Shown here: piece by piece, positions 1 to 64,000 of the stretch
Numbering within the stretch: position 1 is the stretch's first letter
Layout: every line of letters begins with the position of its first letter
Virus record (IMG/VR): IMGVR_UViG_3300047548_001122
Location: 124,001 to 188,000 of that record
Direction: 5' to 3' (one strand)
Length of the DNA stretch: 64,000 nt
Position numbers and translations under genes: made by a program
The notes under the pieces: model-generated
What the model saw: the letters and a program-made list of their open reading frames with translations, nothing else
What the model was told of the DNA's origin: nothing
Database searches by the model: none

Positions 1-672
1 TTATCATTAAGAAATACTTTTACATCTTCTTCTTTTGCTGTTATGGATTCAGGTTGGAAATACCAGTACGACAAATACAATGATGTCTATCGCTGGATTC
101 CATTAAATGGAGATATTGCTGGACTTTGTGCTAGAACAGATATTGAAAGAGATCCTTGGTTCTCACCAGCAGGATTCAACAGAGGTCAAATTAAGAACGT
201 TGTAAAATTATCTTGGAATCCTACAAAAGCGGAAAGAGATTCTTTATATAAAGCTGGAGTTAATCCTATCGTTACATTCCCTGGAGAAGGCACCGTATTA
301 TACGGTGATAAGACCTTGTTGTCAAGACCTTCCGCTTTCGATAGAATCAATGTTCGCCGTCTGTTTATTGTACTTGAAAAATCTATCGCAAGAGCAGCAC
401 GTTCATCATTGTTTGAGTTTAACGACGAATTTACAAGAGCTCAATTTGTAAATCTAGTTGAACCATTCTTGCGTGATGTACAAGGTCGCCGTGGTATCTA
501 CGACTATCGTGTAGTATGTGATACAACAAATAATACACCAGAAGTAATTGATCGTAACGAATTTGTTGGCGACATCTATATTAAACCAGCACGTTCGATC
601 AACTTTATTCAACTTAACTTCGTTGCAGTACGTACAGGCGTATCGTTCAATGAAGTGGTTGGATCATTCTAA
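1..672 (+). CDS. gp18: Tail sheath protein, 3' part (frame open from base 1)
   Basis: WFSPAGFNRG, GDKTLL..SAFDRINVRRLF, FEFND..TR, RNEFVGDIYIKPARSINFIQLNF are gp18 C-terminal motifs; precedes gp19. Confidence 0.97.
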   Translation, partial: LSLRNTFTSSSFAVMDSGWKYQYDKYNDVYRWIPLNGDIAGLCARTDIERDPWFSPAGFNRGQIKNVVKLSWNPTKAERDSLYKAGVNPIVTFPGEGTVLYGDKTLLSRPSAFDRINVRRLFIVLEKSIARAARSSLFEFNDEFTRAQFVNLVEPFLRDVQGRRGIYDYRVVCDTTNNTPEVIDRNEFVGDIYIKPARSINFIQLNFVAVRTGVSFNEVVGSF

Positions 673-678
673 TAAATA
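671..678 (+). promoter_or_regulatory. T4-type late promoter variant (AATAAATA) before gp19
   Basis: One mismatch to TATAAATA, upstream of the AGGAG RBS of gp19. Confidence 0.55.
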
Positions 679-698
679 GAGAGATAGGAGAAATTTAA

Positions 699-1244
699 AT
701 GGCATTTAACATTAACGAATTCCGCTCTCAGATGCAAGGAGATGGGGCAAGACCAAACCTCTTCGAGGTTACTATGCCCTTCCCTTCTTTTTCATCACCA
801 GGAAATGCACAAACAAAGCTTACATTTATGTGTAAAACGGCACAATTACCAGGATCAACTCTTGGTATTGTCCCTGTGCAATATTTTGGTCGTGAATTAA
901 AATTTGCGGGCAATAGAACTTTTGCTGATTGGACAATCACTGTTATTAATGACGAAGATTTTATCATTCGTAATGCATTTGAACGTTGGATGAATGGTAT
1001 TAACAGTCACAGTCTGAACGTTCGTACACCAACTGCACAAACACCATCATCGTATTCTGTAGATGGTGAAGTTAGACAGTTTGCAAAAAATGGTGATGTT
1101 TTGAAGAAGTATAAATTTATTGGTTTATTCCCATCAGATATTACTCCAATTGATGTTGATTGGGGTGCTAATGATACGATTGAAGAATTTTCAGTGACTC
1201 TTACCTATCAGTGGTGGGAATCAGCTGAAGATGCTGTGGTTTGA
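699..1244 (+). CDS. gp19: Tail tube protein
   Basis: GARPNLFEV, LPGSTLG..PVQYFGRELKFAGNRTFADWTITVINDEDF, IEEFSVTLTYQWW; synteny gp18-gp19-gp20. Confidence 0.97.
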   Translation: MAFNINEFRSQMQGDGARPNLFEVTMPFPSFSSPGNAQTKLTFMCKTAQLPGSTLGIVPVQYFGRELKFAGNRTFADWTITVINDEDFIIRNAFERWMNGINSHSLNVRTPTAQTPSSYSVDGEVRQFAKNGDVLKKYKFIGLFPSDITPIDVDWGANDTIEEFSVTLTYQWWESAEDAVV

Positions 1245-1246
1245 TA

Positions 1247-1275
1247 GAGAAAGAGCCTTTGCTCTTTCTCCTTTT
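1247..1275 (+). terminator. Rho-independent terminator-like hairpin after gp19
   Basis: Perfect 10-bp stem GAGAAAGAGC-CTTT-GCTCTTTCTC followed by CTTTT. Confidence 0.7.
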
Positions 1276-1290
1276 ATAGGATTATAAATT

Positions 1291-1935
1291 TTGGCTATAT
1301 ATCTTCTCGTTAAAGAACATGCTTACACAGGTTTAAAATATCTGTGTAAGCATGCTGCATCTTCTTTTTCTGAATGTGAGAAATATAAAGGTTCGGGTAA
1401 ATATTGGAAACGACATTTGAAACAGCATGGAAATCATGTAAATACTACTTGTTTGTTTGTTACTGAAAGTGAAAAAGAATTTCGTGAAGTTGCCAAAAAC
1501 TATTCTTTACAATTTAATGTGACAGAATCTAAAGAATGGGCAAATCTTTGTAATGAAGAAGGACAAGGAGGTAATACCGTTGTTGATAAAAATATTCACG
1601 GTAAAAAAACTAAACAAGGTTTACATAGACCTGAAGTTAGACAAAAACACCTTTGCCATTTAAAAACACATATAAAGAATATTCAACCTTTAGCAGCAAA
1701 AGCTGCAAAACAAAAATTGACTGGTGTTCTTAAAACGGAAGAACATAAAAATAATATGCGTGGAAAAAGACCGCATGTAAATCAAACAGGTTCAAAAAAT
1801 AATTTTGCTAAAAAAATAGAAACTCCATTTGGAATATTTGGTAGTATTCGTGAAGCTTCTCATCAAATTGAAGGACATACATATAAAATGATTTGGAATA
1901 GATTACAAAATGATAAAGAATGGAGATATATCTAA
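1291..1935 (+). CDS. Free-standing GIY-YIG (Seg-like) homing endonuclease, TTG start
   Basis: IYLLVKEH..TGLKYL, KYKGSGKYWKRHLKQHG, EWANL; basic NUMOD-like C-terminus; homologous to 8664..9251. Confidence 0.75.
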   Translation: MAIYLLVKEHAYTGLKYLCKHAASSFSECEKYKGSGKYWKRHLKQHGNHVNTTCLFVTESEKEFREVAKNYSLQFNVTESKEWANLCNEEGQGGNTVVDKNIHGKKTKQGLHRPEVRQKHLCHLKTHIKNIQPLAAKAAKQKLTGVLKTEEHKNNMRGKRPHVNQTGSKNNFAKKIETPFGIFGSIREASHQIEGHTYKMIWNRLQNDKEWRYI

Positions 1936-3596
1936 TGGCAATCCGTTTGTTTGGTTTCACTTTAGGTAAAAAGGACATTGTTCAGGTTGAAAAACCTGAG
2001 CAAGCTTCCTTTACACTCCCAACTCAGGCTTTAGATGATGGTGCCGTTACTATTACTAGTAATGCTTACTATGGCACATATGTTGATCTAGAAGGTTCAA
2101 TACGAAACGAATTAGAACTTATAACTCGTTATCGTGAAATGTCTAATCATCCAGAATTAGAAAAAGCAATTGATGAAATTGTCAACGAAGCAATTACATA
2201 TTCATCTGATAAAAAAGTTGTTGATATTAATGTAGATAAATTAAAAACAACAGATTCAATCAAGAAAAAAATAATAGAAGAATTTGATAAGGTATTAAAC
2301 CTTCTAAACTTTTCTAATTTAGCTTCTGATCTATTCAAAAGATGGTACATCGATGGTAGGATGTACTATCACATTATAGTCAATGAAAAGAATCCTAAAG
2401 AAGGTATTCAAGAATTACGTTATATCGACCCAAGAAAAATTAGAAAAGTTCGTGAAGTAAAAACTGGTAGAGATCCAAAAACTGGAGCAACAATAATTTT
2501 ATCTACTGCCGAATATTATGTTTATAATGATAAAGGTACTACCACTCAAAACTACACTGCATCAACAAGTCCCGGTTTAAGAATATCTACAGATTCAATT
2601 ATCAACATCAATTCTGGTATAATGGATGCAAAAAATACTTTTGTAATTTCATTTTTACACAAAGTAATTAAACCATTAAATCAACTTCGAATGATTGAAG
2701 ATGCTGTAGTTATTTACCGCATTTCTAGAGCACCAGAACGTAGAATTTTTTACATCGACGTTGGCAATTTACCAAAAGGTAAAGCTGAACAATATCTACG
2801 TGATGTTATGGTTAAGTATCGTAATAAAATGGTTTATGATGCTTCGACAGGTGAATTGCGTGATGATCGTAAACACATGTCGATGTTAGAAGATTTCTGG
2901 TTACCTCGCCGTGAAGGTGGTAAAGGAACAGAAATTACTACATTGCCAGCAGGTCAAAATTTAGGTGAGTTGGAAGATGTTAAGTATTTCCAAAAGAAAC
3001 TTCTCAATTCTTTAAATGTACCTCTTTCAAGATTAGATGAACAATCTGGCGGCGGCTTTGCTGGTTTAGGAAGAAGTCAAGAAATTACCCGTGACGAATT
3101 AAAATTTGCAAAATTTATACACAGACTTCGCAATAAATTTTCACAAATATTCACTGATGCCTTAGGATTACAATTAGTATTAAAAGGCATTTGTACATCC
3201 GAGGAATGGAAAGAATTTAAAGAGTTAATTATCTACGACTTTAAGAAAGATAATAACTTTACTGAGTTAAGAGAAGCTGAACTCTTACAAAACAGATTAC
3301 AAATGGTTGGCATGATCGATCCTTATATTGGCAAATATTTTTCACATGAATTTGTGAAAAAGAAAATTCTGCAAATGACGGATGAAGAAATTGATGAGAT
3401 GCAAAAACAAATGGATCAAGAAGATGAACAAGGTTTAGGTGGACCAACAATGGGTCAAGAACAACAAGAACCACCGGTTTCGCCCGATGAATATCCTCCT
3501 GTAGATAATACTGTGGATGATAGAAACTCCGAATCACCAACTCCTGAGTTGGATGCTGAAACGGATAGGTATTCATCAATACTAAATAGACGATAA
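1935..3596 (+). CDS. gp20: Portal vertex protein
   Basis: MAIRLFGF start (TAATG overlap), WYIDGR, NQLRMIEDAVVIYRISRAPERRIFYIDVGNLPKGKAEQY, MLEDFWLPRREGGKGTEITTLP. Confidence 0.98.
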   Translation: MAIRLFGFTLGKKDIVQVEKPEQASFTLPTQALDDGAVTITSNAYYGTYVDLEGSIRNELELITRYREMSNHPELEKAIDEIVNEAITYSSDKKVVDINVDKLKTTDSIKKKIIEEFDKVLNLLNFSNLASDLFKRWYIDGRMYYHIIVNEKNPKEGIQELRYIDPRKIRKVREVKTGRDPKTGATIILSTAEYYVYNDKGTTTQNYTASTSPGLRISTDSIININSGIMDAKNTFVISFLHKVIKPLNQLRMIEDAVVIYRISRAPERRIFYIDVGNLPKGKAEQYLRDVMVKYRNKMVYDASTGELRDDRKHMSMLEDFWLPRREGGKGTEITTLPAGQNLGELEDVKYFQKKLLNSLNVPLSRLDEQSGGGFAGLGRSQEITRDELKFAKFIHRLRNKFSQIFTDALGLQLVLKGICTSEEWKEFKELIIYDFKKDNNFTELREAELLQNRLQMVGMIDPYIGKYFSHEFVKKKILQMTDEEIDEMQKQMDQEDEQGLGGPTMGQEQQEPPVSPDEYPPVDNTVDDRNSESPTPELDAETDRYSSILNRR

Positions 3597-3607
3597 TGGA
3601 GAAAATT

Positions 3608-3805
3608 ATGAATATTTCACAATTTATAGATGACGTTGTAGCTGGCAATGCTTCTGCAGCAAAGGAAACCTTAAATGATATCCTTTCAGCAAAAGCTTTT
3701 GAGAATATTGACAATCAGAAAAAAGAACTTGCAAAGTCTCTTTTTGGTGGTAATCAAGAAGTAGAAGTTCAAGATACCGAAGATCAACTAGAAACAGAAG
3801 AATGA
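3608..3805 (+). CDS. gp67: Small acidic prohead core protein (gp67-like)
   Basis: Position after gp20, size, acidic tail; GGAG RBS before ATG 3608. Confidence 0.7.
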   Translation: MNISQFIDDVVAGNASAAKETLNDILSAKAFENIDNQKKELAKSLFGGNQEVEVQDTEDQLETEE

Positions 3806-4617
3806 AATCTTTAAACGAGTTTAAAAACTTAGTAGAAGAAGAAAAATCAGACTATTCAAAGTTTGATATTTTAGTTCGAGCTGGATTAGCAAATAAAGCT
3901 CAACTACAAAGAATACATCGCATTTTAGATAAGATGCAGGATGATCGTCCTCAGTTTAATAATGCCGATAAAATGATTCTTCAAAATTTGTTTAATAAAA
4001 TGGTAGATTTAATTACCACCAATAAACAAATATTTCAAAGAACAAGGCAAGCTGTTCGTGAAGAAACTGAAGAAATTAATGAAAGTGTAATAGATACTTC
4101 TGATTATAAAATAGGTCCTTCTGGTAGAAAAATAAGAGCTCATCGTATTAAAGTTGGTGATACGGAAGAAAAAGAAGAAGTAAAAGAAGAAACTATTATT
4201 GAAGCAGATTCTAAATCTTCAACAGAGGATCCTCCTGTTGTGTTGATGTTGAAAAGAAAAGCAATTCGAATTTATCCAGATAAAACAAAAGTTGCACTTT
4301 ACTACAGTTCTAAATTAGATAAACACTTTACTGTACCTTATGGTGCAGGTGTTGAATCTGCAATACAGTCTGAAGAAGTTCAATTAGAAGAAGCTGTTAT
4401 GGATTCATTACATAAAATTGTTGCGGGTAAACAAGCACAGTCGGTTAAATTTGCCAATGGTCAAACAAGAAAAGTTGACCACTATACAGCGTCAGCTATT
4501 ACGCAAGTACACAAAGCTGTGAATGATGAAAATAAAAAGAAGTTAGCAGATATGGTACATAAATCACCTGCACACTTTGAAAAAGTTGCAGCATTTGCCT
4601 TCAGTAAAACAAAATGA
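3802..4617 (+). CDS. Putative prohead core/internal head protein
   Basis: In head operon; MKSLNEFKNLVEE N-terminus and internal EEVQLEE / EEINE / TIIE sites resembling gp21 cleavage sites. Confidence 0.6.
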   Translation: MKSLNEFKNLVEEEKSDYSKFDILVRAGLANKAQLQRIHRILDKMQDDRPQFNNADKMILQNLFNKMVDLITTNKQIFQRTRQAVREETEEINESVIDTSDYKIGPSGRKIRAHRIKVGDTEEKEEVKEETIIEADSKSSTEDPPVVLMLKRKAIRIYPDKTKVALYYSSKLDKHFTVPYGAGVESAIQSEEVQLEEAVMDSLHKIVAGKQAQSVKFANGQTRKVDHYTASAITQVHKAVNDENKKKLADMVHKSPAHFEKVAAFAFSKTK

Positions 4618-5060
4618 AATTAATAAATTTAATTTTAGAAGGCAAAGTTATTGAAGCAAGAGAGTGTTTCGAAAACTTAATGCTTCAAAAAATAGAAGAA
4701 AAATTAAAAGAAGAAAAAGAAACAATTAAAGAATTGTTTTTTGAAGATGAAGATTTAGTCGAAGCTGTAAAAAGAAGAAACCCAAACATTATACGTATGG
4801 GTAGAGTACAAAAGATTCGCCGCAGAATACGCAGAAATGCTAAAGGTAAAATTGTTGTACAAAAAAATGTAAAACGTTCTGGTATCAAAGGTTACAGAAT
4901 GTCTGGCACTACTGTAAAAAGAATACCAGCTGTAGAAAGAATTAGAAAAGCACGTTTATTAAAACGTTCTTGGAAAACAACTAGAAGAGCTAAATTACGC
5001 CGTACGTTATTGAAAAGAAAAATGTCAATGCGTAGGCGTGCATCGATAGGATTAAGATAA
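4614..5060 (+). CDS. gp68: Prohead core protein (gp68-like)
   Basis: Very basic C-terminus ending KRKMSMRRRASIGL as in gp68 family; upstream of gp21. Confidence 0.75.
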   Translation: MKLINLILEGKVIEARECFENLMLQKIEEKLKEEKETIKELFFEDEDLVEAVKRRNPNIIRMGRVQKIRRRIRRNAKGKIVVQKNVKRSGIKGYRMSGTTVKRIPAVERIRKARLLKRSWKTTRRAKLRRTLLKRKMSMRRRASIGLR

Positions 5061-5061
5061 A

Positions 5062-5433
5062 ATGCCATACGAAATCGTAAACAACAAAAGAAGTAAATCA
5101 GTAATTCGTGTAGTAGGTAATACAGCTACTACAATTACTCTTGCAAGTTTGTCATCAGGAGCGGATGAAACTGTTACTAATGCTTCTATAACACATGTAA
5201 TGTCACAATCGGACGGCGCGTGGAAAGTTTATAGAGGAGATAATACTAGTGGTGAACTGGTATTGGATTTAACAGGTGCTGGTAATTGCGATTGGCCTTT
5301 GGCTCAATATGATATTGCCATTGCAAATAGTTCATCATCAAATATTCACGTAACAAATTCTGGTGCTGGCGGCACAATTATTTTAGTTGTAAATAAAATT
5401 GCCACTTATTCACCAGCTTTAACAGGAATGTAA
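5062..5433 (+). CDS. Hypothetical virion-associated protein
   Basis: 123-aa ORF tightly packed between gp68 and gp21. Confidence 0.6.
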   Translation: MPYEIVNNKRSKSVIRVVGNTATTITLASLSSGADETVTNASITHVMSQSDGAWKVYRGDNTSGELVLDLTGAGNCDWPLAQYDIAIANSSSSNIHVTNSGAGGTIILVVNKIATYSPALTGM

Positions 5434-5434
5434 A

Positions 5435-6085
5435 ATGAAATTAATTAGAGAAGCCGTAGAAAATGTAAAGTACATCAGTGAAGCCACAGAAAATGGCAAG
5501 AAAAAACTTTACATTGAAGGTACATTTTTAGTTGGTAATGCTGTTAATAAAAATAACAGAATGTATATGATGGATACTCTCCGTAATGAAGTCGAAAGAT
5601 ATAATCAAGACTTTATATCTCAAAATAGAGCTCTAGGAGAATTAGGCCATCCAGATACACCAACAATAAACTTAGAGAGAGTTAGTCATAAGATCGTTTC
5701 TCTTGTAGAAGATGGCAATACTTTTTATGGTAAAGCTTTGATCTTAGATACTCCTTACGGACAAATAGTAAAAAACTTTATTGAAAACGATGTTACTTGT
5801 GGTGTTTCTTCGAGAGCTTTAGGTTCATTAGTTCAAACCAAAGAAGGTTACAATTTGGTTCAAGATGATCTTAGACTTGCAACGGCAGCTGATATTGTTG
5901 CAGACCCTTCTGCGCCAGGTGCTTTCGTCAACGGTATTATGGAAAATAAAGAGTGGATGTTTGTTGATGGAAAGTTCATGGAAAAACAATTTGATGAAGC
6001 CAAAAAACAGATAAAACAAGCCTCAAGAAAAGATATCGAAAAAGTTGCATTAAAACTATTTGAAAATTATATTAGAAAACTTTAA
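5435..6085 (+). CDS. gp21: Prohead protease
   Basis: NKNNRMY, ALGELGHP, GVSSRALGSL, ADIVADPSAPGAFVNGIME. Confidence 0.97.
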   Translation: MKLIREAVENVKYISEATENGKKKLYIEGTFLVGNAVNKNNRMYMMDTLRNEVERYNQDFISQNRALGELGHPDTPTINLERVSHKIVSLVEDGNTFYGKALILDTPYGQIVKNFIENDVTCGVSSRALGSLVQTKEGYNLVQDDLRLATAADIVADPSAPGAFVNGIMENKEWMFVDGKFMEKQFDEAKKQIKQASRKDIEKVALKLFENYIRKL

Positions 6086-6088
6086 ATT

Positions 6089-6096
6089 TATAAATA
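6089..6096 (+). promoter_or_regulatory. T4-type late promoter TATAAATA (gp22-gp23)
   Basis: Exact consensus between gp21 stop and gp22 RBS. Confidence 0.85.
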
Positions 6097-6118
6097 AAGA
6101 ATCATAAGGAGAATCCAA

Positions 6119-7195
6119 ATGGCATCAAACAAACTTATGGAAGCGGCTGCTGAAATTCTTGCGAATAGCAAGAAATCTGCATCAGCTATGCCTCCACAAA
6201 AATTAGATGGTGAAGTGCAAGACCTTGGCGGTCCTACTCCACAGAACGCTAAACCAGATGATAATTCACATAAAATTCATGCTGGTGAAAAAGCGCCTGA
6301 CAATTCTGCAAAGAATAAGAGTACGATTTCTACTAAGCCTTCTGACGCTTCCCCAGATACTCAAAACAAAGCTGGTAAAGCTATGAAAGAGGAAGAAGAA
6401 GTTTCTCAAGATGAAGTTATTGTTGAAGATTCTGAAGAAGAAGTAGTAAGCCTCAAAGAAAAAGTAAAAGAAGATATCAACGCATTATTTGCTGACGATG
6501 AAACTATTTCCGAGGACTTCAAATCTAAAGCAACCACAATTTTTGAAGCTCGTGTCTTAGATCGCGTTTCACAAATTGAAGAAGAAATGGAAGTTAAGTA
6601 TGCAGGTATGTTAGAAGAAGCTGTTGATTCTATCAAAGCAGACTTAACAGAAAAGGTAGATGATTACCTTAACTACGTAGTTGAACAGTGGATGGAAGAA
6701 AATCAAATTGCTATCCAATCTGGCCTACGTTCAGAAATTACTGAAGAATTCATTGTTGGTTTACGTAACCTATTTGCTGAACATTATATTGATGTTCCAG
6801 AAGATAAGGTTGATTTGGTTGACGAACTTGCTGGTAAAGTTGAAGAACTTGAAGATCAGTTAGACGAAGAAATCAAAACTAACATTGAATACAGAAAAGC
6901 AATTCTTGAATCTGTAAAAAGAGAAACAGTTTATGAAGTTTGTAAGGGACTTACCGAAACTCAAGTTGAAAAAATGAAATCACTCGCAGAGAGTGTAGAT
7001 TTTTCCACAGAGGAAGAATTAGTAGAAAAACTTGAGACAATTCGTGAAAACTATTTCCCATCAAATTTCAAAAAAGCTGATGAGACTCAATTACACGAGC
7101 AAGTAACTGACGATGCAGATGAAAAGAAACAAAAGGCATCTTTTGATCCAATCATCAATGCTGTCGTTCAATCGATTTCTAAAACAAAAATTTAA
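6119..7195 (+). CDS. gp22: Prohead core scaffolding protein
   Basis: Acidic coiled coil, FKSKATTIFEA, KVDDYLNYVVEQWMEEN, KLETIRENYF; between gp21 and gp23. Confidence 0.93.
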   Translation: MASNKLMEAAAEILANSKKSASAMPPQKLDGEVQDLGGPTPQNAKPDDNSHKIHAGEKAPDNSAKNKSTISTKPSDASPDTQNKAGKAMKEEEEVSQDEVIVEDSEEEVVSLKEKVKEDINALFADDETISEDFKSKATTIFEARVLDRVSQIEEEMEVKYAGMLEEAVDSIKADLTEKVDDYLNYVVEQWMEENQIAIQSGLRSEITEEFIVGLRNLFAEHYIDVPEDKVDLVDELAGKVEELEDQLDEEIKTNIEYRKAILESVKRETVYEVCKGLTETQVEKMKSLAESVDFSTEEELVEKLETIRENYFPSNFKKADETQLHEQVTDDADEKKQKASFDPIINAVVQSISKTKI

Positions 7196-7213
7196 TAAAA
7201 CAAGGAGTTAAAA

Positions 7214-8554
7214 ATGTATTTAACGGAAGACCTACAAAAGAAATGGGAAGCAGTGTTGGATCACCCAGCTCTACCTGCTATTAAAGACCCATATCGTAAA
7301 GCAGTTACCGCTCTTGTTCTTGAGAACCAAGCACAAGAAATGGTAAAAGCTGGCGGCAACGTACAGCAGCTTACAGAAGCAACACCAACTAACGCAGCTG
7401 GTACAGGTGGTTTCGGTGGCGCCGCTACTGCAACTGGTCCTGTTGCTGGTTTCGACCCAATCCTAATCAGTTTGGTTCGTCGTTCATTACCTAACCTTAT
7501 TGCTTATGATATCTGCGGCGTTCAGCCAATGACTGGTCCTACTGGACTTATCTTCGCAATGAGAACTATGTATGGTACTAACCGTGTTCCAGGTTCTGGC
7601 ACTGAAGCTTTCTACAACGAAGCAAACAGCGCATGGACTGGTACAGGTTCACACGATGCTATTTCTCTTGCTGCTAATACAGCATTAGGTAATGGTAACG
7701 TATTTACAAGCGGTATGGCAACTGGTTCTGCTCTTGCAACAGCTTCTGCTGAAGATTTAACTTTTAACGAAATGGGTTTCTCAATCGAGAAAGTATCTGT
7801 TACTGCTAAGACCCGTGCTCTAAAAGCAGAATACACAATGGAATTAGCACAAGACTTGAAAGCAGTTCATGGTCTTGACGCTGAAACCGAATTAGCAAAT
7901 ATTCTTTCAACAGAAATTCTTGCTGAAATCAACCGTGAAGTTGTTCGTACAGTTTACGCAACTGCTAAGGTTGGCGCTCAAGTTGGTACAACTACTGCTG
8001 GTACTTTTGACCTTGACACCGATTCTAACGGTCGTTGGATGGTTGAAAAGATCAAAGGTCTTGCTTTCCAAGTTGAACGTGAAGCTAACACCATTGCTAA
8101 GACAACTCGTCGTGGCAAAGGTAACATCATGATCTGCTCATCAGATGTTGCTTCAGCTCTTGCAATGGCTGGTATTCTTGACTACAACTCAGCTCTACAA
8201 GGTCAAGTTAATCTAACCGTTGACGATACTGGTAATACTTACGCAGGTACTATCTTCGGTCGTATCAAAGTTTACATCGATCCATATTTCCCAACCGGCG
8301 CAACTTCTGAGTTTGCAGTTGTTGGTTATAAGGGTGCTAACGCTTATGACGCAGGTCTATTCTACTGCCCATACGTTCCTCTACAAATGGTTCGTGCTGT
8401 TGACACTGGTAACTTCCAGCCAAAGATTGGCTTCAAGACTCGTTACGGTCTAGTTGCTAACCCATTCGCTGAAGGTGCTACACAAGGTTCTGGTGCTCTA
8501 ACTGCTAAGACTAACTTGTACTATCGTGCATTTAAGATAGCGAATCTAATGTGA
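7214..8554 (+). CDS. gp23: Major capsid protein
   Basis: GVQPMTGPTGLIFAMR, VTAKTRALKAEYTMELAQDLKAVHGLDAETELANILSTEI, DAGLFYCPYVPL, FQPKIGFKTRYG. Confidence 0.99.
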   Translation: MYLTEDLQKKWEAVLDHPALPAIKDPYRKAVTALVLENQAQEMVKAGGNVQQLTEATPTNAAGTGGFGGAATATGPVAGFDPILISLVRRSLPNLIAYDICGVQPMTGPTGLIFAMRTMYGTNRVPGSGTEAFYNEANSAWTGTGSHDAISLAANTALGNGNVFTSGMATGSALATASAEDLTFNEMGFSIEKVSVTAKTRALKAEYTMELAQDLKAVHGLDAETELANILSTEILAEINREVVRTVYATAKVGAQVGTTTAGTFDLDTDSNGRWMVEKIKGLAFQVEREANTIAKTTRRGKGNIMICSSDVASALAMAGILDYNSALQGQVNLTVDDTGNTYAGTIFGRIKVYIDPYFPTGATSEFAVVGYKGANAYDAGLFYCPYVPLQMVRAVDTGNFQPKIGFKTRYGLVANPFAEGATQGSGALTAKTNLYYRAFKIANLM

Positions 8555-8597
8555 TAAAAATTAACTAACTAATTATAATAAAAAAAGTTAGTGTTTT

Positions 8598-8626
8598 AAA
8601 CGGGAACTTCGGTTCCCGTTTTTTTT
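8598..8626 (+). terminator. Rho-independent terminator with C(UUCG)G tetraloop after gp23
   Basis: CGGGAAC-TTCG-GTTCCCG followed by T8. Confidence 0.92.
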
Positions 8627-8629
8627 CTT

Positions 8630-8637
8630 TATAAATA
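8630..8637 (+). promoter_or_regulatory. Late promoter TATAAATA for endonuclease/gp3
   Basis: Exact consensus immediately after the terminator. Confidence 0.8.
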
Positions 8638-8663
8638 CATATAATTAGCAATAACGATAACAA

Positions 8664-9251
8664 ATGATAACTCTATACATAAAAACTCACAAAAAGACAG
8701 GTCTTAAATATTTTGGAAAAACTACAAAAAAAGACCCACACAAATATACTGGATCAGGTAAATACTGGTTAAGACATTTAAAAACTCATGGTAATGATGT
8801 TTATACCGAAATAGTAGGAACATTTGAAAGTTTAAAAGAATGTACAGAATTTGCAATAAATTTTTCTAGACTACACAATATAGTCGAATCTACTGAATGG
8901 GCAAATCTTAGAATGGAAAATGGAACTGACGGTGCTCCTGTAGGAAATTGTTTTTCTACTGAAACAATTAAAAAAATGAGTGAATCTAAAAAAGGAAAAA
9001 GACCTAGAGAATATTATGTAGAGATTGCTAAGAAAAATGTTGGAAGAAAACAAACAGATTATCAAAAACAAAGAGCAAGAGAAACTATGGAGTCAGCGTG
9101 GGTTGTCACTTCACCAAATGGTGTATCGATGAACATTGTTAATTTAACTAAATTTTGTCGTGAAAATAATTTAGATCAAGGAAATATGGTCAAAGTATCT
9201 AAAGGAATAATAAAAAAACACAAAGGATGGACTTGTTATAAAGTCTCCTAA
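8664..9251 (+). CDS. Free-standing GIY-YIG (Seg-like) homing endonuclease
   Basis: TLYIKTHKKTGLKYFGKT, KYTGSGKYWLRHLKTHG, EWANL, NUMOD3-like ETIKKMSESKKGK, C-terminal NLTKFCRENNL..KHKGW module. Confidence 0.82.
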   Translation: MITLYIKTHKKTGLKYFGKTTKKDPHKYTGSGKYWLRHLKTHGNDVYTEIVGTFESLKECTEFAINFSRLHNIVESTEWANLRMENGTDGAPVGNCFSTETIKKMSESKKGKRPREYYVEIAKKNVGRKQTDYQKQRARETMESAWVVTSPNGVSMNIVNLTKFCRENNLDQGNMVKVSKGIIKKHKGWTCYKVS

Positions 9252-9277
9252 ATAGTACATAACAGAGAGAATCTTTT

Positions 9278-9805
9278 ATGACAGCCATTACTAGAAATCC
9301 TACAAATCCAAATTTTTTACAACCTAATAAGTTTATTTTAACTTTCAGTAGGTTGCCTAATATTCAATATTTTTGTCAGTCAGTTACTTTACCTGGACTG
9401 TCAATGTCTGAGATACCTCAGTTTACACCTTTTGTTGACGTATATTTACCTGGAGAAAAAGTTATATACGACTTACTAAACGTAACTTTTTTGGTAGATG
9501 AAGAAATCACAGCATGGAAAGAAGTACATGATTGGATTAGGGCAATGACTTTTCCTGAAAATTTTGATGAATATAAAAACTTACGTAATTTGAATCCAAA
9601 TAGAGCTCAGTTAAAACCACAATATTCGGATGCCAAGATTGTTGTTTTATCTTCCTCAAATAACCCAACACATGAGTTTGTTTTTTATGATGTTTTCCCA
9701 ACAAGTATAAGTACCATAATTCTTTCTACACAAGAAGATCCCAACTCTATACCTACGGCAGATGCAACCTTTAGATATTCATATTATGATATAAAAACTG
9801 TTTGA
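9278..9805 (+). CDS. gp3: Tail completion / tube terminator protein
   Basis: NFLQPNKF..YFCQSVTLPG, LNVTFLVDEE...WKEVHDWI, DATFRYSYY; gp23-gp3-uvsY synteny. Confidence 0.85.
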   Translation: MTAITRNPTNPNFLQPNKFILTFSRLPNIQYFCQSVTLPGLSMSEIPQFTPFVDVYLPGEKVIYDLLNVTFLVDEEITAWKEVHDWIRAMTFPENFDEYKNLRNLNPNRAQLKPQYSDAKIVVLSSSNNPTHEFVFYDVFPTSISTIILSTQEDPNSIPTADATFRYSYYDIKTV

Positions 9806-9830
9806 CATTATTTTTTAATTATTGTATAAT
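9802..9830 (+). promoter_or_regulatory. Sigma70-type promoter for uvsY-uvsW
   Basis: TTGACA (9802)-17 bp-TATAAT (9825). Confidence 0.88.
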
Positions 9831-9847
9831 GTGACTAGGAGGATATA

Positions 9848-10282
9848 ATGAAACAAGTTGATGAATTATTGGAAATGTGGCGGCAAGATTGTGATATTGA
9901 TCGCACTGAACCAGACAAAGAAATATTAAACATTCCCAAATTACACAGTAAATATTTGAATGTTTTATCGAGACATAGATTGTTGTCAAAGGATGCTGAG
10001 TTCAAATATAATAAAATGAAGAAGTTGAAGTGGGAATATTACACGGGTAAATTGGATGATGACCAACTTGAAGAACATGGTTGGAAACCTTTTCCTTTCA
10101 TACTCAAATCCGACATAACTACATACTTAGACAGTGATGAGGATTTAAACAAATATTTAGCCAACAAAGCTTTACATGATGAAATCGTTGATCTCTGCAC
10201 CATAATACTCAAAGAATTAAACAGTAGAACTTTCCAATTAAGAGACTATATTAGTTGGCAAAAATTTATACAAGGTATTTAA
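9848..10282 (+). CDS. uvsY: Recombination mediator UvsY
   Basis: W..D..ID, IPKLHSKY, K.EYYTGK, YLDSDEDL, FQLRDYISWQKF. Confidence 0.92.
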   Translation: MKQVDELLEMWRQDCDIDRTEPDKEILNIPKLHSKYLNVLSRHRLLSKDAEFKYNKMKKLKWEYYTGKLDDDQLEEHGWKPFPFILKSDITTYLDSDEDLNKYLANKALHDEIVDLCTIILKELNSRTFQLRDYISWQKFIQGI

Positions 10283-11752
10283 TTGACTGATACTATCGTA
10301 CTTCATAAAAAGAATGAAGTTTATATACAATTTGAATGTGAACGCAGTGTAGCTCAAGAACTTTCAGAATATTTTACTTTCTTTGTTCCCGGATATCAAT
10401 TTACTCCCGCATATAAAAACAAATTGTGGGATGGAAAAATACGTCTTGCTGATCTTCGCAATCAATCTATCTACCACGGTCTTGTTCCTTACATAGAGAA
10501 GTTTTGTAAAGAGAGAGATTATAATCTAGAAGTAGATTCAGATGTGGTAAACACGGAAAATTTTTCCTTAGTTGAAGCAGTAGATTTTGTAAGAACATTG
10601 AACTTACCTTTTGAAATACGAGACTATCAATTACAGGCTTTCGTTCAAGCTATAAGAAACAAAAGAATACTTCTATTATCACCAACAGCATCAGGTAAAT
10701 CACTTATAATTTATACGATAGTAAGATACTTACAAAGTCAAGAATTCGAAAGAGGTCTATTGATTGTTCCAACAACTTCTTTAGTTGAACAAATGTATAA
10801 AGACTTTGAAAGTTATGGTTATGATTCTGATGAACATTGTCACCGCCAGTATTCAGGTAAAGAAAAACACACAAATAAATTTTTGACTATCACCACTTGG
10901 CAGTCAATCTATAAAAATGAACCTGAATACTTTGAACAGTTTGATTTTGTCATGGGTGATGAAGCACATCAGTTTAAAGCAAAATCTTTAACAACTATTT
11001 TATCTGGATGTGTCAACTCTAAATATAGAATAGGAACTACAGGTACGTTAGATGGTACTCAGACACATAGACTTGTATTAGAAGGACTATTTGGACCTGT
11101 ATATAAAGCAACTTCTACTTCAGAATTAATTAGTAGAAAAGAGTTAGCTGACTTTAGAATAAAATGTTTGATTTTAAAACACCCAGAAAATGTATGTCAA
11201 GCATCAAAGAAATGGGACTATCAAACTGAAATAGATTATATTGTATTGAATGAACAGAGAAATAAATTTATAAAAAACTTAACATTATCTTTAGAAGGAA
11301 ATACTTTACTATTGTTTCAATTTGTTGAAAAGCATGGTAAAAAACTATATGAAATTATTAAAGAGTCTGCAAAAAATAGACATGTGTTTTTCGTTTTTGG
11401 TGGCACAGATGTTGAAGTACGAGAATCAGTTAGATCAATTACTGAGAAAGAAAGAAATGCAATCATTGTTGCTTCTTACGGCACTTTCAGTACTGGCATT
11501 AATATCCGCAACCTTCATAATATTATATTCGCCTCACCTTCTAAGTCAAGGATTCGTAATTTACAATCGATAGGAAGAGGACTAAGAAAAGGAGAAAACA
11601 AAGAGGAAGCTGTGTTATTCGATATAGCAGATGATATGAGAATAGGTAAACATGCTAATTTTACCTTGAAACATTTCATAGAAAGGTGTAAAATATACGA
11701 TGACGAAAAGTTCAATTACAAATTTTACAATATAGAGTTAAAAGATGAATAA
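10283..11752 (+). CDS. uvsW: SF2 DNA helicase UvsW (TTG start)
   Basis: WDGKIRL, RDYQ, SPTASGKS, DEAH, GTTGT, STGINIRNLHNIIFASPSKSRIRNLQSIGRGLR. Confidence 0.97.
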   Translation: MTDTIVLHKKNEVYIQFECERSVAQELSEYFTFFVPGYQFTPAYKNKLWDGKIRLADLRNQSIYHGLVPYIEKFCKERDYNLEVDSDVVNTENFSLVEAVDFVRTLNLPFEIRDYQLQAFVQAIRNKRILLLSPTASGKSLIIYTIVRYLQSQEFERGLLIVPTTSLVEQMYKDFESYGYDSDEHCHRQYSGKEKHTNKFLTITTWQSIYKNEPEYFEQFDFVMGDEAHQFKAKSLTTILSGCVNSKYRIGTTGTLDGTQTHRLVLEGLFGPVYKATSTSELISRKELADFRIKCLILKHPENVCQASKKWDYQTEIDYIVLNEQRNKFIKNLTLSLEGNTLLLFQFVEKHGKKLYEIIKESAKNRHVFFVFGGTDVEVRESVRSITEKERNAIIVASYGTFSTGINIRNLHNIIFASPSKSRIRNLQSIGRGLRKGENKEEAVLFDIADDMRIGKHANFTLKHFIERCKIYDDEKFNYKFYNIELKDE

Positions 11753-12155
11753 TCAACCAACAATAAAAATAGTAAGACTACAAACAGGTGAAGATATAAT
11801 TTCTTCTATTGTGGAAGATAATGATACTGATATGATTCTTTTGACTAATCCTATGAGAATGATATTGAAAAGGGTACCATCTGAAAAAGGAAGTCAATCT
11901 GTCTTTATGATGATGCCTTGGTTACCTATTGAAGTGATAAAAGAAGATTCTGCTATAATTTATAATTCGGATGTTATCACTATGTTTGATCCTAAGGATT
12001 CTTTGATTGAATATTATCAGAATATGGTAAATGAATCTGTTCTTACTATGTTACATGGTGAAGATGATACAGACTTTGAAGAAGAAGAGTACGAACTCAC
12101 TGAAGAAGAATTAGAAGAGATAGAACGGTATAAAGAAGGAAAGCTATTACATTAA
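11745..12155 (+). CDS. Conserved T4-like hypothetical protein (possible Sm-like fold)
   Basis: IVRLQTGEDII..NPM..PWLP pattern; usual position between uvsW and gp55. Confidence 0.65.
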   Translation: MNNQPTIKIVRLQTGEDIISSIVEDNDTDMILLTNPMRMILKRVPSEKGSQSVFMMMPWLPIEVIKEDSAIIYNSDVITMFDPKDSLIEYYQNMVNESVLTMLHGEDDTDFEEEEYELTEEELEEIERYKEGKLLH

Positions 12156-12175
12156 TCATCTAACGGAACACCGCC

Positions 12176-12204
12176 ACTTTAACATGTGTCAAGCCGTTTG
12201 TCAA
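12176..12204 (-). promoter_or_regulatory. Antisense sigma70-type promoter divergent from gp55
   Basis: Minus strand TTGACA (12204-12199)-17 bp-TAAAGT (12181-12176) with TGn extension. Confidence 0.55.
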
Positions 12205-12223
12205 CACTTTTACAGGCAATATT

Positions 12224-12754
12224 ATGACTAAATCGAATCATTACATCAACAACGCAGATTTCTTAGCATCATTGGTAAAATACCATGAAGAATGTGCGAT
12301 TGCTAAAAAACAAAAAACTGAAGAACCTCCTATTCCAAACTATATTGGAGAATGCTTTCTAAAAATTGCAGAACATCTTTCCAGGAAACCCAATTTTATA
12401 TCATATACTTTCCGTGATGAAATGATCTCAGATGGTGTAGAAAATTGCCTTATGTATTTCCGCAACTTTGATCCGGCAAAGAGTAATAATCCATTTGCTT
12501 ATTTTACTCAAATCATATATTATGCTTTCTTACGCCGAATCATGAAAGAGAAGAAACAGTTATATGTCAAATATAAGGCAACACAACAGTTCGGTATTCT
12601 GGATGAAGGCGAGATGTATGAAGATGAAAACGGCAACATGAAACAATTTGAACTCTACGATAATATTTCCGAATTCATACAAAACTTTGAAGAAAGTAAA
12701 CGAAAGAAAAAAGAAGGCAAAACAAAAGGAATTGATAATTTTGTGGAAGAATAA
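12224..12754 (+). CDS. gp55: Late transcription sigma factor
   Basis: HYINNADFL, YIGECFLKIAEHLSRKPNFISYTFRDEMISDGVENC, NPFAYFTQIIYYAFLRRI.KEKKQ. Confidence 0.97.
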   Translation: MTKSNHYINNADFLASLVKYHEECAIAKKQKTEEPPIPNYIGECFLKIAEHLSRKPNFISYTFRDEMISDGVENCLMYFRNFDPAKSNNPFAYFTQIIYYAFLRRIMKEKKQLYVKYKATQQFGILDEGEMYEDENGNMKQFELYDNISEFIQNFEESKRKKKEGKTKGIDNFVEE

Positions 12755-13356
12755 TGAACAGTCAACTACTACAAAATAATTACATTTTCATACCTAACTT
12801 TATAGAAAAAGAAAGAGCTCAAATTTTAGCTAAAAGGTTTGATACTTTTTGCCAAAAAAATAAATTGGCTGGAGATCCGCAGGCTCCGAACTCTAGTTCT
12901 TTTTATAACTATATTGAATTTGTAGAATTGTTGTGTGAAAAAACCAATCAAGTTAGTGAAATTCTAGGACAAAAAGTTTTACCTACGTATACCTATTCTA
13001 GAGTTTACAAACGAGGTGATGATTTAAAACGGCATAGAGATAGACCTGCTTGCGAAATTAGTTTGACGTTGAATCTGTTTAAACAAAAAGATTGGCCTAT
13101 TTACATACAGAAACCTAATGGTGAAGAAGTTTCAGTTGAAATGGAACAAGGTGATGCTATGATGTATTTGGGTTGCGTATCAGATCATTGGAGACATGAA
13201 ATAGATCAAGATAAGTACATACAAGTATTTCTTCATTATGTCAGAAGTAATGGACCGTATGCTTCTGCTTTTTTTGATAAACACAAACCACAACCTGTAA
13301 AATTAGAATACGAAACAGAACCAGTTAAAAGAAATAACGGATTTTTTATATTGTGA
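12754..13356 (+). CDS. 2OG-Fe(II) oxygenase family protein
   Basis: PTYTYSRVY, HRDRPACEISLTL (HxD), GDAMMYLG..DHWR (distal His), QVFLHYV. Confidence 0.8.
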   Translation: MNSQLLQNNYIFIPNFIEKERAQILAKRFDTFCQKNKLAGDPQAPNSSSFYNYIEFVELLCEKTNQVSEILGQKVLPTYTYSRVYKRGDDLKRHRDRPACEISLTLNLFKQKDWPIYIQKPNGEEVSVEMEQGDAMMYLGCVSDHWRHEIDQDKYIQVFLHYVRSNGPYASAFFDKHKPQPVKLEYETEPVKRNNGFFIL

Positions 13357-13363
13357 TTTAAAC

Positions 13364-14434
13364 ATGAAATTATGTATACTAGGTGATACTCACTTCGGTG
13401 CTCGAGGTGATTCTTTAGACTTCCACAAATATTTCCAAAAATTTTACGACCAAATATTTTTTCCTTATTTGTTAGAGAATAATATTAAAGTCGTTGTTCA
13501 AATGGGCGATTTGTTTGATCGCCGAAAGTTTATCAATTTCAATTCACTTTACCTTTGCAGAAAATACTTTTTCGATAAACTAAGAGATCACGATATACAA
13601 CTATACGCTTTAGTTGGTAATCATGATGTTGCATTTAAAAACACACTTGAGGTAAATTCACCAAACTTATTATTAAAAGAATATGACAATGTATTTTTAA
13701 TTGAAAATTTTTCGACAGAAAAATTCGATGGTGTCGATATTGATATAGTGCCTTGGTTGTGTGCCGACAATGAAGAAGAAATCTTCCAAAAAATAAAAAA
13801 CAGTAAATCACAGATATGTTTTGGGCATTTTGAAATAGATGGTTTCGAAATGGATAGAGGCAATGTTCATCAAGGTGGGCTTGACAGAAAGACATTATTC
13901 AAGTATGATGTAGTATTAAGTGGTCATTTTCACCATAAATCGTCATCAGACAATGTTACCTATGTTGGCACTCCTTATGAAATGACCTGGTCTGATTTTG
14001 ATGACCCAAAAGGGTTTCACATTTTCGATACCGACAATCGTGAATTACAGTTCGTCAAAAACACATTTGTCATGTTCAACAAGATTGTTTATGATGATGC
14101 ACAGACAGATTTTGAATTTTGGAAAAAATACGATTACGATAAATTAAAAGATTCTTATGTAAAAGTAATCGTGTTAAACAAACAGAATCCTTTTTTATTT
14201 GAACATGTTTTAGATAATTTATATAAAGTTGGACTTAGTGATCTTTCTATAGTTGAAGATTTTAGTGAAAACATAATGGGTGATGATAGTGATATTATTG
14301 ACCAAGCTGAAGATACTATGACCATACTTTCTAAGTATATTGATAATTTAGAAATCGATATTGAATCTGATAAATTGAAAACGCTTATGAGAGAACTTTA
14401 CATTGAGGCTTTGAATACTGAGGTGTCTGACTAG
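13364..14434 (+). CDS. gp47: Recombination endonuclease subunit (Mre11/SbcD-like)
   Basis: GDTHFG, GDLFD, GNHD, GHFEI, SGHFH phosphoesterase motifs. Confidence 0.97.
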   Translation: MKLCILGDTHFGARGDSLDFHKYFQKFYDQIFFPYLLENNIKVVVQMGDLFDRRKFINFNSLYLCRKYFFDKLRDHDIQLYALVGNHDVAFKNTLEVNSPNLLLKEYDNVFLIENFSTEKFDGVDIDIVPWLCADNEEEIFQKIKNSKSQICFGHFEIDGFEMDRGNVHQGGLDRKTLFKYDVVLSGHFHHKSSSDNVTYVGTPYEMTWSDFDDPKGFHIFDTDNRELQFVKNTFVMFNKIVYDDAQTDFEFWKKYDYDKLKDSYVKVIVLNKQNPFLFEHVLDNLYKVGLSDLSIVEDFSENIMGDDSDIIDQAEDTMTILSKYIDNLEIDIESDKLKTLMRELYIEALNTEVSD

Positions 14435-16146
14435 TGTTACTCTTTAGAAATATAAAGTGGAAAAACCTGTTAAGCACAGGTAACAACTTCACAGAAATAA
14501 AACTAGACAATCAAAGTAATACACTTATTGTTGGTGAGAACGGTTCAGGTAAATCTACTTTACTTGATGCCTTATGCTTCGCACTTTTCGGAAAAGCATT
14601 TAGAAACATAAACAAACCAAACCTTATCAATTCAATTAACGGTAAAGATTGTGTAGTTGAAGTTACATTTGATACAAATAATAAGTCTTATAAAATTATA
14701 AGAGGTATTAAACCCAACCTTTTTGAAATTTATTGTAATAACGAGTTATTAAATCAAGAGGCTGCGTCTAGAGATTACCAAGATTATCTGGAAAGATTTA
14801 TTCTGAAGATGAATTATAAATCTTTCACGCAGATTGTGATTCTAGGTTCAGCATCATTCACACCCTTCATGCAATTGTCTGCATCTGATCGCAGATCAAT
14901 CATCGAAGATTTGTTAGACATACAGATTTTTTCTACGATGAATAATATCGTAAAAGAAAAAATTTCAAAGAACAAAGAAAACTCTACGATAAAAAAGAAT
15001 GATATTGAATTATATTCACAAGAATATAAATTAAAGAAAGAACACTTAGACAAATTAAATTTAGATACTGATGCTAAGGTGACCGAGTATGAGAATGAAA
15101 TACAAACTAATAATGATGCCTTGGAAACCTTACATGCGGAAGTTACAGGACACACAGCTAGTATTGAGGAATTACAAACTGCCGTTTCGAACAAGTTGGA
15201 CATTGAAACAAAAGTCAAAAAGATATCCAAACTTGAATCGCAGATTGAAAGCAATATCACCAAATTCAACAAAGATATCGATTTTTTCCGACATCATGAT
15301 GATTGTCCAACGTGCAGACAAACCATTGCCGTGGAGATTAAAGAAAAAGAAATCGAGTCACTTACTGGAAGAGTCGAAGAATCTAAGCAAGGCCTTACTG
15401 AACTTGAAACTAAACTCAATGAAGAACAGCAAAAACTTAATGAAATAGTGGAGAAACAAAAAGAAATACAAAGAATTCAGGTTGAAATTGCTACTAAAAA
15501 TGCTTCGATTACGGGCATAAACAAGTATATTAGTAAGTTGCAGTCTTTAATACTTGAACTTAAAAACAATAAAACCAATACACAGAAAGAAGAAGATACT
15601 TTAAAGGAGTTGAAGTCTGCACTAAACAAAATGCAGGAAGAGTTGAAAGAACTTATTGAAGAAAAAACTTATTATGAATTCGCTTCTAATCTTTTAAAAG
15701 ATACTGGTATTAAAACCAAAATTGTAAAACAGTATTTACCAATCATAAACAAATTAGTAAATAAGTATTTGGCTTCTTTAGATTTCTTTGTCAATTTTAA
15801 TTTAGATGAATCGTTTAAAGAAACAATCAAGTCAAGACACCGAGATGAATTTAGTTATCATAATTTTTCTGAAGGTGAAAAACAAAGAATTGATATGGCA
15901 CTAATGTTGACATGGAGAGCGATTGCAAAGTTGAAGAACTCTTCAAACACAAACTTGTTGATATTGGATGAAACGTTTGATTCTTCGTTAGATTCTACTG
16001 GTACAGATGAATTGATGAAACTGTTACACATGTTAGAAGGTGTAAATTTATTTGTTATCTCACATAAAGGCGATATACTACAAGATAAGTTTATAAATGT
16101 AATACGATTTGTGAAAGAGAAGAATTTTTCTAGGATGGTAAAATGA
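14434..16146 (+). CDS. gp46: Recombination ATPase subunit (Rad50/SbcC-like), GTG start
   Basis: GENGSGKST, CPTC zinc hook, FSEGEK signature, LILDE, ISH. Confidence 0.97.
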   Translation: MLLFRNIKWKNLLSTGNNFTEIKLDNQSNTLIVGENGSGKSTLLDALCFALFGKAFRNINKPNLINSINGKDCVVEVTFDTNNKSYKIIRGIKPNLFEIYCNNELLNQEAASRDYQDYLERFILKMNYKSFTQIVILGSASFTPFMQLSASDRRSIIEDLLDIQIFSTMNNIVKEKISKNKENSTIKKNDIELYSQEYKLKKEHLDKLNLDTDAKVTEYENEIQTNNDALETLHAEVTGHTASIEELQTAVSNKLDIETKVKKISKLESQIESNITKFNKDIDFFRHHDDCPTCRQTIAVEIKEKEIESLTGRVEESKQGLTELETKLNEEQQKLNEIVEKQKEIQRIQVEIATKNASITGINKYISKLQSLILELKNNKTNTQKEEDTLKELKSALNKMQEELKELIEEKTYYEFASNLLKDTGIKTKIVKQYLPIINKLVNKYLASLDFFVNFNLDESFKETIKSRHRDEFSYHNFSEGEKQRIDMALMLTWRAIAKLKNSSNTNLLILDETFDSSLDSTGTDELMKLLHMLEGVNLFVISHKGDILQDKFINVIRFVKEKNFSRMVK

Positions 16147-16916
16147 ATTTTCAAGAATATCTAACGTGGTATAGAGATGTCGTGGATAAAGAAGTTGAGG
16201 GATGGTTTTATCCAATCGACATAATTGTTATGTATGGTATATTGAAAGAGATTCAAAGAAATATTTCAGGTGATATTTGTGAGATTGGTGTAGCTTATGG
16301 TAAAAGTGCTATTGCTATTTCCAATTTTAAAAGATCAGAAGATAATTTATATCTCTATGATATTTTTCCCGAAGAAGTTTTTTCCAAATGTTTACTTAAC
16401 ATTAAAAAGTTTGGTACAGATGATAATTTAGTTTGGAGAATAGAAGATACTACCAATCTAGAACACAGTCAAAAACTTTTTGATAAACGTTTAAGATTCC
16501 TACACATAGATGGATGCCATGAACACTCTGCCGTATTAAGTGATTTACAGTTTTTTAGTCACTACATGGTAGATCAAGGAATAATAGTGCTTGACGATTT
16601 CAATGATTACGAGTATCCTGGTGTCAACAGTGCTGCCATAGAATTTAGTTTGGCAAAATATAATGTTAAAAACTGGAGAGTGTTTGCTATTGGTGATAAT
16701 AAGGCTTACATGTGTCAAAAAAAATATGTAACTACTTATCAATCTCTGTTAGCAATGTTTATGAAAAATGCATTACAAACAATGAACGTTCCTTTTCCTT
16801 TACCTTTAGCACTTCGAGAGATGCTTGATGTAAATGTTTTAATGTGTGATTCCCGTGAAGATTGGGAATATAAAAGGATTATAGAAAATATAAATGATAA
16901 ACCTAGAATAGGATAA
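16143..16916 (+). CDS. Class I SAM-dependent methyltransferase (Methyltransf_24-like)
   Basis: ICEIGVAYGKS, FLHIDGCHEH..V.SDL, GIIVLDDF. Confidence 0.8.
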   Translation: MNFQEYLTWYRDVVDKEVEGWFYPIDIIVMYGILKEIQRNISGDICEIGVAYGKSAIAISNFKRSEDNLYLYDIFPEEVFSKCLLNIKKFGTDDNLVWRIEDTTNLEHSQKLFDKRLRFLHIDGCHEHSAVLSDLQFFSHYMVDQGIIVLDDFNDYEYPGVNSAAIEFSLAKYNVKNWRVFAIGDNKAYMCQKKYVTTYQSLLAMFMKNALQTMNVPFPLPLALREMLDVNVLMCDSREDWEYKRIIENINDKPRIG

Positions 16917-16920
16917 AGTT

Positions 16921-17505
16921 ATGAGTGAAATTTTAACACTTGATACTTCCGAAGGCATAACCAAATTTAAGGAAGAAAAACCTCAACTATTAGTTGTATA
17001 TTCTGATAAGCATCCAATGTTGAATGAAGTGATGCCTGAATATACTGAACCTCTACCAAATAAAGATATGTATGATTTGGTAAAGAATATGAAAGAAACC
17101 ATGAAGATTTATGGTGGTGTAGGACTTTCAGCTAATCAGTGTGGCATAAGAAAAAGAGTTTTTGTTATGGGTACAGATCAATTTCAAATTGCATGTATCA
17201 ATCCTAAAGTCTTAGAGGTGTCTGAAGAAAAAGAAAAACAAATAGAAGGATGTTTGTCTTTCCCTGCAATGTTTATGAAAGTCGAAAGACCAAAATCAGT
17301 TTTTGCTGAATATACTGATGAGAATGGAGAAGTTCATAGAGAATGGTTTCAAGGATTAACTGCACGTTGTTTTTTACATGAAACCGATCACATGAATGGA
17401 ATAAAATATACAAAATATGTTGGTCCAGTGGCCATTCGTATGGCTCAACAAAAACAGTTGAAAAAAATTAAAACTGTTAAAAGAAGAATGAAAAATGGCG
17501 TATAG
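16921..17505 (+). CDS. def: Peptide deformylase
   Basis: GVGLSANQCG, EGCLS, HETDH. Confidence 0.95.
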   Translation: MSEILTLDTSEGITKFKEEKPQLLVVYSDKHPMLNEVMPEYTEPLPNKDMYDLVKNMKETMKIYGGVGLSANQCGIRKRVFVMGTDQFQIACINPKVLEVSEEKEKQIEGCLSFPAMFMKVERPKSVFAEYTDENGEVHREWFQGLTARCFLHETDHMNGIKYTKYVGPVAIRMAQQKQLKKIKTVKRRMKNGV

Positions 17506-18772
17506 TTTTGATCCTAAAGATGATGTTGAAACTCAGTGGCAAAAGTGGCAAGACTCGGGTATTGAATATCAAAATATAGATGTCGATCAGTTACGTGAGA
17601 AAACCATAAAAGAACTTACGTATGTGTCTGGCATGGATGTTAAAGAATACACACTGTTTCAAAAGTGGTGTGAGGTTCAAGAAAAATATCCTACGATGTT
17701 GGTCAACGACCTATGGGAAGGCGAAAAGAAAGTTCTCATAGATGATGAACAAAGAAGGTCGATTGAAGAGATTAAAAATAATTTTTGGGTACCTAGTACA
17801 CCTGAAGATTATCTAAACTTACAACCAGAATTAATTTACACAAATAAAGAAGATAATCTACCAGAGTTATGGAACACTATACGAACATTTTCTTCCACAA
17901 TGAAGAACAACTCGAATATTGGACGTAATTTAAACTTTATTGTTCGTGACAAAGTAACTAAAAAATATCTTGGTGTTATCTGCATTAGTTCCGACTTCTT
18001 AGATTTGACACCAAGAGATAACTTTATTGGCTGGTCCAGAGAATTAAAAACTCAAGGTGGTATGATTAATCATACAGCTATAGGATCAACAATCGTTCCT
18101 TTACAACCTTTGGGTTATAATTATGTGGGTGGCAAATTACTTGCTCTATTGTGTTTGTCTGATCCTGTACAACAGTTATGGGAAAAACTTTACGGAGATA
18201 AATTAGTATCTGTAACTACTACATCATTATATGGTAAAACAAAAGCCGGTGGATTATCACAATACGATAATTTGGATCATTGGTTGCCGATGGGTTTTAC
18301 TTCTGGCTCTGTTTCATTTGAACCTTTGACCGATACTAGATACATGATACGTGAATGGTTGAAAACAAATCATACCAGAAAATATTTTGAGTGGTATGTT
18401 GCAAAGAAACCTTCTGGACAACCACATAAAAGAGATCATAAAAATCGATCTTTAAATTTTACATACACACAGTTAAGCATACCAAAAGAATTGATTCGTT
18501 CTGAACATGCAAGAGGAATTTATTTTTCACCGTTATATGATAAGTCTTGTGAATTTTTACGTGGTGACCATGACGGTAAAAATATGAATAAGTTATTTGA
18601 CACCAGTGTTGAATCGTTGGTTGATATCTGGAAAACTAAACACGCTAAACCGAGAATCAAACAATTGGTAAAAAAAGATAAAGTATCTTATGATACCTTG
18701 TTCTATGATGATTTGTGCTACTTAACTTGGGAAGAAACAAAAGAAAAATACCTTCCACAAGTTGGTCGGTAA
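17495..18772 (+). CDS. DruA/DUF4338-like protein, paralog A (Mom-like GNAT fold inferred)
   Basis: GRNLNFIVRD..YLGVI, PRDNFIGW, IVPLQPLGYNYVGGKLLAL, VTTTSLYG..SQYDNL match the DruA pattern as I recall it. Confidence 0.65.
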   Translation: MAYSFDPKDDVETQWQKWQDSGIEYQNIDVDQLREKTIKELTYVSGMDVKEYTLFQKWCEVQEKYPTMLVNDLWEGEKKVLIDDEQRRSIEEIKNNFWVPSTPEDYLNLQPELIYTNKEDNLPELWNTIRTFSSTMKNNSNIGRNLNFIVRDKVTKKYLGVICISSDFLDLTPRDNFIGWSRELKTQGGMINHTAIGSTIVPLQPLGYNYVGGKLLALLCLSDPVQQLWEKLYGDKLVSVTTTSLYGKTKAGGLSQYDNLDHWLPMGFTSGSVSFEPLTDTRYMIREWLKTNHTRKYFEWYVAKKPSGQPHKRDHKNRSLNFTYTQLSIPKELIRSEHARGIYFSPLYDKSCEFLRGDHDGKNMNKLFDTSVESLVDIWKTKHAKPRIKQLVKKDKVSYDTLFYDDLCYLTWEETKEKYLPQVGR

Positions 18773-18787
18773 TAATAAAAAAGATGC

Positions 18788-18816
18788 TTGACAATTGAAG
18801 AAAGTTCCTATATAAT
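18788..18816 (+). promoter_or_regulatory. Sigma70-type promoter for the tRNA-like RNA
   Basis: TTGACA (18788)-17 bp-TATAAT (18811); no ORF between it and the next promoter. Confidence 0.88.
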
Positions 18817-18828
18817 TGTATCTGAAAT

Positions 18829-18891
18829 GCGGAGAGTCCGAGACAACCTGCCCCCGCAGGTAGAGAGGTTTAACTCCTCTTATCCGCTCCA
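18829..18891 (+). ncRNA. 63-nt mini tRNA-Gly-like RNA with encoded CCA
   Basis: Acceptor GCGGAGA/TATCCGC + T73 + CCA; T-arm AGAGG-TTTAACT-CCTCT; anticodon-like arm ACCTG-CCCCCG-CAGGT; D-arm reduced to GTC-CGA-GAC. Confidence 0.75.
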
Positions 18892-18896
18892 CCCAC

Positions 18897-18963
18897 GTTA
18901 TCAAATTAGCAACAGTTGTTAAAAAGACAACGGCTTGACTTTTCCTTTTTCCTGTGTTATAAT
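18897..18963 (+). promoter_or_regulatory. Extended -10 sigma70 promoter with upstream tandem palindromes (vWA gene)
   Basis: TTGACT (18935)-17 bp-TGnTATAAT (18958); GTTRT-N7-RCAAC at 18897 and 18915. Confidence 0.8.
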
Positions 18964-18991
18964 ATACCTATACGATAGAAAAGGTATCTAA

Positions 18992-21256
18992 ATGACAACT
19001 TTTACCGCAGAGACTAAATCGCAATTGGCAAAACTCCTTGCCACCGAAAACTTGCGAATTGAACACCAAAAGATTCGTACAGCCCGATTCGATCCAAAGA
19101 ATCGGGTTTTATATTGTCCTATTTGGAAAAATATGTCAGGAGCTCTTTATGATCTTTTGATGGGTCATGAAGTAGGTCACGCTTTGTACACTCCTGCTCA
19201 AGGTTGGCATGATGCGGTTTGCGAAAAGGGTAAAAACTATAAAGCATTTTTGAATGTTATTGAAGATGCTCGAATCGAAAAGAAAATCAAACGGAAATAT
19301 CCTGGTATTCGCAGGTCTTTTGTTACTGCCTATAATGAATTGATGGAAAGAAATTTCTTTGAGATTAAAGGTAAAGACATCAATAAAATGTCCTTCATTA
19401 ATCGATTGAACCTTTTCACAAAATCTTCTGGAACTATTGATATTTCTTTTACTGGTTTTGAAGAAAAACTTGTAGAAGAAGTTATGCGTTGTGAAACTTG
19501 GGATGATGTAATTCGTGTCACTGGTCTTGTTTGGGATTATTCCAAAGATGAACAGTTCGAAATGATGCAAGATTTTGATTTCGATAATTTGGAATTCGAT
19601 GAGGATGGTGAATACGAATTCGAATATGAATTGGAAGAATCTGAAGAAGGTTTCGATTCTGATGATTCGAAGAAAAATGGAAAATCATCTACTCAATCTG
19701 AAGAAAATGGTGAAGAAGGTGAGGGTTCGGGAAATTCTAATAAATTCGACACCGAATCAAATGAAGAGAGTGAAGGAGAAAGTGAATCTTTTTCGATAGT
19801 TCGTAATAAAGAATCTGCTTTAACTAACAAAGATATGTTTCAACCATTCTGTGAAACTGATGATGCGTTTCGTATGAATGAAAATACTCTGCTTGATGAA
19901 AAATGTAAAGAGTATATCTATCTTACTTTGCCTACTCCTGTTTTGAAAAATATTATTACGCCAGCTTCTCGCGTACAAAAACTTTTGGCCGATCATTACT
20001 CTAATCATTTTAACAGAAATGAATTGTTCAATAATTTCAAACGAAAAAATGAACGATACATTTCTTTGCTTGCCAAAGAATTCGAAATGAAGAAGGCGGC
20101 TTCTTGTTACGCAAAAGCTAAAACTTCAAATACAGGAGATATTGACGTATCGAAATTGTACAAATACAAAATTGATGATTCTATTTTCAAAAAGATGATG
20201 AGAATACCAAAAGGTAAATCTCACGGTTTGATTTTGCTTTTGGATAAATCAGGTTCAATGTCAAACAATATGAAAGGTTCTATTGAACAAATTCTAGTTT
20301 TGGCTATGTTCTGTAGAAAAGTAAATATTCCTTTTTCAGTTTACGGATTTGGGAATAATTCTACCGGTTATTGTATCGATAAGGAAGTTGATAACCTCGG
20401 TCGTGATGAAGAGTTTTTCAAACACAAAATTGGTGATGTTTATATGAATGCTGTATTCCTTAGAGAGTACATTAATTCTAGAATGAGTAATGTTGAATTC
20501 AACAATGCTTTGAAAAATATGGTTTGTTTGATGAATGGATTCTCACATAGGTATGGTAGAGATTATCCTCCTGTCGAATGTTTGTCGAATACACCTTTGA
20601 CTGAAGCTATTGTTGCTACCGAAGCAATCACTCAAGAATTTAGAAAAGTAAATAATCTTGATATTGTAAATCTGGTGATTGTACACGATGGTGATGCAGA
20701 TAGCATTTCTCATTATAATACTGGTCGAGATGAAGAAGGATATTCTTTGACTGGAAGATTTTCAACAAGTTATTTTAATGTTCTACTTCGTGACAATAAG
20801 ATTCATTTTGAAGATAAGTTGGAACACGATAGTTTAAATTCTGCTGTTTTGAAATGGTATAAACAAAAAACTGGTGCAAATGTTTTTGGTTTTTTTGTAA
20901 CCGATGATAATGCCAGTAGCATGAACGGTGCTATTTGTAAAAATTTCTACACTGAAAATGAAACTAAAAACTTCTATGATAGAATTGAAAATTATCATGA
21001 AAGAAAAGAAGCTGCAACAGTTCTAGTCAAAAAACTTAAAAAAGAAAAGTTTCTATTGTCGAAAAAACCAGGGTTTAAAAGCTTTTTCATTGTACCTGGG
21101 GGTAGCAATTTGCAGATTGATGATGGCGAACTTGAAATTGATGATACCAAAAAAATTACGGCAACAAAATTGACTAATGCCTTTTTGAAGTATAATAAAA
21201 AACGGCAAGTTAACCGTATTTTGGTTTCCAAATTTATTGACGGTATTGCAGTTTGA
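18992..21256 (+). CDS. CobT-like protein: HEXXH metallopeptidase-like N-domain + vWA domain
   Basis: HEVGHALYT, NVIEDARIE, acidic linker, MIDAS LLDKSGSM, NTPL, HDGD. Confidence 0.8.
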   Translation: MTTFTAETKSQLAKLLATENLRIEHQKIRTARFDPKNRVLYCPIWKNMSGALYDLLMGHEVGHALYTPAQGWHDAVCEKGKNYKAFLNVIEDARIEKKIKRKYPGIRRSFVTAYNELMERNFFEIKGKDINKMSFINRLNLFTKSSGTIDISFTGFEEKLVEEVMRCETWDDVIRVTGLVWDYSKDEQFEMMQDFDFDNLEFDEDGEYEFEYELEESEEGFDSDDSKKNGKSSTQSEENGEEGEGSGNSNKFDTESNEESEGESESFSIVRNKESALTNKDMFQPFCETDDAFRMNENTLLDEKCKEYIYLTLPTPVLKNIITPASRVQKLLADHYSNHFNRNELFNNFKRKNERYISLLAKEFEMKKAASCYAKAKTSNTGDIDVSKLYKYKIDDSIFKKMMRIPKGKSHGLILLLDKSGSMSNNMKGSIEQILVLAMFCRKVNIPFSVYGFGNNSTGYCIDKEVDNLGRDEEFFKHKIGDVYMNAVFLREYINSRMSNVEFNNALKNMVCLMNGFSHRYGRDYPPVECLSNTPLTEAIVATEAITQEFRKVNNLDIVNLVIVHDGDADSISHYNTGRDEEGYSLTGRFSTSYFNVLLRDNKIHFEDKLEHDSLNSAVLKWYKQKTGANVFGFFVTDDNASSMNGAICKNFYTENETKNFYDRIENYHERKEAATVLVKKLKKEKFLLSKKPGFKSFFIVPGGSNLQIDDGELEIDDTKKITATKLTNAFLKYNKKRQVNRILVSKFIDGIAV

Positions 21257-21257
21257 T

Positions 21258-21308
21258 GTTGTGCCGAAACAACACTGGGCTTGACTTTTTAGTTCAGTGT
21301 GTTATAAT
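21258..21308 (+). promoter_or_regulatory. Sigma70-type promoter for AAA gene with upstream palindrome
   Basis: GTTGT-N6-ACAAC then TTGACT (21281)-16 bp-TATAAT (21303); shares GGCTTGACTTTT...TGTGTTATAAT with the 18935 promoter. Confidence 0.7.
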
Positions 21309-21346
21309 GTTTGTATAAATTGATTGATCCTAACGGAGATTATATT

Positions 21347-22537
21347 ATGAGTGGTCGTAACGAAAAACGTCAAAAGTTTCTAAATGCTTTGGTATCAACA
21401 GGTGCCAAAACCGTAACGCTTGATGAAATTAAATCGATTGCAGAAGATTTGAATATTGGTGTTCCCTATTGGTATATCAATGAAGAAGAAAATCGTGTAA
21501 AGCGTGGTGTGTACAAAGTACCATCAATCAAAAATACTACTACAGTTGAAACTGTAGATATGCAAGCTCAAGTTATTCCTATGACAAAAACTGAAAATAA
21601 ATCTGCAAATAGGATTTCTTCTATTGTAACTGATCTTGAAATTGAAAACCTTGTACCCACAAAATACAAGAACTATGTTCCTTTCGGAAATTTTGAAGAT
21701 ATTGTTTCAATCATTCAATCAGAAAGTTTCTATCCAATCTTTATCACAGGTCAATCAGGTAATGGTAAAACAATGTCTGTTGAACAGGCTTGTGCCAAAC
21801 TTGGTCGAAAGTTTGTGTGTGTTTCGATGACACCTGAAACTGATGAAAGTGATTTGTTTGGTAACTTTATTCTTATCAATGGTCAAATGGAATGGCGTGA
21901 TGGTCCTGTAACTGTTGCGGCTCGTCAAGGTGCAGTTCTGTGTATCGATGAAGTTGACTATGGTGCTCAGAATCTTTCCTCTTTGCAGCGTGTACTTGAG
22001 GGTAAACCGTTTCTTCTAAAAAAGAAAAATGAACTAATTGTTCCTGCAAAAGGTTTTACCGTTGTTGCTACTGCTAATACAAAAGGTAAAGGTTCGGAAG
22101 ATGGTCGTTATATGTTTACTAACGTATTGAATGAAGCTTTCCTTGAACGTTTCTTGAATACTATGGAACAAGATTGGCCTCCAGTTAAAGTCGAACGTAA
22201 GATCATCGAAAAAGAATTGGAATCTTCGGGTCGTGCAGACAAAGAGTTTGCTGAAAAACTTGTAACGTGGGCTGATATCATTCGTAAAACCTTCATTGAA
22301 GGTGGTTGTGATGAAGTGATTTCAACTCGCCGCCTTGTGCATATCGCAAAAACTTATGGTGTTTTTGGTGATAAGATGAAGGCAATCAATTTGTGTTTGA
22401 ATCGTTTTGATGAAGATACCAAAATTTCTTTTGGTGATCTTTATACGAAAGTTGATGCGGGTGCTAATACCCAAACTATTATGGCACAAACAATTGAAGA
22501 TGTTGCACCTACGGTAAATGATGAAATTCCTTTCTAA
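21347..22537 (+). CDS. MoxR/CobS-like AAA+ ATPase
   Basis: GQSGNGKT, LCIDEVD, ATANTKGKG, NVLNEAFLERF, ISTRRLVHI; GGAG RBS before ATG 21347. Confidence 0.88.
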   Translation: MSGRNEKRQKFLNALVSTGAKTVTLDEIKSIAEDLNIGVPYWYINEEENRVKRGVYKVPSIKNTTTVETVDMQAQVIPMTKTENKSANRISSIVTDLEIENLVPTKYKNYVPFGNFEDIVSIIQSESFYPIFITGQSGNGKTMSVEQACAKLGRKFVCVSMTPETDESDLFGNFILINGQMEWRDGPVTVAARQGAVLCIDEVDYGAQNLSSLQRVLEGKPFLLKKKNELIVPAKGFTVVATANTKGKGSEDGRYMFTNVLNEAFLERFLNTMEQDWPPVKVERKIIEKELESSGRADKEFAEKLVTWADIIRKTFIEGGCDEVISTRRLVHIAKTYGVFGDKMKAINLCLNRFDEDTKISFGDLYTKVDAGANTQTIMAQTIEDVAPTVNDEIPF

Positions 22538-22553
22538 TTTGCCTGTAAAACAC

Positions 22554-22582
22554 TTGACACTACACACAGAGTATAGTATAAT
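22554..22582 (+). promoter_or_regulatory. Sigma70-type promoter
   Basis: TTGACA (22554)-17 bp-TATAAT (22577). Confidence 0.88.
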
Positions 22583-22591
22583 ATCAACATA

Positions 22592-22636
22592 ATTTGAGAG
22601 AACGGTTGCCTCTCAAATGATTTTTTAAAAGCAACC
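22592..22636 (+). promoter_or_regulatory. Pseudoknot-capable 5' leader
   Basis: 9-bp stem ATTTGAGAG/CTCTCAAAT; loop GGTTGC (22604-09) complementary to GCAACC (22631-36). Confidence 0.6.
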
Positions 22637-22662
22637 TGTATTAAAATATGGAGTATTTTGTT

Positions 22663-22935
22663 ATGTCAGTTAAATCTAAAATCCTTGCTTACCTTTCTAA
22701 AGAAGATGGTTACAACACTTTGACGCCTGCTAAGATGCAGTCAATGTTTGGTGTTTCCAATCCTTCCGCAACAATCAATGATCTCCGCAATGAAGGTCAT
22801 GCTATTTACTTGAATAGCCGTTACAACAGCAACGGAGAAAAAGTTTTCTTCTACCGTCTTGGTACTCCTACCAAGCGTATGGTCGCTGAAGGTATTGCAG
22901 CAATTCGTGCTCAAGGAGAGCGCGCATTTGCCTGA
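22663..22935 (+). CDS. Small winged helix-turn-helix protein
   Basis: KILAYLS..LTPAKMQSMFGVSNPSATINDLRNEGHAI..FYRLG; GGAG RBS at 22650. Confidence 0.65.
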   Translation: MSVKSKILAYLSKEDGYNTLTPAKMQSMFGVSNPSATINDLRNEGHAIYLNSRYNSNGEKVFFYRLGTPTKRMVAEGIAAIRAQGERAFA

Positions 22936-22966
22936 TATTTCTAAATAAAGTTTAGAAATCTCACAT

Positions 22967-22999
22967 AGAGAGGATATATATTTGTATCCTCTCTTTTTT
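22967..22999 (+). terminator. Rho-independent terminator
   Basis: AGAGAGGATA-N8-TATCCTCTCT followed by T run. Confidence 0.75.
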
Positions 23000-23018
23000 A
23001 TTATACAATGGGTAAACT

Positions 23019-23834
23019 ATGGAAATACAAATCAAACTTGAAGAATTGAAAAAGAATAAATTATTTGTTGCTACACCAATGTATGGTGGTATGAATCATG
23101 GCCTTTATGCAAAATCTTGCCTTGATTTGCAAACATTGATGATTCGATATGGCATTGACATTAAATTTTCCTTTCTCTTCAACGAATCTTTAATCACCAG
23201 AGCTCGAAATTATTTGACGGATGAATTCCTCCGTTCAGATTGTACACACATGTTGTTTTTGGATTCGGACATTCACTTCAACCCACAAGATGTTTTAGCA
23301 CTAATGGCTCTCGACAAAGATGTTATCGGAGGTCCTTATCCTAAAAAATCTATTAACTGGGGTAATATCGCTCATGCAGCACGTAAACACACTGAACTTG
23401 ATCCTAGAGAATTAGAAAATGTTGTTGGTGAATATGTGTTTAATGTTGTAAAAGGAACTCAACACTTCCAAGTTACTGAACCACTACAGGTTTTGGAAAT
23501 TGGAACTGGCTTCATGATGATTAAACGTCATGTGTTTGAAAAACTTGAGAAGGCATATCCACAACTTCGTTATAAACCAGATCATATTGGCCAAGCACAC
23601 TTTGATGGTTCACGATACATTCATGCATACTTTGATACTATCATTGACACTGTAGATTCAGCAACAGGTGGCGGATCAGATCGTTATCTAAGTGAAGATT
23701 ATATGTTCTGTCAATTGTGGCGTAAAATTGGCGGAGAAATTTATCTATGTCCTTGGATGAAAACACAACACATCGGCACATATGCATTTACAGGAAATAT
23801 GCCTAAGGTTGCTGAACTAACTGGAAAATTGTGA
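23019..23834 (+). CDS. GT-A-fold glycosyltransferase-like protein
   Basis: LFVATPMYGG, ESLITRARN, HMLFLDSDI (DxD), LSEDYMFC. Confidence 0.65.
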   Translation: MEIQIKLEELKKNKLFVATPMYGGMNHGLYAKSCLDLQTLMIRYGIDIKFSFLFNESLITRARNYLTDEFLRSDCTHMLFLDSDIHFNPQDVLALMALDKDVIGGPYPKKSINWGNIAHAARKHTELDPRELENVVGEYVFNVVKGTQHFQVTEPLQVLEIGTGFMMIKRHVFEKLEKAYPQLRYKPDHIGQAHFDGSRYIHAYFDTIIDTVDSATGGGSDRYLSEDYMFCQLWRKIGGEIYLCPWMKTQHIGTYAFTGNMPKVAELTGKL

Positions 23835-24169
23835 TGGCAATAACAAAGGAAGTGGCAAAAAGCCAAACTGCAACGACCGGTGGCCGCAAGTTTGATGGTG
23901 GTAAACTACAATATGGTTTACTACCACCACTTGCACTAAAGGCCACGGTTGACGTATTAACCTTTGGTGCGGAAAAATACGAACCTGATAATTGGAAATA
24001 TGTGCCAGATTCCAAGCGCAGGTATTTCGATGCATTACAAAGGCATATTTGGGCATGGAAAGAAGGTGAGAAAGATGATCCTGAATCTGGTAAACACCAC
24101 TTAGCACATGCGCTTTGTTGCCTCATGTTTCTATATGAACATGATATAATGTATTCTGTTGATGAATAA
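23834..24169 (+). CDS. dATP/dGTP diphosphohydrolase-like (DUF5664-type)
   Basis: GRKFDGGKLQYGLLP, LTFGAEKY..DNW, ALQRH..AW..GE..DPESGKHHLAHA. Confidence 0.82.
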   Translation: MAITKEVAKSQTATTGGRKFDGGKLQYGLLPPLALKATVDVLTFGAEKYEPDNWKYVPDSKRRYFDALQRHIWAWKEGEKDDPESGKHHLAHALCCLMFLYEHDIMYSVDE

Positions 24170-24189
24170 ACTTAATTATGGAGTAGACA

Positions 24190-24873
24190 ATGAAACTTTC
24201 AAATGATACAATCAGTGTACTAAAAAACTTTGCAACAATCAATCAAGGTATTTATTTTAAACAAGGTAAAACAATTAAAACTGTTTCACCCCAAAAGAAT
24301 ATTATGGCTGAAGTTACGGTCGATGAGGAATTTCCAATCGACTTCGGTGTATATGATCTGAATAATTTTCTTTCAGTTATTTCACTACACAAAGATGATA
24401 CAACTCTTTCCTTTAAAGACAAGAACATTTTGATCTCTGGTCTAAAAGGCAGAAGTGAAATCAAATATCGTTTTTGTGAACCGCATATGATTGTTGTTCC
24501 ACCAGAAAAGAATGTTGTTGTTCCCGATCCTGAAATCAAGTTCACATTGAACTCTGATGATTTCGATTGGATTATGCGAACAGCTGCTGTACTTTCTTCA
24601 CCACATGTTGCTGTTGAATCTGACGGTGAGAAAGTGTGTGTTACAACTTTTGATTTGCAAAATGATTCTGCACACACAAATTCTATTGAAATTGCAGAAG
24701 GCACTGGCAATAAGTATAGAATGATCTTTAGAACAGAGAATCTTAAAATTATTTCTGGTTCTTATGACGTTTCTATTTCTTCAAAGGGAATCTCACATTT
24801 CAAAAACAAGAATAGAAATATTCAATATTGGATTACAACCGAAACTGGTTCCAAATTTGAAAAAGTAAACTAA
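24190..24873 (+). CDS. gp45: Sliding clamp
   Basis: MKLSNDTISVLKNFATINQGI, FGVYDLNNFLSVISL, ENLKII.GSYDV. Confidence 0.95.
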   Translation: MKLSNDTISVLKNFATINQGIYFKQGKTIKTVSPQKNIMAEVTVDEEFPIDFGVYDLNNFLSVISLHKDDTTLSFKDKNILISGLKGRSEIKYRFCEPHMIVVPPEKNVVVPDPEIKFTLNSDDFDWIMRTAAVLSSPHVAVESDGEKVCVTTFDLQNDSAHTNSIEIAEGTGNKYRMIFRTENLKIISGSYDVSISSKGISHFKNKNRNIQYWITTETGSKFEKVN

Positions 24874-24916
24874 TTAATACTTGCTTTTTTTATTATGATT
24901 TATGTGAAAGGTAGTT

Positions 24917-25849
24917 ATGGAACAAGTATTGTGGACGGAACGGTATCGCCCAAACACGGTCGAGGATTGTATTCTCCCCGACCGTTTAAAAAAACCATTT
25001 CAAGAATACGTCAATCAGAAAACTATTCCGAACCTACTATTGAGTGGTGGAGCAGGAGTAGGCAAAACGACCGTAGCCAAAGCAATGTGCAAAGAGATCG
25101 GTTGCGACTACATGATAATCAATGGTTCTGATGAATCGGGTATTGATACATTTAGAACGAAGATAAAACATTATGCCTCAGCAATGTCTTTTGCTGGCGG
25201 CAGAAAAGTTATTATCATTGATGAAGCCGATTATCTAAACCCAAACTCAACCCAACCAGCATTGCGAAATGCTATCGAAGAGTTTGCTGGTAATTGTTCG
25301 TTCATTTTTACATGTAATTACAAAACTCGCATTATAGAACCACTACACAGTCGTTGTGCTGTGATTGATTTTGGTTTGAAGAATGGTGAGAAGGTAAAAC
25401 TCGCTTCTCTTTTTCATAAGAGAATTGAGTCGATTTTGCAAAGTGAAAAAGTTGAGTTTGATAAGTCAGTTGTTGCCGAATTAATCAAAAAACACTTTCC
25501 AGATTTTCGTCGTGTTATAAATGAACTGCAACGTTATTCACAGTTTGGTAAAATCGATACTGGTATTCTTGCACAGATCGGTGATGTTTCAACTAAAGAG
25601 TTGGTGAAACATATATCCTCCAAAGATTTCGGCGCGATTCGTAAATGGGTTGCGACCACAGAAATTGATGGTAATACATTGTTCAGAAAAATCTATGATG
25701 CAATGTATGATGTTTTGAAACCTACGTCGATACCTAAAGCAGTTCTAATTTTGGCTGACTATCAATACAAACAAGCATTCGTTGCAGATCAGGAAATTAA
25801 TATGGTCGCTTGTTTAACTGAATTGATGGTCGAATGTGAGTTTGCATGA
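24917..25849 (+). CDS. gp44: Clamp loader ATPase subunit
   Basis: LWTERYRP, GGAGVGKTT, IIIDEAD, SRC, FPDFRR. Confidence 0.97.
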   Translation: MEQVLWTERYRPNTVEDCILPDRLKKPFQEYVNQKTIPNLLLSGGAGVGKTTVAKAMCKEIGCDYMIINGSDESGIDTFRTKIKHYASAMSFAGGRKVIIIDEADYLNPNSTQPALRNAIEEFAGNCSFIFTCNYKTRIIEPLHSRCAVIDFGLKNGEKVKLASLFHKRIESILQSEKVEFDKSVVAELIKKHFPDFRRVINELQRYSQFGKIDTGILAQIGDVSTKELVKHISSKDFGAIRKWVATTEIDGNTLFRKIYDAMYDVLKPTSIPKAVLILADYQYKQAFVADQEINMVACLTELMVECEFA

Positions 25850-26130
25850 ATGGAGAAACAAATGCTGTTTTCAAATGGATACGTGATGACTTTAATTCCT
25901 ATCCTTCTCGCTTTGCTGCCGAGTTTATTGCTTGGGTTATTAGCATCGGGTGTAGTCTTACTATGGCACTTACCGTACCGAATCCTCCCCTTCTGGTTTT
26001 ATATCCTTTTTGGATTACTGGTTGTGTTATCTATGCTTGGGCTGCTTATAGCAGGAGATCGTTTGGTATGCTTGCGAACTATTTGTTGATTGTTACAATC
26101 GATACTATTGGTTTGATAAGGATGTTATAA
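25846..26130 (+). CDS. Small membrane protein
   Basis: About three hydrophobic segments; ATGA overlap with gp44. Confidence 0.6.
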   Translation: MNGETNAVFKWIRDDFNSYPSRFAAEFIAWVISIGCSLTMALTVPNPPLLVLYPFWITGCVIYAWAAYSRRSFGMLANYLLIVTIDTIGLIRML

Positions 26131-26131
26131 T

Positions 26132-27298
26132 ATGGAAGATACTGATTTTAATTCTTTTTCCAATAAACTTAGAAGAATTGGAAGAAAGTTTAAGTATAAA
26201 CGAAAACACAATCAAAGAAAACAAGGTGAAAGAAAACATATGGACAGAAATTTTAGTGATGGTCTAAATTGTAATGATGATGATATTGTCACACTTGCAG
26301 GTGTAGAAGATCGTTCTGAATTCTTTTTGAGTGGTGTATCGTTAAACGACCATTACATTTCTAAAATTGTGAATGAGAGAACTCGTCTAAAGAAAAGTAC
26401 AATTACATTCAGAGAATCGTTTATTTCCGATCATAAATCTTGGACAAAATTTTCAAGAGAAACGTATAAAGATTTACAAATCATTGAATTTAGTTCCGAT
26501 GCTGGAATGATTATTGACAATTTGAGTGTATGTTTTATTGATTATTCGGTTAATTCAAACGCTGTAGATGTTAAAGTTTATGGTGATAAAGAATTTGTGG
26601 AGTTTCATCATAAACTTTTACATAAGAATTTTAATACTTCTAAATCTAACATAGAATGGATGTATTCTGGTGATGGAAGTTCAGTGAGTATTCCACTATC
26701 ATCGGAAAAATTACCAGTAACAGAAATGTATCCTTTTCTAAAAGATGAAACTGTAGAAGAATATTATGATAGATATATGAACTCTTCTGCTTCGATTTTG
26801 CTTTTGATTGGACCACCAGGTACCGGTAAAACAACTTTCATTAGAGGTCTGTTGCACTATACTGGTAAAAACGCACTTGTTACTTATGATGAAAAACTTC
26901 TAGAAAAAGATTATGTGTTTGCTAGATTTCTGGAAGATGATGCCAACTTTATGATTATTGAAGATGCTGATAATTTTATCATCTCAAGAAAAGAAGGTAA
27001 TACGATGATGCATCGATTCTTGAATGTTGGTGACGGTCTTGTTGGTGTAAAAGGTAAAAAATTAATTTTCTCTACGAATCTACCTTCTATTGATGATATT
27101 GATTCTGCTTTGATTCGTCCTGGCCGTTGCTTTGATATTCTTCATTTCGATAACTATACTGAAGAACAGGCTAAGAACATTTCTAAAAAACTCAATATTG
27201 AATTGGTTAAGAAAGATAATGGAACTTATTCTTTGGCGGAAGTATTTCATAATGAAATTAAAGCACCAAAAAATACGAAAAAAATGGGTTTTTATTGA
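26132..27298 (+). CDS. AAA+ ATPase (BCS1/FtsH-like AAA module)
   Basis: GPPGTGKTT, IIEDAD, IFSTN, DSALIRPGRCF. Confidence 0.85.
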   Translation: MEDTDFNSFSNKLRRIGRKFKYKRKHNQRKQGERKHMDRNFSDGLNCNDDDIVTLAGVEDRSEFFLSGVSLNDHYISKIVNERTRLKKSTITFRESFISDHKSWTKFSRETYKDLQIIEFSSDAGMIIDNLSVCFIDYSVNSNAVDVKVYGDKEFVEFHHKLLHKNFNTSKSNIEWMYSGDGSSVSIPLSSEKLPVTEMYPFLKDETVEEYYDRYMNSSASILLLIGPPGTGKTTFIRGLLHYTGKNALVTYDEKLLEKDYVFARFLEDDANFMIIEDADNFIISRKEGNTMMHRFLNVGDGLVGVKGKKLIFSTNLPSIDDIDSALIRPGRCFDILHFDNYTEEQAKNISKKLNIELVKKDNGTYSLAEVFHNEIKAPKNTKKMGFY

Positions 27299-27681
27299 TG
27301 AGTCCCTTTGATTATGTTAATCAGATTCTACAGGGTAAGAAGAATCTGATTGTGGATGAAATTACTGAGAAAGACTATTCTCCGTTTCTGACAAACCGCA
27401 GTCTATCCTACCATATGGACTGTCTTATGTTTGCGAATGAGATGAACACCCGCCATTTTGTTGACAAAAAACTTCAGAATGATTTTTTACTAAATACCAT
27501 ACGGTCAAGAAAAAGACCGTTTGCGAAGTGGGCTAAGTCTGAAAAAAGCGAAGATATAGAATGTATTAAACATTACTTCAATGTATCAGATTCTAAGGCT
27601 TTAGAAATCTCCCGTCTACTAAGCAAAGAACAAATCCAAGCCCTAAAACAAAAAATAGAAACCGGTGGATTGAGGAAATAA
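27295..27681 (+). CDS. gp62: Clamp loader small subunit
   Basis: SPFDYVN, YSPFLTNRSLSY..D...ANEMN; precedes regA. Confidence 0.9.
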   Translation: MMSPFDYVNQILQGKKNLIVDEITEKDYSPFLTNRSLSYHMDCLMFANEMNTRHFVDKKLQNDFLLNTIRSRKRPFAKWAKSEKSEDIECIKHYFNVSDSKALEISRLLSKEQIQALKQKIETGGLRK

Positions 27682-27682
27682 A

Positions 27683-28084
27683 ATGGTAGATATTAATAAA
27701 TTCGTAGAAGTTCAATTGGTAGAACAAGATGATTTTCTAAAGGTCAGAGAAACCTTAACCAGAATTGGTGTATCGTCAAGAAAAGAGAGAATTCTTTATC
27801 AGTCATGTCATATCTTGCACAAGCAAGGTAAATATTATATTGTACATTTTAAAGAATTGTTTGCTCTTGATGGTAAACCTTCAAATATTACAGAGAATGA
27901 TATACAAAGACGTAATGCTATCGCCAACCTTTTAGAAGAATGGGGATTAGTAAAAATCATGAACAAGAAAGTTATGGAAGATAACTTAGCACCAATACAT
28001 CAAATTAAAATTATTTCCTTCAAGGAAAAAGATGATTGGGAATTAATACCAAAATACAATATAGGTAAAAAAGAAAAGATTTAA
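27683..28084 (+). CDS. regA: Translational repressor RegA
   Basis: DDFLKVRETLTRIG, LYQSCHILHKQGKYYIVHFKELFALDG. Confidence 0.97.
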   Translation: MVDINKFVEVQLVEQDDFLKVRETLTRIGVSSRKERILYQSCHILHKQGKYYIVHFKELFALDGKPSNITENDIQRRNAIANLLEEWGLVKIMNKKVMEDNLAPIHQIKIISFKEKDDWELIPKYNIGKKEKI

Positions 28085-28093
28085 GAAAAAGTC

Positions 28094-28122
28094 TTGACAT
28101 AATATAAATATTGTTGTATAAT
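28094..28122 (+). promoter_or_regulatory. Composite sigma70 + late promoter
   Basis: TTGACA (28094)-17 bp-TATAAT (28117) with TATAAATA (28103-28110) inside the spacer. Confidence 0.8.
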
Positions 28123-28146
28123 TGTGAAAAACGTTATGGTGTTATC

Positions 28147-28329
28147 ATGAAAGAAAAAAAGATTCGACTGATAAATAAATATACAAAAGAGATTGTATAT
28201 ACAAGGGATTACGATAATGTAGTTAAAGAGGGTGTGAATGAATTCATACAAGTCTTTAATGAAAGTAATCCCCAAAGAACTTATCTTGTCAATAGAGAAG
28301 CCTTTACTATTGACAAGAATAAGTCGTGA
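28147..28329 (+). CDS. Small hypothetical protein
   Basis: 60-aa ORF downstream of the composite promoter. Confidence 0.5.
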   Translation: MKEKKIRLINKYTKEIVYTRDYDNVVKEGVNEFIQVFNESNPQRTYLVNREAFTIDKNKS

Positions 28330-28380
28330 TGCCTTCGGGGTCACGAAATTTTAACTTGCTTAATTAAGGAGAAAAATATG
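28324..28380 (+). promoter_or_regulatory. ROSE-like RNA thermometer leader of hsp20
   Basis: C(UUCG)G hairpin 28324-46, then CTTGCTT/AAGGAG hairpin pairing the SD with a bulged G. Confidence 0.6.
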
Positions 28381-28869
28381 ACACGTATTTCATTTGGACC
28401 TTTGTTCCATCAAACTCTTGGCTTTGAAAATTTCATTCGTGATGTTGAAAAACTTCTAGACACAGAAGTTAAGCCAACAACCTTTCCACCACATAACATT
28501 ATCAAAGTAGATGAGAATCGTTATATCGTGGAACTTGCTGTTGCTGGTTTTTCAAAAGATGAAATTGAAATTACAAGGCAAGATGGTTCGTTGAAGATTG
28601 TTGGTAATAAAAATCATGAAGATATGGGACAAGCACAATATCTATATCATGGAATTGCTGCACGTTCATTCACAAAAACAATTACGATTGCTGATACTGT
28701 AGAAGTTCACAGTTCAGAATTCAAAGATGGTGTTCTGCGTATTGGTCTTATTAATGTTATTCCAGAAAGTAAGAAACCAAAACGTATTGAAATTGGTAGT
28801 GAGTTGAAATTCTTTGAGCCACAATTGTTGCAAGAAGAAGTTTCCACTAAAACTAAAAAAGCAGCTTAA
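28378..28869 (+). CDS. hsp20: Small heat shock protein (IbpA-like)
   Basis: FPPHNII, ELAVAGF, YLYHGIAARSF, DGVLRI..PKRIEI. Confidence 0.95.
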   Translation: MTRISFGPLFHQTLGFENFIRDVEKLLDTEVKPTTFPPHNIIKVDENRYIVELAVAGFSKDEIEITRQDGSLKIVGNKNHEDMGQAQYLYHGIAARSFTKTITIADTVEVHSSEFKDGVLRIGLINVIPESKKPKRIEIGSELKFFEPQLLQEEVSTKTKKAA

Positions 28870-28872
28870 ATT

Positions 28873-28893
28873 ATGGGGGCTCTGCCCCCATTT
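28873..28893 (+). terminator. Hairpin after hsp20
   Basis: ATGGGGGC-TCT-GCCCCCAT followed by a short T run. Confidence 0.6.
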
Positions 28894-28909
28894 ATGGAGA
28901 AAATAATAT

Positions 28910-29098
28910 ATGATGAGAAAAGATCATAGCTTTCGTTTACCGAAAGAAGTCAAACGCTTGTTGTCTACTATGCCAAGTGCAGATTCGCACAAATACAAAA
29001 ACCTAATGATTGAAGCAATCATCACAGGATCAAAAGAAGTTCCCAGAGAAAAGAAAAAAAATAGGAATAAATCAGTAGTTGAAATAGAATCTGAATAA
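28910..29098 (+). CDS. Small hypothetical protein
   Basis: GGAG RBS, 62 aa, TAATG coupling to next gene. Confidence 0.55.
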   Translation: MMRKDHSFRLPKEVKRLLSTMPSADSHKYKNLMIEAIITGSKEVPREKKKNRNKSVVEIESE

Positions 29099-29529
29099 TG
29101 AAACCAAAATTCCTTTCAGCTCACATGAAAGTTGCTGAAGTGTATTCGGAGCTTTCTTCAGCTAAGAGATTAAAGGTTGGTGCTGTAATTGTAAAAAACG
29201 ATACAATTATAGGTATTGGTTATAACGGAACACCTTCAGGTTGGAATAACAATTGTGAATCACATATAATAAATGATGCCGGTGATTACGATTTGAAAAC
29301 TAAACCAGAAGTGATTCACGCCGAATCAAATGCTATTTCCAAAGTTGCAAAATCTACAAACTCAACTGAAGGTTCATATATGTTTGTAACTCATGCACCT
29401 TGTTTGGAATGTGCAAAACTAATACACCAATCTGGAATTACTAGAGTATATTATAAAAATACTTATAGAAATGATGATGGTGTAAAATTTTTAGAAAAAT
29501 GCGGTGTTAAGATATTGAATATACAATGA
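29098..29529 (+). CDS. cd: dCMP deaminase
   Basis: KVGAVIV..GYNG, HAESNAI, THAPCLECAK. Confidence 0.93.
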   Translation: MKPKFLSAHMKVAEVYSELSSAKRLKVGAVIVKNDTIIGIGYNGTPSGWNNNCESHIINDAGDYDLKTKPEVIHAESNAISKVAKSTNSTEGSYMFVTHAPCLECAKLIHQSGITRVYYKNTYRNDDGVKFLEKCGVKILNIQ

Positions 29530-29543
29530 AAGAATAAAAAAAA

Positions 29544-29993
29544 ATGTTATGCTTACCTGATGATATGATAGGTAAACCAGTAGGATTTACCTGTTCAACC
29601 TTTGATCTACTTCATGCGGGACATATATTGATGCTTGCTGAATGTAAACAAATCTGCGATTATTTGATTGTTGGTTTACAAACTGACCCAACAATTGACC
29701 GACCAACAGTAAAAAATAAACCAATACAATCTGTAGTTGAGAGATACGTACAACTCTCTGCCGTCAAATTTGTTGATGAAATTATAGTTTATGAAACTGA
29801 AAAAGATTTAGAAGATTTGTTGATGTTTCTACCTATAACGATTCGAATTTGTGGTGTAGAATATAAAGATAAACCTTTAACTGGTCTAGATATTTGTGAA
29901 AGTAGAGGAATAAAAACATACTATAATTCCAGAAGCCATAGGTTTAGTTCAACTGAATTACGTAAGAGAGTTTATGAAAAGGAAAAATCATGA
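29544..29993 (+). CDS. Cytidylyltransferase (TagD/RfaE-like)
   Basis: STFDLLHAGH (HIGH), LIVGLQTD, ERY..L.AVKFVDE, SSTELR. Confidence 0.88.
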   Translation: MLCLPDDMIGKPVGFTCSTFDLLHAGHILMLAECKQICDYLIVGLQTDPTIDRPTVKNKPIQSVVERYVQLSAVKFVDEIIVYETEKDLEDLLMFLPITIRICGVEYKDKPLTGLDICESRGIKTYYNSRSHRFSSTELRKRVYEKEKS

Positions 29994-30361
29994 GTAAAGT
30001 GTTTACGGATGTGGCAACATTCATGTCTGCTGCTGGGCAATCTATCAATCAAGATAATTCACAACAGGCAGAATTGTATTTGAAACTTATTGAGGAAGAA
30101 TACGAAAAGGAATTTAAAGAAGCAAGGCAATTAAATGATGATGTATTGACAATCGATGCATGTTTTGATACAATATGGGTTATCGTTGGTTATATGCTGT
30201 CGAGAGGTTGGGATTGTGAAAGAATATGGGACGAAGGTGCTCTAAGTAATCTCAAAAAGATTGATAGGGCAACACAAAAAGTTTTGAAGCGAGAAGATGG
30301 TAAAGTTTTGAAACCTGAAGGATGGCAACCTCCTGATTTTAGTAAATTTGTTAAAAAATGA
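29990..30361 (+). CDS. MazG-like / all-alpha NTP pyrophosphohydrolase
   Basis: LIEEEY.E, DACFD, SNLKK, REDGKVLKPEGW. Confidence 0.75.
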   Translation: MSKVFTDVATFMSAAGQSINQDNSQQAELYLKLIEEEYEKEFKEARQLNDDVLTIDACFDTIWVIVGYMLSRGWDCERIWDEGALSNLKKIDRATQKVLKREDGKVLKPEGWQPPDFSKFVKK

Positions 30362-30375
30362 AAGGCATCAATATA

Positions 30376-30597
30376 ATGAATGAAGTAATTAAAAAACTCG
30401 TAGAAACAAATAAAAACATTACTAAAGCTTACAAGTATGATTTGTTTTACCGCGACTATGATGACATGGTAGAACTAATTGGTCTTGTTGATGACCCAAC
30501 TTATGACATGAAAGATTTTGAAGGTAGGGAAATGTTATTCCCTAAACGTTGGTTAACTCTAGAAGTATATGATTCGAAAATGGAGATTTCAGTATAA
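30376..30597 (+). CDS. Hypothetical protein
   Basis: Packed ORF, TAATG coupling. Confidence 0.55.
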   Translation: MNEVIKKLVETNKNITKAYKYDLFYRDYDDMVELIGLVDDPTYDMKDFEGREMLFPKRWLTLEVYDSKMEISV

Positions 30598-30902
30598 TGG
30601 CTATTAAACTAATTACATTTAAAACCAATCAAACACTTATCGGTTCAGTAACCGATAATGATGACTTTGAAACAGTCACCATTCGTGAACCAGTACAAGT
30701 AGTTGTTGTACCTCCACGGTCACAAACCGACCAAGGTGGAATTGCTTTTTCTCCTTATCTGGAATACAGTAGTGAATTTAAAACGGGAATCAAACTCAAT
30801 AAGTCTGATATTTTGTGTATCAATACTCCACTGGTTGAATTGGAAAATCAATACAATCAAATTTTCGGTTCAGGAATTCAAATCGCATCAACACTCGTTT
30901 AA
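30597..30902 (+). CDS. Hypothetical protein (possible Sm-like fold)
   Basis: KLITFKTNQTLIG..IAFSPYL pattern; directly upstream of gp43. Confidence 0.6.
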   Translation: MAIKLITFKTNQTLIGSVTDNDDFETVTIREPVQVVVVPPRSQTDQGGIAFSPYLEYSSEFKTGIKLNKSDILCINTPLVELENQYNQIFGSGIQIASTLV

Positions 30903-33458
30903 ATGAAAAAATATTACACCAACGTTTCGACATACGGAAATAATATTCTATTTCGAGGTGTAAAAGACGGTCGGAGAGTTAAGATGAAAATCCAATACTC
31001 TCCGACTTTGTTTTTACCGACAAATAAAACTACTGAATGGAAAAATCTATTTGGTGAGAGTCTTGAACCAAAAAGGTTTGAGACTATTCGTGATACTAGA
31101 GATTTTATCAAACGTTATGATGAGGTGTCAAATTTTAAAATTTATGGTAATTCAAGTTTTGAATATGCTTTTATTGCTGACACACAACCAGGAATGATCG
31201 ACTGGAATATTAATGACTTAAAAGTTTCTATTATTGATATTGAGGTCGGATCAGAAAATGGTTTTCCTGACCCATACAAAGCAACAGAGCCAATTACAGC
31301 TATTGCTATTCGTGATTTGAATGGTGACATGGTGGTTTATGGTTGTGGTGACTATGATAAAGAAAAAGATGAAACGAACAAAGATAAGAATGTTAAGTAT
31401 GTGAAGTGTCGTGATGAATATACTCTTTGTAAAACTTTTCTTGATGATTGGGAGAAAGATTATCCTGATGTAATTTCTGGTTGGAATATTAAGTTCTTTG
31501 ATATTCCATATTTGGTCAATCGTTTCAATCGTATTCTTGGTGAAGAAGTTACTAAAAAACTTTCACCTTGGAATAATGTTTACGGCCGAGAAAAAATCAT
31601 ACGTGGTAAAAATATGACTTCGTATGATTTAACTGGTGTAGCTACACTAGATTATATTGAATTGTATAAGTGGTATGCGCCTGGCGGTAAATCGCAAGAG
31701 TCTTATCGATTGGATAATATTGCTCACGTAGAACTAGGTAAGAAAAAGATTGATTACTCAGAATATGATAATCTACACCAACTATATCGTTTAAACTATC
31801 AAAAGTTTATTGAGTATAACATCGTTGACGTTGAACTTGTTTTTGAACTAGAGAGTAAATTAAAACTCATTGAACTTGGTTTGACTCTTGCTTACGATAC
31901 GAAAACTAATTACGAAGATATTTTTGCTCAAACTAGAATGTGGGATTCAATGATATATTCTTATTTGTTTGAGAAAAATATTATCGTACCACCCAAGATT
32001 ATAAAAAATAAAACAGAGGCTTTTGAAGGTGCTTATGTTAAAGAACCTCAAGTTGGTATGCATAATTATGTGGCAAGTTTCGACTTGAATAGTCTATATC
32101 CTCATTTGATGATGCAATATAATATTTCACCAGAAACACTGATTAATCATGAAGATTACACAGATGACATGCGTGAAATTCTAGGTCAAGTTATTAATGT
32201 TGATCGAATGATTGACAGAAAGATCGACACTAGAAAACTAAAAGATGTTACGATAACACCTAATGGCCAATTCTTCAGAACAGACATTCAAGGTTTTCTT
32301 CCTAAAATGTTGGAAGAAATGTACGAAGATCGGAAGAAGTTTAAGAAATTAATGTTGAAGTCTAAACAAGATTATGAAAATGAAACTGATGAATTTAAGA
32401 AATACGAAATTAAAAAACTTATTGCCAGATACGACAACCTACAGTTGGCTAAAAAGGTATCACTTAATAGTGCTTACGGTGCTTTGGGTTCTCAATATTT
32501 TAGGTTTTATGATTTGCGTATGGCCTTGGGTGTCACCACTGCTGGTCAACTAAGTATTCGTTGGATCGAAAAAGCATTAAATGAATACTTAAATAAATTA
32601 TTAAAATCAGAAAATGAAGATTATGTTATCGCCTCTGATACAGACTCGATTTATCTCCGTCTTGGTGAGCTTGTTGATTCGGTCTTTAAAGACAAATCGA
32701 ATTCTAATGCAATCATCGCCTTCATGGATAAAGTCTGTGAACAGAAAATACAACCTTTTATTGATAAGAGTTATCAAGAACTTGCTTCGTATGTTAACGC
32801 ATACTCACAAAAAATGCAAATGAAACGTGAAGGTCTTTCTGATAAAGGTATTTGGACAGCAAAGAAAAGATATATTCTAAACGTGTACAACAATGAGGGT
32901 GTTCAATACAAAGAACCTCAAATCAAAGTTATGGGTTTGGAAATGGTAAAGTCATCGACTCCTGCTGCTATACGAGAAAAGATGAAAGAAGTAATTCAGT
33001 TAATGATGAAGGGTAGTGAAAGTGATGTTCAAGAATTTATTTTGAACTTCCGGGAAGAGTTTAAGAAACTGCCTCCTGAAGATATATCTTTTCCCCGCGG
33101 ATTAAATGGGTTGACAGATTACGCTGATTCTGTTATGATGTATAAGAAAGGCACACCTATACATGTACGTGGTGCAATTCTTTATAACCATTATTTGAAA
33201 AAGTATGAACTTCTGAAAAAGTATCCTTTAATTCAAGAAGGTGAAAAACTAAAGTTTACTTATTTGAAAGTACCTAATCATTTTAAAGAGGATGTCATTT
33301 CGTATCCAGGTAGATTACCTAAAGAGTTTAACTTGAGTGAATATATTGATTATGAAACTCAGTTTAGTAAGGCTTTCGTTGAACCTGTTAAAGTTATACT
33401 TGATTGTATGGGATGGCAAGTTGAGAAACAAAATTCTATAGAGAGTTTTTTTGGATAG
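30903..33458 (+). CDS. gp43: Family B DNA polymerase
   Basis: DIEV, GWNIKFFDIPY, SFDLNSLYPH, KVSLNSAYG, ASDTDSIY, KKRY; uninterrupted. Confidence 0.99.
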   Translation: MKKYYTNVSTYGNNILFRGVKDGRRVKMKIQYSPTLFLPTNKTTEWKNLFGESLEPKRFETIRDTRDFIKRYDEVSNFKIYGNSSFEYAFIADTQPGMIDWNINDLKVSIIDIEVGSENGFPDPYKATEPITAIAIRDLNGDMVVYGCGDYDKEKDETNKDKNVKYVKCRDEYTLCKTFLDDWEKDYPDVISGWNIKFFDIPYLVNRFNRILGEEVTKKLSPWNNVYGREKIIRGKNMTSYDLTGVATLDYIELYKWYAPGGKSQESYRLDNIAHVELGKKKIDYSEYDNLHQLYRLNYQKFIEYNIVDVELVFELESKLKLIELGLTLAYDTKTNYEDIFAQTRMWDSMIYSYLFEKNIIVPPKIIKNKTEAFEGAYVKEPQVGMHNYVASFDLNSLYPHLMMQYNISPETLINHEDYTDDMREILGQVINVDRMIDRKIDTRKLKDVTITPNGQFFRTDIQGFLPKMLEEMYEDRKKFKKLMLKSKQDYENETDEFKKYEIKKLIARYDNLQLAKKVSLNSAYGALGSQYFRFYDLRMALGVTTAGQLSIRWIEKALNEYLNKLLKSENEDYVIASDTDSIYLRLGELVDSVFKDKSNSNAIIAFMDKVCEQKIQPFIDKSYQELASYVNAYSQKMQMKREGLSDKGIWTAKKRYILNVYNNEGVQYKEPQIKVMGLEMVKSSTPAAIREKMKEVIQLMMKGSESDVQEFILNFREEFKKLPPEDISFPRGLNGLTDYADSVMMYKKGTPIHVRGAILYNHYLKKYELLKKYPLIQEGEKLKFTYLKVPNHFKEDVISYPGRLPKEFNLSEYIDYETQFSKAFVEPVKVILDCMGWQVEKQNSIESFFG

Positions 33459-33461
33459 ATT

Positions 33462-34277
33462 ATGTTACAAGTGATATTTCCTTTTGTTACTGCGGTGGCT
33501 TTATCGGCCATCGCAGCTTATTATTCCGTTATAGGTTTAGCACAAATATTTCCTGGTTCTTTTTGGCCAATCATTATCATGGGGTCTGTATTAGAACTGT
33601 CCAAGTTAGTGACAGTTTCATGGTTATACAACAATTGGACAGATACAATTGGAGTTATGAAATACTATTTTTTGGTATCTATAATTCTTTTAATGACTAT
33701 TACCTCAATGGGTATTTTTGGTTACCTTTCAAAGGCTCATTTGGAAACAAATATAATTGTAGGTGCTAATAGTGTTCAAATCAAAACATTAGAACAACAA
33801 GAAAAGATAGTAAAAGAAAGACTCGATTACCTATTAAAAAGAGCTGGCGATCCTGCAACTGCATCTAAAAAGATAGATAAACAAATACAAGAAACGCAAC
33901 AAGAATTAAAAGAAATAAATGAAAAGAAGTTGCCTCTATTAACTGAAGAGAATAAACTAACGGCAGAAATAGGCCCAATTAAATATATTGCCGAGGCTTT
34001 ATACACAAAAGATGATCCAAACTTTATAGATAAAGCTGTACGTTTCGTAATACTAATCATCATAGTTGTTTTTGATCCACTGGCAGTTCTTCTTTTGATC
34101 GCTTCAAATCAATCGTATAGAAAATACAAAGTGAAAAATGAACCAGAGGAAAATAAAAAAACACCCAAGAAGAAAAAGGTTGACAACTCTACAGCACCTA
34201 GTGTAGAATTGTTTGCGAAAGAAGATTCAGAATTAATACCTAAATCAAAGATTGCTAATATTGGAGAAATACAATGA
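33462..34277 (+). CDS. Membrane protein with coiled coil
   Basis: N-terminal TM segments, central coiled coil, C-terminal TM (VVFDPLAVLLLIA). Confidence 0.65.
   Translation: MLQVIFPFVTAVALSAIAAYYSVIGLAQIFPGSFWPIIIMGSVLELSKLVTVSWLYNNWTDTIGVMKYYFLVSIILLMTITSMGIFGYLSKAHLETNIIVGANSVQIKTLEQQEKIVKERLDYLLKRAGDPATASKKIDKQIQETQQELKEINEKKLPLLTEENKLTAEIGPIKYIAEALYTKDDPNFIDKAVRFVILIIIVVFDPLAVLLLIASNQSYRKYKVKNEPEENKKTPKKKKVDNSTAPSVELFAKEDSELIPKSKIANIGEIQ
34180..34209 (+). promoter_or_regulatory. Possible internal sigma70 promoter for uvsX
   Basis: TTGACA-18 bp-TAGAAT, 65 nt upstream of uvsX. Confidence 0.4.
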
Positions 34278-35329
34278 GTTTAATGGAAAAGTTAAAAAAA
34301 GGTTCGACTATCAAGGAAACATCAATACTTGCTAAGTCCGAATTCTTTACAGAAAAAGATATGATTCGAACCGATGTGCCTATGGTAAACGTTGCATTAT
34401 CAGGTTCACTAGATGGTGGCCTAACACCAGGTTTAACTATGTTTGCTGGACCATCAAAACACTTTAAGACAGCGTTTGCTCTTTTAATGGCTTCGGCTTA
34501 CTTGAAGAAATATAGTGATGCTGTCGTTTTGTTCTACGATTCAGAATTTGGTACTCCTCAAAAATACTTTGAAACTTTTGGTATCGATACTGATAGAGTT
34601 CTACATACACCAATTACAGATGTTGAAGAATTAAAGCACGACATTATGAATCAAATGCAAAACATCTCAAAAGGTGAACGTGTAATTATTATTCTAGATT
34701 CCATTGGTAACTTAGCATCGAAGAAAGAGATTGAAGATTCTCTTGAGGGCAAATCTGTTGCTGATATGACTAGAGCTAAACAGATGAAATCTTTGTTTAG
34801 AATGATTACTCCACACCTAACAATTAAAGACATACCAATGATTGTTGTCAACCACACTTATAAAGAAATTGGTATGTTTCCGAAAGATATTGTTGGTGGT
34901 GGTACAGGTTCTTATTACTCAGCAGATACAATTTGGATTCTTGGTCGTCAACAAGAAAAAACCGGAACAGAAATTACCGGTTATAACTTTATCATCAACA
35001 TTGAAAAGTCGAGATATGTTCGTGAGAAGTCCAAGATTCCAATTACAGTAGCTTTCGACGGTGGTATTCAAAAGTATTCTGGTCTACTAGACATTGCATT
35101 AGAAGGAAGTTTTGTTGTTAAACCTGCAAATGGCTGGTATGCAAAAGTAGATCAAGAAACTGGTGAAGTATTAAACAAAGTTCGATTTGATGATACACAA
35201 ACAAAAGAATTTTGGAGTGATATTTTAACTAATGAAAAATTTAAAGAATATGTAAGGAAACGTTATGAAATTGCTTATGGAAATATTATGCAAGATATTC
35301 CCATGGATGAAGAAACAACAGAGTCCTAA
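34274..35329 (+). CDS. uvsX: RecA-like recombinase UvsX
   Basis: AGPSKHFKT, FYDSEFG, DSIGNLASKKE, NHTY, GGG. Confidence 0.97.
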   Translation: MSLMEKLKKGSTIKETSILAKSEFFTEKDMIRTDVPMVNVALSGSLDGGLTPGLTMFAGPSKHFKTAFALLMASAYLKKYSDAVVLFYDSEFGTPQKYFETFGIDTDRVLHTPITDVEELKHDIMNQMQNISKGERVIIILDSIGNLASKKEIEDSLEGKSVADMTRAKQMKSLFRMITPHLTIKDIPMIVVNHTYKEIGMFPKDIVGGGTGSYYSADTIWILGRQQEKTGTEITGYNFIINIEKSRYVREKSKIPITVAFDGGIQKYSGLLDIALEGSFVVKPANGWYAKVDQETGEVLNKVRFDDTQTKEFWSDILTNEKFKEYVRKRYEIAYGNIMQDIPMDEETTES

Positions 35330-35621
35330 GTATTCCATAGATTATAGGGATGAAAATACCTATTTTACCATACTTGATGGTAAATATCAAAACGTCACCG
35401 TAACTTACTCGCAAACCCAATTCTTTGAAGATGAGGGTTTTGCGAGGTTAAAATTCAATTATAATGTCATAGATTCTTCAACATTTGCCTTAGAACAGTT
35501 GACAGACGATCAAGAATTTGTTATAATGTTAGGTGATATCTTACAAGACTACATTCTAGTGAAGGCAAAAAATCTTGAAACAGTTAGAGACAGTAATTCT
35601 GAAGAACTTGATTTTCAATGA
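35265..35621 (+). CDS. Hypothetical protein at the T4 gp40 position
   Basis: Overlaps uvsX end and gp41 start; AAGGA RBS; identity with gp40 not established. Confidence 0.5.
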   Translation: MKLLMEILCKIFPWMKKQQSPKYSIDYRDENTYFTILDGKYQNVTVTYSQTQFFEDEGFARLKFNYNVIDSSTFALEQLTDDQEFVIMLGDILQDYILVKAKNLETVRDSNSEELDFQ

Positions 35622-36981
35622 AGAGTATACCCGTAAAGTATTTCCTTTCATAAAACACGAATATTTTTCAGATAACGTACACAAAAAATTCTTCAATGAA
35701 GTAAAACGTTTTATTGAAGAATATAAAACTCCTCCTACCTACGAATCACTACTCATCGATTTTACCGAATCTAAAAGATTAACACAAACCGAAGTGAACG
35801 GTTGTGTTGATTTGTTGCGTGAACTAAATTCAAATAAGAATGAAAGTTCCGAAATGGAATGGCTGATTGACCAAACAGAAAAGTTTTGTCAAGATAAAGC
35901 AATCTATAATGCAATCATGAATTCGGTCAGTATTCTTGACCAAAGTGGTGAAGATAAGAAATCTAAAGGTGAGATACCTAAACTTCTCAGTGATGCATTG
36001 GCCGTATCTTTTGATAATCATATTGGTCATGATTATGTAAATGATTTTGATGCACGGTATGATTTCTATCACAAACAAGAAACGCGGATTCAATTTGACC
36101 TTGATATCTTTAATAGGATTACCAAAGGTGGTCTTCCAATTAAAACTCTGAATATCGCACTTGCTGGCACAGGCGTTGGTAAATCTTTGTTCATGTGTCA
36201 CGTTGCCGCATCTTGTATATCACAAGGTAAAAATGTTTTGTATATTACACTTGAGATGGCCGAAGAAAAGATTGCAGAACGTATAGATGCTAATCTTTTG
36301 AATGTAGACTTGAATGAGTTATATACTTTGACTAAAGATGATTATGGTCGAAAGTTTAATCACCTGAAAACCAAACTCAATGGTAAATTAATCATCAAAG
36401 AATATCCGACTGCATCGGCATCAACACTTCATTTCAGAGCTTTGTTGAATGAATTGCAATTGAAGAAGAATTTTAAACCTGATATTGTGTTTATCGATTA
36501 TCTGAATATTTGTTCATCATCTCGTATTAAACCTGGTGCGAACGTGAATAGTTATTCTTATATCAAAGCAATTGCAGAAGAACTTCGTGGTCTTGCAGTT
36601 GAATTTGCTGTGCCTGTTGTTTCTGCTACACAGACAACTAGAAGTGGTTTTACAAATACTGATCCTGGTCTAGAAGATACTTCAGAATCTTTTGGTCTGC
36701 CAGCAACAGCAGACTTTATGTTTGCTTTGATTAGTACTGAAGAACTTGAACAGTTGAATCAGATTATGGTGAAACAGTTGAAGAATCGTTACGGTGATCC
36801 AAATCATTTCAAACGATTCGTTGTAGGTATTGATAGAGCTAAGATGAAATTGTATGATGCTGAACCTGATGCACAGAATGATATTTCAGATTCAGGTCAA
36901 CCAAATGATACACCTCCATTAAATACATTTGGTAATCGTGAGAGTAAATTTAACAAAAACTTTGGCGGAATTAAAGTATGA
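35575..36981 (+). CDS. gp41: Replicative DnaB-like helicase (TTG start)
   Basis: AGTGVGKS, ITLEMAEE, IDYLNI, SATQTTR, SESFGLPATAD, QLKNRY. Confidence 0.97.
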   Translation: MKQLETVILKNLIFNEEYTRKVFPFIKHEYFSDNVHKKFFNEVKRFIEEYKTPPTYESLLIDFTESKRLTQTEVNGCVDLLRELNSNKNESSEMEWLIDQTEKFCQDKAIYNAIMNSVSILDQSGEDKKSKGEIPKLLSDALAVSFDNHIGHDYVNDFDARYDFYHKQETRIQFDLDIFNRITKGGLPIKTLNIALAGTGVGKSLFMCHVAASCISQGKNVLYITLEMAEEKIAERIDANLLNVDLNELYTLTKDDYGRKFNHLKTKLNGKLIIKEYPTASASTLHFRALLNELQLKKNFKPDIVFIDYLNICSSSRIKPGANVNSYSYIKAIAEELRGLAVEFAVPVVSATQTTRSGFTNTDPGLEDTSESFGLPATADFMFALISTEELEQLNQIMVKQLKNRYGDPNHFKRFVVGIDRAKMKLYDAEPDAQNDISDSGQPNDTPPLNTFGNRESKFNKNFGGIKV

Positions 36982-38093
36982 GTTTGAATAAAGATCAAGC
37001 AATTTATTGTGCGAATGTATTCTCAAACTATTTCGATAGATTCGAAAGAATAGATGAATACATGCGTGAACAAAAGTTGTCATCTATGTCAGAGAGGTCA
37101 CCAACACTTTTTGGTATGGGACCTGAAGATGATTTGTTTTCAGACTTCACGGTTTCACCAGAAAAAATGAACTTTGAAGTTGTCGAACTTTCGCAAGAAA
37201 AGTGGGACATTTATTTGAATATGATTTCTTCTCATTCAAACATGACAAGTATTCCTGGTCGCTGCTTGAGATTGGCTGTACTAGAAACTACAACCAATAA
37301 ATGGTGTGGTTTTATTAGACTAGGTTCGCCAGTAATTAATTGTAAACCTAGAAATGAAATGTTGGGTCAAGTGTTCACTCAAACTGAAGGTGGCGCACAG
37401 TTATTTAATCGATGCGCTATCATGGGTTTTGTTATTGTACCTGCACAGCCATTTGGTTATAATTACCTTGGTGGTAAATTGATGGCTGCGATTTGTACTA
37501 CACATGAAGTACGTGAAATGTTGAACAAGAAATATAACATGACAACTTGTTTGTTTGAAACAACCAGTTTATACGGTTCAACTAAGGCTGTATCACAATA
37601 TGATGGCATGAAACCTTATATTCGATACAAAGGTTTGACAGATAGTGATTTTCTTCCTATGTTACATGGTAAAACATACACCGATCTAAAAGAATATATG
37701 GAAGAAATTATTGGTGAACCACTCGCACCAGAAGGTGCTTCTAGTCGTAAACTAAAGATATCAAATGCCATGGTGTCACATATCAATACTGCTTTGAAGG
37801 GTACACCAGAAGGTGCCAAGTTTAAAAAGACCATAGAAAATGCAAAGAATCTGAACGAACAAAAGCGTTACTATGTTTCAGATTATGGGTTTAGTAACAT
37901 GGTTGACTTTGTTAATGGAAAAACAACTAAACTGATTGCTGGTGAAAACTATGAAAAGTTTCATTTGAAAAACATAATTGAGTGGTGGAGAAAGAAAGCC
38001 ATTAACAGATTTGAAACGTTAAAGACTGAGAATAGACTTAGGACAGAGATCGAAGTCTGGACAGGCGAAAAAGAGATTGACATTATTCGGTAG
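36978..38093 (+). CDS. DruA/DUF4338-like protein, paralog B
   Basis: PGRCLRLAV..KWCGFIRLGSP, IVPAQPFGYNYLGGKLMA, ETTSLYG..SQYD shared with 17495..18772. Confidence 0.65.
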   Translation: MSLNKDQAIYCANVFSNYFDRFERIDEYMREQKLSSMSERSPTLFGMGPEDDLFSDFTVSPEKMNFEVVELSQEKWDIYLNMISSHSNMTSIPGRCLRLAVLETTTNKWCGFIRLGSPVINCKPRNEMLGQVFTQTEGGAQLFNRCAIMGFVIVPAQPFGYNYLGGKLMAAICTTHEVREMLNKKYNMTTCLFETTSLYGSTKAVSQYDGMKPYIRYKGLTDSDFLPMLHGKTYTDLKEYMEEIIGEPLAPEGASSRKLKISNAMVSHINTALKGTPEGAKFKKTIENAKNLNEQKRYYVSDYGFSNMVDFVNGKTTKLIAGENYEKFHLKNIIEWWRKKAINRFETLKTENRLRTEIEVWTGEKEIDIIR

Positions 38094-38102
38094 TCCTGAT
38101 AG

Positions 38103-38127
38103 GATAAATACTCCATTATAAGTGGAG
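38103..38127 (+). promoter_or_regulatory. Late promoter variant plus SD-sequestering hairpin
   Basis: GATAAATA followed by CTCCATT-ATA-AGTGGAG hairpin containing the GGAG RBS. Confidence 0.6.
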
Positions 38128-38133
38128 ATTTAA

Positions 38134-39318
38134 ATGGCAGGCAATGCAATAGAAACCGCGAAACAAGAAAACGGATCAAAAGTTTATTTCGAATTAGTAA
38201 TAGAAAACGGAAAAGACCCGGACAAAGATTTTGCTGTTTTAGCGACAGCTGTAAAAAAAGTATATTCTAATGTAAATAATGAGTGGATGGAATCTTATGC
38301 GAAACAGGCACGAGCCTTGAAAGAATATATTGGTAGAAATAAGGGTTATGAGTACTCCCGTGATGATGGGTTTATGCCATTTATTGAAAACATTGCGAAA
38401 CAAAAATGTGGTGTTTCAGTTAAAGATCGTTGGGACCCTGCTGACATTTACATGGTAAAAAAATCCAAAAGAAAAGAAATTGAAGCCAAAATAAAACAGA
38501 TAACATCCACTCCAGATAAAGATACAAACCTATTGGCATTAAATGATTACATGAGAGAACTGATGCAATCTCTTGATATGTTACCAGTTTCATTAAAAGC
38601 TATTAAAAAATCCACAACAAAGGCTAAAGCTGAACCTGCGAACATAGGAGCTAAAGGTAAAAAAGTTTCTTTTGAAGTTGTTCCAGGTTCAGTAAAATGT
38701 TTATTAGATTTTGGACATAAAACTCCAAACGAATTCGATACGGGTGAATTTGCATTTGATTTTAAAGTTGGTGATGAAGAGATTCACGGACAAGCTCGTA
38801 ACTTTCAGTATTCAAAAGCAAGAAACTTAGTTCAAACGGATTTGACACCAAAAGGTCGGTCTGGTGGTGCAAAACTTGGTAAAGTATCTTCTGAAGCATT
38901 AGATACTTTTTTAAAAAAAATTAATTTGCCAAGACCAGCATCTGCTGCCAAAGATCCAAATATTGATTTGCCTGGTGAATGGAAAAAAGAAAATATTGAT
39001 TATTGGATAAAGTATATAGAAAATCTAAAGAGTGAAAAGATTGCTGGCCGACCTATTGATTTAGGTGGACTGAAAGTAAAAAATGGTAATAAAGAAACTG
39101 TGGGTGCAGAAGAAGTAATCAAAAATGCTATTATATCTGAAAATAAAACAAGAAGTTCTGCTGGTCGTTTTTCATCCAAGTTGATTGGATTAAGATGGGC
39201 TTATACATGGGCTTTAATAGAAAAAAAAGGAAAGATGGATGAATGGTTACAAACTTTATATTATGGTGCTAAAAAAGAATTTGGTGGTAAAAACGGACCA
39301 TTTTTAAAAATATACTAA
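38134..39318 (+). CDS. Putative PD-(D/E)XK-like nuclease
   Basis: KDRWDPADIYMV ... PVSLK pattern. Confidence 0.5.
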   Translation: MAGNAIETAKQENGSKVYFELVIENGKDPDKDFAVLATAVKKVYSNVNNEWMESYAKQARALKEYIGRNKGYEYSRDDGFMPFIENIAKQKCGVSVKDRWDPADIYMVKKSKRKEIEAKIKQITSTPDKDTNLLALNDYMRELMQSLDMLPVSLKAIKKSTTKAKAEPANIGAKGKKVSFEVVPGSVKCLLDFGHKTPNEFDTGEFAFDFKVGDEEIHGQARNFQYSKARNLVQTDLTPKGRSGGAKLGKVSSEALDTFLKKINLPRPASAAKDPNIDLPGEWKKENIDYWIKYIENLKSEKIAGRPIDLGGLKVKNGNKETVGAEEVIKNAIISENKTRSSAGRFSSKLIGLRWAYTWALIEKKGKMDEWLQTLYYGAKKEFGGKNGPFLKIY

Positions 39319-39319
39319 T

Positions 39320-40549
39320 ATGAAATTTTTAGACTTTTTAGTAGAAGCCAAAAATGAAGGCGCAAATCTACACCTAGAACATCTAGAAGATAATATATTT
39401 AATTTTGGTGTAAATGGTACTCGACAATCAATTGATTTTTTAAGATCATTAAGAGATATGTTAGCAGGTCATTCACAATCAAAAGTAAATATTACAACAA
39501 AATGGGATGGAGCTCCAGCTGTTATATGTGGAATAAATCCTGAAAACGGAAAGTTTTTTGTTGGAACAAAATCTGTTTTCAACAAAGATGGTAAATTAAA
39601 TTACACCGATGATGATATTGATAAGAATCATCCTGGTGGGGGATTAAATGAGAAATTAAAAATAGCATTGGCCTTTTTACCAAAACTTGGCATCAAAGGT
39701 ATATTACAAGGTGATTTGTTATTTACCAAAGGTGATATACAATCAGAAACAATTGACGGACAAAAATATATAAAGTTTCAACCAAATACTATTGTGTATG
39801 CGGTGCCAACCGATTCAGTTATGGCTAAAAAAATGTTAGCCTCTCAAATGGGAATAGTTTTTCATACTTCTTATTCAGGAAGAACGATAGATACATTGAA
39901 AGCCTCCTTCAATATTGACATTGGAAATTTAACACAAACTAAAGACGTTTGGTTCCGAGATGCTTCTTTTGTTGATGCGTCTGGTACTGCAACATTCACC
40001 GATAAAGAAACTCAAGCAATAACCTCTCTATTATCTCAAGCAGGTAGAGTTTTTCAAACCATAAATCCTGTCGTGTTAAATAGAATATCCTCTGGAATAT
40101 TTAAAGAACAAATTAAGACATTCAATAATACAAAGATTAGATCAGGACAAAAAATAACAAATACTGGCCAACATGTTTCAGAATTAATTAAATATATTGA
40201 AGATAAACTAAACAAAGAAATACTTGTTGCAAAAAAAGAAGATACAAAGAAGAAAAGAATTGCCGAAAAGAATGAAGTGATGAGGTTCTATAGAGGAAGT
40301 GCCAATCAATTAAAATCTGTTTTTGATTTGATGAACTTAATAGTTGATGCTAAGTTAATGATAATAAGAAAATTGGAATCAATCAAATCTTCAGTAGATA
40401 CCTTTGTTAGAACAGAAGATGGTTATAGAGTTACTGGTCCAGAAGGGTTTGTGGCAGTAGATAGAATAAGTGGTGGTGCATTGAAGTTAGTTGATCGACT
40501 AGAATTTAGTCAGACCAACTTTAATGCCGCAAAAAATTGGAGCAAATAA
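39320..40549 (+). CDS. Polynucleotide ligase-like nucleotidyltransferase (DUF6267-like), putative internal protein
   Basis: TKWDG (motif I), QGDLLF (III), PEGFV (IV), KLV (V); MKFLDFLVE N-terminus. Confidence 0.6.
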   Translation: MKFLDFLVEAKNEGANLHLEHLEDNIFNFGVNGTRQSIDFLRSLRDMLAGHSQSKVNITTKWDGAPAVICGINPENGKFFVGTKSVFNKDGKLNYTDDDIDKNHPGGGLNEKLKIALAFLPKLGIKGILQGDLLFTKGDIQSETIDGQKYIKFQPNTIVYAVPTDSVMAKKMLASQMGIVFHTSYSGRTIDTLKASFNIDIGNLTQTKDVWFRDASFVDASGTATFTDKETQAITSLLSQAGRVFQTINPVVLNRISSGIFKEQIKTFNNTKIRSGQKITNTGQHVSELIKYIEDKLNKEILVAKKEDTKKKRIAEKNEVMRFYRGSANQLKSVFDLMNLIVDAKLMIIRKLESIKSSVDTFVRTEDGYRVTGPEGFVAVDRISGGALKLVDRLEFSQTNFNAAKNWSK

Positions 40550-40821
40550 TGGCATACGACTTAAATAAAATATTACAAGAATATGGAGATGATGATTTCG
40601 GTTTCTCCGCTGTTTCTGAAGAAGAGTATAATGCTGTAATCAATGAGAAAGCTGATACAGCGGAAGAGTTTCAAGCAAGATTACAACAAGTTGAGAAATT
40701 AGTTTTACCATTCTTCACAAAACTTTTACAAACATCCGATAAAGAATACATATATTGGCCAAACAGAAAAAAATTAGTTGAAGATCAGATACAAAAGATA
40801 CTTAAATTAACAAGAGGTTAA
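40549..40821 (+). CDS. Hypothetical protein
   Basis: TAATG coupled; DDDFGFSAV, YIYWPNR. Confidence 0.6.
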   Translation: MAYDLNKILQEYGDDDFGFSAVSEEEYNAVINEKADTAEEFQARLQQVEKLVLPFFTKLLQTSDKEYIYWPNRKKLVEDQIQKILKLTRG

Positions 40822-40822
40822 T

Positions 40823-41212
40823 ATGGCATATTCAACTCAAGTATTAGATCATTACGAAAATCCTAGAAACGTAGGTAAATTTGATATAGGTGATGAAAGT
40901 GTTGGCACAGGATTAGTAGGTGCTCCAGCTTGTGGTGACGTTTTGAAATTGCAGATAAAAGTAGAAGATAATATTATCACTGATGCGAAATTTAAAACAT
41001 ATGGTTGCGGTAGTGCTATTGCTTCGTCATCATTAGTAACTGAATGGGTCAAAGGAAAAACACTTGAAGAAGCGGGTGCAATTAAGAACACTGAAATTGC
41101 AGAAGAGTTAGCTCTACCACCAGTAAAGATACATTGTTCAATCTTAGCTGAAGATGCTATTAAAGCAGCAATCAAAGACTATCAAGATAAAAACTTAACA
41201 AAGGCTGCATAA
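40823..41212 (+). CDS. iscU: Fe-S cluster scaffold IscU
   Basis: DHYENPRNVG, GAPACGDV, FKTYGCGSAIASSS, LPPVKIHCS (three Cys + His). Confidence 0.97.
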   Translation: MAYSTQVLDHYENPRNVGKFDIGDESVGTGLVGAPACGDVLKLQIKVEDNIITDAKFKTYGCGSAIASSSLVTEWVKGKTLEEAGAIKNTEIAEELALPPVKIHCSILAEDAIKAAIKDYQDKNLTKAA

Positions 41213-41484
41213 TGTTAAAACAAATAAATGGTCGTTGGGCTTTAGTTTCGAAAAAAACTCAAAGACCTCTTGCCTATTATAAAGGCGAAGGTAAACCATC
41301 GGATGAGTGGGTAAAGAAGCAAGAAGCAAGAATTCAGATGTTCAAATCTATGAATGAACAACAAGAATTTGTTTCAAAGGCAGGCGCAGGAGAATGGGGT
41401 AGACCCGAAACCACAAGAAAATATATAGAAGATACACCAGGACAAAAAGTTCAAAGATTTAAGAAATATATAAAGAATATATAA
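41212..41484 (+). CDS. Hypothetical basic protein
   Basis: TAATG coupled to iscU. Confidence 0.55.
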   Translation: MLKQINGRWALVSKKTQRPLAYYKGEGKPSDEWVKKQEARIQMFKSMNEQQEFVSKAGAGEWGRPETTRKYIEDTPGQKVQRFKKYIKNI

Positions 41485-41503
41485 TTATTTTATGGAGTAG
41501 AGA

Positions 41504-42337
41504 ATGAAAGATTTGATTATAGGATGTTCCACCAACTACGATTGGTCTAAGTTAAAATATTGGATCAATTCTATCAATGCATCAGGATTTGAAGGTGATA
41601 AAATCCTGATTCTAATGAACTGTGATGCTGAAACAGTTAAAAAAATTACAGAAGCAGGTTTCGGTGTAATTGGATTCAATCAAGATGAACAAGGTAATTT
41701 GAGTTATAGTTCTTCAATGCCTGTCCACACCGAAAGATTTTTACACATCTACAATTATTTAAAAGACAGAGACTATCGTTATGTAATCACAACCGATGTT
41801 AAAGATGTTGTCTTTCAAAAAAATCCTATCGAATATCTTGAAGCGGAATGTATTTCTAAAAATCTAATTTTTGCTTCCGAAAGTATCAAGTATAAAGACG
41901 AACCTTGGGGTGACCAAAACCTAAAAGAAACTTTTGGTCCATACATCTACGAACAGTTTAAGAACAATGAAATCTTCAACGTTGGTGTTTTGGCTGGTCA
42001 CGGCTACGCTATTCGTGATTTAGCTTTGAACATTTTTGTCGCTAGTTTAAATCGTCCTATTCCAATTTGTGACCAATCTACGTTTAATTTCCTCATTAGT
42101 CAAAACCCTTACACCTCATTGAGTAAGTATTGTTTCTCTGAAGATGGTTGGGCTGCACAACTAGGAACAACAGGTGATCCATCAAAATCTGCACAATTCG
42201 ATCCTTTGTTACTCGAAGAGAAACCAAAATTTGATGGTAATATTGTAACTACATCAAAAGGTAAAGAATTCTATATTGTACACCAATATGATAGAGTTCC
42301 AGAAATGAAAAAGGTCATTGAGGAAAAATTTGCATGA
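41504..42337 (+). CDS. GT-A-like glycosyltransferase
   Basis: YVITTDVKDVVFQ (DxxD), FNVGVLAG, DQSTFN, HQYDR. Confidence 0.6.
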   Translation: MKDLIIGCSTNYDWSKLKYWINSINASGFEGDKILILMNCDAETVKKITEAGFGVIGFNQDEQGNLSYSSSMPVHTERFLHIYNYLKDRDYRYVITTDVKDVVFQKNPIEYLEAECISKNLIFASESIKYKDEPWGDQNLKETFGPYIYEQFKNNEIFNVGVLAGHGYAIRDLALNIFVASLNRPIPICDQSTFNFLISQNPYTSLSKYCFSEDGWAAQLGTTGDPSKSAQFDPLLLEEKPKFDGNIVTTSKGKEFYIVHQYDRVPEMKKVIEEKFA

Positions 42338-43290
42338 AACGTCTATTGTTTGTAGTTCATCGTTATGCTCCTTATCCTGGCGGTTCTGAAAATTATGTCA
42401 GAGATATGGCCGAAGAATGTGTTCGGAGAGGACATGATGTTTCTGTTTTCACTGGCGAACACAAAGGCGATTTGAATGGAGTAAAAGTTACATCAGACGT
42501 AAATATTCTAGGTCAAAAGTTTGATCTCATTATCGTTCATGGCGGCGACGTTGGCTTACAAAATTTAGTATTGATGAACGCAGAAAGAATACCTTCACCA
42601 ATACTATTCATGATTATAAAACCATCCGAAAGTCCTGTTTATATTCATGCGATGAACACCGTAAAATACCTAGGATGTTCTGCACCAGAGGATTATGAAT
42701 TATTGAAAAAACATAATCACATGAATAAGTGTGTTAGAGTTATTCATGGTATAGATGAAAAGATATCAGTTGGTATGACAGGTTTTAGAGAGAAGTATGG
42801 TATAGAAACAAAATATATGTTTTTATCGTGTGGAGGTTTCTGGCCAAATAAAGCAATGAATGAACTCGCACAAATATTCAATGATATTGGAAGAGATGAT
42901 GCTACGCTAGTATTAACAGGTTATGATAACAGACATAACATTCGTCCAATTGATACGAAATATGTTAAGACATTTATGATAGAAGATAGAGAAGATGTTT
43001 TGTCGGCCATTCGTGATGCAGATTTATACATTATGCATTCCTTCAGTGAAGGGTTTGGTTTAGTTCTTCTAGAGTCTATGTTAAATAAAACTCCTTGGGC
43101 TTCTAGAAAAATTGCTGGTGCTAATTTAATGAGTGAGTTTGGATTTACATACGAAAATGACCATCAACTTAGAGAATATATTTTAGATTTTGATGGTAAT
43201 AAAGATGCACAAATAGAAAATGCATATGAGTATGTAACATTAAATCATATGATAAAAAATACAGTTGATGATATTATGAGGTTAGTATGA
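42334..43290 (+). CDS. GT4 (GT-B) glycosyltransferase
   Basis: YPGGSE, ADLYIMHSFSEGFGLVLLESM (EX7E). Confidence 0.85.
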   Translation: MKRLLFVVHRYAPYPGGSENYVRDMAEECVRRGHDVSVFTGEHKGDLNGVKVTSDVNILGQKFDLIIVHGGDVGLQNLVLMNAERIPSPILFMIIKPSESPVYIHAMNTVKYLGCSAPEDYELLKKHNHMNKCVRVIHGIDEKISVGMTGFREKYGIETKYMFLSCGGFWPNKAMNELAQIFNDIGRDDATLVLTGYDNRHNIRPIDTKYVKTFMIEDREDVLSAIRDADLYIMHSFSEGFGLVLLESMLNKTPWASRKIAGANLMSEFGFTYENDHQLREYILDFDGNKDAQIENAYEYVTLNHMIKNTVDDIMRLV

Positions 43291-43922
43291 ATTTTACTTT
43301 TGGTATTCTTACAAAATACGATGATGAAGAAAAACTAAAAGAAGTTATAGACTCGATACACAATCTAAACATTCCGGAAAATGGTGGTGATTATCAAGTT
43401 TTGGTAATAGGCGAAAAGAAAGTAGAAGGATCAAAATATGAGAGGTACATTTATTTTGATGAAACTGCCAAACCAGCCTGGATAACCAAAAAGAAAAATT
43501 TATTGGCTCGTGCCGCAAATTTTCAAAACATTGTTTTAATGCACGATTACTTTGTTTTTGATAAAGATTGGTATAAAAACTTTTTAGAGTTTGGAAATGA
43601 TTGGGACATTTGTTCTTGTCCACAATATCTAATAAACGGTAAACGACATTTTACCGATTGGGTTTGTTGGGATTCACCTTTATTTCCGAGATATACTTCA
43701 TTACATTATGATGATTGGTCACATGTGAATTACATGTATCAATCTGGCGGTTTCGTTGTTGCAAAAACACAGTTGATTATTGATAATCCATTCAATGAAC
43801 AATTAGGTTGGGGTCAAGCTGACGATGTTGAATGGTCTCTCCGAGTGAGACATAGATACAAGTATGTTTGTAATGGAAAAAGTATAGTGAGACATAATAA
43901 GGTACATCGTGATGCGAAATAA
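43287..43922 (+). CDS. GT-A-like glycosyltransferase
   Basis: ITKKKN..A, IVLMHDY, WGQADDVEWS. Confidence 0.65.
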   Translation: MNFTFGILTKYDDEEKLKEVIDSIHNLNIPENGGDYQVLVIGEKKVEGSKYERYIYFDETAKPAWITKKKNLLARAANFQNIVLMHDYFVFDKDWYKNFLEFGNDWDICSCPQYLINGKRHFTDWVCWDSPLFPRYTSLHYDDWSHVNYMYQSGGFVVAKTQLIIDNPFNEQLGWGQADDVEWSLRVRHRYKYVCNGKSIVRHNKVHRDAK

Positions 43923-45282
43923 ATTAATTATATTTGACTTAGATGGTGTTTTGATTGAATCTAGAGAATTGCATTATCACGCTCTTAATGATGCATTAAG
44001 AAAAGTCGATGAACGTTATGTAATTGACCGAGAAGAACACCTCAGTGTTTATGATGGTTTAAACACCACTAGAAAACTTGAAATGTTGACCGAAAGAAAA
44101 GGTCTGCCTACGAGTTTCTACGATCAAGTATGGCAAGATAAACAGTCAGCAACTTTTGAATTAATCAAACAGTTTCCAAAAAATCCAACCTTAATAGAAT
44201 TTTTCAGTAGTCTAAAATCGCAAGGTATAAAAGTTGCCGTTGCAAGTAACTCTATACGTGAAACGGTAAAGCTTGCTTTAATATCTATAGGTGTGTTAGA
44301 ATATGTAGATTACTTTGTAAGTAATGAGGATGTTAGGAGACCCAAGCCATATCCAGAGATGTATTGGCAATGCATGACCGTTTTAAATGCATTGCCAAAA
44401 ACTACAGTTATCTTTGAAGATAGTCACATTGGTAGAGAGGGTGCTTTAAATTCTGGAGCTCACTTAATTCCATTAAAAGATTCTTTTGATTTGACCAAAG
44501 ACAAAATAGACGATGCGCTTGATATATTAAATGGAATTAAAAAAACAAATATACCATGGAGAAATAAAAAAATGAATGTATTGATACCAATGGCAGGCGC
44601 AGGTAGTAGATTTGCTGCAGCAGGTTATACTTTTCCAAAACCTCTAATCGAAGTTCGTGGAAAACCAATGATTCAGGTTGTTGTGGAAAATCTTAATGTT
44701 GAAGCGCACTTCATTTTCATTGTACAAAAAGAACACTACGAAAAGTATAATCTAAAACAATTGTTGAATCTTATTGCTCCAGGTTGCGACATAATCCAGG
44801 TTGACGGTATAACAGAAGGTGCTGCGTGTACAACATTACTCGCAAAAGAACTTATTAATAACGGTGAACCTCTATTGATGGCAAACTCGGATCAATTTGT
44901 TGAGTGGAATTCCAATGAGTGTTTATATGCATTTACTGCTGATACTATCGATGGTGGTATAGTTACTTTTGAAGCCACGCATCCAAAGTGGTCTTTTGCT
45001 AAATTGGATGAAAATGGTTTTGTTTCAGAAGTTGCGGAGAAAAAACCAATCTCGAATATTGCAACGGTAGGAATATATTATTGGAAACAAGGTAGCGATT
45101 ATGTTAAGTATGCTGAACAGATGATACAGAAAAACATTCGTGTCAATAATGAATTCTATGTTTGTCCAGTATTTAATGAAGCAATTGCCGATGGTAAAAA
45201 GATAAGAACCAAACATATCGAAAGAATGTGGGGAATAGGAACACCAGAAGATTTAAATTACTTTTTGGAGAACCATAAATGA
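43909..45282 (+). CDS. HAD phosphatase fused to sugar nucleotidyltransferase
   Basis: FDLDGVL, VASNS, KPYPE, FEDS; then IPMAGAGSRF...PKPLI, ANSDQ, GTPEDL. Confidence 0.88.
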   Translation: MMRNKLIIFDLDGVLIESRELHYHALNDALRKVDERYVIDREEHLSVYDGLNTTRKLEMLTERKGLPTSFYDQVWQDKQSATFELIKQFPKNPTLIEFFSSLKSQGIKVAVASNSIRETVKLALISIGVLEYVDYFVSNEDVRRPKPYPEMYWQCMTVLNALPKTTVIFEDSHIGREGALNSGAHLIPLKDSFDLTKDKIDDALDILNGIKKTNIPWRNKKMNVLIPMAGAGSRFAAAGYTFPKPLIEVRGKPMIQVVVENLNVEAHFIFIVQKEHYEKYNLKQLLNLIAPGCDIIQVDGITEGAACTTLLAKELINNGEPLLMANSDQFVEWNSNECLYAFTADTIDGGIVTFEATHPKWSFAKLDENGFVSEVAEKKPISNIATVGIYYWKQGSDYVKYAEQMIQKNIRVNNEFYVCPVFNEAIADGKKIRTKHIERMWGIGTPEDLNYFLENHK

Positions 45283-46007
45283 GAGTTGCTGTCGTATTGA
45301 CCGGACACCTAAGGTGCTGGAAACAAGTGTTTCCGAATTTTAAAGAAAAAGTAATTGATCGATATAACCCAGATATATTCATTCATACTTGGGATGAAGA
45401 AGGCTGGTGGATACCTGGTGATAAACAAAATGAAAAAGGTTTCTTTGAGGGTACACCTGAGATTGTAGATCAAGAAGTGATTGATGCTTACAAACCTTTA
45501 TACTTTGTAAAAGAATATTGGGACGATTTTAATCAACACTTCGAACAGTGTGGAACTTATTTTAAAAACTTCGCACACAGACCAAAAAATATACTTTCGA
45601 TGTATTATAAAATGCATCAAGGATTTTCTTTGGTTGAAAAACATCTGGCACAACTACAGGGAAATTATGATCTAGTCATTCGTATGCGACCAGACATGGT
45701 TTTTCATGAGGATCTTCCTGATTTTAATATGGGAACTTTCTATACTATTGCTCACAGAAATCATCTAGGTCAAGGAACTGGAGATTTGATGCAAGTTGGT
45801 AGTGTGGGACAAATGTTATTCTTTACAAAAATTATTTGTTTTATTTCTGAATTATATAAACAAACAGACTTATTATGTCCTCATGTTATAACTGAACAAC
45901 ATATAACAAATTTAAGATTGAACTGGAAAGAATTTAATATCAACAAAACTTTAATGCATACGCCGAAGGGTGCTTATGTAGAAATGGATAAAATAAATGC
46001 TGAATGA
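45279..46007 (+). CDS. Glycosyltransferase-like hypothetical protein
   Basis: VAVVLTGHLR, FIHTWD, YDLVIRMRPD. Confidence 0.55.
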   Translation: MRVAVVLTGHLRCWKQVFPNFKEKVIDRYNPDIFIHTWDEEGWWIPGDKQNEKGFFEGTPEIVDQEVIDAYKPLYFVKEYWDDFNQHFEQCGTYFKNFAHRPKNILSMYYKMHQGFSLVEKHLAQLQGNYDLVIRMRPDMVFHEDLPDFNMGTFYTIAHRNHLGQGTGDLMQVGSVGQMLFFTKIICFISELYKQTDLLCPHVITEQHITNLRLNWKEFNINKTLMHTPKGAYVEMDKINAE

Positions 46008-46671
46008 AATTTTAAAATTAGATGATGGTCCAATTAAGTATGAGCCAAGTGGCCGTGGACATATTAAGATGGTGGGACATTCTGTGCCATACAGTATTAT
46101 GCAAAAAGAATTTGATTTTTTACATAATATCATTGTAGAAAATAATTTACAAAGAGGTTTCGAATTAGCCACAGCATTCGGTATTTCCGGTACAGCAATA
46201 GGCACAGCTTTCAAAAAAACAGGTGGAAAGTTTGTAACCATGGATGCGTATATTGAAGAGAAGTATGATAACGCAGGAACGTATGAACATTTCCAAAAAG
46301 AAGTTTATGAAAAGTCTGATGGATATAAAAGTGTAAATTATCTCATAGATAAATTTGAATTAAGAGATACGATGTTTGCTGAAATTGGTTGGTCTCCAGA
46401 CGATGTTGACAGTATAGTTGGAAAACATTTCACGGAAAAATTAGATTTTGTATTTTTGGATGCTGGACATTTTGGCGACCAGATGATTAAAGATATTAAA
46501 GAAATAAATAAACACTTAGATGAAAAATTTGTTTTTGTGTTCCACGATATTTACCCTTGGAGTTGCACACAAGAAGTTCATAATCTGTGTATAGAATTGT
46601 TTGGAAAAGATATTGATATTAAACTTCCTTATCCGGAAGGAGAAAATTTAGGCATAATTTCATGTTTATAA
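45997..46671 (+). CDS. Class I SAM-dependent methyltransferase (Methyltransf_24-like)
   Basis: FELATAFGISG, DFVFLDAGH, VFHDI. Confidence 0.72.
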   Translation: MLNEILKLDDGPIKYEPSGRGHIKMVGHSVPYSIMQKEFDFLHNIIVENNLQRGFELATAFGISGTAIGTAFKKTGGKFVTMDAYIEEKYDNAGTYEHFQKEVYEKSDGYKSVNYLIDKFELRDTMFAEIGWSPDDVDSIVGKHFTEKLDFVFLDAGHFGDQMIKDIKEINKHLDEKFVFVFHDIYPWSCTQEVHNLCIELFGKDIDIKLPYPEGENLGIISCL

Positions 46672-47126
46672 TTTCACATAGAGCTAATTTAAACGGTCCA
46701 GACCCATCAATCGAAAATAAACCTGAATCAATTGTTCACGCTATCGATCAGGGATTTTCGGTTGAGGTTGATCTTCGAATGAAAGATCAAAAACTATATT
46801 TTGGACATGATGAAGCTCAATATGAAACTGATATTAATTTTTTAAAGAAGTACAAACAATATCTATGGATTCATTGTAAAGAAATGGAAACCATGGAGTT
46901 TTGTCTTGAACAGGCTCTACACTGTTTCTGGCATAACGATGATGATTATACACTGACAAATTACAGATATGTCTGGGCATACCCCGGAAAAGAACCTGTC
47001 GGCAAACTAACGATAATGGTGATGCCAGAAAGGCACTGGAGTCCAGAAGAAACCCTATCAAAAAAACCATTTGGAGTATGCACAGACTACCCTTATGCGT
47101 ATCAAGATATTATAAATAAGAGATAA
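46662..47126 (+). CDS. PLC/GDPD-like phosphodiesterase
   Basis: ISHRAN..G, EN, VEVDL, FGHD, WIHCK, GVCTDY. Confidence 0.7.
   Translation: MFIISHRANLNGPDPSIENKPESIVHAIDQGFSVEVDLRMKDQKLYFGHDEAQYETDINFLKKYKQYLWIHCKEMETMEFCLEQALHCFWHNDDDYTLTNYRYVWAYPGKEPVGKLTIMVMPERHWSPEETLSKKPFGVCTDYPYAYQDIINKR
47111..47118 (+). promoter_or_regulatory. Late promoter TATAAATA for the internal-protein cluster
   Basis: Exact consensus 34 nt upstream of ATG 47152. Confidence 0.8.
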
Positions 47127-47151
47127 AATAACACTGCTGTAGAGGCGGAGA

Positions 47152-49896
47152 ATGAAATTTAAAGACTTTCTAACAGAAAAGAAAGAAGTACATGCCGTAA
47201 TGGCCTTTGGGAGAATGAATCCCATAACTTCTGGCCACGAAAAATTAGTCAACGCTGTCAAAAAAGTTGCTGCCAAAGTTGGCGGTTCACATATTATCGC
47301 ACTATCACATTCTCAAGACCCAAAGAAAAATCCTCTCACAGCCGCACAAAAAGTCAAATACGCCAAAGGTGCATTTCCTGGCACAAATTTTGTTGCTGCA
47401 TCTAAAGACGCACCTACATTCTTTGAACACGCCGAAAAACTATACAAACAAGGTGTAACACATTTACATATGATTGGTGGTTCTGATCGCGTAGAAGAAT
47501 ATAACAAATTACTTCACAAATATAATGGCACACATAAAGGTGCTCGTTTCAATTTTAAAACCATCGAAGTACATTCTGCTGGTGAACGTGATCCTGATGC
47601 AGATGGCGTCGAAGGAATTTCTGCAAGTAAGATGCGTGAGGCAGCAAGTAAAGGAGACTTTAATACTTTTAAGAAAGGTGCTCCGTCAACAATGTCAGTC
47701 GATCTAATGAAACAAATGTATAAAGATGTACGCAAAGGTATGAACCTTAAAGAAAGTATTAATGAAGAATTTGAAGAACTTTTGATTGAAGGTGTTCACG
47801 ACAAAGGTATTTTTAAAGCTGTATTTTTAGCAGGTGGTCCAGGTTCAGGTAAAGATTATGTATTGAGTAATACACTTGATGGTCATGGTTTAACTGAAAT
47901 CAATTCTGATAAGGCTTTAGAATTTTTAATGGACAAAAAAGGTCTCGATAAAAGAATGCCTGCAAGTGAAACGGAAGCTAGAGATAAAGTTAGAGCTAAA
48001 GCAAAAAATGTTACAGAGCTTCGTCAAAGACTTGCATTACAAGGAAGAAATGGACTAATCATTAATGGTACTGGTGATGATGTTGAAAAAGTAACAAGAA
48101 TCAAATCTAAGTTGGAAGAATTAGGTTACGACACTTCAATGATTTTAGTGAATACGAATGATGAAGTATCTGCTCAAAGAAATATTGAACGTGGTCAAAG
48201 AGGTGGTCGCACAGTACCAGAAACCATTCGTAAAGAAAAATGGGACAATGTTCAAAATGCTCGTACTGAATATGCAAAACTTTTTTCTAATAATTATATG
48301 GAGTTTGATAACTCCGAAGATTTGAGACAAGCTCCTCCTGATGTTGTTAAAAGTAAAAAAATGGAGATGATGCAACTGTTTAAAAACGTACAACAGTTTG
48401 TTGCACAACCTCCTCAATCACCTGCTGCACAAGAGTGGGTAGCAAATGAATTAGAACAAAAAGATACTCTTAAACCACCAAAAAATGGTGTTGAACAAGT
48501 TGTACCACATGGTTCGAGTGCAGCAGAAGAAGCCAGAAAATTAGGATTACAATATTATGGTTTCGGTAGATATGGTAAAAACGGAAAAACTACACACCGT
48601 TCCATTCATGATAAACTTGTACAAGTTACTGATAAAAAACCAGAACAACCTAAACTACCTACACCTGGTTCTTCACCAATTTCAAACAAAAAAAATGTTT
48701 CAGAAGAAATTAATATTGATGAAGAATTTAACGAAATGCTTGATTCTTTAGATGAAGATTTACGTAAATGGTTTGACCCAAAACATCCAGAAGGTGGTTG
48801 GAAAAGAATTAACTCTAAAGGTGAAGCTATAGGTCCTTGCGCTCGTGAACCAGGTGAACCAAAACCAAAATGCATGTCAAACGAAAAGAGAGCTAAGTTG
48901 AGTAAACAAGAAAGAGCTTCTGCTGTTGCTGCAAAACGCAAACATGATCCTATTGCAGATAGATCGGGTAAAGGTGGTAAACCAGTAAACGTTTCCAATT
49001 TTGGAAAAGGTAAATTGTCTGAATCTGTAACAGTTTCAATTACTGGTGATACTGTTGATGAAGTTAAAGATTTCTTCAACACAATGGGATCAAATTTAAA
49101 TACAACTACAGAACAATATGCATTATCAGATTCCAAAAAAGAATTGATAACTCTGGGTAAATTTACTCAACCATTTGGTGAGAAAATGGAAAATACCACC
49201 ATTACAAATGATATGGTTGAAAATATGCTTGAACAGAAAGAACCTAATTTACTCAAAGACAAGAGTGGTAAAGTTAGGGTATTCATGTTAAGATCGGTAG
49301 CGGCTAAAGAAGCTCATACAAGTCAAGGTACAGTTTTAAAGTATAAAAACGGTTATGTCGTTAAACTAAAAGAGGAGATTGAAGATGTTGAAGTTTATAA
49401 AGGAACTATTCGGAATTGGATTGAAGAATCCAGAAAAACATGGATTGGAGGGAGCAACCAGAGCACCCAACGAGGACTTCTCACAGAGAGTGGAACAATA
49501 TCAAACGGAAGTTCCGAAGGTAGAGGAACCGAAAGTAGAAGAATTGAAAGTGGAGAAACCAAAGAAGAAACAACCATCCAAGAAGCCTGCGAAAATAACT
49601 CCACAACCGCAACCAAAAAAATCACCCTCGCAGAAATCAAACAGAGGCAGAAAGCCAAACACCAAAAACAAATCGACGAAATAGATCGAGGTATTGAACC
49701 TGGCATATCAATGGCTGGTGCTGGCGAAGGCATCGGCCGTGATATGGGTGAAAAAATTAAAAAAAGGTCACATAAAGTTACTGTTGTTGAATTAACTGGT
49801 GATGAAACAACAGCATCTATTGGTGACCAAAAAGAAGATGAGTTAAAGAAAAAAGGTATCTCACTAACTACATTTAAAAAGAGAAACTACATATGA
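47152..49896 (+). CDS. Modular putative internal head protein: HIGH nucleotidyltransferase + Zeta/AAA_33-like P-loop kinase + small modules
   Basis: MKFKDFLTE; FGRMNPITSGH; LIE|GVHDKG..AGGPGSGKD..GGRTVPE; EEINIDEE and SLDE|DLRKWF linkers. Confidence 0.7.
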   Translation: MKFKDFLTEKKEVHAVMAFGRMNPITSGHEKLVNAVKKVAAKVGGSHIIALSHSQDPKKNPLTAAQKVKYAKGAFPGTNFVAASKDAPTFFEHAEKLYKQGVTHLHMIGGSDRVEEYNKLLHKYNGTHKGARFNFKTIEVHSAGERDPDADGVEGISASKMREAASKGDFNTFKKGAPSTMSVDLMKQMYKDVRKGMNLKESINEEFEELLIEGVHDKGIFKAVFLAGGPGSGKDYVLSNTLDGHGLTEINSDKALEFLMDKKGLDKRMPASETEARDKVRAKAKNVTELRQRLALQGRNGLIINGTGDDVEKVTRIKSKLEELGYDTSMILVNTNDEVSAQRNIERGQRGGRTVPETIRKEKWDNVQNARTEYAKLFSNNYMEFDNSEDLRQAPPDVVKSKKMEMMQLFKNVQQFVAQPPQSPAAQEWVANELEQKDTLKPPKNGVEQVVPHGSSAAEEARKLGLQYYGFGRYGKNGKTTHRSIHDKLVQVTDKKPEQPKLPTPGSSPISNKKNVSEEINIDEEFNEMLDSLDEDLRKWFDPKHPEGGWKRINSKGEAIGPCAREPGEPKPKCMSNEKRAKLSKQERASAVAAKRKHDPIADRSGKGGKPVNVSNFGKGKLSESVTVSITGDTVDEVKDFFNTMGSNLNTTTEQYALSDSKKELITLGKFTQPFGEKMENTTITNDMVENMLEQKEPNLLKDKSGKVRVFMLRSVAAKEAHTSQGTVLKYKNGYVVKLKEEIEDVEVYKGTIRNWIEESRKTWIGGSNQSTQRGLLTESGTISNGSSEGRGTESRRIESGETKEETTIQEACENNSTTATKKITLAEIKQRQKAKHQKQIDEIDRGIEPGISMAGAGEGIGRDMGEKIKKRSHKVTVVELTGDETTASIGDQKEDELKKKGISLTTFKKRNYI
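49385..49684 (+). CDS. Nested out-of-frame gene, small Lys/Pro-rich protein
   Basis: GAGGAG 7 nt before ATG; MLKFIKELFGIG amphipathic start and KKQPSKKPAK tail; wholly inside 47152..49896. Confidence 0.55.
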   Translation: MLKFIKELFGIGLKNPEKHGLEGATRAPNEDFSQRVEQYQTEVPKVEEPKVEELKVEKPKKKQPSKKPAKITPQPQPKKSPSQKSNRGRKPNTKNKSTK

Positions 49897-50420
49897 AGTC
49901 ATTTACTCAATTCATAAACGAAGAAGTTGAAATTCTGGATGAAATGCCTGGTGCCAATATGGACACCAGAGCGGTTCATCAACATCTGAAAAAACAAGGA
50001 TGGAAATTAACCAGAAGTTCTGGCAATCATGATGTGTTTACTCATCCAGATGCTAAACATCACATTCCCGTTCCTCGTCACAAACAATTGAAAGCTCCTT
50101 TAGTTCGTGGTATCTTAAAACAAGCTAAAGTAAATGAAGAAGTTGAATTGGATGAAACTGCTGCATGGCAACGTAAAGAAGGTAAAAATCCTGAAGGTGG
50201 ATTAAACCGTAAAGGTATCGAATCGTATCGCCGTGAAAATCCTGGTTCTAAACTATCGATGGCTGTAACTACTCCTCCATCAAAACTAAAACCAGGTTCA
50301 AAGGCTGCAAAGAGAAGAAAATCCTTTTGTGCAAGAATGGGTGGTATGCCTGGTCCAATGAAGGATGAAAAAGGTCGTCCAACAAGAAAAGCATTATCTT
50401 TGCGTAAATGGAACTGCTAA
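49893..50420 (+). CDS. Putative internal protein: HicA-like RNase module + C-terminal basic module
   Basis: MKSFTQFINE; HLKKQGWKLTRSSGNHDVFTHP..IPVPRH..LVRGILKQA; EEVELDE linker; RRKSFCARM. Confidence 0.75.
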   Translation: MKSFTQFINEEVEILDEMPGANMDTRAVHQHLKKQGWKLTRSSGNHDVFTHPDAKHHIPVPRHKQLKAPLVRGILKQAKVNEEVELDETAAWQRKEGKNPEGGLNRKGIESYRRENPGSKLSMAVTTPPSKLKPGSKAAKRRKSFCARMGGMPGPMKDEKGRPTRKALSLRKWNC

Positions 50421-51719
50421 ATGGCACAGTTTAGAACCGACAAAAACATTATCGATTCGGGTCAAGTATTTACTCGATATGAGATAATGATGTTATCTGA
50501 TAGGCTGACACCATCTGGTACAGCCACAGATGCGTTCGGTCGTTTACGTGTTGCTGAACCACATACTCTTTTTGATTCACAACATCAAGACGTTGAAAAT
50601 GATAAATGGGATACACTCATTACAGGTTCGGGCACCAAAACACATTTACCAAATGAATCTGTAATTGCTTTAGAAATTGGTACTGCAAATAACGATGGTA
50701 TTATTCGTGAAACACTAAGAACAATGCCATACCAACCAGGCAAATCATTGTTGATTATGAGCACATTTGCTATGGGACAACCAAAAGCGAACGTTGTTCA
50801 GAGAGTAGGATATTATGGAGCAAATAACGGAATTTATTTTGAAAACGATTCTGGAAATAACTATGTTGTATTAAGAAGTTCTGTTACAGGAAATGTTGTA
50901 GAAACTAGAGTTGCACAAACAAATTGGAATGTGGATAAATTTGATGGTACGGGATATTCGAGTCAGGGAACAGGACCAGAACACGTTGATGGAATAAATG
51001 TAAACAAATCAAATCTTTTTTGGATTGATATTGAATGGCTAGGCGTTGGTGATGTTCGATGTGGTTTTTTGAATGACGGCCTATTAAAAACTGCACACAT
51101 ATTTCATAACGACAATAAAAACAATACAACTTATATGCGTAGTGCAATTCAACCATTGCGATATGAAATATTTAACAAAGGTGTTACAACATCAAATACG
51201 CTGATGCGTCAAATTTGTTCTACAGTCATATCCGAAGGTGGTTATACACAAATTAATCAATCAAGGTCAGCATCAAATCCTTTGGCTGGTAAAAACTTAA
51301 CTGTTAGTATTAATAACCCAATGGTAAGCCTTCGGTTAAAAAATGGTAGAACAAATGCTGTCGTTGTACCTGTTGCAATTGATATGTATGGATTACAAGC
51401 AACAGCATTTAAATATAGAGTGTATGAGAATGTCACAAGTTTAACCGGTCCATCATGGGTTACAACCGACGCCGCAAGTGCAGTTGAGTATGATATATCG
51501 GCAACGGCAATGACTGGTGGAACTTTACTTAAAGAAGGTATTTTCAAAGGATTAGAAGTTGCAAAAGAAGTTAATTTGTTACAACTATTAGATGGTGTTA
51601 TACAACTAACAAGAAAAATAAATGCAAACACTGGCGACATATTCACGGTTGCAATAGAACCAACAACAAACAACGATGATGCTATCGTAGCATTATCATG
51701 GCAAGAACACATTAATTAA
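50421..51719 (+). CDS. Putative virion structural protein (beta-rich)
   Basis: DAFGRLRV..PHTLFDS, YQPGKS, WLGVG.VRCGF; late cluster. Confidence 0.55.
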   Translation: MAQFRTDKNIIDSGQVFTRYEIMMLSDRLTPSGTATDAFGRLRVAEPHTLFDSQHQDVENDKWDTLITGSGTKTHLPNESVIALEIGTANNDGIIRETLRTMPYQPGKSLLIMSTFAMGQPKANVVQRVGYYGANNGIYFENDSGNNYVVLRSSVTGNVVETRVAQTNWNVDKFDGTGYSSQGTGPEHVDGINVNKSNLFWIDIEWLGVGDVRCGFLNDGLLKTAHIFHNDNKNNTTYMRSAIQPLRYEIFNKGVTTSNTLMRQICSTVISEGGYTQINQSRSASNPLAGKNLTVSINNPMVSLRLKNGRTNAVVVPVAIDMYGLQATAFKYRVYENVTSLTGPSWVTTDAASAVEYDISATAMTGGTLLKEGIFKGLEVAKEVNLLQLLDGVIQLTRKINANTGDIFTVAIEPTTNNDDAIVALSWQEHIN

Positions 51720-51734
51720 AAATAGGAGACTCAA

Positions 51735-53141
51735 ATGTTTCAAGACAAACTAACAAGAGAAATTGCTGCAGCTGCTGCACAAATCAAAACAGAACCACCA
51801 AAGAATGAAGTTAATTCTGAGTCTGTTGAGGGTGCAGTCGTTTCTGTTATGACGAATGAAGAACTAAAAGGCAATCAACACAAGATTGATGCTAACAAAA
51901 ACGGCAAAGTTGATGCACATGACTTTAAACTTCTTCGTGCCAAGAAAGGTAAAACGGTAGAAGAAGGCATTAAAGGTGCTGGTATAGGTGCTGCTGTAGG
52001 TTCTGTTGCTGGTGGACCGATTGGTGCAGCAGTTGGTGGTGCTTTGGGGCATGTAGCAGGTGAAGTTCTATCAAGTGCTAAGAATAAAACAAAAGCTATG
52101 TATCGTATTGCAAAAGGTCCTTCGATGGCCGACAGCAAAATAAAGAAAGAAGAAGTTGAAGAACTCGATGAATTGTTTGGAAAAGGTAAATTACCAGCAA
52201 TTGCAGCATATCACAAAGAAAAAGGTGCTGAAGCTAAAGGTAAGATGGAAACAATTAGAAGTGGTAACACTAAACTTCCTGTTCCAAAATCTACATCTGC
52301 TAAAATCTTTTCTAAAGATGCTGAAGCTAAATATCATTCAACTCAGGAGAAAAGAGCAAAATCTTTGATGAAAAAAGAAGAAGTTGAATCCGTTGAAGAG
52401 GGATTTGGTGATCTAGTTAAAGGTATTAAACGTGTCGTTGCCGGTAAAAAGAGTCCTAGTGCCGTAAGAGATGCACACTTAGCAAAATCTGCTTTTAGTA
52501 CAGATCCGAAAGTTAAAGAGCGTGAAGGTCGCCGTTACGATAAAGTGGATAACTTCATGATGAAAAAAGAAGAAACGGAATTGGATGAAGCCTTTCCAAC
52601 TGTAGCTGATGCTAGAAAACGTATGGCTGCAAAAGAAAGTGGTTTCGAGAAAAAGAAAATTTCTACTGGTACAGTTTACTCACGTAAGTATAAGGCAGAA
52701 CCAGAAGAGAATGATGAAGCGCCAAAGAAAAAGGCCAAGACCATGAAAGAAATGTTGAGTATCTATTCAGCAGGTGGCGCCGAAGCTTTGGTAGAAAATC
52801 TCATGATCGAAGAACCATCACAAGATGAATATAAAAAGGAAGTTGAAACTGCTCAGGCAAAAGCTGACGGTAAAATTCGTAACGATAAAGGTATAGCTAA
52901 AGCAGCATCACAGGGTGTAAAGATGGAAGAAGTTGAAATTGAAGTTCTTGATGCAGATGAAATCAATGGAGTTCAGATTGACAATATTGAAGAGCGCCAC
53001 ATGACTGATGCTGAAATGGATAAACGTGAAGAAATCGTTAAGTCAATGAAAAAAGGTATTCAAGGTTTCAAAGATCGTTATGGCGATAAAGCAAAAAATG
53101 TAATGTATGCTACTGCAACCAAATTGTCCAAAAAGGATTAA
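51735..53141 (+). CDS. Modular putative internal head protein
   Basis: Repeated KKEEVEELDE / KKEEVESVEE / KKEETELDE linkers separating basic modules. Confidence 0.6.
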   Translation: MFQDKLTREIAAAAAQIKTEPPKNEVNSESVEGAVVSVMTNEELKGNQHKIDANKNGKVDAHDFKLLRAKKGKTVEEGIKGAGIGAAVGSVAGGPIGAAVGGALGHVAGEVLSSAKNKTKAMYRIAKGPSMADSKIKKEEVEELDELFGKGKLPAIAAYHKEKGAEAKGKMETIRSGNTKLPVPKSTSAKIFSKDAEAKYHSTQEKRAKSLMKKEEVESVEEGFGDLVKGIKRVVAGKKSPSAVRDAHLAKSAFSTDPKVKEREGRRYDKVDNFMMKKEETELDEAFPTVADARKRMAAKESGFEKKKISTGTVYSRKYKAEPEENDEAPKKKAKTMKEMLSIYSAGGAEALVENLMIEEPSQDEYKKEVETAQAKADGKIRNDKGIAKAASQGVKMEEVEIEVLDADEINGVQIDNIEERHMTDAEMDKREEIVKSMKKGIQGFKDRYGDKAKNVMYATATKLSKKD

Positions 53142-53143
53142 AC

Positions 53144-54571
53144 ATGAAGAAGATGTCTGACGTTTTCAAATCCATTCGTTTTGCCAAAATGGACCCAAAA
53201 CACGATAAGCCCGAAATTGGTGGTTCGAAAGATGACGAGGAACATTATACTGTTGGTGAAAAGGAATATGAACAACAGGTAAAACATGTAAAAAAGCGTG
53301 CTATGCAAGAAGAAAAGAAAGACAAATATGATGAAGGTGAATATGACCGAGAAGGCGATATGGCTAAATCTGATCTTCGTTCTATCATTGCAAATGCAAA
53401 AAGATTGCATGATATGATCGAAGATTCGGCTAACCTTCCTGAATGGGTGCAGTCTAAAATTACTGTTGCTGAAGATTATATTTCTACAGTTGCTAATTAT
53501 ATGACATCAGAAATGAGTGAAGGGGTATCTGATAAGTTGTACAAATCTCATCAAGATTTGCGTAAGAAGAGTGGGTTACCTCATCCCGATTACTACAAAG
53601 CATTAGGTAAATCTTATGACATTGAAGATGATAAAGAACGCCTTACACATCAATCTGAATTAAAGAAAAAATATGGTGTGAAAGAAGAGGTTGAACTTGA
53701 AGAGTCCTCTAAATTTGCAAAAATTTTTGATAAGAGAGTCAAACAAAGAGAACTCAATAAATTACCTAAAGAACCAAAAGGTGAATATGAACGTAAAGTG
53801 GACAAGTATTTGAAGAAGAAATATAACAAAGAAGAAGTTGAACTTCAAGAAGGTCGTCCATCACAACGCCATCCATTAGAGGGTCATGAGTATCACAAAA
53901 AGTCTAATGAAGAATTGATTGGTATTGCTAAAGATGCACATGCGGCTGCTGAAGCAATGAAGGGTCACAGTACCAGAGCAGAAAACAAATATCGTGACCA
54001 AGCAAATGATTCTGCAACAGTACGTTATTTCCGACAAAAGAGTGGTATGCCTGACTGGTACAAAAAGAAGTATGGTCATGTCAAAGAAGGAGTAGAACTT
54101 GAAGAGGGTTTACAACAAACTCTTAGAAAAGTTGTTCCTGGTTATGCAAAGAAACAAATAAACGATAAAATGGACCGTGAAAAGTTTGGTAGAAGAGATG
54201 TGGATAAAGACGAGAATTATTATCGTTATAAAAAAGTCCTCGACAAATTAAAAAAAGAAGATGTTGAACAATTAGAAGAAAAGAATGTTCCAACTTCTCC
54301 AGAAAAATGGGCTCAAGCCAAAGCACAAGCAAAGGCCAAGTTTGACGTTTATCCTTCTGCCTATGCAAATGGTTGGGCTGCAAAGAAATATAAAGCAATG
54401 GGTGGTGGTTGGAAATCAGTCAGTGAAGAATCTATTTTAGAGTCTCGTAAGGCTGAAATTGTCAAAAAGATAGTTAAGAGTAAAAAAACTAATAGTGATG
54501 ATAAATTTGAACCTAACCCTATCATGTCGAAAGATGAAGATAGGGGCAGAGATAACATAAATAACAAGTAA
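53144..54571 (+). CDS. Modular putative internal head protein
   Basis: Repeated KEEVELEE / KEEVELQE / KEGVELEE / KEDVEQLEE linkers. Confidence 0.6.
   Translation: MKKMSDVFKSIRFAKMDPKHDKPEIGGSKDDEEHYTVGEKEYEQQVKHVKKRAMQEEKKDKYDEGEYDREGDMAKSDLRSIIANAKRLHDMIEDSANLPEWVQSKITVAEDYISTVANYMTSEMSEGVSDKLYKSHQDLRKKSGLPHPDYYKALGKSYDIEDDKERLTHQSELKKKYGVKEEVELEESSKFAKIFDKRVKQRELNKLPKEPKGEYERKVDKYLKKKYNKEEVELQEGRPSQRHPLEGHEYHKKSNEELIGIAKDAHAAAEAMKGHSTRAENKYRDQANDSATVRYFRQKSGMPDWYKKKYGHVKEGVELEEGLQQTLRKVVPGYAKKQINDKMDREKFGRRDVDKDENYYRYKKVLDKLKKEDVEQLEEKNVPTSPEKWAQAKAQAKAKFDVYPSAYANGWAAKKYKAMGGGWKSVSEESILESRKAEIVKKIVKSKKTNSDDKFEPNPIMSKDEDRGRDNINNK
54556..54563 (+). promoter_or_regulatory. Late promoter variant CATAAATA
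   Basis: One mismatch to consensus, upstream of AGGAG RBS of 54596. Confidence 0.5.
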
Positions 54572-54595
54572 AAACAATTTTTAGGAGAAATAAAA

Positions 54596-54934
54596 ATGCC
54601 TTTATTTTCAGCAACAGATGCAAACACCGGTGCCCCAAAATGGGCAGTAGCTAGTGGTCTTGGTGTGTCTGCAAATGGATTTACATTATATGCAAACACC
54701 ACTTCTGGTGCATACGTAAGTGGCGCAGCAGTTGGTGTTTTTGGTGTTAACGCAACAGAAATCGGTCTAGCAAATAATGCCTTAAATAAACCAGCACATA
54801 CTGGTTGGGTATTAAGAACGCAAGGTACTGGTGGTCGTGCAGGTCGTATTCAAACTGAAGTTCTTGTAGCCGGCGGTATGAGTGCTGACACTTCAGCAAC
54901 AGCTAACGACAACGTTGTTTACGCCAATACCTAA
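54596..54934 (+). CDS. Putative small virion protein
   Basis: AGGAG RBS; HTGWVLRTQGTGGRAGRIQTEVLVA. Confidence 0.55.
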   Translation: MPLFSATDANTGAPKWAVASGLGVSANGFTLYANTTSGAYVSGAAVGVFGVNATEIGLANNALNKPAHTGWVLRTQGTGGRAGRIQTEVLVAGGMSADTSATANDNVVYANT

Positions 54935-55353
54935 TGAGATACGAGGACGATAGCATCGAATCTGCTTCGACACCTAAAACCATTCAGGCAGGTCAAGCAA
55001 TCGATGCACATGAACCATCAGGTGAGGATTCAATCTCAGCATTGAATCCGAACGTGATTACTGAAATCAATTTCAGACTCAGAAATGAACTGAATGAAAT
55101 ATTACTCAATGCCGATCAAGGTATTCAAAAAATAAGAAAGACCTTGCATCGGTATGGGTTTGATTTACCTGCTATTTACGAGGCAGATAGAGAAGGTGAT
55201 GAACTAGTCATTGAATTAAATCAATTTGGATTCGATGATATAGAGAGTAATATATACATTTTGTATTATATGACTGATAAAGGAGTTTATGAGTTTTATG
55301 CTGAAATTGGTGATGACGAACGTATGGATGAACTATTGTCCGACGGTATTTAA
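54934..55353 (+). CDS. Acidic hypothetical protein
   Basis: TAATG coupled ORF. Confidence 0.55.
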   Translation: MRYEDDSIESASTPKTIQAGQAIDAHEPSGEDSISALNPNVITEINFRLRNELNEILLNADQGIQKIRKTLHRYGFDLPAIYEADREGDELVIELNQFGFDDIESNIYILYYMTDKGVYEFYAEIGDDERMDELLSDGI

Positions 55354-55364
55354 AAAGAAAAATA

Positions 55365-55757
55365 ATGGTTTTTGATAATTTGACTAGTGAAAATATAATG
55401 CTTTATGCAATGAAGATTTATGATAGACCAGATTGCATCATGAGTGAGTTTAAAGAAGATATGAAACGATTCAACTATTTAAAAAGGTTGTTTCGTAGGT
55501 ATAGAAAAATAGGTGAAATAAAAGAACGTTTAGTTCTGAATCACTTGGTTGTTCTTTATAACGTTTTTGGTGCTGAAGCAATGACCAGAATGTTATTTTT
55601 TAAAATGTCAAAAGATGACCTACCAATAGTAAAAACATATCTTTTATTTTTAAGTTGTATGCCAGAAATTGTAAAGGGTATAAAAGGACAAGATATACTT
55701 TCTTCCGATATACCTGTTGATTTAAAGATAGCTGAAGTTTTAAGAGAAATAAAATGA
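55365..55757 (+). CDS. Conserved T4-like hypothetical protein
   Basis: EF.EDMKRFNYLKRL, RLVLNHLVVLYNVFG. Confidence 0.65.
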   Translation: MVFDNLTSENIMLYAMKIYDRPDCIMSEFKEDMKRFNYLKRLFRRYRKIGEIKERLVLNHLVVLYNVFGAEAMTRMLFFKMSKDDLPIVKTYLLFLSCMPEIVKGIKGQDILSSDIPVDLKIAEVLREIK

Positions 55758-55981
55758 CCAACGAATTTAAAAAACAATGTGGTGAAGGAATGTATTGGTG
55801 CAACACTGATAAAAAGTGTAAACCAATACAGGAAGATATGCCCACAAATAATGCTGGAGGTGGTGCTGTTGCAGGCATTGGTGTTGGTCCACAAGGTGAA
55901 CCTGGTATAAACAAAAAGAAAAAAAGAAATTTAATCCCTTTAATGGCCTTTATGAGAAGAAAAGCAAATGTGGCTTCTTAG
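55754..55981 (+). CDS. Small hypothetical protein
   Basis: ATGA coupled; CGEGMYWC, EDMPTNNAGGG. Confidence 0.5.
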   Translation: MTNEFKKQCGEGMYWCNTDKKCKPIQEDMPTNNAGGGAVAGIGVGPQGEPGINKKKKRNLIPLMAFMRRKANVAS

Positions 55982-56483
55982 TTTTTTATCGACAGAGTTT
56001 TTGGAGTATGTTGTTAATTCAGTATTGATTTTGGGTATTGTTGGTACTATCGTAGGATTTTTTGGCGGCAAAATACCTTTTGTCGGGTCTTATTTAAATA
56101 TTATTAAATATGTTTCTATTGTTCTATTCTGCATTGGTTTATATTGGAAAGGTGGAATGAGTGTAGAAAAAGAATGGCGTCAAAGAGTTGAAGAGATGGA
56201 AGCAAAAGTAAGAGCTGCCGAAGAAAAGTCAAAAGAAGTAAACACTGAAATAGAAACGAAAGTAGTTCAAAAAACTAAAGTAATCAGAGAAAAGGGTAAG
56301 ATACAGATTGAATATATCAATCGTTTAGTTGAAGGTAAAACGGTTGAAATCGTAAAAGATATGAGTGCAGAAGAAAGAGCAGTTTTTGAAGCAAAACAAA
56401 AAGAATTATTAGATTCAATCAAAAATTGTCCAATACCTAGAATTATTATAGAAGAACATAATAAAGCGACAGAATCAAAATGA
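55968..56483 (+). CDS. i-spanin (Rz)-like membrane protein
   Basis: N-terminal TM segments, periplasmic coiled coil, C-terminal Cys; precedes a lipoprotein. Confidence 0.65.
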   Translation: MWLLSFLSTEFLEYVVNSVLILGIVGTIVGFFGGKIPFVGSYLNIIKYVSIVLFCIGLYWKGGMSVEKEWRQRVEEMEAKVRAAEEKSKEVNTEIETKVVQKTKVIREKGKIQIEYINRLVEGKTVEIVKDMSAEERAVFEAKQKELLDSIKNCPIPRIIIEEHNKATESK

Positions 56484-56746
56484 AATCATACACTATTTTA
56501 TTAAGTTTATTACTTGTTGGTTGTTCGACAACTGTACCTGTCGTAGCAAAGTTTCCAGAAGCACCAAAATCTTTAACAGAAAATTGTTCACCGTTGAAAA
56601 AAATAGACGGTGAAACTGTTTCTATTGTAGATTTGCACAAAGTTGTGGTTGAAAATTACACCACACATCATGAATGTGCCATAAAGGTAGAATCTTGGAA
56701 TGAATGGTATATTAAACAGAAACAAATATTTGAGGAAATAAAATGA
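56480..56746 (+). CDS. o-spanin (Rz1)-like lipoprotein
   Basis: Lipobox LLVG|C, Pro-rich FPEAP, two further Cys; ATGA overlap with i-spanin. Confidence 0.7.
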   Translation: MKSYTILLSLLLVGCSTTVPVVAKFPEAPKSLTENCSPLKKIDGETVSIVDLHKVVVENYTTHHECAIKVESWNEWYIKQKQIFEEIK

Positions 56747-57096
56747 AATATTTAATGATTGCAGTATTATCAATTTCTTTAATGGGTTGTACTACTATTA
56801 AAAAATATTGGCCAAGAGATCATGACCCCGTTATGTTTAGTCAGTTAGTTGAAATTGATAGAATGGTTGAAATGGTAGATTGTGAAAATCCTGATTGGCG
56901 TATGGCTGAAAATTTAAGTTCACATTTATCCAGATATACTGAATGGCGTCAAGACCCACAAGCGGAAAATATTAAAGGTTTACATTCTCATACTGTTCGT
57001 ATGAGTAAAGGTGGCAGTAAAACGTTTTGTGAACTCGGTAAAAAAACTGCTGCACAAAGAATACAAGCAGCTAAAAGTGCATGGGAGGGAAGATAA
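56743..57096 (+). CDS. Lipoprotein
   Basis: Lipobox SLMG|C. Confidence 0.65.
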   Translation: MKYLMIAVLSISLMGCTTIKKYWPRDHDPVMFSQLVEIDRMVEMVDCENPDWRMAENLSSHLSRYTEWRQDPQAENIKGLHSHTVRMSKGGSKTFCELGKKTAAQRIQAAKSAWEGR

Positions 57097-57284
57097 TGCA
57101 TCCATTAGAACAAGAAATACAAGCTCTTAATGAAGCTTATGAAAACGGTGATATAGACCGAAATGAAAGAGATTATTTGTTGCTCGAAATCAGAGATATT
57201 AGAGCAGCACAAGAATGTGCAGGTGACGAACAATTAGCAAGACAAATATTTCAAGCCTGCAATATAGCAATGGCAGTACTTTAA
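57096..57284 (+). CDS. Small hypothetical protein
   Basis: TAATG coupled, 62 aa. Confidence 0.5.
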   Translation: MHPLEQEIQALNEAYENGDIDRNERDYLLLEIRDIRAAQECAGDEQLARQIFQACNIAMAVL

Positions 57285-57288
57285 AATT

Positions 57289-57336
57289 ATGCAACAGGAA
57301 TCTTGTCCTATTTGTGGTGGCAAACATAAAAAATAA
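57289..57336 (+). CDS. 15-aa micro-ORF MQQESCPICGGKHKK
   Basis: Fills the gap between 57284 stop and endolysin RBS; CxxC..H motif. Confidence 0.35.
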   Translation: MQQESCPICGGKHKK

Positions 57337-57350
57337 AGGATGAATTATCT

Positions 57351-57968
57351 ATGGAATTAACTAAAGAACAATTAAAACAATTATTACCAAAAAACCCATA
57401 CATTAATCAATGGCACCATGCACTAAGTCAGTTATTACCTGACTATGAAATCAATACTCCACAAAGAATTGCATCATTCATTGCACAATGCGCTCATGAA
57501 TCTGGTAATTTTATTTTTCTTACAGAAAATCTAAACTATAAAGCAGAAAGTCTAATGAAGGTATTTCCAAAATACTTCAAAGATATAACTACTGCAAAAG
57601 CTTATGAAAAGAAACCGGAAAAGATTGCAAACAAAATTTATGCCAATCGCATGGGTAACGGCGACGAAACTAGTGGCGATGGTTGGCGTTATCGTGGACG
57701 TGGACTAATTCAATTGACTGGTAAAACAAATTATCAGTGGTTTGCTGCATCACTTGAAATTTCACCAGAAGAAGCCGCAGAATATACACAAACATTTGAA
57801 GGTGCTGCACAGTCAGCATGTTGGTTCTGGGAAACTAATAAGTTAAACAATGAAGCTGACAAAGGTGATATTAAAGTAATGACTCGTAAAATCAATGGTG
57901 GTTTCATTGGACTAGAAGATCGTATTAAACACTATAATCACGCTCTTCATGTTTTAGGAGTGCATTAA
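57351..57968 (+). CDS. GH19 endolysin
   Basis: FIAQCAHESG, ENLNY, DGWRYRGRGLIQLTGKTNY, TRKINGG. Confidence 0.93.
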   Translation: MELTKEQLKQLLPKNPYINQWHHALSQLLPDYEINTPQRIASFIAQCAHESGNFIFLTENLNYKAESLMKVFPKYFKDITTAKAYEKKPEKIANKIYANRMGNGDETSGDGWRYRGRGLIQLTGKTNYQWFAASLEISPEEAAEYTQTFEGAAQSACWFWETNKLNNEADKGDIKVMTRKINGGFIGLEDRIKHYNHALHVLGVH

Positions 57969-58210
57969 TGAAATATCTAGCAATTTTATTTTTACCACTA
58001 TTGGTGGCATGTCAAGAAAATTATCGTTATCCTTGCCAGGACCCCGATAATTGGGAAAAGAAAGAATGTCAAAAACCTTATTGTAGCGCAAACGGAACTT
58101 GTCCTGAAGATTTAACTCCATATGAAAAAGATAAAGTTGGAGGATTACCAGGAAATACAAATATAACACAGCCTGCACAACAGATGCCAAAAAAAGGAGA
58201 ATGTAAATGA
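57968..58210 (+). CDS. Small lipoprotein
   Basis: Lipobox LLVA|C, RYPCQDP..EC..PYC...GTCP. Confidence 0.65.
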   Translation: MKYLAILFLPLLVACQENYRYPCQDPDNWEKKECQKPYCSANGTCPEDLTPYEKDKVGGLPGNTNITQPAQQMPKKGECK

Positions 58211-58686
58211 TTAACGAATTATGGTCAGGAGAAAGATACACAACTGAAGAATTAAATGCTCGTTTGAAATTTTTTATTGGTATTGTTTTGGGCTTGACTT
58301 TATTTGGTATTGTTTTCGTTGTTCTCTACAGTCTTATTTTCGTAACTCAGCCAATGAATGGTATGAGTCCTGTTGATAACAAGTTCTTTGAATTGATTAT
58401 TCCAATTGCTACATTTTTAACAGGTACACTGTCAGGCATCATGTTGGCGGGTGACGATAAAGAATTAAGAGCAAAGGCTATTGATGCTGCAAACAAACCT
58501 TATACACCACCTCCATCACCACCATCAGTAACACCAAAAGTTGGTTCATCGTTTACACCAAGCGCTGCACCAGTTTCAAGTTCTTTTGATACTGTGATGA
58601 ACAGTGTACCTTCATTTGTCGCAAGTGAAGTTTCAGGATTTGGTGGTAAACCAGCACCATCACAACCAGAACATCCGGAGAAATAA
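58207..58686 (+). CDS. Two-TM membrane protein (holin/antiholin candidate)
   Basis: Two TM helices then Pro/Ser-rich tail. Confidence 0.5.
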   Translation: MINELWSGERYTTEELNARLKFFIGIVLGLTLFGIVFVVLYSLIFVTQPMNGMSPVDNKFFELIIPIATFLTGTLSGIMLAGDDKELRAKAIDAANKPYTPPPSPPSVTPKVGSSFTPSAAPVSSSFDTVMNSVPSFVASEVSGFGGKPAPSQPEHPEK

Positions 58687-58910
58687 TGAACTTTTTCACC
58701 AAAATGCTCTCAGGAGAAGGTGAAAATAATCCAAGTAGTAAGAGAGTAATTACGTTTTTAGCTTTCTTATTACTTGCTGTTGGATTTATTGCAGAAATGT
58801 TTTTTGAAAAAAAAGTAAACCCTACTACATATGAATACATGATGTATATTGTCATAGGTGGTTTAGGGTTTACTGCATCTGAAAAATTTACTAAAAAGGA
58901 TACAAAATGA
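58686..58910 (+). CDS. Two-TM holin candidate
   Basis: SSKRV..hydrophobic helix..hydrophobic helix..EKF basic tail; 74 aa. Confidence 0.5.
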   Translation: MNFFTKMLSGEGENNPSSKRVITFLAFLLLAVGFIAEMFFEKKVNPTTYEYMMYIVIGGLGFTASEKFTKKDTK

Positions 58911-59095
58911 AAAGATTACTAACTATTGCTTTACTAGCATTGATGCCTTTAGCCTATGCGGATTGTCATGCTGCCGAAGAAAAAAAAGTTTGCGTTAAAG
59001 AGTTCGATAACAAAACTAAAAAAGAAAAAGAAGTTTGCAAAACTATCAAAGTTCATAAGAAACTTGAAGGCACAAAGATTCCTGATAAAAAATAA
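58907..59095 (+). CDS. Small secreted protein
   Basis: Signal peptide ending AYA, three Cys, basic. Confidence 0.5.
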   Translation: MKRLLTIALLALMPLAYADCHAAEEKKVCVKEFDNKTKKEKEVCKTIKVHKKLEGTKIPDKK

Positions 59096-59105
59096 AGGTT
59101 AAGTA

Positions 59106-59846
59106 ATGCCACTCACTAGAATAACTACCGAAAATATCTCCAATACTGCTATTGGGATACAGGATTTAAATGCGGATACAGTAAATTCGTTAATGTCTAC
59201 TTCCAATTCTGCGTTAAGTATTGCCACTAGTGCTAATTCCAATACTGGCGTTGTATCTGGAACATATGGAGGTATAGCTATAAATCCAATAATAGTGACA
59301 GATTCTAGAGGAAAAATAACTTCCGCTACAAATGGTGTTGGTTTTTTACTTTATAGGTTAAATGATAATATTGTTGGTAGTAATGCTACAGGAAATCAAA
59401 AAGTTTTTGATAAGGCTGTAACATTAGAGGGTAGTACACAATATGAAATAGAAGCTCAATACGCATTTTCCAAAACATCTGGCACCACTAGTCATAACTT
59501 TCAAATAGGATTTGGTGGAACAGCAACACTTAATAACATAGCATATCATACTTCCTTTAAATATAATACTGGTAGTTTTACTTCAGCTCCAACAACAGAC
59601 AGTTTGCACTCATTTATACAAGTTCCAACTCAAACTACAATTTTATCAGGATTAACTTCTGCTGCTGCATACATAGTAATCTCAATTAGAGGAACAGTTT
59701 CAATAAATGAAGCGGGAACTTTTCAACCAAATTATAGTTTGACTACTGCTCCAGGCGGAGCTTACACTGTTGCTTTAGGAAGTTATATTAAACTCACTAA
59801 AATAGGATCCGCTGGTTCTGATGTTGTTATTGGAACTTGGGCATAA
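59106..59846 (+). CDS. Tail fibre-associated structural protein
   Basis: SGTYGG..IVTDSRGKITSA fibre-type motif; Thr/Ser/Gly-rich beta domain. Confidence 0.55.
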   Translation: MPLTRITTENISNTAIGIQDLNADTVNSLMSTSNSALSIATSANSNTGVVSGTYGGIAINPIIVTDSRGKITSATNGVGFLLYRLNDNIVGSNATGNQKVFDKAVTLEGSTQYEIEAQYAFSKTSGTTSHNFQIGFGGTATLNNIAYHTSFKYNTGSFTSAPTTDSLHSFIQVPTQTTILSGLTSAAAYIVISIRGTVSINEAGTFQPNYSLTTAPGGAYTVALGSYIKLTKIGSAGSDVVIGTWA

Positions 59847-59860
59847 TTAATAGGGAAAAA

Positions 59861-60226
59861 ATGGCACATTTTGCACAATTGAATGAAGAAAATAAAGTTA
59901 TTCAAGTTATCGTAGTTCACAATAATGAACTAATGCTTGATGGTGAAGAAAACGAAACAAAAGGAATTTTGTTTTGTAAATCTCTATTTGGTGAAGAAAC
60001 TAAATGGAAACAAACGAGTTATAATGGAACTTTTAGAAAAAATTATGCTGGAATAGATTACACATATGATGCGGTCAAAGATGCTTTTATCCCACCAAAA
60101 CCATATAATTCTTGGTCACTAAACGAAACAACATGTTTGTGGGAAGCACCTACACCATATCCTACTGATGGCCAACCTTATATTTGGAATGAAGAAACAA
60201 CCAGCTGGGTACTAGTTGCAGAATGA
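59861..60226 (+). CDS. Tail-fibre-associated hypothetical protein
   Basis: MAHFAQL, WKQTSYN..RKNYAGI, FIPPKPY.SW..W.APTPYP. Confidence 0.6.
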   Translation: MAHFAQLNEENKVIQVIVVHNNELMLDGEENETKGILFCKSLFGEETKWKQTSYNGTFRKNYAGIDYTYDAVKDAFIPPKPYNSWSLNETTCLWEAPTPYPTDGQPYIWNEETTSWVLVAE

Positions 60227-60591
60227 CAACATACATAAACAGCGGTAACATAGAACAAACAGCAGTCGATGAATTTGTTAAACCAAAAATAACATCGATC
60301 ACTGTTACAAATAGTAGCTATGTTGCCACTGGAGCTAACACCGTATCAACAAGTGGTGGATACGTACAAATAGTCGGATCAAGTTTTAGTAGTCCGATGC
60401 AAGTGTTTTTGGACCCAATAGGAACAAATAGAGTAGAAACTACAACATCAGCAACAGCAGTAACGTATGTAAGTTCCACAACAATTAATGTGCAACTACC
60501 AGCAAAAGCAGCAGGAAATTATACATGTTTTATTGTGAGAACATCAGATGGTCAATTCGCAACAAAAATTAACGGCATAAGATACGCATAA
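60223..60591 (+). CDS. Single IPT/TIG (Ig-like) domain protein
   Basis: PKITSI..GGYVQIVGSSF..TYVSSTTINVQLPA. Confidence 0.7.
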   Translation: MTTYINSGNIEQTAVDEFVKPKITSITVTNSSYVATGANTVSTSGGYVQIVGSSFSSPMQVFLDPIGTNRVETTTSATAVTYVSSTTINVQLPAKAAGNYTCFIVRTSDGQFATKINGIRYA

Positions 60592-60594
60592 AAA

Positions 60595-63500
60595 ATGACA
60601 CAAAAAATATCCTCAGTAAACATTGAAGCTGCGACACTGGCATCTTTTTCTGGACCAACAATTGCAAATGTTTCTATTGCGAATTCAACATATACAATAT
60701 TAGATGATACAGCAGTTTCAAATGCTGGAGGTTATGTCGTCATCACTGGTAGTAACTTTCAATCAGGCGCTCAAGTTTTATTTGGAAGCACTTCAGCATG
60801 TACGGTTACTTTTGTAGATTCGACTCAACTGAATGTTCAAGTTCCCGCATTAACATCTGGTAGTTATGTGGTGTATGTACAAAATGGTGATGGTTCAACA
60901 GCAATTAAATTAAATGGTATTACATCAAGTCCAATACCAGTTTGGTCAACAGATAGTACTTTAACACAACAAGATTCTGGCGCAGTAATTAGTATTTCTT
61001 TGGCAGCACCATCCGATTCAAATGTTACATATTCTCTTGCACAAGGAAGTTCTTTACCAAGTGGAACCACACTAGCAGCAAATGGATTGTTTAGTGGTAC
61101 AGTTACAATAGAAAATGAAACGACTTACAATTTTACGGTTAATGCAATCGATGATGAAAATCAAGATGCTTCGAGGTCGTTTAGTATCACAATTGCAACT
61201 GGAGACCCATACTACTATCTCACAACTCTACATTTATCCGGCGAAACACCCGCAAATAATTGGTTAACTGATGTAAGTACAAATAATTTTGCATTAACTG
61301 TAAATGGTGATGCAAAGCCAACATCATTTAGTCCATATGAAACCAATTGGGGCGTTTACTTCGATGGATCGGATGATTATGTTTATGCAGCAGCAAACGC
61401 TGCCTTTGATTTACCTGGAGATTTCACAATCGAATGTTGGGCTAATTTTAGCAATTTAGGAGGAAACAGATTACTAATTGATACTTATATTGCTGGAGAT
61501 AATGCATCTTATCAGTTATACTGGAGAACCACAGGAAGTTCAATCGTATTTTATACTCCTGGTGATGGCGTCATTTTACAGGATCCATCATCCTCAACAG
61601 TTGTGATAAACAAGTGGTATCATATTGCTGTTGTAAGAAGTGGTACAACAGCAAAACTTTATATTGATGGTCAAGAAAAAGCGTCAGCAACACTGACTAG
61701 AGATTTAACACATGGAAATGATCTTGCGTTAGGTATTCAGAAAACTTCACTTACTAATGATTTAACTGGATATATTTCTAACGTTCGTATTGTAAAAGGT
61801 ACGGCGGTCTATACCTCAAACTTCACACCATCAACATCACCATTAACAGCAATATCAGGTACAACTTTCTTGGCATGTCAATCCAATAGATTTGTTGACA
61901 ATAGCACTAATAACCTTCCTCTTATTGTTAGTGGCACAGTAAATACAACTAGTTATGGTCCATTTACAGAAACAGATTTAGTAACTGGTAGTGCATATTT
62001 TGATGGTTCTGGAGATTATTTAACTGCTTCTGCTAACTCCAGTTTAGCTATGGGAACAGGAGATTTTACAGTAGAATTTTGGATCAATCTTAATGTATCT
62101 CAATCATCAGATGTTATTACTTTATCCCCCGGCGGTTGGTCGATTATTCTGTTCTCGGGAGATTTGTATTTTCAAACAGGTCGCGGCGGCGGAAGTTTAA
62201 ATAATTATTTCACTGTAGGAACATATATTCCATATAAATCTTGGGGACACGTTGCATATGTTAGGTCTGGTGGTACTGGAAGATTTTATGCGAATGGTGT
62301 AGCGGTGGGAACGCCTGTTGCCGACTCTACGAATTATTCTTCAACACAAACTTCTGTTTTAATAGGCGGAGGTGCAAGTCCTGCTTACGGAGCATTAGCA
62401 GGTTATATTTCAAACATTCGCATAGTAAAAGGTGTTGCTTTATATACCGGCAACTTTACACCTCCTGTAAACACTTTAGTTCTAACTGGATCATCACCTT
62501 ACTCCAATACAACAAACGTAAACACTACATTTAGTTCATCTAACACCAGTCTGCTAACACTACAAAACAGATTTGGTGAAAACAATAATCGTTTTGTTGA
62601 TACATCTGGAACCAATAATATTATTACAAGAGTTGGCAATTCAACACAAGGTACATTTAGTCCGTTCAGTAAAACTGGTTGGAGTAATTATTTTGATGGT
62701 ACAGGAGATTATGTTACATTTTCTAACTCATCACAATTTGCATTTGGCACAGGACCATTTACCATTGAATTTTGGATTAATGCTCCTTTAAATAATGATA
62801 AGTTTATTTTAGGAGGAAGAACCGCAATCGGAACGATGCATATTACTACTGGAGGTTTTAGTAGTACCGCTGGAGTTTTAAGATATGTTGGTTCGTCAAC
62901 GATTGTAAGCTCGAATGTTATCACTGACAATACATGGCACCATTGTGCAATAGTTCGAGATGGAAGTAATAACATTACATTATACGTGGATGGCGTATCT
63001 GTTGGAACTGGAACTGATACTACAAACTATACTACTACTAGTGGAGAATGGAAAATTGGATCAAATGATAATTTTGCCGGTAGTAATTTACTAACAGGTT
63101 ATTTGTCCAATATGCGTATCATAAAAGGTACCGCACTTTATACATCCACATTCACACCATCAACAACTTCACTAACAGCAATTGCAAACACTAGTCTATT
63201 AACGTGTCAATCAAATCAATTTGCTGATAGTAGCAACAACAATTTAACTTTAACTGTCAATGGTAATCCTAGCGTTCAACCATTCAGTGCATTTAAACCA
63301 ACTTCTGAATGGTCATTAAGTACAGTTGGTGGTAGTATGTATTTTGATGGGTCTGGAGATTATTTGTCGTGTCCAAACAATGCAAATTTAAATCCAAACA
63401 CTAATGATTTTATTATGGAAGCTTGGGTTTACATTACTGGAACAACAGGGTCGAATCAAGGATTTAATGGAAAAGGAACAGCGGGTACCGATGGATACAG

Positions 63501-64000
63501 TTTTTACATAACAAATTCTCTTGTTCTGTCTTTCATATGGAATGGAACAGGAGGAGCAACAATCACAGCTGGAACATTAAAATTGAACAATTGGCATCAT
63601 GTAGCTGTAGTTAGAAACAGTGATGTCATTCGACTATATTTGGATGGCGTTGGTGCAGGTAGTTCTACTAGTTGCACCACAGATATAACCACCACCGGTA
63701 TAAAATATATTGGACAAGCAAGAGGTGCCAATGTAATGAAAGGATACATGTCGGGTTATCGAATGATAAAAGGTAATTTGCCAGCTGGTTATGATGCAAC
63801 ATCTAGCACCATCACTGTTCCGCCAGCGCCACCAGAAGTAGTTAAATCATCTTCTCTAATACTTGGTGGAACTAATGGTGGCATTATAGATTATACAACA
63901 AAAAATAATTATGAAACTGTAGGTAATGTACAGCTGAGAAATAACATTGTAAAGTATGGAAATAGTTCAATGTATTTTGATGGAAATGGAGATTTTCTTT
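60595..64000 (+). CDS. Large adhesin/tail fibre: IPT/TIG + Ig-like + at least four LamG (ConA-like) repeats; 3' truncated, absent from ORF track
   Basis: ATG 60595, frame read open where checked through 64000; YFDGxxDY repeats near 61351, 61990, 62683, 63334, 63967; FTIECW, WYHIAVVR, GYISNVRIVKG. Confidence 0.85.
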   Translation, partial: MTQKISSVNIEAATLASFSGPTIANVSIANSTYTILDDTAVSNAGGYVVITGSNFQSGAQVLFGSTSACTVTFVDSTQLNVQVPALTSGSYVVYVQNGDGSTAIKLNGITSSPIPVWSTDSTLTQQDSGAVISISLAAPSDSNVTYSLAQGSSLPSGTTLAANGLFSGTVTIENETTYNFTVNAIDDENQDASRSFSITIATGDPYYYLTTLHLSGETPANNWLTDVSTNNFALTVNGDAKPTSFSPYETNWGVYFDGSDDYVYAAANAAFDLPGDFTIECWANFSNLGGNRLLIDTYIAGDNASYQLYWRTTGSSIVFYTPGDGVILQDPSSSTVVINKWYHIAVVRSGTTAKLYIDGQEKASATLTRDLTHGNDLALGIQKTSLTNDLTGYISNVRIVKGTAVYTSNFTPSTSPLTAISGTTFLACQSNRFVDNSTNNLPLIVSGTVNTTSYGPFTETDLVTGSAYFDGSGDYLTASANSSLAMGTGDFTVEFWINLNVSQSSDVITLSPGGWSIILFSGDLYFQTGRGGGSLNNYFTVGTYIPYKSWGHVAYVRSGGTGRFYANGVAVGTPVADSTNYSSTQTSVLIGGGASPAYGALAGYISNIRIVKGVALYTGNFTPPVNTLVLTGSSPYSNTTNVNTTFSSSNTSLLTLQNRFGENNNRFVDTSGTNNIITRVGNSTQGTFSPFSKTGWSNYFDGTGDYVTFSNSSQFAFGTGPFTIEFWINAPLNNDKFILGGRTAIGTMHITTGGFSSTAGVLRYVGSSTIVSSNVITDNTWHHCAIVRDGSNNITLYVDGVSVGTGTDTTNYTTTSGEWKIGSNDNFAGSNLLTGYLSNMRIIKGTALYTSTFTPSTTSLTAIANTSLLTCQSNQFADSSNNNLTLTVNGNPSVQPFSAFKPTSEWSLSTVGGSMYFDGSGDYLSCPNNANLNPNTNDFIMEAWVYITGTTGSNQGFNGKGTAGTDGYSFYITNSLVLSFIWNGTGGATITAGTLKLNNWHHVAVVRNSDVIRLYLDGVGAGSSTSCTTDITTTGIKYIGQARGANVMKGYMSGYRMIKGNLPAGYDATSSTITVPPAPPEVVKSSSLILGGTNGGIIDYTTKNNYETVGNVQLRNNIVKYGNSSMYFDGNGDFL

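What the first reader, a model, noticed from the sequence alone, without database searches (positions are those of the whole stretch)
36978..38093. Second DruA-like paralog translationally coupled to the gp41 helicase
Seen: shares GRxL..V, IVPxQPxGYNYxGGKL and TTSLYG..SQYD with 17495..18772, and overlaps the gp41 stop (ATGA). Two diverged paralogs embedded in the recombination and replication operons suggest a replication-coupled role, such as a heterodimer or two sequence specificities. No Druantia DruE-like helicase is in this window, so a defence-protein family may be repurposed by the phage.
Basis: partly seen in the sequence, partly recalled or inferred. Interest (0 to 1): 0.7.

Follow-up and report, generated by a model that had tools for sequence, protein, structure and literature searches.

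The report
Phage DruA-family acyltransferase beside replication helicase
The gene after the phage's replicative helicase encodes a conserved acyltransferase-fold enzyme related to bacterial DruA, a protein of the Druantia anti-phage defence system whose activity is unknown; with its older paralog it probably marks nucleic acid chemically, but no activity was tested.

Summary
ORF 36978-38093 (371 aa, "B") and ORF 17495-18772 (425 aa, "A") both pass Pfam DruA/DUF4338 (PF14236) and share the quoted motifs (35% identity, E 3e-24). B's ATG overlaps the gp41 stop (ATGA).

B's model is a GNAT acyltransferase fold matching E. coli DruA end to end (TM 0.70). For both paralogs the nearest solved structure is phage Mu Mom, a DNA-adenine modifying GNAT, but no sequence-level link to Mom exists.

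The genome is a complete 214-kb freshwater T4-like phage with no DruE-type gene, so this is a family member, not a Druantia system.

B sits among replisome genes in hundreds of aquatic T4-like phages: after gp41, after gp43, or between gp44 and gp62. A and B are old lineages, not a recent duplication. They usually co-occur in this clade, but cyanophages carry only B and pelagiphage Mosig only A.

Relatives fused to ParB_N, or sitting beside a ParB_N-DNA methylase and a radical-SAM gene, point to DNA modification. That is inference; no activity was tested. The heterodimer idea got no answer.

DruA-like cyanophage genes were already noted in print. Verdict: a new variant of a known family, of moderate interest.

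The parts
36978..38093 (+). Paralog B: 371-aa DUF4338/DruA-family GNAT-fold protein (PHROG 19197)
   Evidence: ORF. PF14236 38.9 bits. phrog_19197 E 3.9e-141. AF2 model pLDDT 88.9. Matches E. coli DruA P0DW34 at TM 0.70. dN/dS about 0.06 against an 87%-identical ortholog.
35575..36981 (+). gp41-type replicative (DnaB-like) helicase; its TGA stop overlaps B's ATG (ATGA at 36978-36981)
   Evidence: PF03796 and phrog_19. Junction sequence. The same junction is kept in at least 46 of 76 related loci.
35499..35527 (+). Perfect sigma-70-type promoter match (TTGACA-17-TATAAT, 12/12, with TG) in the 245-nt gap before gp41; probable start of an early gp41+B transcript
   Evidence: Consensus scan only. 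No RNA data could be found.
37155..37652 (+). GNAT core, strands beta1-beta6 (residues 60-225)
   Evidence: Secondary structure of the model. GNAT matches at Z 8-10 over model residues about 60-315.
37446..37481 (+). QPFGYNYLGGKL (residues 157-168), the beta4-alpha3 loop; Q-x-x-G-x-N resembles the GNAT pyrophosphate-binding motif Q/R-x-x-G-x-G/A
   Evidence: Q157, P158, G160, N162, G165, G166, K167 and L168 are invariant or nearly so in 27 B-clade sequences, and most are kept in A and allies. The reading as a CoA loop is inference.
37560..37607 (+). TTSLYG (195-200, beta5) and SQYDG (206-210); Y208 is kept in every branch aligned, including Druantia DruA and IS-linked copies
   Evidence: Alignments.
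37668..37847 (+). Three-helix insertion (residues 231-290) between the last two GNAT strands, in the same topological place as the essential HTH-like insertion of Mom
   Evidence: Model secondary structure. Mom description in PMC13219725. The equivalence is inferred from element order, not from a residue-level superposition.
37965..38027 (+). Basic C-terminal helix with W337, K340 and R344 (WWRKKAxxR)
38076..38090 (+). Conserved extreme C-terminal tail IDIIR (A ends QVGR). (V/I)(G/I)R-COOH is shared by the viral A and B clades and absent from Druantia DruA; its role is unexplained
   Evidence: Alignments and C-termini.
17495..18772 (+). Paralog A: 425-aa DUF4338/DruA-family protein; its start overlaps the peptide deformylase gene by 11 nt; it lies between gp46/gp47 and the CobT/CobS-like genes
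   Evidence: The same synteny holds in HTVC008M and Mosig. AF2 model pLDDT 88.9, with Mom again the top solved match.

Best explanation
B is a catalytically competent acyltransferase of the GNAT superfamily, belonging to the DUF4338/DruA family. It is a phage-specific clade that is widespread in aquatic T4-like myoviruses. It is probably made early, from the sigma-70-like promoter ahead of gp41, and translated in step with the helicase through the ATGA overlap.

The most likely job is transfer of an acyl group onto a nucleic-acid base, most probably the phage's own newly made DNA. The donor would be acyl-CoA, or an aminoacyl group from charged tRNA as in Mom. This would be a Mom-like self-marking that blunts host nucleases. 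Paralog A, an older sister lineage closer to Druantia DruA, would be a second enzyme with a different target or sequence context.

Shown: family, fold, conserved motifs, purifying selection, synteny.
Inferred: catalysis, donor, nucleic-acid target, protective purpose.
For: Family and fold:
- PF14236 and PADLOC DruA hits.
- End-to-end fold match to E. coli DruA: E 1.6e-12, TM 0.70/0.65, 360 residues aligned.
- A profile of the viral proteins finds Druantia-linked DruA genes at E 1e-34 to 1e-37.

Enzyme-like conservation:
- The QPFGxN..GGKL, TTSLYG and SQY motifs are invariant or nearly so.
- dN/dS is about 0.06.

Nucleic-acid leaning:
- For both B and A the best solved structure is Mom, the tRNA-dependent DNA N6-adenine modifier. 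Z is 10.3, with the longest alignment (168 and 170 residues).
- After DruA, the Swiss-Prot fold hits are dominated by TmcA, the tRNA cytidine N4-acetyltransferase.
- Mom is among the next viral fold hits.
- Relatives are fused to ParB_N (P0204, P0234, P0248, L116). A homologous ParB_N module is fused to an N6/N4 DNA methylase in L125 and L128.
- In L125 and L128 that methylase, a radical-SAM gene and a B-clade DruA-like gene form a co-directional cluster in which the DruA-like start overlaps the radical-SAM gene's end.
- Aravind's group lists DUF4338 as a GNAT domain fused to DndF (PMC10853773).

Timing and place:
- B is repeatedly embedded among replisome genes.
- A perfect promoter match lies before gp41.
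Against: - No activity, substrate or DNA modification was observed.
- Mom's lead over generic protein and small-molecule GNATs is small (Z 10.3 against 9.8 for B and 9.3 for A). A shared fold does not give a function.
- Profile-profile comparison with the Mom family finds nothing (probability 0.3%), and PF25680 does not hit the genome. Mom's essential residues R111, S124, D149 and R151 could not be mapped.
- The ParB_N, methylase and radical-SAM contexts come from distant relatives, not from T4-like phages. The phage's own radical-SAM genes are unrelated to that one.
- B is not strongly basic overall (pI 8.0; A 6.7).
- Replication-module location in T4-like phages is shared by many early genes of unrelated function, and B can lie elsewhere (L122, beside gp23 on the opposite strand).
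Confidence: 0.4

Rival explanations
1. B (and A) acetylate or otherwise acylate a protein rather than nucleic acid. The target could be a host or phage replication, transcription or translation factor, as other phage GNATs do. For A it could be nascent N-termini, given its overlap with the peptide deformylase gene.
For: Most structural neighbours just below Mom are protein or small-molecule N-acetyltransferases such as RimI, NatA/Naa50/Naa60 and SpeG, at Z 8-9.8. A follows the deformylase gene in the window, HTVC008M and Mosig. The Rac acetyltransferase of phiKMV-like phages, which targets RNA polymerase, is a precedent (PMC7824862).
Against: The family's recurrent partners elsewhere are DNA-directed: ParB_N, DNA methylase, DndF, transposases and the Druantia helicase. 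The deformylase adjacency is lost in L103, where A lies between gp44 and gp62. The extra helical insertion and basic C-terminal helix are not typical of RimI- or Nat-type enzymes.
Confidence: 0.2
2. B modifies RNA, for example a tRNA base as TmcA does (ac4C), to tune translation during infection.
For: 15 of the top 30 Swiss-Prot fold hits are TmcA orthologs; the alignments take in the GNAT domain and most of the region after it (E 2e-3 to 7e-2). Mom itself binds tRNA (PMC13219725).
Against: TM-scores to TmcA are low (0.25-0.30), and the TmcA helicase/ATPase module is absent. The window has no tRNA genes. The contexts of relatives are DNA-related.
Confidence: 0.12
3. A and B work only together, as an obligate heterodimer coupled to the replisome.
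For: Both are present in the window's genome, in HTVC008M, and in all five larger related viral contigs examined. In L104 and L106 two DruA-like genes sit in tandem between gp41 and gp43. Mom acts as a dimer.
Against: About 25 cyanophages carry B alone and Mosig carries A alone. A and B are separated by the deepest, fully supported split of the tree. Complex prediction gave ipSAE 0.00, which the tool says counts neither for nor against.
Confidence: 0.12
4. B is a non-catalytic mimic or decoy of DruA that blocks Druantia type I, or a selfish mobile gene like the IS-linked DUF4338 copies, inserted between essential genes as homing-endonuclease genes are in T4.
For: B's position varies between lineages (after gp41, after gp43, between gp44 and gp62, beside gp23). 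Bacterial DUF4338 genes are often multicopy and fused or linked to transposases.
Against: Enzyme-type motifs are invariant, and they are stricter in the viral clades than in Druantia DruA. Purifying selection is strong. Position is stable within clades: 65 of 68 informative loci have gp41 directly upstream. No nuclease or transposase lies beside B. No sequence-level mimicry of Druantia DruA is seen beyond family membership (16% identity).
Confidence: 0.06

Closest known systems
DruA of type I Druantia (Pfam PF14236 / DUF4338; E. coli UMEA 4076-1 DruA, UniProt P0DW34)
   Same: Same Pfam family, above threshold. The whole-chain architecture matches: N-terminal helices, GNAT core, helical insertion and C-terminal helix (TM 0.70, 360 residues). 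The GGKL, TT..G, S.Y and W...R positions are shared.
   Different: No druBCDE partners in the genome. About 16% identity. The viral clades have QPFGxN and TTSLYG where Druantia DruA has PPY(S/N) and TTxxxxG, and they end in (V/I)(G/I)R, which Druantia DruA lacks. B lies across the deepest split of the tree from Druantia DruA. DruA's own activity is unknown.
Mom of phage Mu (PF25680; PDB 8BV8), Gly-tRNA-dependent N6-adenine DNA modification
   Same: GNAT fold with an extra helical element between the last strands. Best solved structural match for both A and B (Z 10.3). A phage-encoded single enzyme.
   Different: No sequence or profile similarity. The catalytic residues could not be mapped. B keeps a Q-x-x-G type loop that Mom lacks at the corresponding place in its sequence (own reading). 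B is about 130 aa longer. B appears to be an early gene in the replisome cluster, whereas Mom is a late gene under Com control (the latter from general knowledge). The label 'methylcarbamoylase mom' given to the S-SCSM2R ortholog (PMC12801897) rests on fold resemblance only.
DruA-like CDS of Synechococcus phages noted by the Phold preprint (10.1101/2025.08.05.668817)
   Same: These are B-clade orthologs (S-PRM1 and others, 46% identical to B).
   Different: The preprint reports only structural similarity to DruA. The second paralog, the replisome synteny, the ParB_N, methylase and radical-SAM links and the Mom resemblance are not discussed there.
TmcA / NAT10-type tRNA cytidine N4-acetyltransferases
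   Same: GNAT plus a following helical region. These are recurrent fold hits after DruA. They acylate an exocyclic base amine.
   Different: No helicase/ATPase module. Low TM-scores (0.25-0.30). No sequence similarity.

Membership tests
DUF4338 / DruA protein family (PF14236) | Match to the Pfam model above its gathering score (27 bits) | tested here: met
   B 38.9 bits, A 69.9 bits. The same result comes from the six-frame genome search. PADLOC DruA PDLC00002 gives E 4.7e-11 and 1.4e-16.
DUF4338 / DruA protein family (PF14236) | Whole-protein fold like a bona fide DruA | tested here: met
   Foldseek against E. coli DruA P0DW34: E 1.6e-12, TM 0.70/0.65, query residues 25-354.
DUF4338 / DruA protein family (PF14236) | Sequence homology to DruA genes that are physically linked to a DruE-type gene | tested here: met
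   In G062 and G223 the DruA genes lie beside, or about 10 kb from, 1847-1865-aa ORFs that carry the MZB domain. A profile of the viral proteins hits them at E 1e-35.
Druantia type I defence system | druA accompanied by druB-druE, above all the large YprA-type helicase DruE with its DUF1998/MZB domain | tested here: not met
   PF09369 has no match at E<=10 in the complete 214-kb genome. B's neighbours are gp41, phrog_1462 and DUF6267.
Mom family (PF25680) | Match to the family model or profile | tested here: not met
   No PF25680 match in the genome at E<=10. hhalign of A1 against Mom, and of A2 against a 26-sequence Mom alignment, gives probability 0.2-0.3%.
Mom family (PF25680) | GNAT fold with an essential helical insertion forming a DNA cleft | tested here: inconclusive
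   Mom is the top solved match for both paralogs (Z 10.3; 168 and 170 residues aligned), but only 0.5-1.0 Z above generic GNATs. The insertion sits in the equivalent topological position by element order only.
Mom family (PF25680) | Essential residues R111, S124, D149 and R151; use of Gly-tRNA(Gly); formation of 6-NcmdA in DNA | not testable with these tools
   No residue-level superposition or assay is available. The sequences cannot be aligned.
GNAT superfamily | beta1-alpha1-alpha2-beta2-beta3-beta4-alpha3-beta5-alpha4-beta6-beta7 fold | tested here: met
   60 solved chains at Z>=8; the 50 listed are almost all GNATs. All Foldseek PDB hits are acetyltransferase folds.
GNAT superfamily | Acyl-CoA pyrophosphate loop Q/R-x-x-G-x-G/A at beta4-alpha3 and a conserved Tyr after beta5 | tested here: inconclusive
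   Q157-P-F-G160-Y-N162 fits five of the six positions and is nearly invariant. Y208 is invariant across all branches. CoA binding was not tested.
IS-associated DUF4338 genes | Multicopy in a genome, fused or adjacent to a transposase | tested here: not met
   The genome has two copies that are only 35% identical. No transposase-like neighbour was seen. The IS-type copies carry different motifs, ETFVD and Y(R/K)AANW.

The most novel reading that the evidence does not exclude
Aquatic T4-like phages, including abundant pelagiphages and cyanophages, carry a replisome-coupled DNA acylation system not yet described. It would be built from one or two ancient DruA-family GNATs. Working out its chemistry would also reveal the unknown biochemical activity of DruA in type I Druantia, namely a nucleic-acid acyltransferase.
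Probability: 0.3. Interest if true: 0.8.

Novelty: new variant of a known kind. Interest (0 to 1): 0.55.

Why it matters
DruA is a named component of a widespread anti-phage system, yet its activity is unknown. Here the same fold stands alone, without the helicase machinery, in a very abundant group of viruses: more than 6,000 protein clusters at 90% identity and 685 at 50%. It sits in the DNA replication cluster.

A standalone version is a simpler route to the family's chemistry. If it acylates DNA, that adds a new kind of phage DNA modification. It could also affect how freshwater and marine phage DNA behaves with restriction enzymes and in sequencing.

The analysis also shows that the published label 'Mom methylcarbamoylase' for a cyanophage ortholog rests on fold resemblance alone.

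Tried and rejected
- Phmmer of B against PDB sequences found nothing.
- Foldseek against PDB gave only weak GNAT hits (E>6e-3). The Foldseek-independent search was needed to see Mom.
- hhalign against a single Mom sequence and against a Mom family profile found nothing. I therefore rejected 'member of the Mom family'.
- Complex prediction of A with B gave ipSAE 0.00, 'no answer'. It is not used as evidence either way.
- No RNA-seq run could be listed for B, so co-transcription with gp41 is unverified and read laying was not used.
- The broad alignment A2 was too diverse for the genome scan. The narrower A3 worked.
- Using E. coli K-12 as a centre to sample Enterobacteriaceae was not possible. 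A Gammaproteobacteria sample centred on G009 was used instead.
- I tested for a link between the phage's own radical-SAM genes and the radical-SAM gene next to the DruA-like gene of L125/L128. There is no similarity.
- No tRNA genes lie in the window.
- B's C-terminal tail does not resemble the clamp-binding type C-terminus of this phage's gp43 (...IESFFG). A clamp-binding role was not pursued.
- One of the 22 Gammaproteobacteria genomes with PF14236 hits (G049, locus L147) is unpublished. It contributed one row to the 'IS-like' motif comparison. No conclusion depends on it.
Full report
**What is at the coordinates**

The window is part of a complete IMG/VR virus record: 214,237 bp, 127-bp direct terminal repeat, 34% G+C. 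The window corresponds to bases 124,001-188,000. Almost all genes are on the + strand.

PHROG and Pfam scans identify a T4-like myovirus. The gene order is:
- portal, scaffold and major head protein;
- UvsW-type helicase;
- gp47 and gp46;
- a 257-aa ORF;
- peptide deformylase;
- paralog A;
- CobT-like and CobS-like proteins;
- gp45 and gp44;
- an ATPase;
- gp62 and RegA;
- gp43;
- UvsX;
- gp41;
- paralog B;
- phrog_1462 and DUF6267;
- an IscU-like gene;
- glycosyltransferases.

Public runs that hold this DNA are freshwater and lake metagenomes. The nearest cultured relatives are the marine pelagiphages HTVC008M and Mosig, at 52-61% protein identity.

**Checking the observation**

ORF 36978-38093 (B, 371 aa) starts with an ATG that overlaps the TGA of gp41 (...gtATGAgt...).

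B and ORF 17495-18772 (A, 425 aa) both pass Pfam PF14236 (DruA, formerly DUF4338), at 38.9 and 69.9 bits against a cut-off of 27. Both also hit PADLOC's DruA model. No third copy exists in the genome.

The overlap itself is unremarkable here: 19 of 77 same-strand junctions in the window have the same 4-nt overlap. It is nevertheless conserved. An ATGA junction with the upstream gene is kept in at least 46 of 76 related loci, whether that gene is gp41 or gp43.

A perfect sigma-70 consensus with an extended -10 lies in the 245-nt gap before gp41 (35499-35527). No + strand terminator-like site was found in the gap after B. This suggests an early gp41+B transcript. It is a consensus match only, and no RNA run could be found.

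**Structure**

An AlphaFold2 model of B, built on 27 diverse homologs, is confident (pLDDT 88.9, pTM 0.84). Its elements in order are:
- N-terminal helices (residues 5-52);
- a GNAT core (beta1 at 66-70 through beta6 at 216-220);
- a three-helix insertion (231-290);
- the last strand (297-301);
- a long basic helix (330-350);
- a short conserved tail.

Against reviewed UniProt models, the top hit by far is E. coli DruA P0DW34 (E 1.6e-12, TM 0.70/0.65, 360 residues, query 25-354). Many TmcA tRNA cytidine acetyltransferases follow, at E 2e-3 and weaker.

Against solved structures, Foldseek finds only weak acetyltransferase folds. The Foldseek-independent search ranks phage Mu Mom (8BV8) first: Z 10.3, with 168 residues aligned, the longest alignment. 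Generic GNATs follow at Z 9.8-8.2.

A separate model of A (pLDDT 88.9) gives the same answer: Mom at Z 10.3 with 170 residues aligned, and the next match at 9.3.

Mom is now known to transfer glycine from Gly-tRNA(Gly) to N6 of adenine in dsDNA. It has an essential HTH-like insertion at about residues 175-209 (PMC13219725). From the order of elements, that insertion occupies the same topological place as B's insertion. This equivalence is my inference, not a residue-level result.

In the viral structure library, the best hits are giant-virus proteins (Faunusvirus, Yasminevirus, Dasosvirus). Mom of a Salmonella phage follows at rank 8.

**What it is not**

- The Mom Pfam model finds nothing in the genome.
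- Profile-profile comparison of the DruA-like alignment with a 26-sequence Mom alignment gives 0.3% probability.
- The annotation 'methylcarbamoylase mom' on the S-SCSM2R ortholog therefore rests on fold resemblance alone.
- The genome has no DUF1998/MZB domain, the hallmark of DruE. This is a DruA-family protein, not a Druantia system.

**Conservation**

The family is very large. There are more than 6,000 clusters at 90% identity with E<=1e-3 among the candidates scored, and 685 clusters at 50% identity. 594 of 600 scanned IMG/VR stretches encode a relative.

In the cultured-phage collection it occurs in only 31 of 50,697 records. All are Synechococcus or Pelagibacter myoviruses or uncultured marine viruses.

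Residues that are invariant or nearly so cluster in four places:
- Q157-P-F-G160-x-N162-x-x-G165-G166-K167-L168, in the beta4-alpha3 loop;
- T195-T-S-L-Y-G200, on beta5;
- S206-x-Y208;
- W337, K340 and R344.

The first motif resembles the GNAT Q/R-x-x-G-x-G/A pyrophosphate loop. Y208 is kept in every branch, including Druantia DruA and IS-linked copies. dN/dS against an 87%-identical ortholog is about 0.06. These are the marks of a working enzyme, although catalysis was not tested.

A tail ending in (V/I)(G/I)R-COOH is shared by the viral A and B clades and is absent from Druantia DruA. I have no explanation for it.

**Synteny**

Among the 80 closest IMG/VR loci (61-99% identity), 77 place B beside or between replisome genes. 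In the 68 of those that reach far enough upstream, the gene directly before B is gp41 (65 loci) or gp43 (3 loci). The gp43-B order is the one seen in HTVC008M.

More distant T4-like phages vary:
- S-SCSM2R and the phage contigs L131-L133 have B between gp44 and gp62.
- L124 and L127 have it after gp43.
- L103 has A between gp44 and gp62, and B after gp43.
- L104 and L106 have two DruA-like genes in tandem between gp41 and gp43.
- One contig (L122) has B on the opposite strand beside the major head gene.

A keeps the position deformylase - A - CobT-like - CobS-like in the window, HTVC008M and Mosig.

All five larger related viral contigs examined carry both A and B, and two carry a third short copy. 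Cyanophages carry only B and Mosig only A.

The linkage to replication genes is therefore real. The linkage of the two paralogs to each other is frequent but not obligatory.

**Phylogeny**

The tree has 109 sequences (IQ-TREE quick search, SH-aLRT support, unrooted). It splits with full support into a B clade of 48 rows and everything else. The other side holds:
- the A clade (26 rows, support 97);
- the ParB_N fusions;
- the Verrucomicrobia copies;
- a protein encoded next to a giant-virus capsid gene (P0252);
- the four full-length Gammaproteobacteria DruA genes, which are monophyletic (support 100). Two of these lie beside or near a DruE-type ORF.

A and B are thus old lineages, and A is the one nearer to Druantia DruA. 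Without a root, the direction of transfer between phage and defence system cannot be read.

Many 'MAG' rows are plainly phage contigs binned by mistake. T4-like genes flank them.

**Clues to function from relatives**

- Several relatives are ParB_N-DruA fusions (P0204, P0234, P0248, L116).
- In two independent contigs (L125≡L126, and L128) three genes form a co-directional cluster, and the third gene's start overlaps the second's end: a ParB_N-N6/N4 DNA methylase, a radical-SAM enzyme, and a B-clade DruA-like gene.
- The ParB_N module of that methylase is homologous to the one fused to DruA domains elsewhere.
- Aravind and colleagues list DUF4338 as a GNAT domain fused to DndF (PMC10853773).
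- In Gammaproteobacteria most PF14236 genes are multicopy or fused into 735-780-aa proteins. AlphaFold clusters label such proteins as IS402-like or ISAs1 transposases.

Every one of these partners acts on DNA. Together with the Mom and TmcA resemblances, this is why I favour acylation of a nucleic-acid base, most likely phage DNA.

**Limits**

Nothing here shows catalysis, a donor, a substrate or a modified base.
- Mom's lead over ordinary acetyltransferases is small.
- The informative gene contexts come from distant relatives.
- Position in the T4-type replication cluster is shared by many early genes.
- The A+B complex prediction returned 'no answer'.

I give the DNA-acylation model about 0.4. 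The rivals are:

| Rival model | Weight |
|---|---|
| Protein acylation | about 0.2 |
| RNA modification | about 0.12 |
| Obligate A-B heterodimer | about 0.12 |
| Decoy or selfish gene | about 0.06 |

**Novelty**

DruA-like genes in six Synechococcus phages were pointed out by the Phold preprint, and one ortholog was called Mom in print. The family itself is in Pfam and PHROGs with unknown function.

The following were not found in the searchable literature:
- the second, older paralog;
- the recurrent replisome synteny;
- the distinct viral motifs and C-terminal tail;
- the ParB_N, methylase and radical-SAM associations;
- the giant-virus members;
- the negative test against the Mom family.

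I rate it a new variant of a known kind, of moderate interest.

Noticed in passing
outside the window: own genome G000:C1 about 71,600-83,900 (locus L162 = 68,000-87,000): A co-directional cluster holds seven separate radical-SAM ORFs (252-374 aa, several with a Fer4_12 domain), interspersed with ORFs that have no family. This is unusual for a T4-like phage and may account for part of the large genome. They are unrelated to the radical-SAM gene next to the DruA-like gene of L125/L128.
   Followed up: partly
window 35499-35527 (+): A perfect sigma-70 consensus promoter (TTGACA-17-TATAAT with TG) lies in the 245-nt gap before gp41. A second 10/12 match with TG at 38077-38105 lies just before the next gene.
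   Followed up: partly
window 38134-39318 and 39320-40549 (+): Two large conserved genes of unknown function sit directly after B: phrog_1462 (394 aa) and DUF6267 / PF19782 (409 aa, E 1.6e-113). DUF6267 recurs in the same place in most related loci; phrog_1462 in only some.
   Followed up: no
window 25846-27298 (+): Between gp44 and gp62, the slot where cyanophages carry B, this phage has a 94-aa ORF and a 388-aa P-loop/AAA-type ATPase (phrog_14322; weak hits to defence-system ATPases in PADLOC).
   Followed up: no
window 41504-49896 (+): A run of sugar-related genes: two glycosyltransferase-like ORFs, a HAD-hydrolase fusion, and a 914-aa cytidylyltransferase-ATPase fusion. Whether they act on DNA, on a cell-surface sugar or on something else was not examined.
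   Followed up: no
window 16143-16916, 16921-17505, 18992-22537, 40823-41212 (+): Auxiliary genes surround paralog A and lie downstream of B: a 257-aa ORF with a weak methyltransferase hit, a peptide deformylase (overlapped by A's start), CobT-like and CobS/MoxR-like proteins, and an IscU/NifU-like scaffold.
   Followed up: no
L104:2279-4700 and L106:926-3470 (contigs binned as Thermoplasmata): Divergent T4-like phage fragments carry two DruA-like genes in tandem between gp41 and gp43. Both belong to the A side of the tree.
   Followed up: partly
L125:6947-10849 (identical in L126) and L128:7214-10867: A co-directional cluster of a ParB_N-N6/N4 DNA methylase, a radical-SAM enzyme and a 316-aa B-clade DruA-like gene, surrounded by ORFs with no family. 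It looks like a DNA-modification module of an unknown mobile element or phage.
   Followed up: partly
L100:2277-5033; BFVD entries A0A3G4ZXG3, A0A5K0UAJ3, A0A3G4ZRA1: DruA-fold domains occur in giant viruses of eukaryotes. One 918-aa protein is encoded next to an NCLDV major capsid gene, and there are Faunusvirus, Yasminevirus and Dasosvirus proteins.
   Followed up: no
G001:C1:44622-45020 and G002:C1:62095-62430 (related viral contigs): A third, short PF14236 ORF (203 and 193 aa, N-terminal half of the domain only) is present in two relatives and absent from the window's genome.
   Followed up: no
whole window: The runs that hold this DNA are freshwater and lake metagenomes, although the closest cultured phages infect marine SAR11. 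The host is unknown; a freshwater SAR11 relative is only a guess.
   Followed up: partly

What the first reader, a model, noticed from the sequence alone, without database searches (positions are those of the whole stretch)
39320..40549. Ligase-like enzyme with a capsid-targeting-type N-terminus
Seen: KxDG, GD, EG and K motifs in ligase order, and an MKFLDFLVE start resembling the T4 internal-protein targeting peptide MKTYQEFIAE, which gp21 removes after Glu (established). Inference: a virion-packaged, injected RNA/DNA ligase, perhaps paired with the upstream nuclease or with the kinase in 47152 as a ready-made tRNA repair kit analogous to T4 Pnk/Rnl1.
Basis: partly seen in the sequence, partly recalled or inferred. 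Interest (0 to 1): 0.65.

Follow-up and report, generated by a model that had tools for sequence, protein, structure and literature searches.

The report
Capsid-targeted ligase-like phage enzyme
A gene of a marine T4-like phage encodes a very divergent relative of RNA/DNA ligases that carries the same kind of short N-terminal tag T4 uses to load proteins into its capsid, so the phage probably injects this enzyme together with its DNA.

Summary
Both halves of the observation hold. ORF 39320-40549 (+, 409 aa) is a full-length member of Pfam DUF6267, a very abundant, uncharacterised family of marine T4-like phages.

**Ligase-like fold.** The AlphaFold model is confident (pLDDT 92.5). In a second look at Foldseek's 1000 best PDB chains, 49 of the 50 best entries are polynucleotide ligases, with RNA ligases on top (NgrRnl Z 9.1). 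The near-invariant residues sit in ligase motif order: K61-W-D-G, Q-G-D132, E375-G, K389. There is no OB domain, a 126-residue basic helical insert, and no sequence-profile similarity to known ligases.

**N-terminal tag.** The first nine residues are a conserved leader:
- It is present in 63 of 110 diverse family representatives.
- A matrix built from those leaders scores the T4 IPII/IPIII capsid-targeting sequences at 14-15 bits.
- The same matrix picks the known gp21 site of T4 gp23.
- In this phage's whole proteome it singles out three N-termini: this protein, the 914-aa cytidylyltransferase-kinase (47152), and a HicA-like RNase (49893).
- Leader-bearing cytidylyltransferase homologues are found in virions of two cyanophages, while their leaderless DUF6267 homologues are not.

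Packaging of the ligase itself, its adenylylation and its substrate remain inferred. The "upstream nuclease" is not supported. The link to the kinase rests on gene fusions.

The parts
38103..38110 (+). T4-type late-promoter core (GATAAATA), 31 nt upstream of the two-gene unit 38134 + 39320
   Evidence: NATAAATA occurs 10 times on the + strand of the window. Six of these lie 28-41 nt upstream of a start codon, including the scaffold gene and the gene at 47152.
38134..39318 (+).
   Evidence: No Pfam hit. The model has pLDDT 88 but no fold match: best VIA Z 3.7, Foldseek nothing. Language-model neighbours RE_HpaII 0.88 and RE_HaeIII 0.86 are leads only. The Melnitz homologue has a canonical leader. 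A distant homologue, S-SCSM1 ORF90, is annotated as a virion protein.
39320..40549 (+). DUF6267 protein: divergent ligase-like (covalent nucleotidyltransferase fold) enzyme with an N-terminal leader
   Evidence: PF19782 at E 1.6e-113 over residues 16-405. AF2 pLDDT 92.5, pTM 0.89. Ligases dominate the structural matches.
39320..39346 (+). Leader MKFLDFLVE (residues 1-9), predicted capsid-targeting sequence cleaved after Glu9
   Evidence: Matrix score 18.6 bits. Same pattern as the T4 IPII/IPIII targeting sequence. Low-confidence helix in the model, pLDDT about 52.
39365..39391 (+). Conserved His box (N-L-H-L-E-H-L-E-D; H18 and H21 near-invariant) at the start of the mature protein
   Evidence: Leaderless family members begin just before this box.
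39500..39517 (+). Motif I, K61-W-D-G-A-P (predicted nucleotidyl-accepting lysine)
   Evidence: K61, D63, G64 and P66 are at least 90% conserved. The motif lies in a loop between strands 56-61 and 67-72.
39701..39721 (+). Motif III-like strand, I-L-Q-G-D132-L-L
   Evidence: Q130, G131 and D132 are at least 90% conserved.
39776..39799 (+). Motif IIIa-like segment (F153 ... Y160)
   Evidence: F153, P155, N156 and T157 are at least 90% conserved; Y160 is invariant.
40001..40378 (+). 126-residue helical insert between motifs IIIa and IV, net charge about +10
   Evidence: Helices 228-353 in the model. 24 K/R against 14 D/E. The insert is much shorter in the 295-aa cyanophage forms.
40442..40459 (+). 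Motif IV, E375-G-F-V-A-V
   Evidence: E375 at least 90% conserved, G376 invariant. This is the only stretch that hhalign pairs with T4 Rnl1 (its E-G-Y-V-A-V), and that pairing is not significant.
40478..40498 (+). Motif V, A-L-K389-L-V-D-R393
   Evidence: K389, L390, D392 and R393 are at least 90% conserved. It lies 14 residues after motif IV, the same spacing as the residue numbers in the NgrRnl mutant entry titles suggest (E312, K326).
47111..47118 (+). Late-promoter core TATAAATA, 41 nt upstream of the gene at 47152
47152..49896 (+). 914-aa partner protein: leader MKFKDFLTE, HIGH-type (NMNAT-like) nucleotidyltransferase, Zeta/AAA_33 P-loop kinase and a long tail
   Evidence: Pfam and PHROG hits. 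Matrix score 20.5 bits. Homologous to virion-detected S-CREM2 gp154 and gp160 and to S-SCSM1 ORF91.
49893..50420 (+). 175-aa protein with leader MKSFTQFINE, a HicA_toxin domain and DUF6321; probable co-packaged RNase
   Evidence: Matrix score 15.5 bits. PF07927 E 3.9e-13 and PF19846 E 3.3e-23.
5435..6085 (+). gp21-type prohead protease, the enzyme predicted to remove the leader
   Evidence: phrog_207 head maturation protease, E 1.4e-72.

Best explanation
The gene encodes a highly divergent member of the lysine-nucleotidyl transferase (ATP-dependent polynucleotide ligase) superfamily. It is closest in shape to RNA ligases and has no OB domain.

Proposed course of events:
1. It is transcribed late, together with the gene at 38134.
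2. Its 9-residue N-terminal leader acts like the T4 capsid-targeting sequence and takes the protein into the scaffolding core of the prohead.
3. The gp21-type protease then cuts after Glu9 (L-V-E|A), leaving the mature enzyme, which starts at A-K-N, inside the head.
4. It is ejected with the DNA, so a nucleic-acid end-joining activity is present from the first moment of infection.
5. K61 would be adenylylated, AMP passed to a 5'-phosphate end, and the break sealed. The basic helical insert would hold the nucleic acid.

It most likely works with other leader-bearing cargo of the same phage: the NMNAT-like nucleotidyltransferase/P-loop kinase protein at 47152 and the HicA-like RNase at 49893. 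That points to RNA ends rather than DNA nicks as substrate.

Shown: the fold, motif conservation, leader conservation and its match to the T4 signals, late-promoter motifs, domain fusions, and virion detection of leader-bearing partner homologues. Inferred: packaging of this protein, cleavage, adenylylation and substrate.
For: **Family.** PF19782 at E 1.6e-113. There are 2753 clusters at 50% identity with E <= 1e-3.

**Fold.**
- AF2 pLDDT 92.5.
- All-against-all VIA search of 48,161 chains: ranks 1-8 are all ligases. These are NgrRnl Z 8.7 (185 residues aligned), Trl1 7.9 and 7.7, T4 Rnl2 7.6, Rnl3 7.2, a putative Aquifex DNA ligase 6.8, a second Rnl3 6.7 and a third Trl1 domain 6.6.
- In the second look, 49 of 50 entries are ligases, best Z 9.1.
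- RNA ligases score 7-9 and DNA ligases 5.6-6.5.

**Motifs.** They are near-invariant and in the canonical order.

**No other ligase.** This complete genome has no PF01068, PF09414, PF01653 or PF09511. The first two are also absent from four related phages, whereas T4 has both and lacks DUF6267.

**Leader.**
- Conservation is shown.
- T4 IPII/IPIII score 14.9/14.4 bits.
- The P4-P2' half of the matrix ranks Glu65 of T4 gp23 first. That is the end of its 65-residue propeptide (PMC5694885).
- The same half finds Q-L-T-E|A in this phage's own capsid protein.
- The conserved positions correspond to T4 targeting-sequence residues 4 and 7 (targeting) and 8 and 10 (processing) (PMC9026906).
- Protease and scaffold genes are present.

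**Late-promoter motifs.**

**Virion data.** S-CREM2 gp154 (leader, 17.1 bits) and S-SCSM1 ORF91 (leader, 21.2 bits) are virion proteins. The leaderless DUF6267 homologues of both phages are not listed as virion proteins.

**Fusions.** DUF6267 is found fused with CTP_transf_like and with AAA_33/Zeta kinase.
Against: - No experiment shows DUF6267 in a virion. The only proteomes I could check concern leaderless forms, which says nothing directly about the leader-bearing form.
- The association of leader with virion detection is 2 of 3 strong-leader ORFs, which is not significant on its own.
- Sequence-profile comparison with Rnl2 and Rnl1 finds no homology. HMMER against PDB sequences finds none either, and Foldseek gives no hit at E <= 1e-3. 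The ligase assignment therefore rests on Z of about 9 plus the motifs.
- Motif III has Asp where ligases have Glu, and motif V has one lysine instead of two.
- A HIGH-type nucleotidyltransferase has no role in classical RNA repair, and no 3'-phosphatase was found.
- S-PM2 has a leaderless DUF6267 behind a late-promoter motif, so late expression does not require the leader.
Confidence: 0.5

Rival explanations
1. The enzyme is the phage's replacement for the missing DNA ligase. It would seal nicks and Okazaki fragments in the cytoplasm. The leader would be irrelevant to that job, or would only add a small packaged pool.
For: No other ligase of any known family is present in this complete genome or in four relatives, while T4 has gp30 and lacks DUF6267. 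The gene sits just behind DNA polymerase, UvsX and the gp41 helicase in this phage and its relatives. The leaderless forms in S-CREM2 and S-SCSM1 lie outside late units and are not in virions, so the activity is evidently useful inside the cell.
Against: There is a late-promoter motif and no early or middle signal in front of the unit. The leader is conserved under selection. There is no OB domain, which every cellular and viral ATP-dependent DNA ligase has. RNA ligases outscore DNA ligases structurally. The fusion partners are a kinase and a HIGH-type nucleotidyltransferase rather than replication proteins.
Confidence: 0.2
2. The protein keeps the ligase fold but does not join polynucleotides. 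It would transfer a nucleotide to a protein or a small molecule, working with the NMNAT-like nucleotidyltransferase and kinase in nucleotide or NAD+-related chemistry, for instance to blunt NAD+-depleting host defences on entry.
For: The fusion and neighbourhood partners are a HIGH-type (NMNAT-like) nucleotidyltransferase and a small-molecule-type Zeta/AAA_33 kinase. Published work reads the virion-borne homologue as NMNAT (PMC9602691, PMC10665884). Motifs III and V deviate from ligase norms.
Against: The basic helical insert suggests nucleic-acid binding. All close structural neighbours are polynucleotide ligases. The match to the nadR NMNAT model is far below its cut-off (13 bits against 341). 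No member of this fold is known to me to make NAD+ (own knowledge).
Confidence: 0.15
3. The leader is not a capsid-targeting signal. It would be a conserved N-terminal helix with another role (folding, partner binding, translation initiation context), and the protein would not be packaged.
For: There is no direct virion evidence for DUF6267. S-SCSM1 ORF30 has a strong leader (16.4 bits) and is not annotated as a virion protein. HTVC008M has only a short, weak version.
Against: The leader matches the experimentally defined T4 targeting sequence and the gp23 cleavage site position by position. It appears on unrelated proteins of the same phage. Family members without it start exactly at the predicted mature end. 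Two leader-bearing homologues of the partner protein are in virions.
Confidence: 0.15

Closest known systems
Nick-sealing RNA ligases of the Rnl5 type (Naegleria gruberi NgrRnl / Deinococcus DraRnl) and T4 Rnl2 / trypanosome REL1
   Same: These are the best structural matches to the adenylyltransferase domain: Z 9.1, 8.2 and 7.6, with 180-197 residues aligned. They share motif I K-x-D-G, an acidic motif III, motif IV E-G and a motif V lysine 14 residues later. None of them has an OB domain.
   Different: There is no detectable sequence or profile similarity. DUF6267 has a 126-residue basic helical insert between motifs IIIa and IV instead of an N- or C-terminal accessory domain. Motif III has Asp, motif V has a single lysine followed by D-R, and there is a conserved N-terminal His box.
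T4 internal proteins IPI/IPII/IPIII and Alt: capsid-targeting sequence cargo cleaved by gp21
   Same: Both have a 9-10-residue N-terminal peptide with an aromatic, an aromatic, an aliphatic and a Glu at matching spacing. Both have a small or charged residue after the Glu. In both, the peptide occurs on several unrelated proteins of one phage, and a gp21-type protease and scaffold are encoded (PMC9026906, PMC5694885).
   Different: The cargo here is a set of large enzymes (ligase-like, nucleotidyltransferase-kinase, HicA-like RNase) rather than small basic anti-restriction proteins or an ADP-ribosyltransferase. Packaging and cleavage have not been shown for this protein.
T4 Pnk + Rnl1 tRNA repair, bacterial Pnkp and fungal Trl1 (kinase-ligase healing-and-sealing enzymes)
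   Same: A ligase-fold enzyme is linked by fusion and neighbourhood to a P-loop kinase of the same Pfam family (AAA_33) as the T4 Pnk kinase domain. The Trl1 LIG and Pnkp ligase domains are among the structural matches.
   Different: No 3'-phosphatase or cyclic phosphodiesterase domain was found. The kinase scores better with Zeta_toxin than with AAA_33, and aligns with T4 Pnk only at E 0.3. A HIGH-type nucleotidyltransferase is an additional partner. The T4 enzymes are made after infection, not packaged (own knowledge).
Virion-associated 'cytidylyltransferase/NMNAT' of T4-like cyanophages (S-CREM2 gp154, S-SCSM1 ORF91)
   Same: These are homologous to the N-terminal domain of the window's 914-aa protein. 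[quoted passage not shown]
   Different: They are a different protein from the one in the finding. The papers did not note the leader or link it to the T4 targeting sequence.

Membership tests
Pfam DUF6267 (PF19782) | Full-length match to the family profile above the gathering score | tested here: met
   380.3 bits against a cut-off of 27; residues 16-405 cover profile positions 1-376.
Covalent nucleotidyltransferase superfamily (ATP-dependent DNA/RNA ligases, capping enzymes) | Adenylyltransferase (NTase) domain fold | tested here: met
   The model has pLDDT 92.5. Ranks 1-8 of 48,161 chains are ligases, Z 6.6-8.7. 49 of 50 entries in the second look are ligases, best Z 9.1, rmsd 3.6 A over 186 residues. 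Z is moderate, so the fold call leans on the uniformity of the hits.
Covalent nucleotidyltransferase superfamily (ATP-dependent DNA/RNA ligases, capping enzymes) | Motif I K-x-D-G with an invariant lysine in a loop between two strands | tested here: met
   K61, D63 and G64 are at least 90% conserved in 110 sequences. Strands 56-61 and 67-72 flank the motif.
Covalent nucleotidyltransferase superfamily (ATP-dependent DNA/RNA ligases, capping enzymes) | Motifs III, IIIa, IV and V in order, with acidic III, E-G in IV and lysines in V | tested here: inconclusive
   The order and the IV-V spacing fit (Q-G-D132; F153/Y160; E375-G; K389). However, III has Asp rather than Glu, and V has one lysine followed by D392-R393.
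Covalent nucleotidyltransferase superfamily (ATP-dependent DNA/RNA ligases, capping enzymes) | Detectable sequence or profile homology to a known member | tested here: not met
   phmmer and hmmsearch against PDB sequences found no ligase. hhalign probability against T4 Rnl2, T4 Rnl1 and an Rnl2 family profile is below 1%.
Covalent nucleotidyltransferase superfamily (ATP-dependent DNA/RNA ligases, capping enzymes) | Formation of a covalent lysyl-NMP intermediate | not testable with these tools
   Needs labelling with alpha-32P nucleotide and a K61 mutant.
ATP-dependent DNA ligases and mRNA capping enzymes | C-terminal OB domain with motif VI | tested here: not met
   The protein ends 16 residues after motif V, with one short helix. 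PF01068 does not match anywhere in the genome.
Rnl1 (PF09511) and Rnl2/Rnl5-type (PF09414) RNA ligase families | Match to the family profile | tested here: not met
   No match in the whole genome at E <= 1. It resembles these enzymes in shape but is not a member by sequence.
T4-type capsid-targeting sequence cargo | N-terminal 10-20-residue propeptide with the T4 IPIII determinants (residues 4 and 7 for targeting, 8 and 10 for processing) | tested here: met
   F3, F6, L7 and E9 correspond to Y4, F7, I8 and E10 of T4, with the same spacing. A matrix built from the family leaders scores T4 IPII/IPIII at 14.9/14.4 bits. The determinants come from PMC9026906.
T4-type capsid-targeting sequence cargo | Phage encodes a gp21-type prohead protease and scaffold, and its capsid protein has the same type of cleavage site | tested here: met
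   phrog_207 at E 1.4e-72 and phrog_237 at E 4.2e-83. The best internal site of the phage's own capsid protein is Q-L-T-E|A at Glu55, and the same scoring picks Glu65 in T4 gp23.
T4-type capsid-targeting sequence cargo | Protein present in virions with the propeptide removed | not testable with these tools
   There is only indirect support. Leader-bearing homologues of the partner protein are in virions of S-CREM2 and S-SCSM1, and the leaderless DUF6267 homologues are not.
T4 Pnk/Rnl1-type RNA healing-and-sealing system | 5'-kinase plus 3'-phosphatase plus ligase acting on broken tRNA | tested here: inconclusive
   A kinase of the AAA_33/Zeta type is present and is fused to DUF6267 in other phages. 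No HAD or other phosphatase domain was found in the partner proteins. The substrate is untested.

The most novel reading that the evidence does not exclude
Marine T4-like phages (Kyanoviridae and relatives) use a T4-type capsid-targeting leader to load a whole RNA-directed enzyme kit into the head: a previously unrecognised ligase family (DUF6267), an NMNAT-like nucleotidyltransferase/kinase and a HicA-like RNase. All of it would be injected with the DNA. The phage could then cut host RNA and repair or remodel RNA ends before any phage gene is expressed. DUF6267 would be a new, abundant class of RNA ligase with an inserted helical nucleic-acid-binding domain.
Probability: 0.25. Interest if true: 0.85.

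Novelty: new variant of a known kind. Interest (0 to 1): 0.72.

Why it matters
DUF6267 is one of the most widespread uncharacterised proteins of ocean T4-like phages. It has thousands of clusters and is a near-core gene of cyanomyoviruses and of SAR11 and OM43 myophages. Three consequences follow from giving it a ligase fold:
- These phages, which lack every known ligase family, gain a candidate end-joining enzyme.
- It suggests a new ligase architecture that could be useful as a reagent.
- The leader offers a simple sequence rule for predicting which proteins these phages inject.

That rule explains the repeated but puzzling detection of 'cytidylyltransferase/NMNAT' in cyanophage virions. It also turns the question of what marine phages deliver besides DNA into something testable by N-terminal proteomics.

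Tried and rejected
**Searches on the DUF6267 protein that gave nothing**
- Foldseek against the PDB gave no match at E <= 1e-3. DNA ligases were the only rows with probability around 0.4.
- phmmer and a family profile against PDB sequences gave only low-complexity matches to the helical insert.
- hhalign of the family alignment against T4 Rnl2, T4 Rnl1 and a 13-sequence Rnl2 family alignment gave no significant alignment.
- The ESM Atlas shape search and feature search returned only DUF6267 clusters or unnamed viral clusters.
- NCBIfam returned nothing meaningful.
- No paper in the library contains 'DUF6267'. None links a capsid-targeting sequence to cyanophage cargo.

**Upstream gene as nuclease: rejected as unsupported**
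-.

**Kinase as T4 Pnk homologue**
- Only generic P-loop similarity was found (BLASTP E 0.3).

**Leader versus virion statistics**
- Two of three strong-leader ORFs in two proteomes were detected in virions. This is too few to count as a test.

**Steps not run**
- Complex prediction was not used. A 9-residue leader against scaffold or protease would be a low-power test, and no stable complex is claimed.
- The read-mapping tools were not used.
Full report
**Setting.** The window is bases 124001-188000 of a complete 214,237-bp virus record with terminal repeats. Gene content and best matches place it among marine T4-like myoviruses. The target protein is 49% identical to that of Methylophilales phage Melnitz, 43% to Pelagibacter phage HTVC008M and about 40% to cyanomyoviruses. 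The window holds the T4-type head module: portal, gp21-type protease at 5435-6085, scaffold and major capsid protein. It also holds the replication module, which ends with the gp41-type helicase at 35575-36981.

**The observation.**
- The ORF is exactly 39320-40549 (+), 409 aa. It is a full-length member of Pfam DUF6267 (E 1.6e-113) and of phrog_455.
- The family is very large. There are at least 8000 clusters at 90% identity among the word-search candidates and 2753 clusters at 50% identity with E <= 1e-3.
- I aligned the query with 109 representatives that are 37-59% identical to it.

**Is it ligase-like?**
- Sequence methods say nothing. There is no PDB relative by phmmer or by a family profile, and no significant hhalign match to T4 Rnl2, T4 Rnl1 or an Rnl2 family profile. 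The only stretch hhalign pairs with Rnl1 is motif IV to V, and that pairing is not significant.
- Structure says yes. The AlphaFold model built on this alignment is confident (pLDDT 92.5, pTM 0.89). Foldseek finds nothing at E <= 1e-3.
- The exhaustive VIA search of 48,161 chains puts only ligases at ranks 1-8: Naegleria RNA ligase Z 8.7, fungal Trl1 ligase domains 7.9, 7.7 and 6.6, T4 Rnl2 7.6, archaeal Rnl3 7.2 and 6.7, and a putative Aquifex DNA ligase 6.8.
- In the second look at Foldseek's best 1000 chains, 49 of the 50 listed entries are polynucleotide ligases. RNA ligases score 7-9.1 and DNA ligases 5.6-6.5.
- The aligned part of the Naegleria enzyme is its adenylyltransferase domain (residues 140-339). 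The titles of its mutant entries name K170, D172, E227, E312 and K326. The E312-K326 spacing of 14 equals the E375-K389 spacing here.
- The Z values are moderate, and the tool warns that Z 7-8 is common. The call therefore rests on the uniformity of the hits together with the conserved motifs.
- Differences from known ligases are real. There is a 126-residue, net basic helical insert between motifs IIIa and IV. Motif III has Asp, motif V has one lysine, there is no OB domain, and an N-terminal His box is conserved.
- I therefore file the protein as 'works like, and has the fold of, an RNA-type ligase', not as a member of any named ligase family.

**No other ligase in the phage.** The complete genome has no match to the ATP-dependent DNA ligase, NAD-dependent ligase, Rnl2-type or Rnl1-type families. 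S-CREM2, S-PM2, HTVC008M and Melnitz also lack the first and third while having DUF6267. T4 has both and lacks DUF6267. Five phages against one is a small sample, but the pattern is complementary.

**The leader.**
- In 63 of 110 diverse family representatives the protein starts with M..F..[FY][LI].E, a few residues before the conserved His box. About a dozen start directly at that box, which is where a processed protein would begin.
- Among relatives at least 75% identical, F3, [FY]6, L7 and E9 never change while the positions between them do.
- According to the review of Mullaney and Black's work, residues 4 and 7 of the T4 IPIII targeting sequence matter for targeting, and residues 8 and 10 for processing (PMC9026906). 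Those are Y, F, I and E in T4. They line up with F3, F6, L7 and E9 here.
- I built a 10-column matrix from 62 leaders of other family members. It scores T4 IPII and IPIII at 14.9 and 14.4 bits and T4 gp24 at 10.1.
- Its P4-P2' half ranks Glu65 first among all Glu residues of T4 gp23. That is the end of the 65-residue gp23 propeptide (PMC5694885).
- In this phage's own capsid protein the same half finds Q-L-T-E|A at Glu55.

**Other leader-bearing proteins.**
- Across all 65,503 ten-residue windows of this phage's ORFs only six reach 11 bits. Three of them are at residues 2-3 of ORFs 47152 (20.5), 39320 (18.6) and 49893 (15.5), all within 11 kb.
- Weaker versions sit on two head-module proteins, at 3802 and 4614.
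- In Melnitz the homologues of 38134 and 39320, and a 131-aa protein at Melnitz 21306-21701 of untested relationship, carry the leader.

**Expression signals.** The T4-type late-promoter core NATAAATA occurs ten times on the + strand of the window. Six copies lie 28-41 nt upstream of a start codon: before the tail-tube gene, before the scaffold gene, at 38103 before the 38134-39320 unit, at 47111 before the gene at 47152, and before two others. The same motif precedes Melnitz orf15, S-CREM2 gp154, S-SCSM1 ORF89-92 and the leaderless DUF6267 of S-PM2.

**Virion evidence from the literature.**
- S-CREM2: 52 proteins were found in purified virions, among them the cytidylyltransferase gp154 (PMC10665884).
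  - gp154 is homologous to the N-terminal domain of the window's 914-aa protein.
  - It is the only ORF in that genome with a strong leader, at 17.1 bits.
  - The DUF6267 homologue gp87 is leaderless, has no late motif and is not in the virion list.
- S-SCSM1: the NMNAT-like ORF91 is a virion protein (PMC9602691) and has the best leader seen, at 21.2 bits.
  - ORF90, a distant homologue of the window's 38134 protein, is also annotated as a virion protein.
  - The leaderless DUF6267 homologue ORF257 is not so annotated.
  - A second strong-leader ORF of S-SCSM1 (ORF30, 106 aa) is not annotated as a virion protein, although both its neighbours are.
- These data fit the rule 'leader means packaged' but are too few to prove it. 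None concerns a leader-bearing DUF6267.

**Partners and likely role.**
- DUF6267 occurs fused to a cytidylyltransferase-like domain on either side, and to an AAA_33/Zeta-type kinase. One Atlas cluster of 57 viral proteins and the PHROG profile carry the DUF6267-cytidylyltransferase fusion.
- In this phage both of those domains are in the 914-aa protein at 47152. It is separated from the ligase gene by a 6.6-kb island of IscU-like and sugar-modifying genes.
- The T4 Pnk kinase domain belongs to the same Pfam family, AAA_33. Direct similarity is only generic (E 0.3), and there is no phosphatase domain.
- The next gene, 49893, combines the leader with a HicA toxin (RNase) domain and DUF6321.
- A ligase-fold enzyme, a P-loop kinase and an RNase all carry the same leader. 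That makes an RNA-directed injected kit the reading I favour. DNA nick sealing or nucleotide transfer to another acceptor are live alternatives.

**The upstream gene.** The 38134 protein gave a good model (pLDDT 88) with no fold match. The best VIA Z is 3.7; restriction enzymes and Cas4-type nucleases appear only at Z about 3; Foldseek finds nothing. Language-model neighbours with HpaII- or HaeIII-type families score below the tool's own reliability line. 'Nuclease' is not supported.

**Verdict.**

| Claim | My estimate |
|---|---|
| Fold belongs to the ligase superfamily | 0.85 |
| Leader is a gp21-cleaved capsid-targeting signal | 0.7 |
| This protein is actually packaged and injected | 0.6 |
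| It is adenylylated at K61 | 0.65 |
| Substrate is RNA | 0.4 |

None of this is in the literature I could search.

Noticed in passing
window 49893-50420 (+): A 175-aa protein whose N-terminus (MKSFTQFINE) is the closest match in the genome to the T4 IPII/IPIII targeting sequence. It carries a HicA toxin (mRNA interferase) domain and DUF6321. It lies in the late unit behind 47152 and in front of a 'virion structural protein' (phrog_1645). It may be an injected RNase.
   Followed up: partly
window 3802-4617 (+) and 4614-5060 (+): Two head-module proteins between the portal and the protease start with leader-like peptides (MKSLNEF...LVE|E and MKLINLILE|G). The first has no family match at all and looks like an internal-protein analogue. 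The second matches a 'prohead' PHROG.
   Followed up: partly
window 36978-38093 (+): A 371-aa protein directly after the gp41-type helicase matches the Druantia defence protein DruA (PF14236, E 7e-10) and phrog_19197 (E 3.9e-141). This is a defence-system domain in a phage replication module.
   Followed up: no
window 38134-39318 (+): The gene co-transcribed with the ligase-like gene has a confident model (pLDDT 88, pTM 0.65) but no recognisable fold in the PDB. Its N-terminus M-A-G-N-A-I-E-T-A-K is conserved in close relatives. A distant homologue (S-SCSM1 ORF90) is annotated as a virion protein.
   Followed up: partly
window 40823-47126 (+): A 6.3-kb island lies between the ligase-like gene and its partner gene. 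It holds an IscU-type Fe-S scaffold protein (40823-41212) and a row of glycosyltransferase and sugar-nucleotide-type ORFs. In HTVC008M, Melnitz and S-PM2 the two genes are next to, or close to, each other.
   Followed up: no
window 47152-49896 (+), residues 537-607: A segment of the long tail of the 914-aa protein is 44% identical to S-CREM2 gp160, another protein detected in virions. The tail may be built from cargo modules that are separate genes in other phages.
   Followed up: partly
window 671, 6089, 8630, 38103, 47111, 54556 (+): NATAAATA late-promoter cores lie at a fixed 28-41 nt upstream of start codons. The exact TATAAATA occurs only 4 times in 64 kb (7.7 expected by chance), all on the + strand. 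Three of the four lie 30-41 nt in front of a start codon; the fourth (28103) is 275 nt from the next start.
   Followed up: yes
window 7214-8554 (+), residue 55: The predicted maturation site of the major capsid protein is Q-L-T-E|A-T-P-T. The equivalent T4 gp23 site is F-L-T-E|A-E at Glu65.
   Followed up: partly
L001 (S-PM2, NC_006820) 3989-5768: In this reference record the DUF6267 gene is split into two frames: profile positions 1-157 and 156-376 are in different ORFs. The second part is annotated together with the cytidyltransferase. The other S-PM2 record (LN828717) gives one uninterrupted match. This is probably a frameshift or sequencing difference.
   Followed up: no
L012 1891-2778 (S-CREM2 gp87) and L077 1407-2291 (S-SCSM1 ORF257): A short form of DUF6267 (about 295 aa) exists with most of the helical insert missing, no leader and no late-promoter motif. 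It lies in a different part of the genome from the partner gene. The family therefore has a packaged-type and a non-packaged-type version.
   Followed up: partly

Follow-up and report, generated by a model that had tools for sequence, protein, structure and literature searches.

A probable capsid-targeted enzyme polyprotein encoded at the head of an apparent late operon in a freshwater T4-like phage

The locus described here raises the question of where a phage-encoded chain of enzymes acts: in the cytoplasm of the infected cell as ordinary metabolic proteins, or in the host from the moment the DNA enters. It lies in the genome (214 kb) of a freshwater T4-like myovirus, of which a window of 64,000 nucleotides was analyzed. 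We consider that the gene heads a late operon and probably encodes a capsid-targeted cargo polyprotein, whose cleavage, ejection and substrates we infer. A T4-type leader followed by a chained transferase, kinase and small modules most likely denotes enzymes loaded into the capsid for delivery with the DNA.

The gene and its late-promoter context

47152–49896, + strand: putative cargo polyprotein ORF (914 aa, 101.6 kDa, pI 9.1)
47111–47118, + strand: TATAAATA, a late promoter motif of the T4 type that overlaps the final codons of the preceding gene
49893–50420, + strand: next gene, translationally coupled, with leader MKSFTQFINE, a HicA-like domain, an EEVELDE linker and DUF6321
50421–54571, + strand: remaining genes of the apparent late operon, which encode a virion structural protein (phrog_1645) and two EEVEL-x-E-linked modular proteins

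An earlier note, made from the sequence alone, had placed an open reading frame at these coordinates, and it is a genuine coding sequence. More than 5000 database proteins match it at E≤1e-5, its full-length relatives share 58–91% identity, and the family comprises more than 5000 cluster representatives from aquatic metagenomes. The locus is present in freshwater DNA metagenomes only, and in no RNA run. A stretch of 33 nt containing GAGG/GGAG separates the motif TATAAATA from the ATG. Its count is not enriched (4 in the window versus 7.7 expected from shuffles); its placement is, since the 214-kb genome has 7 + strand copies and 5 of them lie 30–44 nt before an ATG start of an ORF (binomial 1.5e-7). 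The scaffold gene (6119) is among the ORFs so preceded. The non-random placement of the + strand copies before ORF starts supports the late promoter that the note had proposed. General promoter and terminator scans of positions 46000–58000 gave counts at or under chance.

The stop codon of the gene overlaps the start of the next (ATGA), and the gene is the first of an apparent late operon. The EEVEL-x-E word that links the modules of the downstream proteins occurs nowhere else in the 214-kb genome.

Leader, linkers and presumed processing

47152–47178, + strand: leader MKFKDFLTE (aa 1–9), aromatics at 3 and 6, then L7-x-E9
5435–6085, + strand: gp21-type prohead protease (Peptidase_S77, by domain match), the presumed processing enzyme
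39320–40549, + strand: DUF6267 protein with a leader of the same type, MKFLDFLVE, and an invariant K-W-D-G

In the capsid targeting sequence of T4 IPIII, positions 4 and 7 serve targeting while positions 8 and 10 serve processing (PMC9026906). Reading of the T4 ipI, ipII and ipIII sequences gave MKTYQEFIAE as the N-terminus of IPII and IPIII. F3/F6 and L7/E9 of MKFKDFLTE repeat the spacing of Y4/F7 and I8/E10 in IPIII with one residue fewer, and all four determinants mapped in T4 are kept; MKSFTQFINE of the next gene stands in the same register as the T4 sequence. The leader is conserved in 120/120 close homologues that share the fusion and is carried by 107 of 111 short transferases. Similarly, 64 of 68 stand-alone kinases have a Glu directly before the G-x-x-D start of the domain. 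Each enzyme in its stand-alone form thus has its own leader, ending in Glu right before the domain. The leader is also portable, being found on four unrelated proteins of the phage genome, where a strict form of the pattern is matched by 3 of 295 ORFs. The targeting-like start that the note had recognized is therefore upheld, and by likeness to T4 the 9 residues would bind the polyprotein to the scaffolding core of the prohead.

The cleavage motif of gp21 is L/I-x-E (PMC9026906). T4 gp23 is cut at LTE65|A, and the gp23 of the present phage retains LTE|A in the corresponding region; the phage Peptidase_S77 presumably has the L/I-x-E specificity. It would cut after the Glu, removing the leader at LTE9|, and the modules would very likely be separated at LKE201|, LIE213|, LDE535|, LSE624| and LKE741|. 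The cleaved products would stay in the head with the DNA and exit with it at infection, and would therefore be present in the host ahead of all phage gene expression.

47755–47790, + strand: acidic interdomain linker (aa 202–213), with an invariant LIE213 before GVHD; putative protease site
48502–48636, + strand: module a (aa 451–495), a small helix and beta-sheet with invariant GL-YYGFGRYG, pLDDT about 88
48757–49023, + strand: module b (aa 536–624), basic (pI 10.1), with a Cys pair, GPCAREPGE-KPKC
49249–49374, + strand: module c (aa 700–741), a small beta-alpha-beta unit ending in the conserved LKE741|, pLDDT about 88
49669–49893, + strand: module d (aa 840–914), conserved C-terminal D-GIEPG-SMA...GDETT-SIGD, modelled with low confidence

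Between the two enzyme domains, the linker F-x-E-L-L-x-E213|GVHD resembles the leaders of stand-alone kinases (...E|G-x-x-D), and its residues 207–212 are the only stretch with pLDDT below 50 in the two-domain model. The C-terminal half (aa 441–914) is mostly disordered and basic, with four small conserved modules. Its AlphaFold mean pLDDT is 55, and the module borders there are accordingly drawn from conservation alone. This half gave nothing credible in Pfam (E up to 5) or NCBIfam, an exhaustive VIA search of it stayed at Z≤3.4, and a fold search with module a returned no match. Conserved LDE535| and LSE624| bracket module b, which also forms a phage protein family of its own (phrog_727, phrog_12753, phrog_23735). 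In relatives, extra modules are inserted in the linkers, and one module is seen at two different positions. An extra module of some relatives was considered as an acetyltransferase, for which Pfam found no family.

The note had also described modules separated by acidic linkers ending in x-x-E. Modest enrichment agrees with this, since the protein holds 15 [LI]xE words against 9.4±2.8 in shuffles (p about 0.04). Among 47 relatives, at least 80% retain each of eight hydrophobic-x-E sites that lie outside the folded domains, and such conserved sites bracket the modules. The motif is very short, and some of the conserved L/I-x-E sites may simply be part of the modules.

Evidence for packaging comes from relatives. 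Mass spectrometry has revealed transferase homologues in the purified virions of S-SM1 (T4-GC190; PMC3037559), S-SZBM1 (S-SZBM1_140; PMC9146016) and S-CREM2 (gp154; PMC10665884), where the S-CREM2 authors caution that abundant proteins may co-purify with virions (PMC10665884). Two of the virion-detected homologues were re-checked against the transferase (41% and 35% identity, E 5e-31 and 3e-22), and their leaders read MRFRQFIIE and MKNFSSFLTE. The virion kinases reported for cyanophages are APH/ChoK-like (PMC10665884); the kinase family found here is not known from a virion proteome. The PA5oct and RaK2 virion papers do not mention the homologue. Among the papers on the cyanophages with virion-associated transferases, none was found to connect these phages with a targeting leader or with proteolytic processing. 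Of the processing by gp21 and the injection that the note had proposed, packaging and cutting are thus favored by comparative evidence and by the virion proteomes of transferase homologues, while injection is suggested by analogy with T4 internal proteins (IPs) and Alt.

The transferase and kinase domains and their possible targets

47179–47754, + strand: HIGH-superfamily nucleotidyltransferase (aa 10–201), by profile, motif and structure matches
47227–47238, + strand: TSGH motif (T26-S-G-H29), invariant in the family
47614–47637, + strand: GISASKMR motif (G155-I-S-A-S-K-M-R162), invariant in the family
47791–48471, + strand: P-loop kinase of the Zeta/AAA_33/PNK clade (aa 214–440), by Pfam, motifs and structure comparison
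47833–47856, + strand: P-loop GGPGSGKD (aa 228–235) of the kinase domain

The two domains are each modelled at a pLDDT of about 91 (two-domain mean 90.7). Residues 7–208 match phrog_3041 and phrog_395, both named cytidyltransferase, with E-values of 4e-64 and 3e-49. The Pfam model CTP_transf_like scores 18.2 bits by hmmscan against a gathering cut-off of 21, and 20.7 bits in a six-frame search, or 21.2 with neighbouring stretches included. Both (H/T)-x-G-H and I-S-x-S/T-x-x-R motifs are present on a Rossmann-like fold. Structural matches are led by phosphopantetheine adenylyltransferase (PPAT; Z 14.2), followed by the nicotinamide mononucleotide adenylyltransferase (NMNAT) NadM (Z 13.2–13.4). 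PPAT is also the top profile match, including T-x-G-H and K-K-N-P-L, although at an E-value of only 0.009. The transferase thus ties between NMNAT and PPAT, just as the note's "NMNAT/PPAT-like" had it. An Atlas look-alike search with the domain returned viral cytidyltransferase clusters only. Two more CTP_transf_like genes exist in the phage genome, both ordinary stand-alone ones.

In the kinase, Pfam Zeta_toxin (PF06414) scores 46.8 bits against a cut-off of 22.3, and AAA_33 scores 33.7 bits. The order seen by the note, LIE followed by a GGPGSGKD kinase, corresponds to aa 211–213 and 228–235. K234, the S252-D253 pair after strand 2 and the lid-like R343-N-x-x-R347...R353 are invariant. In this clade the Walker A Ser/Thr is replaced by Asp (Asp235) to give Lys-Asp, which is unusual, yet invariant. 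Among the families that compete for the substrate assignment, Z-scores lie less than 2 apart. Fold comparison gave Z 15.3 for archaeal PSTK, 15.2–15.7 for the Clostridium thermocellum polynucleotide kinase, 13.8–13.9 for Zeta, 13.4 for T4 Pnk, 13.3 for Kti12, 13.1 for AvrRxo1 and 12.9 for Pnkp1; NadR and dephospho-CoA kinase (DPCK) both score 11.0. By profile, adenylate kinase (E 7e-7) and Zeta (9e-7) precede T4 Pnk (3e-3), and Zeta toxin rather than PNK gives the best alignment to the central I-I-N-G-T-G...G-Y-D-T segment. Compared as a separate domain, the kinase stands closer to PNK, PSTK, Zeta and AvrRxo1 than to the NadR kinase.

The motifs of both domains are invariant and their folds are confident in the model, and by their sequences the two are enzymes with intact active-site motifs. 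This bears on the idea that the protein is a structural or scaffolding internal head protein with inactive, enzyme-like relics. The long disordered basic C-terminal half and the virion gene neighbourhood would suit such a role. Nevertheless, HIGH, ISxSxxR, the P-loop Lys, the Ser-Asp and the lid arginines are unchanged across diverged relatives on confidently modelled folds, and we regard relics as highly improbable.

Alternatively, the protein may be a cytoplasmic auxiliary metabolic enzyme, unpackaged and uncleaved, in which the N-terminal motif is just a helix. It would then carry out NadR-like NAD salvage (ribosylnicotinamide kinase with NMN adenylyltransferase) or act like CoA synthase (PPAT with dephospho-CoA kinase). 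NadR chains are the top two-domain Foldseek matches (6gyf, E 1.6e-7), NCBIfam matches to NMNAT models are found, though weak, PPAT leads the transferase matches, and automatic source names include NMNAT and dephospho-CoA kinase. This reading is unlikely in view of the same leader on unrelated folds and on each stand-alone module, the homologues in purified virions of three phages, and the late-gene placement among virion genes. The kinase, moreover, reaches only 11.0 for NadR, as for DPCK, versus 15–16 for PNK/PSTK, nadR_NMN_Atrans (TIGR01526) scores 16.1 bits against a cut-off of 341, cyanophages carry the transferase without the kinase, and no gene of the NAPRTase/Nampt family is found in the 214-kb genome. 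Of the NadR-type parallel drawn by the note, the two-domain structural match holds, while the affinity of the kinase, the kinase-less cyanophage transferases and the absence of Nampt speak against it.

The note's other guess, RNA end-healing, leads to a reading in which the packaged enzymes work on the ends of RNA or DNA. Here the kinase would phosphorylate the 5'-OH of polynucleotides or tRNA and so heal the breaks that anticodon nucleases of the host, or other RNases, leave behind, and DUF6267 would be the sealing enzyme. The top named structural neighbours of the kinase (archaeal PSTK, C. thermocellum polynucleotide kinase, T4 Pnk, Kti12 and Pnkp1), its Ser-Asp and its R-N-x-x-R...R motif are in agreement, as are the K-W-D-G and the leader of DUF6267. 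In cyanophages and a pelagiphage, DUF6267 and the transferase are syntenic partners, and in phrog_455 the two are fused. The K-W-D-G prompted a comparison of DUF6267 with RNA/DNA ligases, and the idea found no support, with an hhalign probability of 0.4% against T4 Rnl2. Its profile run against all PDB sequences gave coiled-coil noise only, and an Atlas feature search gave unnamed viral clusters. No 3'-phosphatase domain, the partner in T4 Pnk and bacterial Pnkp, is present in the 914-aa protein, the G-T-G segment and the profile E-values favor Zeta and adenylate kinase over T4 Pnk, and the HIGH-type transferase would be left without a role. The kinase fold is close to PNK, no phosphatase domain or ligase was found, and end-healing as a whole appears rather unlikely.

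A third possibility is that the kinase is delivered as a toxin of the Zeta/PezT/AvrRxo1 type, shutting the host down by 3'-OH phosphorylation of UDP-GlcNAc or NAD, with the transferase unrelated or supporting. Zeta_toxin is the top Pfam family, well above its cut-off, Zeta and AvrRxo1 are among the structural neighbours, and the next gene combines a leader with a HicA toxin-like domain. PF06414 is a broad kinase family, however, and PNK and PSTK outscore Zeta in structure comparison, which makes a toxin quite unlikely.

For the packaged polyprotein that we prefer, the transferase would join an NMP to a phosphorylated acceptor and the Zeta/PNK-type kinase would phosphorylate a hydroxyl group. 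As the target of both, our best guess would be either a dinucleotide or a cofactor of nucleotide type, NAD-like or dephospho-CoA-like; for the kinase, the chief alternative is the 5'-OH of a nucleic acid. A bolder generalization, which we hold to be doubtful, is that aquatic T4-like phages generally load shuffled "beads-on-a-string" enzyme polyproteins by means of the targeting sequence and the prohead protease, and that the transferase/kinase pair makes or modifies a dinucleotide cofactor or signal at DNA entry. The product could be, for instance, rebuilt NAD or a 3'-phosphorylated NAD-like or CoA-like compound, blunting NAD-depleting or nucleotide-signalling immunity before phage transcription.

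Significance and relation to known systems

If the proposal is true, the T4 head-targeting signal works far outside coliphages and loads capsids with real enzymes as well as with small inhibitor proteins. T4-like cyanophages have the transferase as a core gene, and the present family is very abundant; a pre-loaded activity therefore probably matters in the first minutes of infection, and would do so in environmentally dominant phage-host pairs. The leader together with L/I-x-E would also provide a simple rule by which ejected proteins of uncultured T4-like phages could be predicted, and natural leader and linker variants could be employed for packaging proteins in T4-type capsids.

Several known systems resemble parts of this protein. 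NadR has the same order, a HIGH transferase and then a P-loop kinase. However, the phage protein is without the HTH domain, its NCBIfam scores are far under the cut-offs, and the domain orientation differs (rmsd about 20 Å). Bifunctional CoA synthase differs in that dephospho-CoA kinase is not among the nearest folds of the phage kinase. Zeta/PezT, AvrRxo1 and the polynucleotide/PSTK kinases have the fold, P-loop, Asp after strand 2, G-T-G segment and lid arginines in common with it, whereas the phage Walker A ends in Lys-Asp instead of Lys-Ser/Thr and neither an antitoxin nor a phosphatase partner was noticed. The giant phages of the SPN3US and phiKZ group make many head-internal ejection proteins, which are cut by the prohead protease at a short x-x-E and delivered to the host. 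These are likened by description, and belong to another phage lineage with another cleavage motif.

The closest likeness is to T4 IPI, IPII, IPIII and Alt, which also begin with a short leader of aromatics three apart followed by L/I-x-E, in a genome with a gp21-type protease and with late expression, the latter read here from the promoter motif. Each T4 IP is one small protein, and in Alt only the ends are trimmed, whereas the present cargo, as known from sequence, strings at least six modules into a chain of 914 aa, with leader-like linkers inside it. Alt sets a precedent for enzyme cargo, but as an ADP-ribosyltransferase rather than a nucleotidyltransferase with a kinase. The cyanophage "cytidylyltransferases" found in virions have a homologous catalytic domain (35–41% identity), the same kind of leader and the same synteny, adjoining DUF6267 and downstream of the gp41 helicase, but they are without the kinase and bear other C-terminal extensions. 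Cultured relatives that do have both the transferase and the kinase include Pelagibacter phage HTVC008M and Methylophilales phage Melnitz. T4 internal proteins with Alt, and these virion-associated cyanophage enzymes, are the known kinds of which we rate the 914-aa polyprotein as a variant.

The putative polyprotein gene and its phage

The ORF that the earlier note gave at 47152-49896 is confirmed on the + strand and encodes 914 aa, and the late promoter it placed ahead of this gene is also supported. The motif TATAAATA occurs at 47111-47118, within the final codons of the preceding gene, 33 nt 5′ of the ATG. Although the motif is no more frequent than expected by chance, its placement is not random: five of the genome's seven + strand copies sit 30-44 nt 5′ of an ATG ORF start (binomial 1.5e-7), the scaffold gene being among the ORFs so preceded. 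The stop codon overlaps the start of the next gene (ATGA). The next four genes, one of which encodes a virion structural protein (phrog_1645), have neither promoter motif nor gap, so that the polyprotein gene appears to be the first of a late operon.

The source is a T4-like myovirus with a viral record of 214,237 bp and direct terminal repeats, of which the window covers bases 124001-188000. Scaffold, UvsW, gp46/47 and gp41 helicase are encoded by the phage, as are the following in the window:

1920-3596, portal
5435-6085, gp21-type prohead protease (Peptidase_S77)
7214-8554, major head protein
30903-33458, gp43 polymerase

Between the portal and protease genes, 3802-4617 and 4614-5060 (+) have leader-like starts (MKSLNEFKNLVE and MKLINLILE), which is in keeping with prohead core proteins of the gp67/gp68 type. 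Directly 3′ of the major head gene, with TATAAATA upstream, lies a probable homing-endonuclease-like gene (8664-9251, +) with weak NUMOD3 and I-HmuI NUMOD-like matches below cut-offs; its position resembles that of T4 segD after gene 23. Just past the gp41 helicase, the gene at 36978-38093 (+) has a domain like that of Druantia protein DruA (38.9 bits against a cut-off of 27), and a NifU/IscU-like iron-sulfur scaffold protein is encoded at 40823-41212 (+) (Pfam NifU_N, 175.9 bits).

In a sequencing-run search, near-identical DNA was found in freshwater metagenome runs only, and none of the RNA runs searched contains the locus. Among cultured phages, Pelagibacter phage HTVC008M and Methylophilales phage Melnitz are closest for the polyprotein gene. 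About 460 cyanophage records, as well as RaK2/121Q-type jumbo phages, have the transferase domain without the rest.

The leader and the modules

T4 internal proteins IPII and IPIII start MKTYQEFIAE, and IPI starts MKTFKEF (T4 record). In IPIII, targeting depends on residues 4 and 7 and processing on residues 8 and 10, and the cleavage motif of the prohead protease gp21 is L/I-x-E (PMC9026906). The leader of the polyprotein, M-K-F-K-D-F-L-T-E, repeats the T4 pattern of aromatics three apart followed by L-x-E, with one residue fewer; that of the next gene, M-K-S-F-T-Q-F-I-N-E, is in the exact T4 register. M-[KRNT]-F-x-[DEN]-[FY]-[LI]-x-E opens all 120 full-length homologues (58-100% identical). 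Only three of the 295 + strand ORFs of the genome have the strict leader pattern, namely the polyprotein, the gene that follows it and the DUF6267 gene (39320). T4 gp23 is cleaved after L-T-E65, and in the corresponding region the gp23 of the source phage has L-T-E followed by A.

Several observations suggest that the modules are separate cargo units. Transferases that stand alone are about 203 aa long, open with a leader of this kind and end ...Y-K-D-V-R-K-G-M-G-x-K-D, the exact point where the linker of the fusion begins. Stand-alone kinases (227-240 aa) start M-K-T-F-x-E-L-x-E or M-L-x-F-K-x-F-...-E, and 64 of 68 have Glu directly before the invariant domain-opening G-x-x-D. At the kinase start of the fusion, F-E-E-L-L-I-E213 is followed by G-V-H-D, with F207, L210, L211 and E213 conserved. 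An AlphaFold model of aa 1-440 from 86 sequences has a mean pLDDT of 90.7, and its confidence is lowest at this interdomain linker, falling below 50 only at aa 207-212. In HTVC008M the transferase and kinase are adjacent genes in reverse order.

The earlier note's modules separated by xxE linkers are borne out as well. The polyprotein shows a modest excess of [LI]-x-E (15 vs 9.4+/-2.8 in shuffles), and hydrophobic-x-E outside the folded domains is kept in at least 80% of 47 relatives at E9, E201, E213, E535, E624, E741, E779 and E880. LDE535 and LSE624 bracket module b (aa 536-624, basic, with a Cys pair), a family of its own that is fused elsewhere to DUF6321 (phrog_23735 and phrog_727). Relatives carry extra modules in variable linkers, one module standing after the transferase in some and after module a (aa 451-495) in another. 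The inserted linker modules of four relatives (P0043, P0084, P0032, P0104) are 195-260 aa long and gave no match in a Pfam search.

Homologues in virions and neighbouring genes

The 'citidylyltransferase' cluster T4-GC190 was seen in purified S-SM1 virions and is a core gene of 16/16 cyanomyoviruses compared (Sullivan et al. 2010, PMC3037559). S-SZBM1_140 is the sole enzyme in the S-SZBM1 virion proteome (PMC9146016). In S-CREM2 virions gp154 was detected too, and the authors state that kinases and cytidyltransferases are often found in cyanophage virions, and they warn of possible co-purification of abundant proteins (PMC10665884). The catalytic domain of the polyprotein is 41% identical to S-SZBM1_140 (E 5e-31), which starts MRFRQFIIE, and 35% identical to gp154 (E 3e-22), which starts MKNFSSFLTE. 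A literature search for a capsid targeting sequence linked to cyanophages or pelagiphages found no paper. Packaging of the polyprotein is fairly likely in our estimate and internal cleavage somewhat less so; packaging with processing is a probable model and, unlike the chemistry, the well-supported part of the reading.

The genes around the polyprotein include:

39320-40549 (+), DUF6267 protein (380 bits) with a target-type leader and invariant K-W-D-G
41504-47126 (+), sugar-modification island: two glycosyltransferases, a HAD phosphatase-sugar-phosphate nucleotidyltransferase fusion and a methyltransferase
49893-50420 (+), 175-aa protein: leader MKSFTQFINE, then a HicA toxin-like domain, EEVELDE linker and DUF6321
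51735-53141 and 53144-54571 (+), two modular proteins (468 and 475 aa) of short modules with repeated (K)KEEVEL-x-E linkers

Linkers of the form E-[VT]-E-(x)-L-x-E occur in six copies in three genes downstream of the polyprotein, a word absent elsewhere in the 214-kb genome; (K)KEEVEL-x-E is found genome-wide only in the HicA gene and the two modular genes, one of which encodes a glycine-zipper segment. The HicA-like domain (Pfam 49.7 bits) has the G-N-H motif and DUF6321 scores 82.5 bits; judged by sequence, the product would be packaged and would carry a HicA-like RNase domain.

DUF6267 keeps its place beside the transferase in cyanophages and pelagiphage. The gene order of S-SZBM1 and HTVC008M is gp41 helicase, at least one gene, DUF6267, transferase and virion proteins; in HTVC008M the kinase accompanies the transferase between DUF6267 and the virion proteins, and phrog_455 is a DUF6267-transferase fusion. 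In the source phage the sugar-modification island lies between the DUF6267 gene and the polyprotein, a gap that ranges from about 2 to >6 kb in relatives. The leader is present on all freshwater DUF6267 proteins and absent from that of S-SZBM1. A relationship of the DUF6267 protein to ligases was not supported when tested.

The two enzyme domains

Residues 7-208 match the 'cytidyltransferase' families phrog_3041 (E 4e-64) and phrog_395 (E 3e-49), with borderline scores for Pfam CTP_transf_like (18.2-21.2 bits, cut-off 21). Structure comparison leaves the modelled transferase in a tie between phosphopantetheine adenylyltransferase (PPAT), with Z 14.2 and an rmsd of 3.1 A over 153 aligned residues, and NadM or archaeal NMN adenylyltransferases, with Z 13.4-12.6. 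Against solved sequences the family profile matches PPAT only (E 0.009), via G-x-x-(N/D)-P-I-T-x-G-H and K-K-N-P-L. Across 37 diverged sequences T26-x-G28-H29, K59-N-P-L62, G110-S-D-R113 and G155-x-S-A-S-K-M-R162 do not vary, by which the active site looks intact. The domain is a HIGH-type, NMNAT/PPAT-like nucleotidyltransferase, as first proposed.

The Zeta-like P-loop kinase described after LIE is likewise recovered, with residues 222-370 matching AAA_33 and, at 46.8 bits over a cut-off of 22.3, Zeta_toxin. The leading profile matches are adenylate kinase (7e-7) and Zeta (9e-7), and T4 Pnk follows (3e-3); the central segment I-I-N-G-T-G...G-Y-D-T-x-M aligns with Zeta. The P-loop (47833-47856) ends Lys-Asp across the freshwater and marine fusion clade and Lys-Ser/Thr in the HTVC008M/Melnitz clade.

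Nearest fold matches of the kinase domain
Uncharacterised kinase 2rhm, Z 15.8
Archaeal PSTK, Z 15.3
Clostridium thermocellum polynucleotide kinase, Z 15.2-15.7
Zeta toxin, Z 13.8-13.9
T4 Pnk, Z 13.4
Kti12, Z 13.3
AvrRxo1, Z 13.1
Adenylate kinases, Z 11.5-13.2
Dephospho-CoA kinase, Z 11.0
NadR, both domains together, Z 11.0

In place of the phosphate-binding Arg that NMP kinases carry in G-D-L-L-R, the kinase family shows an invariant Ser-Asp...Glu, from which a hydroxyl rather than a phosphate is inferred as acceptor. RNA end-healing, one of two roles suggested earlier, agrees with the kinase's top structural neighbours, but it leaves the transferase without a role, no phosphatase was found and no ligase is supported. 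The other, a NadR-like function of the pair, draws on NadR being the best two-domain Foldseek match. That match, however, mostly reflects the generic pairing of a HIGH transferase with a P-loop kinase, and the same list also includes ATP sulfurylase/APS kinase fusions. The polyprotein is not recognised by NadR-specific models, the kinase is not RNK-like, a Nampt gene was not found in the genome, and cyanophages use the transferase without a kinase of this type.

Action of the Zeta/AvrRxo1 type, on a nucleotide-sugar or a dinucleotide, is as compatible with the data as a CoA-synthase-like logic, whereby the transferase would form a dinucleotide and the kinase would add a phosphate to a ribose hydroxyl. 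We therefore claim no more than a nucleotidyltransferase with a phosphorylated small acceptor and a hydroxyl kinase, both delivered ready-made. A nucleotide cofactor or dinucleotide is our leading, still tentative, guess for the target of the enzymes; a nucleic-acid end as target of the kinase comes second and is rather unlikely.

The finding is real, and the structural reading of the earlier note is right. T4 internal proteins targeted by the capsid targeting sequence, and Alt, are known, and the polyprotein is a variant of these; it is also a variant of the known virion-associated cyanophage cytidylyltransferase.
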